A program made the translations under genes and the position numbers. DNA of 34,779 nucleotides, from NCBI GenBank assembly GCA_051382305.1, contig JBBCAV010000187.1, positions 1-34,779 on the forward strand, read 5' to 3'. Numbering within the stretch: position 1 is the stretch's first letter; each line of letters starts with the position of its first letter. The notes under the pieces were generated by a model. That model was not told where the DNA came from and did no database searches. It was given only the letters and a program-made list of their open reading frames with translations. The stretch is from Bdellovibrionota bacterium FG-2. GTDB lineage: Bacteria; Bdellovibrionota; UBA1018. Below are positions 1 through 34,779 of this stretch, one piece after another.

Positions 1-2
1 AG

Positions 3-68
3 CAGATTGAAAGTCTACTCCAAATGGCCACTGACTCAGCACCATGGCACGAGGACGAAGAAAAATAG
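3..68 (+). CDS. Possible 3' end of a gene entering the window (QIESLLQMATDSAPWHEDEEK*)
   Basis: Open frame from the window edge to TAG at 66-68; protein-like composition only. Confidence 0.3.
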   Translation, partial: QIESLLQMATDSAPWHEDEEK

Positions 69-166
69 GGTTATCCTTTCAGACGCTTACGATCGGAGCT
101 CGACACTTTTCAACTGCGGAATGTGGGATAGACAGGACCTATCTATCGTAAAATAACTCCATAGCG

Positions 167-1168
167 CTACTTCCGCCACGCCTGAACCGCGCCCGGCAGC
201 GCCTTAAACACAGCACCGCAAGTCGCTTTCGGCTCGGGTTGATCTCCATCGATTTCAAACAAAGGAAACGAAAGGTCACCCCCCCCCGTTCGCATGATCT
301 CAAAGTTCGACCCCTGGATGTGATGAATCCCCGGAACTCCCTTCAAATAGCCCTGCATAAGCAACGGCAAACTGCGGGCAATCGCAAGCGGTGAGAGCGG
401 CTCTACAAGAACCAGATTCAAAAGCCCGTCATCAATCGTAGCTTTTGAATCCCAACAAACGCCGCCCCCGTGATAACGACCGTTGAGGACGAACCCCGCA
501 AGCACTTTACCCTCAAAAAAATCTGCCCCATCCACTCGCACTTTCATGGGTAAAGAAGAATACTCTTTGATCCCCATCAGCGTCTGAATGGCATAAGCCA
601 AACCCGTTTGATTCAGCATCCGATCCCAATCGCTTCGCGCGCGATGGACGCGATCCACAACCAAGCCCCCGTAAGCAAAACTCACGACATTGGCGACGTA
701 CCGGGAACCCACCGAAGCACCCTCACTTGAGCGAAATTCCATTTCAGCGACATCGCAAGATTTTTCACGCCCCTTGCGAATCAAAGAGATCGCGGCCTGC
801 CAACCGGCATCGCTGCCAAAGAATCGCTCGCCCACCAAAGTCTTTAAGAAATCATCCCCACGCCCTGCGGGCAACACAATCAAACATGCCGCAGAGTTGA
901 TGACCGTCTTATTCTCAAAAAAGCCTTGAAGCGCCTCAGAAATCGTCCCGTCGCCTCCGACCACCACCACTTTCGTGACCCCGCTCTTCAAACCTTCGCG
1001 CACAATGCCTTCACCGTGATCTTCCGGGTTTGTCATCTTAACATCAATAGAGCAGCCATGAAACTTTGAACCCAAGAGCGCTAGCACAATCCCTTTTTGT
1101 TTTTCCCAGCGTGACTGCATTTCCCCGTGACGAGCCATGGGATTTACTAAGACTAATATTTTTTCCAT
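167..1168 (-). CDS. Diacylglycerol-kinase-family (YegS/DagK/BmrU-like) lipid kinase
   Basis: N-terminal LVNPMA, GGDGT ATP-binding motif, LPAGRGDDF (cf. PxGTGNDF), NGRYHGGG and EIDGD; ATG 1168 preceded by GGAGA. Confidence 0.9.
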   Translation of the reverse strand: MEKILVLVNPMARHGEMQSRWEKQKGIVLALLGSKFHGCSIDVKMTNPEDHGEGIVREGLKSGVTKVVVVGGDGTISEALQGFFENKTVINSAACLIVLPAGRGDDFLKTLVGERFFGSDAGWQAAISLIRKGREKSCDVAEMEFRSSEGASVGSRYVANVVSFAYGGLVVDRVHRARSDWDRMLNQTGLAYAIQTLMGIKEYSSLPMKVRVDGADFFEGKVLAGFVLNGRYHGGGVCWDSKATIDDGLLNLVLVEPLSPLAIARSLPLLMQGYLKGVPGIHHIQGSNFEIMRTGGGDLSFPLFEIDGDQPEPKATCGAVFKALPGAVQAWRK

Positions 1169-1170
1169 TT

Positions 1171-2103
1171 TCAATTCTCCCCTAAAGATACAACCGACAC
1201 ATCCCCACCCAAACTCTGCTTAAAATGCTCCGCACATCGCTGACTCATGCACAACACCCCGTCGACGCGATGCCTATCCCGCCCCCAAAAATCTTTGGCC
1301 ATTGTTTTGGCCTGCTCAGGATGGAGATAGCGAAAAGCCCCCTCCCCCCCGCAGTCAATGCAATCTCGCCCATGTGCAAAGGGCAGCACAAGCTGCACCC
1401 CCGCCCGCTGCGCGCGCTCAACCCAGTCCGCGACCTCTGCAAAACGTGACAAACGCCGCGACAGCCATACAGATTCATGGACTAGCCAGCGCTTGCCTTC
1501 ACATTTTTTAAGTAAAGCAGAAAAATTTTCCTCGCGAAAGACAGCCTCATAACGAAGCTCCGCCTGAACCCCAGATTGCTTCAAAAAAGACTGCTCACGC
1601 GGCTCTTCTACAATCACCGATTGCGCTCCCGCCACAAACGCCTGACGCTTGCGCGTCGACTGCTCCTTCAGCCCCAATTCATCAAGCAGATCCCCCACGC
1701 GATCCAGCTTTTCAATCTGCGGCAAAACGCGCTCGACACCCGACCACGAATACTGTGCGCGCGCTTCAAACAATCGATCCGCAACCGGCATCTCATACTT
1801 ACAATATTCCGCGCAACGACCACAGCCCGTACAATCAAAAATCGGCCAGGGTTCAGCGCCTGAAAAACCGCGCCCCGGCCAGCGCTTTTCTTTGTAGAGC
1901 AAAGCCATCTTATTCGACGGCGTCACCGCATCGTTTCCACTGGCGACCGCAGTCGGGCACGCGAAACGACACATCTCCGGACAATACACGCACGCGATGT
2001 CCGGATGCACCTCTCCCTTAGGAAACTGAAGAAGCGTCCGATTCAGAAGTTGCTTAGAGGCCCATTTTAGAGGGGTTGAAACGATTTTCGGGATCAAGGG
2101 CAC
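1171..2103 (-). CDS. Fe-S binding protein (GlpC/GlcF/Hdr-like) with two 4Fe-4S motifs and a degenerate CCG domain
   Basis: CVYCPEMCRFACP and CTGCGRCAEYC motifs; C-terminal DCIDCGGEG and CMSQRC resemble a CCG domain; start codon uncertain. Confidence 0.8.
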   Translation of the reverse strand: MPLIPKIVSTPLKWASKQLLNRTLLQFPKGEVHPDIACVYCPEMCRFACPTAVASGNDAVTPSNKMALLYKEKRWPGRGFSGAEPWPIFDCTGCGRCAEYCKYEMPVADRLFEARAQYSWSGVERVLPQIEKLDRVGDLLDELGLKEQSTRKRQAFVAGAQSVIVEEPREQSFLKQSGVQAELRYEAVFREENFSALLKKCEGKRWLVHESVWLSRRLSRFAEVADWVERAQRAGVQLVLPFAHGRDCIDCGGEGAFRYLHPEQAKTMAKDFWGRDRHRVDGVLCMSQRCAEHFKQSLGGDVSVVSLGEN

Positions 2104-3511
2104 GCTTCACTTTCTCAAAAACTTGAATCCAGGCTCCCTTTTCGCGGCGAAGCCACAGATTTTTTAAGGTTCCTACTCCATGATGATGACTTAAGGTCGC
2201 GCCCGAGGCGAGCGCGGATTTCAAAAGATTCTCCCAAATCACGTCATATCGATCCACGGCACTTTCAAAAGGCCCCGCATGACTCACCAGCGTGAAATAG
2301 ACATTCGCGCCGGTGTGATAAAAATGACTAAAATGCGCGAGCAAAATCCCCATTCCTACGGAGGTCGCTTTTACATTTTTGTACAGGTCTTCAATGCGAT
2401 CCCAGGTCGCCGCTACTTCAAAGGTATCTAAGATCATTCGATTGTGACTCAAAATAAGCTGCTGCTTATAGGACACATCATAACGATGCGCCCACCAATG
2501 CTCACCCAGTGCGGGACCAAAATCCTTCACTTCAAGCTGGCAAGCAATCTCACGTACCTCTTCAGCCTCGGCTTCGACGATACGTTTGGTTCCCTCGAAC
2601 ACGGCCACAATCGCGACATTTCCCGAAAATTCGCACGCCTTTTTCGCATCCGAGGACAGGGTCAAAGACGTTTCGGAGGGATCCAATATTCTCAAAACCG
2701 CCGGCCGCGTCCCACGTTGCATGAGGGTTCGTGTAAACTCCAACGCCTGAGGAACACTGGCAGCCCCAAAACCCATAAACACGCGCGCTTCGGGTAGCGG
2801 CTGGATTTGTAGGCATGCGGCCGTGAAAAAGCCCAACGTGCCTTCGGAGCCCATCAAAAGCTGCGTCCAGTCAGGCCCCATCGCGCTCCGGGGTGCCCGG
2901 CCTGTCTCGGCAATCGTGCCGTCGGGGAGAACAAATTCCACAGCCAGCACCATGTCTTCGATTTTACCGTATTTGGTCGAAAGTTGCCCCGCCGAGCGGG
3001 TCGCAAGATAACCTCCCAAGGAACTGCAATAAATTGATGAAGGAAAATGCCCTAGCGTAAACCCCTCTTGGTTTAGGGCCCGCTCCAAATTCTCGCCAAT
3101 CCATCCAGCTTCGGCCCAAACAGTCATGGACTTGCGATCCAGAGAGCGAATCTTGCGCATTTTCTTAAGATCGACCACGATGCGCTTGCGGTGCTTCTGC
3201 CCCTGAGCTTCACCTGACCGCTGACCGCCTCTTTGATTTTCAGGCGTCGGAATCGTCGCCCCAAGCACTCCAGAACCAGCCCCATAAGGATACAGCTCTG
3301 CGTCATTTTCAGGCTCACGCGCCCAAGCAATGATCTTCGCTACTTCTTGCGCAGTTTCAGGCCAAAAAACCTGATCGACAGTGGGATGCGCCAAAGGGCC
3401 GTTTTCGCGAAGCTCAAGCAATTTTCTGGGCCACAAATCCTGCGAATAGGCCTGAAGGACTAAAGGATCTTTAGAAGTCTGAATAGATGTATGAACTGTA
3501 ACACTTGGCAT
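2054..3511 (-). CDS. FAD-binding oxidoreductase (VAO/PCMH fold), alkyl-dihydroxyacetone-phosphate-synthase-like
   Basis: PYGAGSGV, GHFPSSIYCSSLGGYLATRSAGQLSTKYGKIEDMV, GPDW..LLMGSEGTLG, PAVLRILD, GANVYF, LSHHHGVG and DPENRFNPSK. Confidence 0.85.
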   Translation of the reverse strand: MPSVTVHTSIQTSKDPLVLQAYSQDLWPRKLLELRENGPLAHPTVDQVFWPETAQEVAKIIAWAREPENDAELYPYGAGSGVLGATIPTPENQRGGQRSGEAQGQKHRKRIVVDLKKMRKIRSLDRKSMTVWAEAGWIGENLERALNQEGFTLGHFPSSIYCSSLGGYLATRSAGQLSTKYGKIEDMVLAVEFVLPDGTIAETGRAPRSAMGPDWTQLLMGSEGTLGFFTAACLQIQPLPEARVFMGFGAASVPQALEFTRTLMQRGTRPAVLRILDPSETSLTLSSDAKKACEFSGNVAIVAVFEGTKRIVEAEAEEVREIACQLEVKDFGPALGEHWWAHRYDVSYKQQLILSHNRMILDTFEVAATWDRIEDLYKNVKATSVGMGILLAHFSHFYHTGANVYFTLVSHAGPFESAVDRYDVIWENLLKSALASGATLSHHHGVGTLKNLWLRREKGAWIQVFEKVKRALDPENRFNPSKMGL

Positions 3512-3655
3512 CAGGGGGAGTCTCCACTAGAAAGGGCTTTGTGAAAAAGTACCGATTTTTTGATAACGCCTCAACCAAAAAATGCTGTGAAGCCGCGAAG
3601 CCGAGGCGCAGGAAAAAAATTTCGATGTCGAAGCGCTCGTGAGTTGCAAGGATGG

Positions 3656-3684
3656 TTGACTTTACTCATTCGATTGAGTAAAAT
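3656..3684 (+). promoter_or_regulatory. Sigma70-type promoter containing a 22-bp palindrome
   Basis: TTGACT (3656-3661), 17-nt spacer, TAAAAT (3679-3684); TTTACTCA-TTCGAT-TGAGTAAA at 3661-3682. Confidence 0.75.
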
Positions 3685-3695
3685 ATATCAATAGA

Positions 3696-4898
3696 ATGAG
3701 CAAAATCGCAACAACATATAATAACACAGTAAATCGCACAATCCAGACCGATATTTTGTCCGTTAGGCTCGCTGAAAAACGACGATTTATTCAAATTTTG
3801 CAAGGACCAAGACAAGTTGGAAAAACCACTCTGGCACACCAAGTTGTTGATCGGCTCAAACTCAACGCACACTTCGAATCCGCTGACGACAAGCAGCTTC
3901 AAGGCAGAGCATGGATTTATGAACAGTGGCAAATTGCTCGTACGCTAAACAAACAGGTCTTAGTGCTTGACGAGATTCAAAAAATCAAAGGGTGGTCAGA
4001 AACTGTAAAACTACTTTGGGATGAAGATGCTCGAGCGCAAAGACCCTTACACGTTGTACTCCTAGGCTCCTCCGCACTCATGATTGGAGATGGACTGACC
4101 GAAAGTCTAGCAGGGCGAATCGAAATCATTCGAGTGCCCCATTGGTCTTATCCCGAAATGCACAGCGCATTTGGAACCCACATTGATGAATTTATATTTT
4201 TTGGAGGATATCCGGGCACCGCCGGACTGTTCAACGATTTCCCGCGCTGGCGCAGAATGGTCCTCGACGCACTCATTGAGACGACAATCTCACGCGACAT
4301 TCTTCTGCACGCCTCCATTGAAAAGCCAGCGCTCCTTCGCCACCTATTTCAACTGACGTGTGAGTTCTCCTCACAAATTCTGTCATACCAAAAAATGATC
4401 GGACAACTCCAAGACGTAGGCAACACCACCACGCTTGCACATTATCTTCGCCTACTCGAAGGGGCAGGTCTATGCAAAGGCCTGCAAAAATATGAAGGGA
4501 AAAAGCATCGCCTTCGTTCGTCGATCCCAAAACTACAAGTCTTTAATACGGCGCTCATCTCCGCCCAAAACAGCATGTCGCTCATTGAAGCCAAAACTGA
4601 CCCAGGCTACTGGGGACGCCTCACCGAAAGTGCCGTTGGCGCCCATCTCCTGAACCAAGCGATCGTCGAAGGATTCGAAGTGCTCTACTGGCGCGAAGGA
4701 AATTTTGAAGTCGACTTTGTGATCGACAATGGGATTAAGCCTCTCGCTTTCGAAGTCAAAAGTGAACGAAAACCCAACGCTCTGCCCGGAATGACAAAGT
4801 TCCTATCCCGATACCCTACCGCCAAGCCCTATCTTATTGGGAGTGGCGGAATGTCCTTTGAAGATTTTTTCGCTACACCGCTTAAGGACTTCTTCTAG
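3696..4898 (+). CDS. AAA+ ATPase (AAA_14) with DUF4143 / PD-(D/E)xK-like C-terminus
   Basis: Walker A GPRQVGKT, Walker B LVLDEIQ, LLGSS, ESLAGR, GGYP, C-terminal YWR...EVDFV...FEVK. Confidence 0.9.
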   Translation: MSKIATTYNNTVNRTIQTDILSVRLAEKRRFIQILQGPRQVGKTTLAHQVVDRLKLNAHFESADDKQLQGRAWIYEQWQIARTLNKQVLVLDEIQKIKGWSETVKLLWDEDARAQRPLHVVLLGSSALMIGDGLTESLAGRIEIIRVPHWSYPEMHSAFGTHIDEFIFFGGYPGTAGLFNDFPRWRRMVLDALIETTISRDILLHASIEKPALLRHLFQLTCEFSSQILSYQKMIGQLQDVGNTTTLAHYLRLLEGAGLCKGLQKYEGKKHRLRSSIPKLQVFNTALISAQNSMSLIEAKTDPGYWGRLTESAVGAHLLNQAIVEGFEVLYWREGNFEVDFVIDNGIKPLAFEVKSERKPNALPGMTKFLSRYPTAKPYLIGSGGMSFEDFFATPLKDFF

Positions 4899-4983
4899 AG
4901 ACCTCGGCACATTTCATGAAGCCATGCAAAGCATGACTATTCGCTCTGCGCCTTGGCGCAAATCAAACGATCCCGCTTCCAAA

Positions 4984-5664
4984 ATGACCGCCCTTTCAGA
5001 AGTGTATGAAGAAGTTGAAATCGAAACGGACGGCATTAACCTCCCAGGAACCCTCACGATTCCCTCACAAGCCGCCGGTGTCGTGCTCTTTGCACACGGC
5101 AGCGGAAGCAGCCGATTCAGCCCCCGCAATAACCAAGTCGCCCAAATGTTTCATTCACGATCGCTAGGAACACTTCTCTTCGACCTGCTTTCCGAAAACG
5201 AGGCGAAAGAGCGGAAAAATGTCTTCGACATCGACCTCCTCTCCGAGCGATTAAGGGTTACTACGGATTGGCTCATGGAACATCTAGCGTTTCTCGGGCG
5301 GCCTGTTCCGGTCGGCTACTTGGGTGCAAGCACGGGGGCCGCAGCCGCTCTCATCGCAGCAGCTCGAAGCGAACATCCCATCACATGCGTCGTCTCGCGC
5401 GGCGGACGAGTCGACTTGGCGCAAGCAGCTTTCAGAGACGTCCGCTGTCCTTGCCTACTCATTGTAGGGAGCAAAGATACAGAAGTCCTAGAACTCAATC
5501 AGCTTGCCGCGCCTAACCTACCTGCGGGAACTGAGGTAAAAGTCATTCAGGGTGCGACCCATCTTTTCGAAGAACCGGGAACCTTGGAAAAAGTCGCGAA
5601 CCTCTCCACCGAGTGGTTTACGCGCTTCTTTTCCGAATCCGTAGGCTTAAGGCGCAAAATCTAA
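4984..5664 (+). CDS. Dienelactone-hydrolase-like alpha/beta hydrolase
   Basis: FAHGSGSSRFSPRN, nucleophile elbow GASTG, VSRGGR, GSKD, THLFEE; start uncertain (in-frame ATGs from 4925 to 4984). Confidence 0.85.
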   Translation: MTALSEVYEEVEIETDGINLPGTLTIPSQAAGVVLFAHGSGSSRFSPRNNQVAQMFHSRSLGTLLFDLLSENEAKERKNVFDIDLLSERLRVTTDWLMEHLAFLGRPVPVGYLGASTGAAAALIAAARSEHPITCVVSRGGRVDLAQAAFRDVRCPCLLIVGSKDTEVLELNQLAAPNLPAGTEVKVIQGATHLFEEPGTLEKVANLSTEWFTRFFSESVGLRRKI

Positions 5665-6729
5665 GGATTCTCGAGTCGCGGCGTCGCGTGCAGGACTGAG
5701 ATCCAAAGGACGATCCCGAAGAAGAAATTTGAGCCGCGAAAGCAGCCCAGGATTCGCAGACACTCCGGTGAGTTCCGCCTCAGGCCATGCATAAGCCTGA
5801 ATATGCCGATCCAAGACTTTCTTGCGCAAAGTGGAGAGACTATCTCCGAGCACCTGAAACAAAAGCCCATCAGTACCACTTAAAATTCCTTGCATCACAT
5901 AGGCAATCGAAACGCATTGCCGCTTCTGAAGCATCGAAACAAACCGAGGCAAGTCAAACACCGGATCCTGTGAAAGCTTTGATATCAGAAAAGAAAAGTC
6001 CAGAAGTCTCATCGCGGAGATGAACGGCTCTCCCGAAGCAGCTTCAAAGAGAGTGTGAAGCAAACGAAACTCAAACGTAATCCTACGAGTGATCGTTTCA
6101 AGACGGGGCACTCGCACTTCTACGGAGTGCGCGCGAATTTGATGAGCAAAAAACCCATTCTCATCTTCTTCCAAATCCCTAACGAGCGTGAAGCCGTTTG
6201 CCGAATGAGGGCGATACACTGTCACCCGAGTAGCGAAAGGTGCGGTTTTTTCGCGACTTCGAAAGCCAGCCTTGCCCATGGCCCGGAGGGTCGCAAAATA
6301 GTCCTCAGGATCAATGAGAATTTCATGCCTCTCCGAAGCCCTGGGCATGAAAGCCGGATAGATTTCGTTCCACAGCTGTGCGGAACTCAGAATCACATAC
6401 GGAATTCTTTCGGACTTCAGAGCATAGCAACTCGCTCTGAAATCGTCCGCGTTTACCAAAGCCTTGATTTTTTCTCTGGTCTTTCGCTCTTCCAGCCAAA
6501 GCTGAACATTTTCCGGAAGCTGATTATTCCATGCGACTCGGGTGAGCGTCTCACACAAAAAGGGTAAAGAGTTGGTATTTTCGGCAAGTTCAAAAAGCCG
6601 ATACCAGTCCGGCGAATTCTTCAAAAAGGGGGGAGGACTAGGCAAGCCCGAAAGGGAAGCATACGTATGAGGACGTACAAGTGCGCGAAGAAACGCAAAA
6701 TGCTCATTGGGCTCAGTAAGATCTGCCAT
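5647..6729 (-). CDS. Nucleotidyltransferase-family (NTP_transf_5-like) protein with degenerate catalytic motifs
   Basis: Layout DW..LFELA, IPYVIL, IYP..PR, ILIDPED..GF, LLH, RLLDF matches the family, but LKG and DID are replaced; SD GGAGGA upstream. Confidence 0.6.
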   Translation of the reverse strand: MADLTEPNEHFAFLRALVRPHTYASLSGLPSPPPFLKNSPDWYRLFELAENTNSLPFLCETLTRVAWNNQLPENVQLWLEERKTREKIKALVNADDFRASCYALKSERIPYVILSSAQLWNEIYPAFMPRASERHEILIDPEDYFATLRAMGKAGFRSREKTAPFATRVTVYRPHSANGFTLVRDLEEDENGFFAHQIRAHSVEVRVPRLETITRRITFEFRLLHTLFEAASGEPFISAMRLLDFSFLISKLSQDPVFDLPRFVSMLQKRQCVSIAYVMQGILSGTDGLLFQVLGDSLSTLRKKVLDRHIQAYAWPEAELTGVSANPGLLSRLKFLLRDRPLDLSPARDAATRESLDFAP

Positions 6730-6783
6730 AAGATCCTCCGTTCTATCTTATGGTGAAGGGGACAACCGAGGTCGTCAATGACA

Positions 6784-7734
6784 TTAAGTTGACAGGGCTT
6801 CGCTCTGACTCTCCCCGAACTCGAGCTTCACCAAAAGTCCGATCGAGAACAAAAAGAAAATCCCGCTGAAAGCCTGGATGTTGGTCGTCTTTCCACCAAA
6901 GAAGAAAATCGGAACAAACACGCCCGCTAGCGGATAAAGTAGCTCGATAAAAGTCACAAGGCTCGCCGGAAGTTTTCGAAGCCCATAATAATAAAGGGTC
7001 ATCCCACCCACGCCCGCCACCGAGCCAAGGTAAAGTGAGGAGAGCCACACTTCGCGCGAAGCCAGGACACCCCAAGGCACAGACTCGCCACTCAAGAAAA
7101 ACCAGCCCAACATGAACCCACTCGCCATCAACCAGCGGCCAAACACTACGACTTCGGGTCGGTGCCGAAAAAGCAGCGCCTTACCCGCGACGGTCGAAAA
7201 GCCCCACAAGACGACGGCCATCGCGCCGCTCAAAATTCCAGGCCCCGAAAATCCGAGTTCTTCGCCCATCATTTGACCTAGAAGCCCAGGAAATCCAATC
7301 AAAAAAGCATTCATGACGGCCCAAAGGGCGATGAGCACAAAACTCGAAGAGTGCTTTTCTCTTAAGAACATCCGAGCAAATACTAAAACAAATAACGGCT
7401 GGACCATCTGAAAAACGGTCGCCCGATCAGGGCCGATAGTCCGCATGCTGTAGGTAAACGCGAGCCCCCCCAGTGCGGAGCCCCCCACCCCTACCACGAG
7501 TAAGAGAAGCACTACCCGAGGACGAAACAACTTCGAAATTTCCGGCCGCCGTTTCACGAGCACAAAAGGAGTGATAAGCGCAAGCCCCACGAGGTGCTCC
7601 ATCAAGACGACAAGTTTGAAATCAAGCTCAACAGTCGAAGGATAGCGCACGAGGGTGTCCGTGGCCCAAAGCAACGCTGCGCCTGCAACCAAAAATGCGG
7701 CAAGGAGGCTTTTCTTTTTGCGAGGAACCGGCAC
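6784..7734 (-). CDS. DMT/EamA family transporter
   Basis: About ten hydrophobic segments in two repeats; QPLFVLVFARMFLREK and YYGLRKLPAS..TFIEL; GTG start overlaps the upstream TAG. Confidence 0.9.
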   Translation of the reverse strand: MPVPRKKKSLLAAFLVAGAALLWATDTLVRYPSTVELDFKLVVLMEHLVGLALITPFVLVKRRPEISKLFRPRVVLLLLVVGVGGSALGGLAFTYSMRTIGPDRATVFQMVQPLFVLVFARMFLREKHSSSFVLIALWAVMNAFLIGFPGLLGQMMGEELGFSGPGILSGAMAVVLWGFSTVAGKALLFRHRPEVVVFGRWLMASGFMLGWFFLSGESVPWGVLASREVWLSSLYLGSVAGVGGMTLYYYGLRKLPASLVTFIELLYPLAGVFVPIFFFGGKTTNIQAFSGIFFLFSIGLLVKLEFGESQSEALST

Positions 7735-8273
7735 TACATCACGCTACAGCTTAGCGATTCAATCGGATTGTGTTTACGGGTGATCGTAAGCTTCATCATC
7801 CCATTCTTAATGTCGGTAACCAAGGCCGGCTCGCCGGCTTTCAAAGCGAGCTTGAGATAAAACATCGTTCCGCCTGAACGCGCCGCCGCTCCAATTAAAA
7901 TGCAATCATCGAGCTGCTCCATCAAACGCAAGGTTTCGGGATCAAATTTCGCAAGCTCATTGGTATCTGTTACGTTAAGCGAAAGAAAAACCATGTTATC
8001 TTGAGGTTTGGTGCCTGCGATGCCGCCGTTACCGATAAACTTCTCGCCAGCAGAATACTGAGGGGTACCATGCCCGTTGAAAGTATAAGACTCAACGCCA
8101 CTTTGGTACTCACGCGTAAAAATAACATCATCAGAAGTCAGATATGGAATATTGACCCGATCAACTTTATTGGCGTCCGCTTTACTCTTACCCATCGCAA
8201 ATGAACTCGTTGTGCATACACAAACCAAGATCACCAAACCGCAAACTCTTAAGCCCGCATTCAACACTTTCAT
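7734..8273 (-). CDS. Secreted hypothetical protein
   Basis: Signal peptide ending SSFA; SD AAGGAG; coupled to the DMT gene. Confidence 0.7.
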   Translation of the reverse strand: MKVLNAGLRVCGLVILVCVCTTSSFAMGKSKADANKVDRVNIPYLTSDDVIFTREYQSGVESYTFNGHGTPQYSAGEKFIGNGGIAGTKPQDNMVFLSLNVTDTNELAKFDPETLRLMEQLDDCILIGAAARSGGTMFYLKLALKAGEPALVTDIKNGMMKLTITRKHNPIESLSCSVM

Positions 8274-8348
8274 TTATTACTCCTTTGGAAAATTGAGACC
8301 CGAAATTTGACGCATTGCTATCACGTAAAGTCACGCAGCGTCAACAGC

Positions 8349-8909
8349 CTATTTCATCGCTTTTTGAATCAGTTCCAAAGTGTACGCGCTCTTCCAATCC
8401 TCAGCGCCCGACCACTTTTTTACGATGTGAAGTTCACGATCCAATAAATAGGTTTCAGGAAACTGAGTCGTTCCAAACTTGCGTGATACTTCGCTCGTCA
8501 TATCGATCAATGAAACGAGACCTTCAGGAATAGATTTTTCTGGAAGAAGCTTATGGGCTAACGCCCACTCTTCGTCGACTGTGATCGCCACAAATTTCAC
8601 AGGCTTTCCCTTGAAAGCACTGACCAGCGCAAGCCACTTTGGCAGCTCCACCTGACAAGGAGGGCACCAGCTTGCCCAAAAATGGACCACTGTTGCGGTT
8701 CCCTTGAAATCTTTAAGATGAAAAGCCTTGCCCTTAAAGTCCTTGAGTTCAAAAGCCGGAGCCAAAGAAACCCGAGAAACAGCGACCTGCTCCTTAAGGC
8801 TATACCCCCCGGGAGGAGTGGTCGAGGTAGGCGTACAAGAGCTCAACACCCCGGAAAAGGCTATAATTTTGAAAAAACACCCCAACGGCTTAAATCGGCT
8901 CTCAATCAT
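8349..8909 (-). CDS. TlpA/ResA-family thiol-disulfide reductase lipoprotein
   Basis: Lipobox LSSC, APAFEL, HFWASWCPPC, FPETYLLD. Confidence 0.9.
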   Translation of the reverse strand: MIESRFKPLGCFFKIIAFSGVLSSCTPTSTTPPGGYSLKEQVAVSRVSLAPAFELKDFKGKAFHLKDFKGTATVVHFWASWCPPCQVELPKWLALVSAFKGKPVKFVAITVDEEWALAHKLLPEKSIPEGLVSLIDMTSEVSRKFGTTQFPETYLLDRELHIVKKWSGAEDWKSAYTLELIQKAMK

Positions 8910-8998
8910 TTCAATACCTTACCTATTACAATGGAAAAACTTGATCAAGTCTTTTACGAGAGTTGCATGTTTACCCCATTTACTGAAATAATAAGAGT

Positions 8999-9538
8999 AT
9001 GGGCCACGCCCTTGTGCTGAACGCCTCCTATGAGCCGCTCCACATCGTAACCTGGCAACGGGCGATTCAGCTATTATTTCAGGGAAAAGTTGAAGTCATT
9101 GAAGAATATGACCGGGAGATCCGTACCGTTCGGTTGAGCATCAAAATGCCCGCAGTGCTGCGGCTGCTAAATTACATTCCAACCGCCAAGAAGAAACACA
9201 TCGTTCGCTTTTCTCGAGCGAACATTTTTGTGCGCGACAAACACGTTTGCCAGTACTGCGGCGGAAGCCCCGGCAAGAACCATCTCACGCTGGATCATGT
9301 GATTCCCGTGGTGCAAGGCGGACGTAAATGTTGGGAGAATATTGTGACGGCCTGCAAGCCCTGTAATCAAAAAAAGGGCGGAAAAACCCCCGCTCAAGCC
9401 GGAATGGAACTTCGCGGCAAACCGCAACGTCCAAGTTGGCTGCCCACCAGCATCCTGCAAGTTGAAGTCACGCGCAGCCCCGAGCGCTGGCGCATCTATT
9501 TTCGGAGCGACCTTGACCCCGATTCAAGTTCGTCCTAG
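8999..9538 (+). CDS. HNH endonuclease (COG1403/McrA-like)
   Basis: LVLNASYEPL, RD...CQYCG, LTLDHVIP..GG..WENIVTAC..CN.KKG. Confidence 0.92.
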   Translation: MGHALVLNASYEPLHIVTWQRAIQLLFQGKVEVIEEYDREIRTVRLSIKMPAVLRLLNYIPTAKKKHIVRFSRANIFVRDKHVCQYCGGSPGKNHLTLDHVIPVVQGGRKCWENIVTACKPCNQKKGGKTPAQAGMELRGKPQRPSWLPTSILQVEVTRSPERWRIYFRSDLDPDSSSS

Positions 9539-9550
9539 CCTTCAATAACA

Positions 9551-10039
9551 ATGGCCACACCGACTCCCTACCTAGACACCCTGCTAGCGAAATATGGAGA
9601 TCTCGTTTTTGATCTCTGTGAAGCCATGCTGGGTAACTCTTCAAATGCGCAGAGAGCCTTTAGAGACATCTTCAAAGCCCTGAGACACGAACAGTCCAAA
9701 ACAAATTTTGTAAAATACGAGCGTCCCTGGGTATTGCGAACCGCCTGGGGAAAACTTGAATCATTGACGGAAAAATATACAAAGCAACTCTCCCCTTCAG
9801 AGCAAATTGAACTCGACTCAAAAGCCGAAGGCGAAGCTCGCATGAAACATTTTGGCCACTATTTTCATCGCCTCTCTCGCCCCGATCAGTTTCTCTTACT
9901 TTTGCGCGAAAAGCATAAACTACCCTATTCTGAAATCGCTGCAATTCTCCACGCGCCCGAGGACTCAATCAAAATTCAACGTCAGCACGCCCTTCGAACC
10001 CTTGAGGAGTGGCTGTGGGTTATTCCTAAAGGACTTTAA
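9551..10039 (+). CDS. ECF-type sigma-70 factor, divergent
   Basis: Region-2-like N-terminus (LLAKYGDLVF..MLGN..A..F, WVLR) and region-4 HTH (L...R...LPYSEIAAIL); adjacent anti-sigma. Confidence 0.7.
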   Translation: MATPTPYLDTLLAKYGDLVFDLCEAMLGNSSNAQRAFRDIFKALRHEQSKTNFVKYERPWVLRTAWGKLESLTEKYTKQLSPSEQIELDSKAEGEARMKHFGHYFHRLSRPDQFLLLLREKHKLPYSEIAAILHAPEDSIKIQRQHALRTLEEWLWVIPKGL

Positions 10040-10043
10040 GATA

Positions 10044-10994
10044 ATGATGGATTGCTTTGAATTTCAGAACAAGTCCTCCGACAATATAGACGCCCTCCTC
10101 GCGCCTCTGGATCAGGCACGAGCAATGGAGCATCTTGATGCCTGTGAGAGCTGCCAAGCCAAAATCAACCACTATCAAATCCTCTTAGACGCAATCGCGA
10201 ATCTTCCCAAGGTGCCACTTCCTGAGCCCCTTCGGAAGGCTCCTTTTTCAGGCCCCCTGCCCCGACTCGATATAAGCGGGGGCGAAAAGAACCGATGGGA
10301 GAGATTGCCCTGGTATCTGCGTTCTTTAATTGAAGGGGTAGGAACTATTGTCCTGGTCTTAATTGGAATCTCGGCCGGACCCAAACTACGATCCCTTTAT
10401 GAAAGACAAACTGAGCATAATCTCAGTGAGTACAACGAACCTATTTCAGCACTCACCGCGCCTACCTCGACCGAATCCGGCGAAACATCTGAATCCTCCG
10501 AAGCCGCGCTCCAACGCGGAAAAATCCTCCCAAATGCGGCCGCCCCCAAAAATGAAGCGAGTTCAGAAGAGGCCGAGGAAAACGCCTATGAGGGTGACAG
10601 CGAAGGCGCTTCTGTCGAGGCGGGGGGCAATCAAGAAGACACCGGCTCCGACATTCGCGTCGGCAACTCTGAGATTTGGCGTTTTAGTCTCAAAACTGAT
10701 AACCCGCGCGAGGTACGCGAAAAAGTCGTCAAAATTCTCGGCGACTTGAAAGTGCCACGAAATACTCCCGGTTTTGGGGGAGTGGAGGCCCCCGGAGGAA
10801 TCCAATTTGATTTGCTCGTTCCGCAATCAGTGATTCCAAATCTAAAAAACCAACTGCAAAAACTTGCGCCCACGGCCTCCAAAGAACTCGCAAAATCAAC
10901 CATGGGTGAAACCTTCACTTGGTACAAAAATAAATCAAAAAAACCAATGCCCGCACGAACCTCTCGCATCGTAATTTGGTTGTCGCAGTTTTAG
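10044..10994 (+). CDS. Zinc-finger (ZAS) anti-sigma factor, single TM, extracytoplasmic C-terminal domain
   Basis: HxxxCxxC (HLDACESC) plus an N-terminal Cys; hydrophobic segment TIVLVLIGISAG; ATG just after the sigma stop, so the ORF-track start at 9852 is unlikely. Confidence 0.75.
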   Translation: MMDCFEFQNKSSDNIDALLAPLDQARAMEHLDACESCQAKINHYQILLDAIANLPKVPLPEPLRKAPFSGPLPRLDISGGEKNRWERLPWYLRSLIEGVGTIVLVLIGISAGPKLRSLYERQTEHNLSEYNEPISALTAPTSTESGETSESSEAALQRGKILPNAAAPKNEASSEEAEENAYEGDSEGASVEAGGNQEDTGSDIRVGNSEIWRFSLKTDNPREVREKVVKILGDLKVPRNTPGFGGVEAPGGIQFDLLVPQSVIPNLKNQLQKLAPTASKELAKSTMGETFTWYKNKSKKPMPARTSRIVIWLSQF

Positions 10995-11006
10995 GGCCCG
11001 CCCAGA

Positions 11007-12191
11007 TTAGGGCTGCTCGAGATCTTTGATCGCATCTTGAATACCTTCGGGCGAAAAATAAAATGAATCCGAACTCCCTGGCTTACTCGATTTCACTTCG
11101 CCGTTCCAGCCCTTGATTTGTTCTTTGCCGGTCGCGGGGATCCGAGCCGGAGGAGCTGATCCGAGAGTTGGCTTCGCAACGACAGGTTTTGCGTCGTTCA
11201 TTTGATCAATAATGACTTTTCGGGCGTGCAAAAAAATCTCTTTCTGCTGGAGGGTCAAAGCGTCATCTAACTTAGGGGGCAGTCCTCCAGGAAGGGGCGC
11301 GCTCTTCTTCATTTCCTCAAACTCTTTTTGAAAAACCGCGTAAGCCGCCACATACTTCTGCTTGGCGACCTCATACTGGGGATCGATTTTGGGTTTTCCA
11401 TTGGCATCCAACTCTGGAACCATAAATTTCCCCGCAGCAGGGTTCGAGGGATCTCTGGCAATCTCCTTAAATTTTATATATTCATCCGGAGAAGGCTCAC
11501 GCGGAATCGAATCCAGCCACTTGCTATAGGCTGAAGTCACCATCGTGCGCGTACGCTCATAATCTTTTTGGAGATCATCCAGTGTTGCGACATAGGGGAG
11601 CTGACCCTTCTTGTCTGGTTCGTTAGGTTCTTTTATTCGCTCAAAGAGAGGCGAAATTTTATCACCAACCGGCCCTTTGCCAGGTACGTTCTTGCGATTC
11701 GACAACAGAGCGGCGGCCTCTCCATTTTTGCCAATCGAAAAACCCATTTTTCTCAAACTTTGAAGCCCCACAAACATGAAACGGTTACGACAAGAATCGC
11801 GGTCGTCTTGAGGAAGGCAAAAATTTCCAATCACTTTTTCCAAGGCGGCCTGGGTTTTCGCCTGTTTTGCGGCATCCAGGGTATAGACCAGTTGGAGCGC
11901 CTGAAGTGACATGTTCTCCGTTGCTTTGTCGTATAAACAGGTTTGACCACAGTCTTCGAACTTCGAATCTTGCCAGGGAAACTTCTTGCCTCGCGATGAA
12001 GAAGTTGAAGGGGAGCCGGGCTTTGCTGGCGCCCCAGTTTGCGCCCCGGGCTGCGAAAGGTTACCCGTCGATCCTCCCTGCGCGCGCGGCGCCGCTTGTG
12101 GCGTCACAGGCGACGAAAGATCAGGGTCGCTAGCCCAAGCGCCGTTTGAAAGGCATAATGATAAGAGCAGTATCCCCGGAGAAAGGTTCAT
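11007..12191 (-). CDS. Secreted hypothetical protein
   Basis: Signal peptide MNLSPGILLLSLCLSNGAWA, Pro/Gly/Ser-rich N-terminus, paired cysteines; about 394 aa. Confidence 0.7.
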   Translation of the reverse strand: MNLSPGILLLSLCLSNGAWASDPDLSSPVTPQAAPRAQGGSTGNLSQPGAQTGAPAKPGSPSTSSSRGKKFPWQDSKFEDCGQTCLYDKATENMSLQALQLVYTLDAAKQAKTQAALEKVIGNFCLPQDDRDSCRNRFMFVGLQSLRKMGFSIGKNGEAAALLSNRKNVPGKGPVGDKISPLFERIKEPNEPDKKGQLPYVATLDDLQKDYERTRTMVTSAYSKWLDSIPREPSPDEYIKFKEIARDPSNPAAGKFMVPELDANGKPKIDPQYEVAKQKYVAAYAVFQKEFEEMKKSAPLPGGLPPKLDDALTLQQKEIFLHARKVIIDQMNDAKPVVAKPTLGSAPPARIPATGKEQIKGWNGEVKSSKPGSSDSFYFSPEGIQDAIKDLEQP

Positions 12192-12295
12192 TACCCTATA
12201 TATTTTAGAATACCTGACAAACAAAGTACAGCAAGATAATTAAGACCTTTACGCATATTTAAATAGCAATTTCAAACACTTAAATATCTGTGCCA

Positions 12296-12833
12296 CTACT
12301 CTGAATATCCTGCCGCAAAAACCACGATCTGCATATTTTCAGTATCGATGATCGCGAGATACCGATGATCACTATCGAAAGCGCCTGTTTCCCTGCCCGA
12401 GACCGCAAACGTTCTGGAGTCACCATTGAAGTCGTTACTCAATCTTTCGAGTGCATTATCAATGGCCTGCTTGCCCTCTTGAGCTCCCTCATCGACGCCG
12501 GCCGCACCCGCTACATCTCTCAAGGCCTTTGCAATCGCACCACCGGATCGCGAGACACGATCAGCACTCACGGCATCCACATAGGGCCCCCAGCTTGGAA
12601 ACGATCTTTTCCCATTGGTTTTCAAGTTTCTTGGCAGGCGCGTTCCCTTCGATTTGATAAACCGTCACGGCACAATCAAACTCGTCAACCTGCGCCTTAC
12701 AGACTTCCCCGAAAATCTCTTGAAGAAGAGCGAGCCTAGTAGCCGAGGGGATAGTATGAGATTTTGCCGCAAAAACCGGCAAGGCAAAGATCATTACGAG
12801 TGCGCTGAAAGTAACGAGTTTCAAGATTTTCAT
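12296..12833 (-). pseudogene. Secreted hypothetical protein split by a single-base frameshift (or a sequencing error)
   Basis: ORF 12561-12833 has an SD and signal peptide; ORF 12296-12625 has a protein-like C-terminus; removing one base of the G5 run (12587-12591) joins them into 178 aa. Confidence 0.65.
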
Positions 12834-13018
12834 GGGGCTTCCTTTTTTTAAATTGATTCGTAGTTAGTGGACGCCGGGACAAATAGCGCTGCGCAGCTAA
12901 AAGATACAATATATAAATACACACTTATTATTCATTCAAAGCATAACACCCCCCTCAGTTTTCTTCTTGCCAAACCCAACACTGCGTGTCATAAATGGCC
13001 CCACAAGGAGACCTCGCC

Positions 13019-13855
13019 ATGAAAAGAAATCTACTGACGATCCTCGCCGCTACCTCTCTGCTCTCACTCTCTCAAGGCGCGCTAAGCGCTAAACCCCCCG
13101 CCACAACAACGATGAAAGCCGGAGACCTTGGGCTCTTCGACCGAGTCAGCGTGGGATACTTCGGAATTTATCATGGCAACTCTCTCACCGACCCCAGCTC
13201 CCCCTATGGATTGGATCGAAACGGCAAAGTCAGCACGAAACTTAACATCAATCTCGATGGAACCCTTTCTGCAGCCTACAATCTCGATTCACAACTGAGT
13301 ATGGGTCCCGAAGTTCCCTTCATTCTTGTTCCTGTGCTTGGCAAAGGCGCAATCATGGGCGACGTGGGATTCAATGTTTCGCATAAAAATACGATCAACG
13401 CCCAAGGCTTCAAACTTTCTAATAGCCTTGGCCTCCAACTCCCCACCAGCCAATCATCACAGGATCGCAAGATGAGCATGGCGATAAAACTCGACCCAAG
13501 CATGCGATATGAATTTGCAAAAACTGGCTTCTCGCTGGGAAATTTCAGCGAACTCAAGACTTACCTGGGCGTCACCCGCGATAAGTCCTTCAAGATTTGG
13601 ACGCTGCCTTACGCGAGCTATCAACTAACCCAAAGTGTCTCCCTGAATCTTGCTTACGAAATGGAATGGCAGCACTTCGTCAATACGCCCAATACGCAGT
13701 TTTCGACTTACCAAATGGATCTCCAGCCGGGGCTAAACGTGAACATCACGAAGAATTTATTCTTCAACCCTTACCTTCAGATTTTCACAACCCAATCTGA
13801 TGTGAATACCGATAAGATGGCTCTAGGTGCAGTAATCAGCGCGAAACTGCTTTAG
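13019..13855 (+). CDS. Probable outer-membrane beta-barrel protein
   Basis: SD AAGGAG, signal peptide, many alternating hydrophobic/aromatic strands (e.g. PYASYQLT, SLNLAYEME, PGLNVNIT). Confidence 0.65.
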   Translation: MKRNLLTILAATSLLSLSQGALSAKPPATTTMKAGDLGLFDRVSVGYFGIYHGNSLTDPSSPYGLDRNGKVSTKLNINLDGTLSAAYNLDSQLSMGPEVPFILVPVLGKGAIMGDVGFNVSHKNTINAQGFKLSNSLGLQLPTSQSSQDRKMSMAIKLDPSMRYEFAKTGFSLGNFSELKTYLGVTRDKSFKIWTLPYASYQLTQSVSLNLAYEMEWQHFVNTPNTQFSTYQMDLQPGLNVNITKNLFFNPYLQIFTTQSDVNTDKMALGAVISAKLL

Positions 13856-15075
13856 GCTTTGGCCTTACCCGCTAAGGGACCATGCTGCTTTTCTAGAAGC
13901 TCATAGCGGTTGATCACGCCGCGCACATACTGACGCTTCTCGGCGTAGGTCCCCGGGAAAAAGCTTCGTTTAAAGCCGTAAACCAAAAGGTCCTTGAGTG
14001 CTTCGCCCTTCAAGTTAAACGCATCCATCGCCAGCAGGATCTCTTTAGTGACAGAGGTCTTGCTCACCGTGCGATTATCTGTGCAGATGGTCGTGCTGAG
14101 TTTGGCATCCAGCATTTTGCGAAACTGATGGTTCTCAATGCGACCAATCGAGGGGTTGGTCTGCAAATTACTGGTCAAGCATACTTCAATCGTGATCCTG
14201 CGCTCGGCAATATATTGCGCCAAACGCTCGATATAGGTGGCGGGATTTTTGATCTCAGGAGCCGAAACCTTGTTCGTATCAAAAAGATAATACCCATGCC
14301 CAATGCGATCGGCATAGAGATCCGTGATCGCTTGAAAAATACTCTCCGGACCGTAGGCTTCGCCGGCGTGAACGGTAAGATGCAAGAAGTGTTTATGCGC
14401 ATACTTATAGGCGGCGACATGATCTTCAGCTGGATGCCCGGCTTCAGCGCCAGCCAAATCAAAACCCACGACCGGCAACCCAAAACGATCACGCGTTGCA
14501 ACAGAGGCCTTAGCAAGTTCCAGGGAAGCCAAACCGTGCACAGTTGGATTATCTGAATACTTGTGGGCTTCTAAGAAAGTATCAAAATACTCAGAGAATC
14601 CCTTACCAAAAGCGCGCATCGCGCAGACGATGATCCCATAGTGAAACGCGGGGACTTCACCTGATCGAACTTCAGGCCGGGCATTATATTCTTGCTTGGC
14701 GCGATCCATTCCATTAGTGACGCTTTTTAGAATCGACTCGATATCTTGATTGCGATTAACGTGAAACTGAGGCGCAAAGCGCGCCTCCACATAGCACACG
14801 CCTTCATTGATATTATCTTGCGCAAATTCGTAACTCACCCGCTCGATGTTCTCAGGGGTCTGCATCGCGGCGATGCTCACTCCAAAACATTGCAGATACT
14901 CCCCCAGATCAGCGTACTGATCCCGAAACAAGAGCTTATCCAACCCATCCTCGGTGTACGAAGGAAGCGTAATCTTCTCCTTCTTAGCGATATCAATGAT
15001 TGTTCCAGGCCTTAGCGACCCATCAAGATGAACGTGAAGATCACATTTCGGAATCGCGCGGATAAACTCTTCCAT
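13852..15075 (-). CDS. add: Adenosine deaminase family protein
   Basis: PKCDLHVHLDGSLR, YVEARFAP, GFDLAGAE, TVHAGE, RIGHG, EVCLTSN, CTDNR; ATG overlaps the upstream TAA (TAATG). Confidence 0.9.
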   Translation of the reverse strand: MEEFIRAIPKCDLHVHLDGSLRPGTIIDIAKKEKITLPSYTEDGLDKLLFRDQYADLGEYLQCFGVSIAAMQTPENIERVSYEFAQDNINEGVCYVEARFAPQFHVNRNQDIESILKSVTNGMDRAKQEYNARPEVRSGEVPAFHYGIIVCAMRAFGKGFSEYFDTFLEAHKYSDNPTVHGLASLELAKASVATRDRFGLPVVGFDLAGAEAGHPAEDHVAAYKYAHKHFLHLTVHAGEAYGPESIFQAITDLYADRIGHGYYLFDTNKVSAPEIKNPATYIERLAQYIAERRITIEVCLTSNLQTNPSIGRIENHQFRKMLDAKLSTTICTDNRTVSKTSVTKEILLAMDAFNLKGEALKDLLVYGFKRSFFPGTYAEKRQYVRGVINRYELLEKQHGPLAGKAKA

Positions 15076-16931
15076 TAGATCCACCCCTTCGCCGTTGCCA
15101 AGGCAACGACAATTCCCATCAGAGATTCACCGGCAATGATACCGGAGCTGACGGGGATTACATATTTCTCAGCAAGTTTTGGAACCTTCTTTTCCATAAT
15201 GAGCGCAATCAACGCGCCGATAAACATCGACAGCGAGTTGTAAAACGGAATCACCATGGAAAGTCCAAGCCCCGTTGCTGAAGGAATATACTTCTTCGCC
15301 TTAGGGAAAAACAACTCTAGAAGAGGGAGAATCATTCCGACGAGCAGCCCCATAAATAGCCCCATTCGAGCGGCAGGGTGAAGCGCGTAAAAGCCATTGG
15401 CAAGCAGCCTTGCTACAGCCGTCCAAACCTGGGCGGCAGGCGCGGGCCAGCGATCGGTACCCAGGGACGCCGCATCTGGAACGAGCAAGTAGAAAGCAGG
15501 AACAACAATAAGCACTCCGCCAAAAATCCCCAAGTACTGTGCGATGAATTGTTTGCGCGGGTTGGCGCCCAAAATATAGCCACTCTTTAGGTCGGTTAAC
15601 AAATCAGCCGAAGCGCCGGCCGCACCAGCCGTCACGCTCGCAGTCATCAGATTCGTAATCACATTAGTCGGAGCCAAAATCCCGAAGGTCAGCTGCGTGA
15701 TTTTTCCCATCGCGCCAATTGGAGTGGTATCCGTCTCACCTGTCGCGCGACAGGCGACGAGCGAGAGGAAAAACGTCATCAAGATCGCCAGAATGCCCAT
15801 CCAGATCGAAGTCCCAAATGAAACATACAAAACGGTGATACACCCCAAGCCCGAGAGAATTGTCCCAATCGCAAACCAAGAAGCAGGCACTTCAATACGA
15901 TCCATCGGATTGACTTCGTGAACACCGACACTCTTCTTGATCGCTCCGTAAGCGCGCTTCAACGAGCGCCCGATCACGCGCCACTGCAACGCAAAGCTCA
16001 GCAACCCCGAAGACACCATGATCGAGGCGCCCATCCAAGTGCTCCACTTCATGATCGCGCTATACCCCATCTTTGATGAATCAATGGCCCCAAGCTCCAT
16101 CATCTTAGGAGCTAAAATCGCAAAATTGATAAATCCACCCAGGAGCATCGACCATGCGGCTCTCCACCCCATAATTGCACCTGCGGCGATCATAATTGCG
16201 CTCATGTCAAAACTCAGGGTCCATTTAGCGAGCGGAAAGCCCCCGAGCATGCCTGGAAAATTTAACGAAGCGGGAATCGCAAACGGTTTCCCAGTATCGC
16301 GAAACCAAGTCACCAACACTCCAAATAATCCACCTAGGCCCAGCGAGCGCGCTTTGGACACGGCATCAGGCCCCGTCGCATGTAAACTCCTCAGAGTCTC
16401 AGCACACGCCACTCCGCTCGGAAAGCGAAGTTGCTCGACATTGATCATCTGACGTTTCATGGGGATCGCCAAAAACACTCCCAAAGAGGCCAAAAAGAAA
16501 GTCCACCAGCCCAACACAACCCAGGGGATATGGTGCCCCGTAATAATGAGATACGATGAAATCGCCGAAACCATCGTCCCCCCCGTAGAGGAGCCCGCCG
16601 AAGTTGCGGTCGACTGCATACAGTTGTTTTCTAGAATGCTCATCTCGGTTTTAAACCAGCGCGGAAACGCAGTACGAAGCGTCTTAGAGATGGCATACGA
16701 AAGAATGCAGGAAGTAATCGCAACACCCAATCCCCATCCCGTCTTCAAACCAATATAAAGGTTTGAAAGCGACATGATGCCGCCCAAGAAGACCCCCATA
16801 ACGATCGCTCTTAATGTGAGCTGAGGCATGGTATCGCCCTGATAAACAGTCTCAAACCAATGACGTTCGATCTGTTCCGGCGTTTGAGTTTCAGCCGTCG
16901 TAGTAGCAGTAGTTGTCGTATTCATGGTCAT
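15075..16931 (-). CDS. OPT (YSL-type) oligopeptide transporter
   Basis: QLTLRA, NLYIGLKTGW, ILENN, LRFPSG.A.AETL, DLKSGY.LGANPR.Q, SGIIAGESL; ATGA overlap with the POT stop. Confidence 0.92.
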   Translation of the reverse strand: MTMNTTTTATTTAETQTPEQIERHWFETVYQGDTMPQLTLRAIVMGVFLGGIMSLSNLYIGLKTGWGLGVAITSCILSYAISKTLRTAFPRWFKTEMSILENNCMQSTATSAGSSTGGTMVSAISSYLIITGHHIPWVVLGWWTFFLASLGVFLAIPMKRQMINVEQLRFPSGVACAETLRSLHATGPDAVSKARSLGLGGLFGVLVTWFRDTGKPFAIPASLNFPGMLGGFPLAKWTLSFDMSAIMIAAGAIMGWRAAWSMLLGGFINFAILAPKMMELGAIDSSKMGYSAIMKWSTWMGASIMVSSGLLSFALQWRVIGRSLKRAYGAIKKSVGVHEVNPMDRIEVPASWFAIGTILSGLGCITVLYVSFGTSIWMGILAILMTFFLSLVACRATGETDTTPIGAMGKITQLTFGILAPTNVITNLMTASVTAGAAGASADLLTDLKSGYILGANPRKQFIAQYLGIFGGVLIVVPAFYLLVPDAASLGTDRWPAPAAQVWTAVARLLANGFYALHPAARMGLFMGLLVGMILPLLELFFPKAKKYIPSATGLGLSMVIPFYNSLSMFIGALIALIMEKKVPKLAEKYVIPVSSGIIAGESLMGIVVALATAKGWI

Positions 16932-18364
16932 GTTGAATGGCTCCCCATCGCTTTTTTCAGAGGTTTCGAAAACGCCCACATCGCGAAGCCTGTGCCCACG
17001 CCCAGCGCCGTGAGGAACCAGAAGAATCCGGCCGCAGTCATGATCTTTTGTTCGTAGAGCAACCCGATATAACCCGACAAGATATTGCCGAAGAAGCTAG
17101 AGAGAAACCACATCCCCATCATGAGCGACACGATTCGTGCAGGAGAAACTTTCGTCACTAGTGATAACCCAATCGGAGAGAGATAAAGCTCTCCAACAGT
17201 AAGCAGCAAGGTACAGAAAACGGGCCAGAACCAACTTCCCTTGCCCGTGCCAACAATCCCCGCGCCCACGACCATGACGATGAACGATAAGCCCAAAATA
17301 AGAGAGCCAATGGCCATCTTGGAAACGCTCGAGGGAGCCTTGTTTCTCTGGGCCTGCCACATCCAAAGCATATCGCAAAGAGGTGCCAACATGAAAATAA
17401 AGAGAGGGTTAAAGGACTGAAACCACGTCGAAGGTACTTGGAAACCCATGATAATGGGCCAGGTGGTGTTTTCATCCGCCCAGGTTTGCATGGTGTTGCC
17501 TTGCTGTTCGTAAACAGCCCAAAACACGACGTTGAGCATACACAGTCCCACAAGAGCCAAAATTCGTTTCTTTTCGCCCTGATCCAACTTTTGCTTGGGT
17601 TCGATCTTAGCCGCAGCTCTCGTGACGGTCAGATTATCGGAAGCCAGATATTTTTGTCCCAGAGCATAAATCACAAGCCCGCAGACCATTCCGATTCCAG
17701 CAGCGCCGAAGCCGTAATGCCAGCCGAGGGTGGCCGCTAGAGTTCCGCACACGAGATTGCAAATGAAAGCGCCGAGATTGATTCCCATGTAAAAGATGGT
17801 GAACGCGCCGTCACGTCGTGGGTCATCGGCAGCATAAAGGTTTCCAACCTGGGTTGAAATATTGGGTTTGAAAGCCCCATTACCGATAATCAAAAATAGA
17901 AGTGCGACAAAAAACCAATTTTCGAAGGCCATGGTGAAGTGACCGATAGCCATCAAAGCGCCACCTAAGAACACCGTTTTGCGCTGTCCCCAGTAACGAT
18001 CAGCGATGTAACCGCCCAAGAACGGGGTCAAGTAGACCAAGCCTGTGTACCAACCATAGACAACCGAAGCATACGCACCAGGAACGGTATTAGGATCTGA
18101 ACTAATGAGATTGCGAATCGTCTCCCAACCAAAAACGAGGGCGGGATTACCAGCGCCGCGATCCGTTCCGCCTTGAAGGATTTGGCGAGACGCAACGAAG
18201 AGGTAATTCACCATATAGAGCTTTAAAAGCCCGCGCATTCCGTAATAGGAGAAGCGCTCCCACATTTCGGTGAAAAATAGGACAAAAAGACCAACGGGGT
18301 GTCCTAAGAATGTTTTGTTACTGATAGGGGCATTCATGGTCACGGAAGCTGTTTGTGTAGTCAT
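16928..18364 (-). CDS. POT/PTR family proton-dependent di/tripeptide MFS transporter
   Basis: GHP.GL..LFFTEMWERFSYYGMR, GGYIADRYWG, FKPNIS, FYMGINLG, FQSFNP, GEL.LSP.GLS. Confidence 0.95.
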   Translation of the reverse strand: MTTQTASVTMNAPISNKTFLGHPVGLFVLFFTEMWERFSYYGMRGLLKLYMVNYLFVASRQILQGGTDRGAGNPALVFGWETIRNLISSDPNTVPGAYASVVYGWYTGLVYLTPFLGGYIADRYWGQRKTVFLGGALMAIGHFTMAFENWFFVALLFLIIGNGAFKPNISTQVGNLYAADDPRRDGAFTIFYMGINLGAFICNLVCGTLAATLGWHYGFGAAGIGMVCGLVIYALGQKYLASDNLTVTRAAAKIEPKQKLDQGEKKRILALVGLCMLNVVFWAVYEQQGNTMQTWADENTTWPIIMGFQVPSTWFQSFNPLFIFMLAPLCDMLWMWQAQRNKAPSSVSKMAIGSLILGLSFIVMVVGAGIVGTGKGSWFWPVFCTLLLTVGELYLSPIGLSLVTKVSPARIVSLMMGMWFLSSFFGNILSGYIGLLYEQKIMTAAGFFWFLTALGVGTGFAMWAFSKPLKKAMGSHST

Positions 18365-18408
18365 TAAAAAGATCTAACCCGAAGCGGCGGAGAATCAAAA
18401 TTATTTAT

Positions 18409-18435
18409 GCCGCAGGCAACCAGTTTAGTCAGATG
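18409..18435 (+). repeat. 27-bp direct repeat, copy 1
   Basis: GCCGCAGGCAAC-CAG-TTTAGTCAGATG; 24/27 identical to 21228-21254. Confidence 0.9.
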
Positions 18436-18461
18436 AATCAGTTCCGGCTCACCGTCGGCGC

Positions 18462-19121
18462 TTAGGGCTCGATCAACAAAGCCGATCCATAGTGCGAGAT
18501 TTCACACCAAAAGACCTTTAGCGAGGAAGTCCCTTTGGTTTTTCCGCGCTCACGGCATCCCGCCTGATCAAGAGGACGTCGTGAGACTTTGTTCTCCGGA
18601 AACTCGGAAACTTCGAGAAGACTGACTTTTCCATTGCGCACGATCTGCGCACTCGCACCCCGCTCCGGGCGCCTGGTTTTTTTAGACTCACAAGTTTGTC
18701 CAATTAGATTCCGCACAACATCAGCCTGAGTCGATGAAGACTCGAGTTTTGCATGGCCCAGGTAATAATGGGTTGCGCCCCCCAACTCCTTTTTGACAGC
18801 CGGAGGAATCAATGGCGAGACCTTTTTCTTAGCAGAGCTCAATCGCTCACTCATTTGTTTTAAATACAAGAAATTCGAACGCTCAAGCTCGCCATAGGAC
18901 ATCTTAAACTGTCCAAGCGTGGTCACGAGTTCAGGACCACACCAAAAATTAGTATTTCTCACCAAAGTGAGTTCTTTTTCCGCATAGATCAACGCGTTTT
19001 GAATGCGATTTGACTTATCTTGCCGCTCCAACCGAACGACGAGCGGAGTTTCCGCTACGAGATTTCCCGAAAAACAGGAGCCCAAGATCACCCCCGCCAA
19101 TCCTCGCACTAGCGAAGCCAC
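18462..19121 (-). CDS. Exported hypothetical protein
   Basis: GTG 19121 with AGGAGG 6 nt upstream, overlapping the upstream gene's end; hydrophobic N-terminus; several Cys. Confidence 0.65.
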   Translation of the reverse strand: MASLVRGLAGVILGSCFSGNLVAETPLVVRLERQDKSNRIQNALIYAEKELTLVRNTNFWCGPELVTTLGQFKMSYGELERSNFLYLKQMSERLSSAKKKVSPLIPPAVKKELGGATHYYLGHAKLESSSTQADVVRNLIGQTCESKKTRRPERGASAQIVRNGKVSLLEVSEFPENKVSRRPLDQAGCRERGKTKGTSSLKVFWCEISHYGSALLIEP

Positions 19122-21148
19122 TCGGCACCTCCTTTTCGACATTCCTCAGGCAAATTCGCCGTGCAACGATCCTGACCATAAGAACCCCGTGAGGTTTTGT
19201 AGGCATCCTTGGCGCAGCGATAATAGGTTTCATTATCTGCGGGGCAATCCGGATGAACCAGAGCTCTAAACTGCGCCGGATAAAACAGCGATTTTCGCCC
19301 GGGCAGGGAGCGAACCTCTAGTGTGCGAATTAAGCCGGCCCCGGAATTCGCATATCTTTCAAAGTCCGCGCGCTGATCGGAGGAATTCGACCAAGCTTTC
19401 ATACTCAAGGCGCGAACCCCTTGATAAGTTCCCGCCGGACAAGACTTGCCCGCAGGCCCGATGCTCGAGAGTTTCAGTTGGCATTTCCTCGTTTCTTCTT
19501 TCAACTCCGCCTCTATTTTCGCCTTTTCTTTTTCATCGACTTCGGGTTTTGCGCTGGGACTGGGGATCGGCATTCCCATGCCCGCCCCAAAGCCTCCTCC
19601 AGGAGGAAAACCACCACTCACCGAGGGAATACACTCGCAATAAGTAGCTTCACGTCGGGGCTCCAGCGCTTCCAGCGCGGACCATTGATTGGACATAAGA
19701 GAATCAGGAGGGCCAATGGCGCGGCAATCAAACTCAGGGAGCGTAGCGTTATTCGCCTCCTTCTTGATATTCCCGTCGGCATCTACTGTAACACCGCTTG
19801 CGGTTTCCTGATACTCATCCACAAGTCCAAGCGTATGCATGATCTCATGAAGCTGCACAGGGCAATCGATATTTGCAGACCACTGGGCGCTGTTCTCCCG
19901 AGCCAGCCCATGTTCAATTGAAATCTCCGCCGTCGATCCCTGCGCACCGGGGGACTCAAACTGAAAGCCCAGCCCCTCGCCATTAGGGCCCTTAAAATAG
20001 TCTTTGTACTTATTGAAACAGTCTTGGGTCTTTTGAAGATAATAGTTCTGAATGGTGTCGTCGGCCGCCGCTGGAGTGACATTAAATTTGGGTCGAATCA
20101 AAATCCGAAACTGCGGATGCCCCTGGCTGTCAGGAAGGCGGTCAAGATCATATTTCCCACGCAGTCCCGACAAACGGGCATAAGATGCTCCTTTGCCTCC
20201 GACCTCGGTTTTTTCTCCGGCCTTGAGTTTCACGCAATGAGCGGACTCATTCAAGGCAAGTCCCAGGGCGGCAATCGATCCCAATGTTTCACGAGTCTTT
20301 TCGGCATCTCCCCCACATTTTGCGATGGTGCCGCCACTGTCTTTGACCGCAAGAAACTTCTTGAGCTCAGGAATCCGTTTTAAAGCCTCAAGAGAATTTT
20401 GAACAAACTCGCGATGTTCCTGACAGCCAGTTTGAATATGGACGTCCAATGATTTTTTGCACACCTCTTCGTCAGGCCACAGTTTCAAAAGCCCTTCAAC
20501 ATAAAGTCGCGCGACATTCTGAATGCATTTATCAAGAATTTTTGGCTTATCCGAATGGAACCACCTGATGGCTTTCGGCAGCGCGTCCTTCACATACTGC
20601 GCACTCAGCAAATAGGGATCCAAATTACCGCTATAGGAGGAACAACTGCTAAGCTTCCAATCTTCGTTCTCATAAAATTTCTTTAGTGCGTCGGGACTGG
20701 GAAAATGTTCAGATAGTTTTTCTACCGGCAAAAGCGGCAAGGCCCCTCGTTTATGCGCTCTTGCGCCATAGGCCGCGACTTCGGATTGCACTCGAGCGAG
20801 AGTTTCGTCAGGCGTGGGAATACTTGAATATTTCAGATCGACTACAAATCGATCCAGACAATCCCAATAATCCTTTGAAAGATGAGACGCATCTTCCAAT
20901 TGGGTTAAGAGAGCTCTAAATTCAGAGAAATCAGAAGCCTTATCGCCCAAACCGATGACGACATTATCTTTTGCGATGTCGCCTTTATCATACGAGGGAA
21001 CTAAGGGGCATTTCCACTTCACTCGTATTTCGCGTGTTGCGGGCACATGGGATGCGTCCGGCTGCGGAGAATCACCCGCAACAGCCGGCAAAGCGCAGAT
21101 CAAGCAAAAGGCCAAAAGCGCAAATGGGGAGATCATTCGGTAAAGCAT
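19109..21148 (-). CDS. Secreted Cys-rich putative zinc metalloprotease
   Basis: Signal peptide, HEIMHTLGLVDEY (HEXXH..G..DEY) and a downstream Met-turn-like SLMS. Confidence 0.7.
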   Translation of the reverse strand: MLYRMISPFALLAFCLICALPAVAGDSPQPDASHVPATREIRVKWKCPLVPSYDKGDIAKDNVVIGLGDKASDFSEFRALLTQLEDASHLSKDYWDCLDRFVVDLKYSSIPTPDETLARVQSEVAAYGARAHKRGALPLLPVEKLSEHFPSPDALKKFYENEDWKLSSCSSYSGNLDPYLLSAQYVKDALPKAIRWFHSDKPKILDKCIQNVARLYVEGLLKLWPDEEVCKKSLDVHIQTGCQEHREFVQNSLEALKRIPELKKFLAVKDSGGTIAKCGGDAEKTRETLGSIAALGLALNESAHCVKLKAGEKTEVGGKGASYARLSGLRGKYDLDRLPDSQGHPQFRILIRPKFNVTPAAADDTIQNYYLQKTQDCFNKYKDYFKGPNGEGLGFQFESPGAQGSTAEISIEHGLARENSAQWSANIDCPVQLHEIMHTLGLVDEYQETASGVTVDADGNIKKEANNATLPEFDCRAIGPPDSLMSNQWSALEALEPRREATYCECIPSVSGGFPPGGGFGAGMGMPIPSPSAKPEVDEKEKAKIEAELKEETRKCQLKLSSIGPAGKSCPAGTYQGVRALSMKAWSNSSDQRADFERYANSGAGLIRTLEVRSLPGRKSLFYPAQFRALVHPDCPADNETYYRCAKDAYKTSRGSYGQDRCTANLPEECRKGGAEWLR

Positions 21149-21227
21149 TCCAACTTAACTATCGGAATTTTGGAGGTGGTATATTAGGGATTTCCGTAAA
21201 ACCCGTCTATATCGTTGCGCTTATTGC

Positions 21228-21254
21228 GCCGCAGGCAACTGTTTTAGTCAGATG
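21228..21254 (+). repeat. 27-bp direct repeat, copy 2
   Basis: GCCGCAGGCAAC-TGT-TTTAGTCAGATG. Confidence 0.9.
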
Positions 21255-21289
21255 GGCCCCAACTTACCCAAGAAATTCACCCCATAATC

Positions 21290-21337
21290 TTGACGCTTAG
21301 CTTAAGCAGCCCTATCATAAGGAACTTTTAGAAGGAG
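21290..21337 (+). promoter_or_regulatory. Sigma70 promoter and RBS of the M3 peptidase gene
   Basis: TTGACG (21290-21295), 17 nt, TATCAT (21313-21318); AAGGAG at 21332-21337. Confidence 0.7.
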
Positions 21338-21343
21338 CCTCAC

Positions 21344-23449
21344 ATGCATCGCAATCCATTCGCCGTTCTCACTTTCACGCTAACCGCCACAGCCCTCGCT
21401 CTCACCGCTTGCGCCACACTCAATCACAGCAAAGGCCGCGTTCCCACTAGCGCCTCCCAGCTACCTACGAACCCTGACCACCTCCTTCGCTATGACTACG
21501 CTCCAGGCGAAGTCACTCAACTCTGTGATGCCGCCATGGGGATCGCTGCTGCAAAACTTGATGCCATCGCAAAGTTCGCGCCCGAGGCGAGAAGTATCGA
21601 CAACACCTTGCTTGCGTTTGATACCGCGACCTCCGAACTCAATGACTTGGTTCAGCCCCTCACCTTTATGGGCTACGTCTCAACCGACCAGAAGATTCAC
21701 GACGAAGGACAAGCTTGCGAAGAGAAGCTTGGACCTTTTTTCGTCTCTCTGATGTCACGCAAAGACCTCTACGATGCGATCGCCGATTCAAAAAATGCCA
21801 AGCCCCGCAACAAGAACGAGCAACGCCTACTCTCTGAAACCCTGCGCGAATTTGAAAAAGCGGGGCTAAAACTAACGGAATCCAAACTTGCTGAAGTCAA
21901 AGAGCTCAAGCAACAGCTCTCTGTACTGGAAAGCCAGTTTTCGTCGAACATGAATAATGACACCTCAGTTGTTGAGTTTGATGCGGCTGAACTCGAAGGC
22001 GTTTCTCCCGACTTCATTGCCCGCTTGAAGAAGACGCCCGAAGGCAAGTTCATCGTCACCACCAAAACCCCCGACTACTCCCACATGAGTGAGAATGCTA
22101 AAATCGGTGAGACCCGCCATAAGATCGCACTGGCTTACGTCAATCGCCAAGCTGACAAGAACGTGAGACTTTTAGAGGACGCGATCATCTTGCGCGAGAA
22201 AATCGCCGCTATTATGGGTTTTAAGACCTGGGCCGATTATCGCACCTGGGGTCGCATGGCTAAAGACGGCACCACCGTTCTTAATTTCTTAAACGGACTT
22301 AAAGACAAGCTCGCCAAGCGAAGCAAAGAAGATTTGGCAAAACTTCTGAAATTCAAGCAAGAGCTCGACCCAACAGCCACTGAAGTCAAAGCATGGGACA
22401 TCAACTATCTCGCTTATCAGCTGAAAAAACGAGATTACACCTTGGATAGCGAAGTCATCAAAGAATACTTCCCCACCGCGAAAGTCGTGCAAGGCGTTTT
22501 TGACATTTACTCCAAACTTTTCGGGGTAAAGTTTCAGCCGGCTAAAGATCAAAAGACTTGGGCCGAAGGCGTCAGTCTTTATGAAATCCGCGACGCCAAA
22601 GCAGGCAACTTAATCGCCTACTTCTACGCGGACTTTTTTCCTCGCCCATTAAAATACGGCCATTTCGCGGCCTTCACTTTGATTCAAGGTCACGCCAATA
22701 AAGATGGCAGCTATCAAAAACCTATTTCAGCGCTCGTGGGAAACTTTGAGCCACCCTCGAATGGAAAGCCCAGCATGTTCAAGCATGACGAAGTCGATAC
22801 TTTCTTCCATGAGTTTGGACACATCATGCACCAAACCCTGACCAAGGCACCCTATGCAGGCCTGTCGGGCTCAAATACGACGCAAGACTTCGTTGAAGCT
22901 CCTTCGCAGATGTTGGAAAACTGGGCTTGGTCACCCAAAATTCTGAAGGAACTTTCAGGACACTATAAAGATCCTAGCAAAAAAATTCCGAAAAAAATCC
23001 TCGCCAAGATGATTGAAGCCAAAGAGTTCAATCAAGGCTACGACTATACTCGCCAGCTCATGTTGGGACTCTTAGACATGACTTATCACACGAGCACTGG
23101 CCCTGTGGACACGACCGCCATCTATACCAAACTCTACCGCGAACTCATTGGTGTAGAGTCGATTGAAAACGGGCATTTTCAGGCCGGTTTCACCCATCTT
23201 ATGGGCGGCTACGACGCGGGTTACTACGGATATCTTTGGTCCGAAGTTTATGCCGCTGATATGTTCTCGCGCTTTGAACCCCACGGCATTCTCAAACGCG
23301 ACCATCTCCTAGATCCAAAAGTTGGCCTTCAATATCGGCACGCTGTTTTGGAAAAAGGCAATATGGTCGAGGCGCTTGATATGCTCCGCGAGTTCTTAGG
23401 ACGCGAGCCAAACTCTGAGGCGTTTTTCAAGAAGCTGCATATCAAATAG
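21344..23449 (+). CDS. M3A family metallopeptidase (thimet-oligopeptidase-like), lipoprotein
   Basis: Lipobox LTAC, FFHEFGH, DFVEAPSQMLENW, HLMGGYDAGYYGYLWSEV.A.D, FLGREP. Confidence 0.95.
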   Translation: MHRNPFAVLTFTLTATALALTACATLNHSKGRVPTSASQLPTNPDHLLRYDYAPGEVTQLCDAAMGIAAAKLDAIAKFAPEARSIDNTLLAFDTATSELNDLVQPLTFMGYVSTDQKIHDEGQACEEKLGPFFVSLMSRKDLYDAIADSKNAKPRNKNEQRLLSETLREFEKAGLKLTESKLAEVKELKQQLSVLESQFSSNMNNDTSVVEFDAAELEGVSPDFIARLKKTPEGKFIVTTKTPDYSHMSENAKIGETRHKIALAYVNRQADKNVRLLEDAIILREKIAAIMGFKTWADYRTWGRMAKDGTTVLNFLNGLKDKLAKRSKEDLAKLLKFKQELDPTATEVKAWDINYLAYQLKKRDYTLDSEVIKEYFPTAKVVQGVFDIYSKLFGVKFQPAKDQKTWAEGVSLYEIRDAKAGNLIAYFYADFFPRPLKYGHFAAFTLIQGHANKDGSYQKPISALVGNFEPPSNGKPSMFKHDEVDTFFHEFGHIMHQTLTKAPYAGLSGSNTTQDFVEAPSQMLENWAWSPKILKELSGHYKDPSKKIPKKILAKMIEAKEFNQGYDYTRQLMLGLLDMTYHTSTGPVDTTAIYTKLYRELIGVESIENGHFQAGFTHLMGGYDAGYYGYLWSEVYAADMFSRFEPHGILKRDHLLDPKVGLQYRHAVLEKGNMVEALDMLREFLGREPNSEAFFKKLHIK

Positions 23450-23455
23450 GCCCGC

Positions 23456-23756
23456 TCAAATCACTGAATAAAGCGAACACAGCATACTTCTCTCATCCAC
23501 GATAATCGGCTCCACCAAATGCGCCGAAAGAAACAGAAGCTTTGCCGATCCATGGTTTCTCAAGAAACTTGAGGCCGAACGAGACTCCGAAAGTGTTGGC
23601 CGCGCAGATTCACAAACGATGACACCCAAGGTGCCCTGATCGCTTTTGATCACAATCGGAACTCTCGCGTGGTCCCGCGTGATGTAGCATTCAAACGAGT
23701 AGTTCTTTTCGATTCGATAACCCAATTGCAATCTGCCGTTTTCGCTCGTGAGGCAT
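23456..23756 (-). pseudogene. Remnant of an AAA+/DUF4143-like ATPase gene with an internal deletion
   Basis: Promoter-proximal ATG gives MPHERKRQI..; an out-of-frame 91-aa tail (Y.TRDHARVPIVI..GVIVCE..P..S..SFL) resembles a DUF4143 C-terminus; no ATPase core. Confidence 0.5.
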
Positions 23757-23762
23757 AATTGT

Positions 23763-23791
23763 ATATTATCGGCTGACCGTATTTATTGCAA
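23763..23791 (-). promoter_or_regulatory. Sigma70-type promoter, probably leaderless
   Basis: TTGCAA, 17 nt, TAATAT, then 6 nt to ATG 23756. Confidence 0.55.
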
Positions 23792-23823
23792 GTATAGATG
23801 TCTAAATGCGGGTTAACCCCTTT

Positions 23824-25056
23824 TTAGTAAATCAGCGCCTTCTGCCGATCGACCGCAAAATCCTCAAGCCCGGCCTGCCACGAGGCTTCGATTTCATCGG
23901 CGTGCTTGCCTTTTTTAAGCATATCTAAAACGGTGTCATTGCCCCACACCCGTCCAAAACGCTTGGGATCTCCCACTTTGAGTTTTGAACCATACAGTGA
24001 AAAGAACGCGTCCAAAATATGAATCGCGGTGTGAATCGGACGATAAACCTGATCATCGGTCACCATCACATGCACGCCTTCCAATCGCTTGTCCTCGTAG
24101 GCCGCGGCCATCGGGCTATAAAGGTATTCGCGAAAAAACACGCCGGGCAGTTTTCGTGCATTAAGATTCTCAGCCAGCGCTTTAGATGAAACAAATTCTG
24201 CGCCCACGATTTCAAAAGGCAGCGATGTTCCGATTCCCTCATTGATGTTGAGGGTCACGCCCCCCACAAGCGCCGTTGTGGCATACAAGCGGGCATTCAC
24301 CGGATGAGGAATTCCTGTGGAAGGTGGAATCCATCCCAACCCCGTTTGCTCCCAAACCATCGAACGCGCCCATCCCTTCATGGGAACCACGGTGAGCTTG
24401 CAACCGATATTGAGCTTGTCATTATAATAGCGCGCCACTTCACCCATGGTCATACCGTGAGTAATGGAGAGCGGGCCCCAGCTGATGAGGCTCTGATATT
24501 TTTCATCCCGCACGGGGCCTTCGAAAATAAATCCGCCCGCCGGATTCGGACGATCCGTCACAATGAGCGGAATCCCCGAGTCATGACAGGTGTGAAGCAT
24601 TTCACCCAAAGTCGAAACGTAGGTGTAGCTGCGAGACCCAATATCTTGAAGATCGAAAACAATCACATCCATCCGAGTTAAGGACTTCGGTGTTGGCTGC
24701 CTATGGGCGCCGAAAAGCCCCTCGTGCGGAAGCCCAGTCCGAGGCTCCGTACTGATCGGCGAGGTCTCGCCGTTGGAGAGTTCGCCCCGAATGCCGTGCT
24801 CGGGAGAATACAGCTGCGTCAGTTTGAACCGCTTATCCGCAAACAAGCGATCCAAGACGGGCTTCAAATTGCCATCAACACTCGCCGGATGAGTCATGAG
24901 CGCGACTCGTTTGCCTGCAATCAGATCGATTTGTTCATCAAGCAAAACATCTACGCCCAATGTAACGGGCGCGGCATTTGCCAGATTTCCAAGAAAAAGC
25001 AAACAAAACAGAAACGCACCTGTGGCGACACAGGTCTTCAATCTCTTGAGACTCAT
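23824..25056 (-). CDS. namZ: Exo-beta-N-acetylmuramidase NamZ/YbbC family (DUF1343)
   Basis: Signal peptide, LG.DVL, GKRVALMTH, LYSPEHG, DLQDIGSRSYTY, DRPNP, HGMTMGE, EGIGT.LPFE. Confidence 0.88.
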   Translation of the reverse strand: MSLKRLKTCVATGAFLFCLLFLGNLANAAPVTLGVDVLLDEQIDLIAGKRVALMTHPASVDGNLKPVLDRLFADKRFKLTQLYSPEHGIRGELSNGETSPISTEPRTGLPHEGLFGAHRQPTPKSLTRMDVIVFDLQDIGSRSYTYVSTLGEMLHTCHDSGIPLIVTDRPNPAGGFIFEGPVRDEKYQSLISWGPLSITHGMTMGEVARYYNDKLNIGCKLTVVPMKGWARSMVWEQTGLGWIPPSTGIPHPVNARLYATTALVGGVTLNINEGIGTSLPFEIVGAEFVSSKALAENLNARKLPGVFFREYLYSPMAAAYEDKRLEGVHVMVTDDQVYRPIHTAIHILDAFFSLYGSKLKVGDPKRFGRVWGNDTVLDMLKKGKHADEIEASWQAGLEDFAVDRQKALIY

Positions 25057-25141
25057 TGCAATCATTCCCCCCGAATATGCTATTCGAAGCTGCAATTCCC
25101 CTACAAAGGACGGTCTGAGTCAATAAATAAAGAAGACTCCG

Positions 25142-25165
25142 GCTGGCCCCCTTGCGGGGACCAGC
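25142..25165 (-). other. Stable RNA hairpin with GCAA tetraloop (possible terminator or attenuator)
   Basis: Minus strand GCTGGTCCCC-GCAA-GGGGGCCAGC (10 bp, one G-U pair) followed shortly by a U-rich tract. Confidence 0.5.
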
Positions 25166-25588
25166 GGAAATGGCAGGCTCGAAATGATGTGCCTAATCGA
25201 CAGAGAATTGTGATGACCCCTGCGCCCCCCAGCAATACGTACCGCAACACAGTTAGCACCAGAGATCCTACTTCCTTAGTTTGCACCGCTCATGCCAGCG
25301 GGCCGCTAGCACTCATTGATTCCTCACAAAGCCTCGAAAGCAGAGCTTTATCGATGAAAGCAACCCCGAAAAACGGCTTCCAAAGCTGTTACTCAGCAGT
25401 GGGTCATATTTACCTATTTCGCACCGAACCTTTTTGCCGAATCCAGCATGGCCGCAGATGCGCTAAGTCATCAATTCAATTAAGATCCTTCGCATCCCTT
25501 GGCATTCGAATCCGCACGAGCACGGGTTGCATTATGGAATTTTCTGCGAAAAGACGGGCAAAATGGGGCCATCTTGATACCGCAGTTC

Positions 25589-26878
25589 TCAATTCGCCTT
25601 CTTTAACAATACTGCACTAAACCCGTCTCCAAATGGAGCATTCTGCGGATCCAGCTTCCACTGCTTCACGATCTCAGCCTTCGGGAGCGCCTTGGAAACT
25701 GCGCCCCCCCCCTCCTGCTCCAGGACCGAGCAAACCGAGTACATAAGAAAACCACCGGGACGAAGAAATCCCCAAGCTTCTTTCAATAATGATTGTTGAA
25801 CATCAGAGAGCCCCTTAAGGTCAGACTCCTTCTTAAGCCAGCGAATATCAGGATGGCGACGAACGATCCCACTCCCACTACAAGGCGCATCGACCCAAAC
25901 CACGTCAAAACCGCTTCCCTGCTTACTCACATGGGCCACAACTTCCGCGCGCGAAAACACTTCAATCCTCGCTCCACTATCCTTTTGCGCCGAGCGCTCT
26001 ACCGTTTGTTTCAGTAAAGCCATTCGCTCAACGGCATCCGCACGATCGGTTGCAAAGACACTGAACCCATTCCAGGCCATCCCGACAGACTTTCCACCGG
26101 GTGCCGCACATAAATCCAAAATGCGCGCCCCATGAAGGCCCCGCTGTTGTAAACATAGAGTAAGCTCCGCAATCAGGCGTTGAGATGAAATATCTTGAAC
26201 AAGCCATCGCCCTTCATCAAAACCGGGAAGCGAGGTAGGGTTCTCGCCCACATTCAATAAAAAAGAGCCCTCGAGATCGCCCGGGTCCGCGCCCTCAAAT
26301 ACCTCATGAGGATTTCTCGCCCGCACCCAAACCTTGGGGCGTTCAAGCGAGGCCACGGCAAAAGCGCACGCCCATGCCCATCCACGCTCTTTAACGATCC
26401 GATCCCAAAACCATTGCGGGAGACTCGCCCACTGATAGGCCTTAGGATCTCCCTCTGGAGGCGCGGACAGCGTCCGCCACTCTGCTGCATGTGCGGAAAG
26501 TTTCCGAAGAACAGCATTGGTAAAATTTGCGGGAAAAGTTCCCTCTTTTTTCCTCACCCACGAAACAGTTTCAGAGACCGCAGCGCCCGGTGAAGTCCGC
26601 TCCTGGGCGATCAATTGATAAGCCGCGATGATGAGCGCTTTCCGCACAAAACCAGTGGGCCGCTTCTTCAAGGCAATCGAATCAATGGCCAAATCAAGGC
26701 GCCCCCGCCACCGCAACACCCCCGCACACACATCCAGCAGCCACGCGCGATCCGTTCGCGAAAAATCCTGTTGGCTAAAAAAAAGCTCCAGGGCTTGATC
26801 AAGGGTGACGCCATCTTGGAGGACACGCTGAAGAACGACGTGAGCTGTTTCACGCGGGTATACTTTGGGTGTTGCCAA
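25589..26878 (-). CDS. rsmB: 16S rRNA m5C967 methyltransferase RsmB/Sun-like
   Basis: NusB-like N-terminus (NAVLRK), VQDISSQ, ILDLCAAPGGKS, DAPCSGSG..RRHPD, YSVCS, DGF; TTG start with AAGGAG. Confidence 0.88.
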   Translation of the reverse strand: MATPKVYPRETAHVVLQRVLQDGVTLDQALELFFSQQDFSRTDRAWLLDVCAGVLRWRGRLDLAIDSIALKKRPTGFVRKALIIAAYQLIAQERTSPGAAVSETVSWVRKKEGTFPANFTNAVLRKLSAHAAEWRTLSAPPEGDPKAYQWASLPQWFWDRIVKERGWAWACAFAVASLERPKVWVRARNPHEVFEGADPGDLEGSFLLNVGENPTSLPGFDEGRWLVQDISSQRLIAELTLCLQQRGLHGARILDLCAAPGGKSVGMAWNGFSVFATDRADAVERMALLKQTVERSAQKDSGARIEVFSRAEVVAHVSKQGSGFDVVWVDAPCSGSGIVRRHPDIRWLKKESDLKGLSDVQQSLLKEAWGFLRPGGFLMYSVCSVLEQEGGGAVSKALPKAEIVKQWKLDPQNAPFGDGFSAVLLKKAN

Positions 26879-26999
26879 TCAAATCTCCTTCGTTCAAATA
26901 ACGGCAGGGTTCTAGAATACCTCGCAATGACGCAATGATGCAACGATCCAAGTGGGGCCACTCTCTTTTTATTTTTTCTCCCTCTGGGATCAGGCTAGA

Positions 27000-28217
27000 A
27001 TGGAAAGGGGGCAACTGCGCTTGAGTCAAAATCCTTTCACCATTGCATCACTACTTGTTCTCCTGCTCTTTCTCCTCCCTCTGACCCAGCTACAGGGCGC
27101 GGAAGTCGATGCCTTCACGCGGAGAACCCCTCTGCCTCAGAACAGTGCACTGCTGGTCAATCAAGTCACGACCCGACTCCTACAGACTGCCGTCACTAGA
27201 CTCAACCAAAGCTTCAAAGAAGAAGGAACTTCCTGCATCCAAGACCTCCCGGAGCGTGCGGAGCTTCGAAGAGCGATAGGGGTGCTGCTGGACAAGAATT
27301 TCTCAGATTTTCACGACGAGTACTACAAGGCACTACTTCAGCATCCCGCACTCGCTCCCCTGCGCGCTCAACCTTCTTTCCGGGCTTCGAATTCAGGACA
27401 GCAAAGAGCCATTTTGCGAAAAGCCGCAGATCAACTAGGCCTGCTGCGCTCTGTGAGACTCGATGATCCCAACAACATTTACCAGCCGGCAAAGGACAAA
27501 CTGGTCTTTTCGGTCTTGTTAGGCAAAACGCACAACACTTGCTGCAGTGATCAAGTGAATATCGGCGGCCACTACGTCGGCCTTGATAAAATCGGGCACT
27601 TCTTTGAATCCGGTTATGACCTCTATCGAATTCACAAGAACGACGGTCTCAAAGCCGCCCTTGATTATAGCGTACTTCAAGAAGAAGGCGGCTGGGGCCT
27701 CTCACTTAACGGCGTCAAATCTTATGGGGATCTCGCCGCGAACTACGACGGAATGAGATTTTGGCAATGGCTCCTTGATGGACCCCAGGCCGCCATGGAG
27801 TGTCGCGCTGACGGAACTTATGCGCTGACCAAGGCATTTCAAATCGAGAAATTTACCTCCGACGCTTGGGACGAAGGAATCAACTGCTCAAGTTTTGATC
27901 CAGAAATCGCAGGAAAAGTCATCCCTTTGATCCAGATGCGTACGCTGGGAAAAGGTTGCCCTGTCAGTGAAGAGGCATGCGCGAGACTCAATTCGTATTA
28001 TCCAGAAATCATCGCAAGACGAATCTTGCATCCCGCCTGTGTCGCCGCAGGACACCGCGCACGGGTCAACGCGACCCAGAGTCATGGAGAGTCCGACCCT
28101 TGCCCCGTATTTGACCCAAACCCGTTTAGTGAATCAGGGGCTTCGCTCTACAAGAAAACCAAAAGCGTCCTCAAACATAAATGGCTCAACGATACGGGGG
28201 CTGAGCAGTGGTTCTAG
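27000..28217 (+). CDS. Secreted hypothetical protein, Cys-rich C-terminus
   Basis: Signal peptide followed by EVDAFT; DKIGHFF and SYGDLAAN motifs; start uncertain (27000 or 27021). Confidence 0.7.
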   Translation: MERGQLRLSQNPFTIASLLVLLLFLLPLTQLQGAEVDAFTRRTPLPQNSALLVNQVTTRLLQTAVTRLNQSFKEEGTSCIQDLPERAELRRAIGVLLDKNFSDFHDEYYKALLQHPALAPLRAQPSFRASNSGQQRAILRKAADQLGLLRSVRLDDPNNIYQPAKDKLVFSVLLGKTHNTCCSDQVNIGGHYVGLDKIGHFFESGYDLYRIHKNDGLKAALDYSVLQEEGGWGLSLNGVKSYGDLAANYDGMRFWQWLLDGPQAAMECRADGTYALTKAFQIEKFTSDAWDEGINCSSFDPEIAGKVIPLIQMRTLGKGCPVSEEACARLNSYYPEIIARRILHPACVAAGHRARVNATQSHGESDPCPVFDPNPFSESGASLYKKTKSVLKHKWLNDTGAEQWF

Positions 28218-28618
28218 AAAATCTATTTCTCCTCGCGCTGGCGATAACTTCTGTCGCGCAAGCGGTGCCGCCAAAAACCGGCCTTGAAACCTTTCTCGCC
28301 TGCGGCAAAATAACCGAGCCCCAGAAATTAGGTTCGTGTGCCGACCCTTGGATATCACCAGAACTCCCCGAAGAGACTCGCGTGAAAATCTTTGCGTGGC
28401 TCGAAAAAACGGGACGACATCGGAGCGTGAGCGCCTGCTCGACCGCGCAGATTCGTCTCATCAAGATCGCAGGGGTTGCGGCCTCAGAAGACGTACTATG
28501 CCTCAGGCATATTGATGCGCCTTATGCTGCCGCTGCAAGAGATCCGAAAGAAAATTGGGGATTCGTGATTTATCGAAAAACAGCTGAAGGGATTCGGATT
28601 GTGAAGGTCAAGGATTAG
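28208..28618 (+). CDS. Small secreted hypothetical protein
   Basis: Signal peptide ending AQA, four Cys, overlaps the upstream stop. Confidence 0.6.
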   Translation: MVLENLFLLALAITSVAQAVPPKTGLETFLACGKITEPQKLGSCADPWISPELPEETRVKIFAWLEKTGRHRSVSACSTAQIRLIKIAGVAASEDVLCLRHIDAPYAAAARDPKENWGFVIYRKTAEGIRIVKVKD

Positions 28619-29892
28619 GGTGGAAGTCGAGACGAGTTGAAACCAGGATAAACAAAAGCGCCCGAAATCCGCGCACAATCCTTCTCGGTGACCCCGGCAC
28701 TGCGGGCAACCTGATGCCAAGTTGAGCTTACGCGTTTTTCCATTTTCTTCAGCAGCTTTTCCGATTCTTCTCTTTCGAGTAAAAAACGCAGACACTGCGA
28801 CAGGATGTTATGGGCATTAGCAAAACGGCCCGCGTCACCTACCGTCAAAGCAAGATCACGTCGCTCAAGACTGATGGGAGTCGAAGGCGTTAGGTCGTAG
28901 GCAGGAGATAGTTTCCAGTCCCGATTCTTTGCGATGATTGCGTGGTTGCGTGGGCGATCGTCGATGTTTGTGATCAAGGCGTTGAAAATCATTCTCTTAA
29001 AAAGCTCGGCAGCGTCCTTTTCTGGCTGCGCACTGATGCGGCGAAGCTCCTCGACCAGGAGAACATAGGACCACTTCTCCCGAGTGAGATGAGTATCCTC
29101 TGCTCCGAGCAGAGTCAGGGCACTAACCATTCGCGCACGGAGATATCCCATATTTGTTTTTTCTCGATCAAAGCGCTTAACAAGCAGCACATCACGTCCA
29201 CCCACTGAAACGATGCGACTCTCTGCGGTGGCGATTCCGCAAGAGCGAGCCAATAAGAGCATCGCATGCTCTACACGAGCATTGTTCCACTTGTCATCGG
29301 TTCGATTAAACTTTGCGAGCCATAGTCCGCTTTTGTCCTCCACAACCGCCTTCGGTCTTGCGCCTCCCATTGAGGTGCCAATAAGCAATAACTCTTCGAT
29401 CTGCTGGGTCGCTATATCGGATGGCAGGTCTTCATCAGCCACGATCCCATCGGCAATCTTCTGCAATTTTTCGAGATCCAGCGTTTGATTGAACTGCCGA
29501 CGTGGCGCCGGAGGGTTTTTGTTTAAACCGAAACCGAGCGCGCCGGCTCGATCATCAGACGAGAGCAGGAGATAGTCCATTTCGCCGAGCGATGGATTCC
29601 CTGAGTTACGCTCGATGATACGTCTCCCCCAATAATCTGGCCCCGCGTCGCGAAGCGCGCCAAATACACCTTTCAACCCAGTAGTCTCAAAAGTGCGAGG
29701 GCTGAGTCGGAGTTCAACAGGATCAAATTCCACTGCATCAGGATTTTCGAGATATGTTTTGCCATAGACAAAACGCCCAAGACCGATGCCATCGCGAGTG
29801 GAGTTATGCTCAAAACGCCCAGCGGTCACCGGTTGCGTTTGCCCAGGCAAAGTGATGTAGACGAAGCATTCAGCAGTCGCCTTAGAAGTCAT
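28615..29892 (-). CDS. hipA: HipA-family Ser/Thr kinase toxin
   Basis: N-terminal couple domain (DAGPDYWGR, DRAGAL), GTSMGGARPK, WLAKF, VKRFDR, NIDDRPRNH, LSPAYD; start overlaps the antitoxin end. Confidence 0.9.
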   Translation of the reverse strand: MTSKATAECFVYITLPGQTQPVTAGRFEHNSTRDGIGLGRFVYGKTYLENPDAVEFDPVELRLSPRTFETTGLKGVFGALRDAGPDYWGRRIIERNSGNPSLGEMDYLLLSSDDRAGALGFGLNKNPPAPRRQFNQTLDLEKLQKIADGIVADEDLPSDIATQQIEELLLIGTSMGGARPKAVVEDKSGLWLAKFNRTDDKWNNARVEHAMLLLARSCGIATAESRIVSVGGRDVLLVKRFDREKTNMGYLRARMVSALTLLGAEDTHLTREKWSYVLLVEELRRISAQPEKDAAELFKRMIFNALITNIDDRPRNHAIIAKNRDWKLSPAYDLTPSTPISLERRDLALTVGDAGRFANAHNILSQCLRFLLEREESEKLLKKMEKRVSSTWHQVARSAGVTEKDCARISGAFVYPGFNSSRLPP

Positions 29893-30223
29893 TGTCCAGG
29901 CCCCCGCCTGCGCGAACCCGCGTGTGCTCCCGCGATAGTGCAAGGGTTTGCCCCTCTAAATCGCGGCTGGGGTCAGCCAGAATTTCGAAGGCACCCATCA
30001 GTCCAAAGGTCCACAAAAGTGCAGTATAGACTGCGATACTTGTAGAGGGTTTGCCTCTCTCCGCATCCGCGATGGCGCGAACTCCGGTCCCGGTTTTTTC
30101 GGCGACATCCTTTAGGGTTAAGCGACGACGGATTCTCGCGGTACGAAGGTTTTTACCTAGGCGCTTGAGCGCTTGCTCGACAGCATAGGGAGGGGATGTC
30201 AGGAGCTTATTGCGAGCGACCAT
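29882..30223 (-). CDS. XRE-family HTH antitoxin (HipB-like)
   Basis: LRTARIRRRLTLKDVAEKTG..AIADAERGKP; lies directly upstream of hipA. Confidence 0.85.
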   Translation of the reverse strand: MVARNKLLTSPPYAVEQALKRLGKNLRTARIRRRLTLKDVAEKTGTGVRAIADAERGKPSTSIAVYTALLWTFGLMGAFEILADPSRDLEGQTLALSREHTRVRAGGGLDNDF

Positions 30224-30233
30224 GATGGTTATT

Positions 30234-30262
30234 AGTATATCTGGGGTTCGGCGGAATTTCAA
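30234..30262 (-). promoter_or_regulatory. Sigma70 promoter of the toxin-antitoxin operon
   Basis: TTGAAA, 17 nt, TATACT; 10 nt to ATG 30223, no SD. Confidence 0.75.
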
Positions 30263-30271
30263 TAGAAATGC

Positions 30272-30310
30272 CCTTAAGAGCGCCTTGGTACAGTCTATCT
30301 GCTCTTAAGG
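30272..30310. repeat. 10-bp perfect inverted repeat with a 19-nt spacer
   Basis: CCTTAAGAGC (30272-30281) and GCTCTTAAGG (30301-30310). Confidence 0.8.
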
Positions 30311-31159
30311 TGCCCTCTCCCACAACCCCACCAAAAACCCTCCGCCGCCCGAGCCCGTGAGCTTCACCGCAAGCGCGCCTTTTTCCAAAAGCTCCCGGGA
30401 AAGCGCCAAAGCCTCCGGCGGCAACAACCCCCACGCTTCAAAACACCGTTGAGAAGTTTGCATTCCTAGGGCGATCTGATCCAAATCCACAGGGACACAA
30501 GACAAACCCTCGCGGATCCTGCGCGACGCCTCGGACATGCGCTCATCCAAAATCCAAGCCTCTTCTGGGTAAGTGCGCACAAACTCAAAGACCCGACTAA
30601 CACATTCTGAAGTCTTCGCTCGCACGCCCGTGTCGTGGAAAGTAAAACGAGGCATTTCGGAAACAGGGATAGGCTCCCACTCGCCGCGCCGAAAAAACAC
30701 CGAGGACTCCGCCATGACCGCCGCCACATCCATCCCACTGCTGGTGCCATGAAACTGATTTTCAAGGCAGCGGGCAAACGAAAAAGCCTGCAACGGATCC
30801 AGCGCCAGCGCCAGCGCCTGCGAAAACCACTTCGTGACCGAAACACAAAGCGCAGCCGATGATCCAAAACCTGACCCCACCGGAATGGAACTCTCAATCT
30901 TAAGCTCACCCACAGGAGCATCAATCTCAACGCCCAAGCCGCGCGCCAACTCGCGCGCTTTATCAACTAGCGCATGGACGCCCTCAGAACCACCTTGCGA
31001 ATCGATCTTCAACTCACCGAAGTCGGAGGGGAAAAACTTCAAACTCAACGCCGCCTCAGGATGGGGCAAAACCACCGCAGCCCCGCCACGTAGGACACTG
31101 TGTTCGCCTGCGAGCACAAACTTGCCGGGCACGCGACACTCAAACGCAGGCAGCCTCAT
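30305..31159 (-). CDS. mvk: Mevalonate kinase
   Basis: PGKFVLAGEHSV, IPVGSGFGSSAA, FHGTSSGMD, KLTGSGGGG; ATGA overlap with mvaD. Confidence 0.85.
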   Translation of the reverse strand: MRLPAFECRVPGKFVLAGEHSVLRGGAAVVLPHPEAALSLKFFPSDFGELKIDSQGGSEGVHALVDKARELARGLGVEIDAPVGELKIESSIPVGSGFGSSAALCVSVTKWFSQALALALDPLQAFSFARCLENQFHGTSSGMDVAAVMAESSVFFRRGEWEPIPVSEMPRFTFHDTGVRAKTSECVSRVFEFVRTYPEEAWILDERMSEASRRIREGLSCVPVDLDQIALGMQTSQRCFEAWGLLPPEALALSRELLEKGALAVKLTGSGGGGFLVGLWERAP

Positions 31160-32247
31160 CGCCCCTCCGGGACACTCGACACCTCGAGCAAGCAAGCTCC
31201 CTGGCCCTGCCCATCTTTTGAGATTTCATATTTAGGAAAAGTGCAGCGAAGCTTTTCTTGCCACATAGATTTTTCAACCCGTGGCACGATGACGTGCACA
31301 TTCGGTCCGGCGTCCATCGTGACCATCGGAAGCCTCGCGTTTTCCCGGCGCTCGCGCTCGCCGCCTGCTCCCTGCGCAAAGAGGGGCATAAATTCCTTGA
31401 GCACTTCAAGGCTCCCTGGCTCCCAGAAACTAAAGGGCTCAACGGAAGTATGAAACAAGCTGTGCATTTCCCACATCTCGCGCCACACCTCTATTGCAAT
31501 CGTGTTCCACTGCCCCGAAAGCAACGCCGCACGAATATCGCTGGCACGTTTCGACGCGCGTTCCGACCGCCCCAACCAAAGTGGCGAAGACTTCACACGG
31601 CTATGCGCCTCTGACGAAGAAACTGCTTTTTTCGCCCTTGAAACTAAAATAACAAAATGAGCAACCTCCTCCAAGTGACTCTTAAGAGGTTGGGCGTCTT
31701 CACCTTCCCAGAAAACCCACGGGCCATCAAATGAGCGGCTCGCACTCCCAGAACCCTGGCGGGCGAGCCGCGCCGCAAGCCGACGAAGCTCCCGATTCGC
31801 GCTATCGGGGGCGCCTATAGAAGCATTCCACTGAGTTTTAAACGACCCAGGATCACGCGTAAGCACAGCCAAAAAAGCCAAAGTCATCGCAGCAAAACTC
31901 GAAGCACTGGAGGCAATCCCAGAACTCGCGGGAAAAGTATTATGAGACTCCATTAGGAACTGGCCGGAAGTCACGGCTTCCAAACCAAAGCTGGGCCAAT
32001 GCTCAGATACGGATTCATGAACTCGCTCAAAATGCCTCACCGCACGCTCTAACGCAACCGAATCCAAGCCCGCGCATTGAAGGGTCCGTCCCGCAATTGC
32101 CACGCCTCGTTTTACCCCGACCACCGTATGAAGAGCATCCAACGTAAGCGAAAGACTGGGGTTTTCAGGAATATTTCCCTCCCGCTTTCCCATATATTTC
32201 ACGAGCGCAATATTTGAAGGGGCACAGGCCTGAACTAGAACCGACAT
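31156..32247 (-). CDS. mvaD: Diphosphomevalonate decarboxylase
   Basis: SNIALVKYMGK, SLSLTL, GIASSASSFAA, GSGSASRS, K.VSSS, TMDAGPNVH. Confidence 0.92.
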   Translation of the reverse strand: MSVLVQACAPSNIALVKYMGKREGNIPENPSLSLTLDALHTVVGVKRGVAIAGRTLQCAGLDSVALERAVRHFERVHESVSEHWPSFGLEAVTSGQFLMESHNTFPASSGIASSASSFAAMTLAFLAVLTRDPGSFKTQWNASIGAPDSANRELRRLAARLARQGSGSASRSFDGPWVFWEGEDAQPLKSHLEEVAHFVILVSRAKKAVSSSEAHSRVKSSPLWLGRSERASKRASDIRAALLSGQWNTIAIEVWREMWEMHSLFHTSVEPFSFWEPGSLEVLKEFMPLFAQGAGGERERRENARLPMVTMDAGPNVHVIVPRVEKSMWQEKLRCTFPKYEISKDGQGQGACLLEVSSVPEGR

Positions 32248-33155
32248 TTCAGCCCCCCCTCATCACCCAAAACACCGGGAAGCCACGAAAGACCACGCGC
32301 GCGCGCCAGGCCCAGAATTTGCGCGCGAACTTTTTCATCGCCATCGAAGGCCACCAAGAGTGCGTCAGACTGAAGCGCGCCTGAGCCTTTAATTCCAAGC
32401 ACCCCCTTAATCGCTTTGAATGCCTCGCGATCCCCAGAAGTTTCTTCACATTCAAGCTTTGCAGCCGCGAGAAGCGAAGAGGCATGATCAAACGCGCGCC
32501 CGAGTTCAGCGACATTATTCGCCTCGAGCGCCTTCACACCCAACGCCACGGTTTCCGAAAGGCCCAAGACCAGTTCGTGCGCCCAAGACGCCTCTGGAAA
32601 ACCTCTCTTACCCAGTTGCGCCAAATGTTCATGGGTGGCCACTTTTCGACCCGCTTGCAGGGTCGTTGAAAAAACTAAGACTTGCGCGGCAAAATCGAAC
32701 TTCAATGCGCGCACATTCTCCCTTGCCGGATCAAAATGAACGACGCCGCCTTGGACTTGCGACACCACGTCCGCACCACTGGGAGCGATCCCCACCTCGC
32801 CTTGCGAGGTCAGATCCACGAAACTTCTCCAAACGGATTTCCAATCTAGTTCCGAACTCGACAGCGCCTGCAGAGTCAAAATAAATTGCGCAGAACTCGC
32901 ACCCAGTCCGCCGCGCCCCTCCAGTCGATCGATAAATTTCCATAACCCTTGCGGCGATTTGCCCGTACGTTCAAGCAAAAGTCCCGCAGGAGAGAGGGGC
33001 GAAAAAAGCTCGCCAAAAGATACGCCGCCGGACGACAGGCCGCCCTCCAGTTCGAACCGAGGTGCCATGCTTGCAAGCAATGCGGGTCCTCCAGCTAAAA
33101 CAGCATACTCACCCAGTAGGAAAATCTTTGAAGGGCAACTTGCTCGAAAACTCAT
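32235..33155 (-). CDS. GHMP kinase, probable phosphomevalonate kinase
   Basis: PSKIFLLGEYAVL, GGLGASSA, SGADV, KGSGA..SD; position within the mevalonate operon. Confidence 0.75.
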   Translation of the reverse strand: MSFRASCPSKIFLLGEYAVLAGGPALLASMAPRFELEGGLSSGGVSFGELFSPLSPAGLLLERTGKSPQGLWKFIDRLEGRGGLGASSAQFILTLQALSSSELDWKSVWRSFVDLTSQGEVGIAPSGADVVSQVQGGVVHFDPARENVRALKFDFAAQVLVFSTTLQAGRKVATHEHLAQLGKRGFPEASWAHELVLGLSETVALGVKALEANNVAELGRAFDHASSLLAAAKLECEETSGDREAFKAIKGVLGIKGSGALQSDALLVAFDGDEKVRAQILGLARARGLSWLPGVLGDEGGLKCRF

Positions 33156-33158
33156 GGG

Positions 33159-34457
33159 CTAAAAAACCGCCGCACCTTTTCGATTAGCACGCATCGAATT
33201 CAAGATCTCTTTGGCGTGCGATAAGTTGATATGTTTGTTGACCCGCAACACTTCAGCCAAACGATCCCGCACTTGCGCGATTTCGTGGACGTCCGCTCCG
33301 GCCGCAATCGCAAGATTTGCGGCATGAAGCTGCATATGCCCGCGCACAATCCCGACCGTCGTCAGCGCCTTAAGCGCGCCCAAGTTTTGCACCAAGCCCA
33401 CTGCGACACAAATTCGCGCAAGCTCCTCGGCGCGCTCGACTCGCAACATTTTAAGAGCGACGCGTGCGGTGGGATGTAAACGAGTCATTCCGCCCGCGAT
33501 TCCGACCGCCATAGGAACTTCAATGCGCCCCACGAGATCAGGGCCTTCCATTTTCCAATCCGTCACGGGCTGGTATTTACCCGAACGTGCCGCATAGGCG
33601 TGTACGCCCGCTTCGACCGCGCGCCAGTCGTTTCCGGTAGCAATAATGATGGGGTCAATTCCGTTGAGAACTCCCTTATTGTGGGTCGCAGCTCGATAAG
33701 GATCGGCTTGCGCAAAAAGCGTGGCTTCTTCGATTCCGCGGCCAATTCGTTGATCGACATTGCGAATCACCACTTCAGCAACCGCAAGTTTGGTGTCTAC
33801 GAGGTTTGACAAAATACAGAGGCCAACCTTTTCTTGGCTGATAACTTCAATCCGAGGCTTAAGCACTTCGCAAACTTGATTGATTAAATTAGCCCCCATT
33901 GCATCGCAAGGATCGCACAAGATGTGCAAGACTAACATCGTCCCATCACCGCCCGGACGATCCAGTTCTCGGATCGCAAGGTCACGCACTCCACCGCCAC
34001 GCGCGACAAGGTTCGGCAAGCAGCCGTTGGCGAGATCCATGAGCAGATCGCGATTCTCGTGCAACATCCGTCTGGCTCTTGAGACATTCTGAACGCTGGG
34101 GAGCTGAACCTGACCGATGATGAGGTTCCCCTTCGAATAGGTGCGAATCGAGCCTTCTTTTCTGATCCATTTTGCTGTCGCGCTTGCGGCCGCAATAATC
34201 GATGACTCTTCAACTGCCATGGGAATTACATAATCTTGCCCGTCGATCGTAAAATTAGTCGCAACGCCCAAAGGAATCGGAAAATAACCCACCACATTTT
34301 CAATCAAATGCTCAGCCACATCCGACGAAAGCACCTGCTCACCTGAAAGGATGCGGACTTCTTCGTTGCTGAGCTCACAAAGCTCCTTTACACGCTCCAA
34401 CCGCTCTTCGCGAGTGAGTCTGTGAAAGCCTTCAGTTAAGTCTCGTTTTTGTTCCAT
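33159..34457 (-). CDS. mvaA: Class II HMG-CoA reductase
   Basis: IENVVG, PMAVEE.S, DAMGAN, ILSNL, RAATHNKG, GNDWRA, GHMQLHA. Confidence 0.95.
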   Translation of the reverse strand: MEQKRDLTEGFHRLTREERLERVKELCELSNEEVRILSGEQVLSSDVAEHLIENVVGYFPIPLGVATNFTIDGQDYVIPMAVEESSIIAAASATAKWIRKEGSIRTYSKGNLIIGQVQLPSVQNVSRARRMLHENRDLLMDLANGCLPNLVARGGGVRDLAIRELDRPGGDGTMLVLHILCDPCDAMGANLINQVCEVLKPRIEVISQEKVGLCILSNLVDTKLAVAEVVIRNVDQRIGRGIEEATLFAQADPYRAATHNKGVLNGIDPIIIATGNDWRAVEAGVHAYAARSGKYQPVTDWKMEGPDLVGRIEVPMAVGIAGGMTRLHPTARVALKMLRVERAEELARICVAVGLVQNLGALKALTTVGIVRGHMQLHAANLAIAAGADVHEIAQVRDRLAEVLRVNKHINLSHAKEILNSMRANRKGAAVF

Positions 34458-34779
34458 AACCTGCCCTTAACTCTGATACCGAGGTAGACCCGGTACACAA
34501 AAGTGCGACCCTAAGTTCAAATTCTTGAATCTCCATCCACTGGCACAAAGACTCGCGACCTGCAAGTGCCGCTTCGAGAGCCGGCTGAGCATAACCCACT
34601 CGGTTCGCACCAAGGCCCAGCAGTTTCGCGGCATCCAATCCGGAGCGAATTCCGCCAGAAGCCCAGATCTCAGGTTTTGCGCCTGAAAATTCATCAAATG
34701 CTCCCCGTGCGGCCATCACCGAATCCACAGTGGATTCACCCCAATTGGCAAAAGTCACGGCCGCATGCTGAGTTATGGG
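34432..34779 (-). CDS. fni: Type 2 isopentenyl-diphosphate isomerase, 3' part (truncated by the window edge)
   Basis: FANWG.ST, IWASGGIRSGLDAAKLL.LGA, ELRVAL..TG; frame open to the window end; operon context. Confidence 0.88.
   Translation of the reverse strand, partial: PITQHAAVTFANWGESTVDSVMAARGAFDEFSGAKPEIWASGGIRSGLDAAKLLGLGANRVGYAQPALEAALAGRESLCQWMEIQEFELRVALLCTGSTSVSELRAGYGTKTRLN

Follow-up and report, generated by a model that had tools for sequence, protein, structure and literature searches.

We found that a three-gene operon in a 34,779-nucleotide stretch of DNA from Bdellovibrionota bacterium FG-2 (the window) encodes a flavoprotein resembling alkyl-DHAP synthase (AGPS, or ADPS), an Fe-S protein predicted to bind it, and a protein of the lipid-kinase family. 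The trio recurs in many bacteria, and its chemistry on glycerol-based lipids probably differs from classical ether-lipid synthesis. Our best reading, held tentatively and at somewhat less than even confidence, is that the flavin/Fe-S enzyme acts on the 1-substituted glycerol-phosphate product of the kinase, in salvage or breakdown of glycerolipids or ether lipids, and not in their de novo synthesis.

The operon spans positions 167-3511 as three co-oriented minus-strand ORFs, each overlapping its neighbour. The initial annotation had described overlapping or abutting genes over exactly this span, and both the three-gene operon and the motifs that it quoted are real. The genes encode a VAO/PCMH-family flavoprotein (2054..3511; 485 amino acids; Pfam FAD_binding_4 and FAD-oxidase_C), an Fe-S subunit (1171..2103; 310 amino acids; Pfam Fer4_8, ferredoxin-type with two [4Fe-4S] clusters and a degenerate CCG remnant) and a soluble lipid-kinase-family protein (167..1174; 335 amino acids; Pfam DAGK_cat and YegS_C). 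All features below likewise lie on the minus strand. The flavoprotein and Fe-S genes overlap by 50 nt, with the same offset in the window's close relatives, and the Fe-S and kinase genes by 4 nt, with an alternative kinase ATG two codons in, at 1168. A sigma-70-like promoter match 5′ of the flavoprotein gene (3682..3711; 9/12, TG-extended) and a weak hairpin of terminator type at the stop codon of the kinase gene (160..180) are consensus matches only; such promoter matches numbered 4 against 2.3 expected in shuffles, and such hairpins 11 against 5.6 expected.

Judged by its sequence and modelled fold, the flavoprotein is AGPS-like and not GlcD-like. In a phmmer search of the PDB, ADPS (EC 2.5.1.26) from Dictyostelium (2uuu; 1.6e-57, 198 bits) and from Cavia (4bby; 1.7e-47) came first, followed by a D-lactate dehydrogenase (D-LDH; 4.8e-26, 95 bits). 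A Foldseek search with the AF2 model (pLDDT 88.1) returned AGPS at all of ranks 1-37 (TMq 0.87), with an identity of ~26-27% in the alignments, consistent with a common VAO/PCMH fold. The score against NCBIfam glcD was 155.9 bits (cut-off 567.9), and the AGPS-like group separated from GlcD-like paralogues with 100 support in both trees, from which eukaryotic AGPS and Myxococcus xanthus MXAN_1676 are absent; the Fe-S-linked sequences are not recovered as a single clade in the better of the two. The bit scores, fold search and phylogeny thus bear out the earlier placement with AGPS over GlcD or D-LDH. The motifs on which that placement had relied (PAVLRILD, GANVYF, SHHHGVG and GHFPSS..SSLGGY..YGKIED) are all present in the translation, the last corresponding to the GHxPxS...KYGxIED segment shared with AGPS. 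We therefore place the putative catalytic subunit within the AGPS family, in a prokaryotic branch that is large and uncharacterised. The Fe-S-linked group appears uncharacterised in the literature searched, where we found neither a functional study of any member nor a report of alkyl-exchange activity for the family.

HMMER alignment with the Dictyostelium and Cavia enzymes reproduced the earlier by-eye alignment of the active site. Arg274 (2690..2692) corresponds to the ADPS Arg (Dictyostelium R352, Cavia R419), Tyr405 (2297..2299) to the catalytic Tyr (Y508 and Y578, respectively), and His442-His443-His444 (2180..2188) to the HHH loop of AGPS type. Among 85 Fe-S-linked relatives, the Arg is conserved in 85, the Tyr in 83 and the three His in 81, 78 and 83, while in the same genomes six paralogues of GlcD type carry E, H and [G/A]-E-H at these columns; the agreement with AGPS thus exceeds chance. 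Clade X, a sister clade considered below, has Arg at the Arg274 column in 75 of 75 sequences. The legend of a review figure names R352, Y508 and R447 as ADPS residues. The equivalent of R447, the second essential Arg, is found in 0 of 85 Fe-S-linked sequences versus 75 of 75 in clade X, and is kept in E. coli YgcU. In the window protein, Gln350 occupies its position, within a loop (residues 344-356, YDVSYKQQLILSH; 2444..2482) that is also a predicted Fe-S contact. That the second Arg is missing from this very loop speaks for our best reading; its loss could also mean that another head group is bound, which counts against it. Profile comparison found in the family no counterpart of the first ~88 Dictyostelium or 160 Cavia ADPS residues.

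The Fe-S subunit is a reduced GlpC/GlcF/HdrD-like protein. In 35 sequences from bacteria and archaea, its first cluster motif, CVYCPEMCRFACP (Cys38, 41, 45 and 49; 1954..1992), is invariant, as are C91, C94 and C101 of the second, CTGCGRCAEYCK (Cys91, 94, 97 and 101; 1798..1833), with C97 conserved in at least 90%. Fe-S proteins of relatives elsewhere have Fer4_8 plus two CCG domains and match the GlpC, GlcF, LdhH and TfrB models of NCBIfam weakly, far under cut-off. In the window's lineage, the alignment shows the first CCG domain deleted and the second degenerate, and the close relatives L006 and L010 lack even the remaining C-terminal Cys pair. Consistently, PF02754 gave no match to the subunit in the own-genome profile scan; its profile matches were 9ojn_A and HdrB. 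The label GlpC-like given by the initial annotation thus suits the relatives elsewhere but not the window's lineage. In proteins of GlpC/HdrD type, the quinone or disulfide end is usually formed by CCG domains. Their loss or degeneration could mean that the clusters are structural, which again counts against our best reading.

Prediction of the flavoprotein/Fe-S complex scored 0.90 (runs 0.89, 0.90 and 0.90) versus 0.00 for the best control, a score that expresses model confidence and is not a measurement. The benchmark included 80 solved complexes, of which 58 reached this mark, and 110 mismatched pairs, of which 2 did; these counts hold only roughly here because custom alignments were used. 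The partner had pLDDT of at least 84, and contacts agreed by at least 64% across runs. The predicted interface comprises residues 23-103 of the Fe-S protein (its ferredoxin domain), flavoprotein loop residues 344-345 and 347-356, and an N-terminal flavoprotein segment (residues 13-50; 3362..3475), a putative docking surface in which D25 is invariant and S13 and P43 are conserved in at least 90% of 51 sequences. The model supports binding of the Fe-S subunit to the flavoprotein.

Indeed, a redox partner is the rule for these flavoproteins. A same-strand GlpC-like Fe-S gene lies beside the flavoprotein gene in 71 of 79 loci: 27/28 from archaea and 44/51 from bacteria or, where there is at least 2.5 kb of room, 20/20 and 37/40. 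The full trio with a DAGK-type kinase occurs in 31 of 51 bacterial loci, and one MAG (L009) has an Fe-S-kinase fusion ORF. Within the window's Bdellovibrionota subclade, the Fe-S gene is present in 8/8 loci and the kinase in 7/8, the eighth ending at a contig end, so that the trio is conserved. An FGGY kinase is found in 13 further loci (11 of them archaeal), none of which has a DAGK-type kinase too. GlpA/GlpD/FngA-like dehydrogenase genes occur in 25 of 79 loci, in five of them (L037, L040, L041, L050 and L055) fused to the Fe-S protein. The window operon and its 8 closest loci contain no GlpA/GlpD-like gene, a further point against our best reading. The FGGY and GlpD-like partners are paralogues and not canonical glycerol enzymes, given their scores: the kinases matched XylB best (250-257 bits, cut-off 380; GlpK 159-223), and the GlpD-like proteins reached 266-283 bits (cut-off 360). 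In Thermoplasmatota and five bacterial loci, DAO+BFD, Pyr_redox_2 and DUF1667 genes adjoin the FAD/Fe-S pair, matching the architecture of FngABC, a Pyrococcus furiosus G3P oxidoreductase that depends on ferredoxin and NAD; the consulted part of that report (PMC13689815) makes no mention of an AGPS-like neighbour, and FngABC-type genes are absent from the window operon. The succession of kinase, redox and AGPS-type steps suggested by the initial annotation fits these wider neighbourhoods.

The window's kinase carries a GGDGT motif (944-958) and resembles the soluble lipid kinases YegS, Rv2252, BmrU and DgkB in this motif, in its DAGK_cat and YegS_C domains and in its best PDB matches (DAG kinases and BmrU at 42.9 bits, YegS at ~31). 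In contrast to those enzymes, it scores under every NCBIfam cut-off (best 82 bits versus 284; TIGR00147 66.8 versus 118.65), and its substrate is putative only.

What the analysis shows of the genes' anatomy, of family placement, of residues kept or lost, of neighbourhood conservation and of the model-level interface can be read as follows, where we infer the substrate, the direction, the electron flow and the link from kinase product to flavoenzyme substrate. The kinase would phosphorylate the primary hydroxyl left free on a glycerol substituted at position 1; in the window's version this glycerol may be a lipid, for instance monoalkyl- or monoacyl-glycerol. The AGPS-type Arg/Tyr/HHH site would bind the resulting glycerol-phosphate/DHAP-type head group. 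Unlike in AGPS, electrons would then pass between the FAD and the two [4Fe-4S] clusters of the partner subunit, which is bound tightly, and this would allow net redox conversion between the G3P and DHAP levels (from the former to the latter), AGPS-type cleavage or exchange of the C1 substituent, or both.

A canonical alkyl-DHAP synthase would instead swap the acyl group of acyl-DHAP for a fatty alcohol in de novo ether-lipid synthesis, with the Fe-S protein and kinase as accessories. This would account for ADPS being the best sequence and fold match and for the conserved Arg274, Tyr405 and HHH; many homologues also bear the automatic JGI name 'alkyldihydroxyacetonephosphate synthase', and the family's hosts include phyla known for their non-isoprenoid ether lipids (Myxococcota, Thermodesulfobacteriota and Planctomycetota). 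However, FAR/GNPAT-type genes, including a FAR-GNPAT fusion or epimerase of M. xanthus type, were found beside the flavoprotein in none of the 79 + 4 + 9 neighbourhoods scanned, and the window's own genome (85% complete) has no strong FAR-type match, the best being PF07993 at 48.8 bits, a family with matches in all 14 control genomes. An electron partner is nearly always encoded alongside, and to our knowledge AGPS requires none. This explanation is weakened further by the frequency, noted above, of the FAD/Fe-S pair in Archaea, which build their ether lipids by another pathway. With the second Arg and the N-terminal part of ADPS also missing and an Fe-S gene adjoining, the flavoprotein is not a canonical AGPS; we consider such a role improbable, and canonical ether-lipid synthesis by the operon is not supported, while the AGPS placement, trio conservation and step logic stand.

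We see a real, if minor, chance that the pair is a plain GlcDF- or D-LDH-type dehydrogenase of a small soluble phosphorylated or hydroxy compound (for example, a glycerol phosphate stereoisomer or other polyol phosphate), with a housekeeping kinase merely sharing the operon. A VAO flavoprotein with a Fer4_8/CCG protein, sometimes with a second tandem flavoprotein (L018, L028, L031, L035 and L056), mirrors GlcDEF, Fe-S D-LDHs and GlpC of GlpABC, and mouse D-LDH matches the family's A1 profile at 255 bits (clade X profile, 170), which fits a plain dehydrogenase as well as our best reading. In the archaeal and clade X versions the kinases are of the FGGY (sugar) type, which speaks for a soluble substrate there and against a lipid; GntR/UTRA regulators occur in 5/51 bacterial loci, and the window's kinase, the only DAGK_cat gene found in its genome, could serve general lipid recycling. 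Yet the window proteins score far below the NCBIfam cut-offs for these systems, glcD included, AGPS-type residues replace the metal-binding and catalytic residues of 2-hydroxy-acid dehydrogenases (Tyr for His, HHH for [G/A]-E-H), and the CCG domains of GlcF/GlpC-type proteins are lost or degenerate in the window's Fe-S protein. The kinase link, with its one fusion, is too regular for accident, and the mutual exclusion of DAGK and FGGY kinases is expected of alternatives for one slot. Least probable, with only a slim chance, is a non-redox AGPS-like exchange or remodelling enzyme whose Fe-S protein conducts no electrons but serves as a structural element, membrane dock or redox sensor. The decay of the CCG domains and of the C-terminal Cys pair would suit it, as would the use of the flavoprotein N-terminus in the predicted interface; the corresponding part of ADPS runs into a domain that only ADPS has. 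According to the part of a review consulted, that domain controls substrate access, and the Fe-S partner could replace this gate. But the (near-)invariance of the eight cluster Cys, together with the five fusions to G3P-dehydrogenase-type flavoproteins, argues for electron transfer.

Comparison with other AGPS relatives sets the window system apart. AGPS itself has neither the predicted bound Fe-S partner nor the kinase, and the window family, where these replace FAR/GNPAT, is also archaeal. As far as the consulted part of the report goes (bioRxiv 10.1101/2025.10.10.681575), the M. xanthus MXAN_1676 operon, genetically implicated in ether-lipid formation, likewise has a bacterial AGPS homologue among three genes, but its partners, a FAR-GNPAT fusion and an NAD-dependent epimerase, are entirely different. 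Clade X (loci L088-L196; Marinobacter, Janthinobacterium, Massilia, Pseudovibrio, Streptomyces and others), for which the literature searched yielded no characterisation, shares an AGPS-like superclade with the window protein (100 support), the conserved R, Y and H..H, and a kinase plus G3P-dehydrogenase-like logic seen in relatives of the window protein. Unlike the window family, it is stand-alone or GlpD-linked, retains the second Arg, has a longer N-terminus and matches ADPS more strongly (single proteins 234-268 bits; profile 437 versus 406). Of 9 clade X loci examined, 8 have a gene for a GlpD-like flavoprotein directly downstream and 6 have an FGGY kinase, in place of the Fe-S protein and DAGK-type kinase of the window.

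E. coli K-12 YgcU, 30% identical to the window flavoprotein over 388 residues, has R, Y and HHH plus the second Arg; in the tree it sits on a long branch (2.51) without a resolved position. The ygc cluster (ygcNOPQRSUW, yqcE and ygcE) combines it with an FGGY kinase, transporter genes and putative flavoprotein/oxidoreductase genes, which we take to be EtfAB-like and FixC/FixX-like, so that a second AGPS-like branch is likewise found next to genes for putative electron carriers; unlike the window, the cluster has no GlpC-like Fe-S partner and no DAGK-type kinase. Titles and abstract openings in the literature searched revealed no functional study of ygcU. The initial annotation had also imagined a predator recycling prey lipids, an idea left without support by the patchy distribution of the flavoprotein gene, which is present in 22 of 301 sampled genomes of the phylum and in 3 of 34 of the window's own family.

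The three genes lie on the minus strand as overlapping ORFs: an AGPS-like flavoprotein (2054-3511, 485 amino acids; Pfam FAD_binding_4 and FAD-oxidase_C), an Fe-S protein (1171-2103, 310 amino acids, GTG start; Pfam Fer4_8), whose ORF overlaps that of the flavoprotein by 50 nt, and a kinase (167-1174, 335 amino acids, with an alternative ATG at 1168; DAGK_cat and YegS_C), which overlaps by 4 nt. A sigma-70-like match 5′ of the operon (3711-3682, minus strand) and a weak hairpin at the kinase stop codon are consensus matches only. The divergent gene upstream encodes an AAA_14/DUF4143 ATPase, and the contig ends 166 nt downstream of the operon. The host genome is a Bdellovibrionota/Oligoflexia MAG, 85% complete.

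AGPS (alkyl-DHAP synthase, also ADPS) is the textbook case of a flavoenzyme whose reaction makes an ether bond with no net redox change; outside eukaryotes and myxobacteria it is, to our knowledge, hardly known. The initial annotation had called the flavoprotein AGPS-like rather than GlcD-like; the motifs that it quoted were all found in the translation, and the assignment itself was borne out by PDB scores, structural comparison, the GlcD score, trees and site residues. When the flavoprotein was compared with all PDB sequences (phmmer), the top match was Dictyostelium ADPS (2uuu; 1.6e-57, 198 bits), followed by Cavia AGPS (4bby; 1.7e-47) and then by mouse D-lactate dehydrogenase (4.8e-26). 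In a Foldseek search with the AlphaFold model (51 homologues, pLDDT 88.1, pTM 0.88), ranks 1-37 were all AGPS/ADPS chains (TMq 0.87, 26-27% identity), with D-lactate dehydrogenase below them (TMq about 0.75). Pfam, phmmer and Foldseek thus agree on a two-domain FAD fold of VAO/PCMH type, with solved ADPS as its nearest match. On the NCBIfam GlcD model TIGR00387 the protein scored 155.9 bits, under the cut-off of 567.9.

Two ordinary GlcD-like paralogues are encoded elsewhere in the same MAG. We built trees with FastTree (101 proteins) and IQ-TREE (PMSF, quick, mixture model; 64 proteins), both without eukaryotic AGPS and without MXAN_1676, a putative Myxococcus xanthus AGPS. Both trees put a split with a support of 100 between AGPS-like sequences, the window flavoprotein among them, and GlcD-like paralogues from the same genomes. 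The flavoprotein is, therefore, AGPS-like and not GlcD-like. FastTree also placed the AGPS-like proteins that have an Fe-S partner in a single clade (support 84). This grouping was given up, since IQ-TREE with the mixture model did not resolve it, and we therefore do not claim monophyly. The profile of these Fe-S-linked proteins scored 406 bits on 2uuu, versus 437 for the profile of clade X, a sister group of bacterial AGPS-like proteins without an Fe-S partner, the scores being a proxy and not a tree placement.

The prokaryotic AGPS-like branch is large; it spans many bacterial phyla, Asgard archaea and Thermoplasmatota, and keeps most of the AGPS active site. In the alignment, Arg274, Tyr405 and His442-444 of the window flavoprotein pair with the Arg (Dictyostelium R352, Cavia R419), Tyr (Y508, Y578) and HHH loop of ADPS, the last of which we take to be catalytic in AGPS; titles of PDB entries name Arg419His and Tyr578Phe mutants of the enzyme. 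Among 85 Fe-S-linked relatives the Arg is present in all 85, the Tyr in 83, and the three His in 81, 78 and 83. In GlcD-like paralogues these columns hold Glu, His and [G/A]-Glu-His; this His/His/Glu-type site ([G/A]-E-H) of GlcD, D-lactate and 2-hydroxy-acid dehydrogenases was not found in the flavoprotein, which has Tyr and HHH there.

Departures from canonical AGPS were also seen. The legend of a review figure lists R352, Y508 and R447 as important residues of Dictyostelium ADPS (PMC3509576). The second Arg, R447, corresponds to Gln350 in the window flavoprotein, in a variable loop where the column depends on the alignment. As aligned in this loop, none of the 85 Fe-S-linked relatives has Arg at the R447 column; it is present in 75 of 75 clade X proteins and in E. 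coli YgcU. The ADPS match begins at Dictyostelium residue 139 with the window sequence alone or 89 with the family profile (Cavia 160), so that nothing here corresponds to the N-terminal part of ADPS. An excerpt of the same review describes a further domain, which ADPS alone has, whose helix gates the lipid channel (PMC3509576).

The gene neighbourhood differs too. A preprint gives the neighbours of the experimentally implicated MXAN_1676 as a fused FAR-GNPAT gene together with an epimerase gene (bioRxiv 10.1101/2025.10.10.681575). We found FAR or GNPAT genes beside the flavoprotein gene in none of the loci scanned. In the window's own genome, 85% complete, the best match to the FAR family PF07993, which was matched in 14 of 14 control genomes, was non-specific (48.8 bits). 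PF10520 (CarF/PEDS1 family) had no match in the own genome, but none in the control genomes either, and is uninformative. Searches of four genomes, of 41 genomes from the order to which a myxobacterial MAG belongs and with the clade X profile yielded no AGPS-like protein with FAR-GNPAT neighbours; M. xanthus did not occur among the 80 loci kept from the profile search. Automatic pipelines already mislabel the gene set as 'alkyldihydroxyacetonephosphate synthase'.

The Fe-S protein retains the eight Cys of its two [4Fe-4S] motifs, which are invariant or nearly so in the family. Outside the window's lineage these proteins combine Fer4_8 with two CCG domains and are GlpC/GlcF/HdrD-like. Within it the first CCG domain has been lost and only a degenerate second one remains (HESV for HDPC; DCIDCGG for CCGGGG), and the window protein has neither domain in the GlpC/GlcF/HdrD form nor a match to PF02754. 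The name 'GlpC-like', proposed initially, suits the relatives elsewhere and does not extend to the CCG domains in the window's own lineage. The best solved relative of the Fe-S family is PDB 9ojn_A, a 1042-residue 'Iron-sulfur-binding reductase' (2.3e-52, residues 407-745).

We know of no solved complex of this flavoprotein/Fe-S kind. A complex of the two proteins was predicted in one job with its own alignments of the two families (A1 and A2). The score was 0.90 (0.89, 0.90 and 0.90 in the individual runs) versus 0.00 for the best control. The partner pLDDT was 84 or higher, and the runs shared at least 64% of their contacts. Among solved complexes 58 of 80 come up to this mark, and among mismatched pairs 2 of 110, counts that are only rough for jobs with their own alignments. 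The predicted interface would involve the ferredoxin domain of the Fe-S protein (residues 23-103) and, on the flavoprotein, the N-terminus (13-50), residues 114-117, 138-148 and 159-162, and the loop 344-356, the same loop that lost the ADPS Arg. The model thus supports binding of the Fe-S protein to the flavoprotein.

To count partners we used 79 related loci, 28 archaeal and 51 bacterial as split by keywords in record titles. Because tblastn with the diverged Fe-S protein of the window missed many partners (for example in locus L025), counts were made with HMMs built from the partners found. An Fe-S gene on the same strand accompanies the AGPS-like gene in 27/28 archaeal and 44/51 bacterial loci (20/20 and 37/40 when at least 2.5 kb of room is available). 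The loci without it are L011, L028, L047 and L046, plus four truncated ones. A DAGK-type kinase gene is found in 31 of 51 bacterial loci and in 0 of 28 archaeal loci (28/40 and 0/20 with at least 2.5 kb of room). In the window's closest subclade (L004-L010 and L019) the Fe-S gene is present in 8/8 loci and the kinase in 7/8, the eighth locus ending 495 nt past the flavoprotein gene. The trio is, therefore, conserved in this subclade, and the kinase recurs in bacterial loci beyond it.

The arrangement varies around this core. In five archaeal loci (L021, L022, L024, L026 and L045, from Jordarchaeia, Freyarchaeota and Helarchaeota) the Fe-S gene is found not directly downstream of the AGPS-like gene but about 2.8 kb upstream, beyond another gene. 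Five loci (L018, at 3770-7416, L028, L031, L035 and L056) carry a second AGPS-like gene in tandem before the Fe-S gene, which recalls GlcD/GlcE; in L031, the locus inspected, both copies retain R, Y and HHH. FGGY kinases occur in 13/79 loci, 11 of them archaeal, and never together with a DAGK-type kinase. Genes for GlpA/GlpD/FngA-like flavoproteins were found in 25/79 loci. In the bacterial loci L037, L040, L041, L050 and L055 (about 7300-10150) such a flavoprotein and the Fe-S protein form one fused protein, and Pyr_redox_2 and DUF1667 genes come after it. The fusion proteins, of about 940 amino acids, comprise Fer4_8, two CCG domains, BON, a DAO-type G3P-dehydrogenase-like domain and Fer2_BFD, an architecture that, together with the two following genes, is that of the FngABC G3P oxidoreductase as outlined in part of a recent description (PMC13689815). 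All five fusion genes directly follow the AGPS-like gene, in MAGs of Syntrophomonadaceae, Methylocystaceae, Solirubrobacterales and Chitinophagales; their likeness despite such distant hosts hints at horizontal transfer.

Clade X proteins are encoded in cultured Marinobacter, Janthinobacterium, Massilia, Pseudovibrio and Streptomyces. A GlpD-like gene lies directly downstream in 8 of the 9 loci examined, and an FGGY kinase gene is present in 6 of 9. Six loci (L127, L120, L135, L147, L132 and L151, at 5000-10000), from cultured or named bacteria (Marinobacter, Janthinobacterium, Pseudovibrio, Melioribacter and others), combine the AGPS-like and GlpD-like genes with a XylB-like FGGY kinase gene, a conserved trio for which our literature search found no published function. 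We rejected the FGGY neighbours as glycerol kinases, as they fall under the GlpK cut-offs (159-223 bits) and score higher on XylB (250-257 bits, itself under the cut-off of 380). The GlpD-like proteins score 266-283 against a cut-off of 360. Judged by these profile scores, both partners are paralogues, not canonical glycerol enzymes. In E. coli K-12 the gene for YgcU (30% identity) clusters with those of an FGGY kinase, of transporters and of putative electron-transfer flavoproteins. The neighbourhoods thus follow a recurring logic: a kinase, a redox component of G3P-dehydrogenase or Fe-S type, and an AGPS-like enzyme.

The window kinase contains DAGK_cat and YegS_C with the GGDGT motif, and scores 66.8 bits on TIGR00147 (YegS/Rv2252/BmrU subfamily), under the cut-off of 118.65; the orthologous kinase of locus L061 reaches 155 bits, above it. 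In a Bdellovibrionales MAG (L009, 7334-9151, plus strand) the Fe-S protein and the kinase form one uninterrupted ORF of 605 amino acids (Fer4_8 34-103, DAGK_cat 278-412, YegS_C 458-604), which may reflect either a genuine fusion or a fault of the assembly. Rv2251/Rv2252 are presumably a mycobacterial AGPS-like gene beside a DAG kinase; no functional study of Rv2251 was evident in the titles and abstract openings searched.

For the Fe-S-linked AGPS-like branch, our literature search found no functional study. The reading that we favour, tentatively, is that a putative flavin/Fe-S enzyme takes as its substrate the compound phosphorylated by the adjacent lipid-family kinase, and would serve to salvage or break down 1-substituted glycerolipids. 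The AGPS-type site would hold a glycerol-phosphate or DHAP head group, and the Fe-S clusters would provide a redox step that AGPS lacks. A plain small-substrate dehydrogenase is possible and, we think, doubtful: the site residues are those of AGPS. Canonical ether-lipid synthesis, with which the conserved Arg, Tyr and HHH are compatible, appears improbable, given the lack of an R447 equivalent, of a counterpart to the N-terminal ADPS part and of FAR-GNPAT or epimerase neighbours. Slightly more improbable still is a non-redox exchange enzyme with a structural Fe-S subunit; the eight cluster Cys are invariant or nearly so. Unlike AGPS, the prokaryotic branch comes hard-wired to an Fe-S subunit, in the company of paralogues of kinases and G3P dehydrogenases.

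The boldest reading, which we regard as unlikely, is that the module is an O2-independent route cleaving or salvaging glyceryl ether lipids. The DAGK-type kinase would make 1-alkyl-G3P from 1-O-alkylglycerol; the flavin/Fe-S enzyme would oxidise it to alkyl-DHAP, with electrons leaving via the clusters; and AGPS chemistry would then run in reverse by way of a flavin-N5 adduct. Either water or a fatty acid would be the incoming group, and the fatty alcohol would leave, with DHAP or acyl-DHAP as the other product. In archaea, Marinobacter, E. coli and other hosts, the FGGY/GlpD-like versions would treat other 1-substituted glycerols alike. In the literature searched, partly as excerpts, the sole alkylglycerol-cleaving enzyme was animal AGMO, which depends on O2 and tetrahydrobiopterin (PMC7911779, PMC9192799). 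Solving the reaction would give a function to a widespread orphan gene set, relate AGPS chemistry to ordinary VAO-type dehydrogenation, and might fill a gap in lipid biogeochemistry, the turnover of glyceryl ethers or esters by anaerobes and other microbes.

An AGPS-like match (E ≤ 1e-60) was found in 22 of 301 sampled genomes of the phylum, the window's own included, and in 3 of 34 of its own family. The module is accessory and patchy in the phylum. This spread does not fit a general predator trait and lends no support to the initial suggestion of prey-lipid recycling, and a Bdellovibrio-type predator trait was rejected on distribution; the window holds one more member of the module, with a reduced Fe-S subunit, and not a special predator trait.

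Elsewhere in the window, several neighbouring ORFs of 160-680 amino acids (9551-12224, 18462-21148 and 26952-28217) gave no Pfam match. An HNH endonuclease gene (8999-9538, plus strand) and a HipA-like kinase gene (28615-29943, minus strand) were identified. A mevalonate-pathway run (30305-34457, minus strand) encodes HMG-CoA reductase (33159-34457), an MVD-like diphosphomevalonate decarboxylase (31156-32247) and a GHMP kinase (30305-31195), along with a 306-amino-acid ORF without assignment. A further cluster (13852-25095) fits a diet of peptides, nucleosides and cell walls: it encodes adenosine deaminase, peptide transporters of the OPT and POT families, an M3 peptidase and a NamZ-type exo-N-acetylmuramidase.
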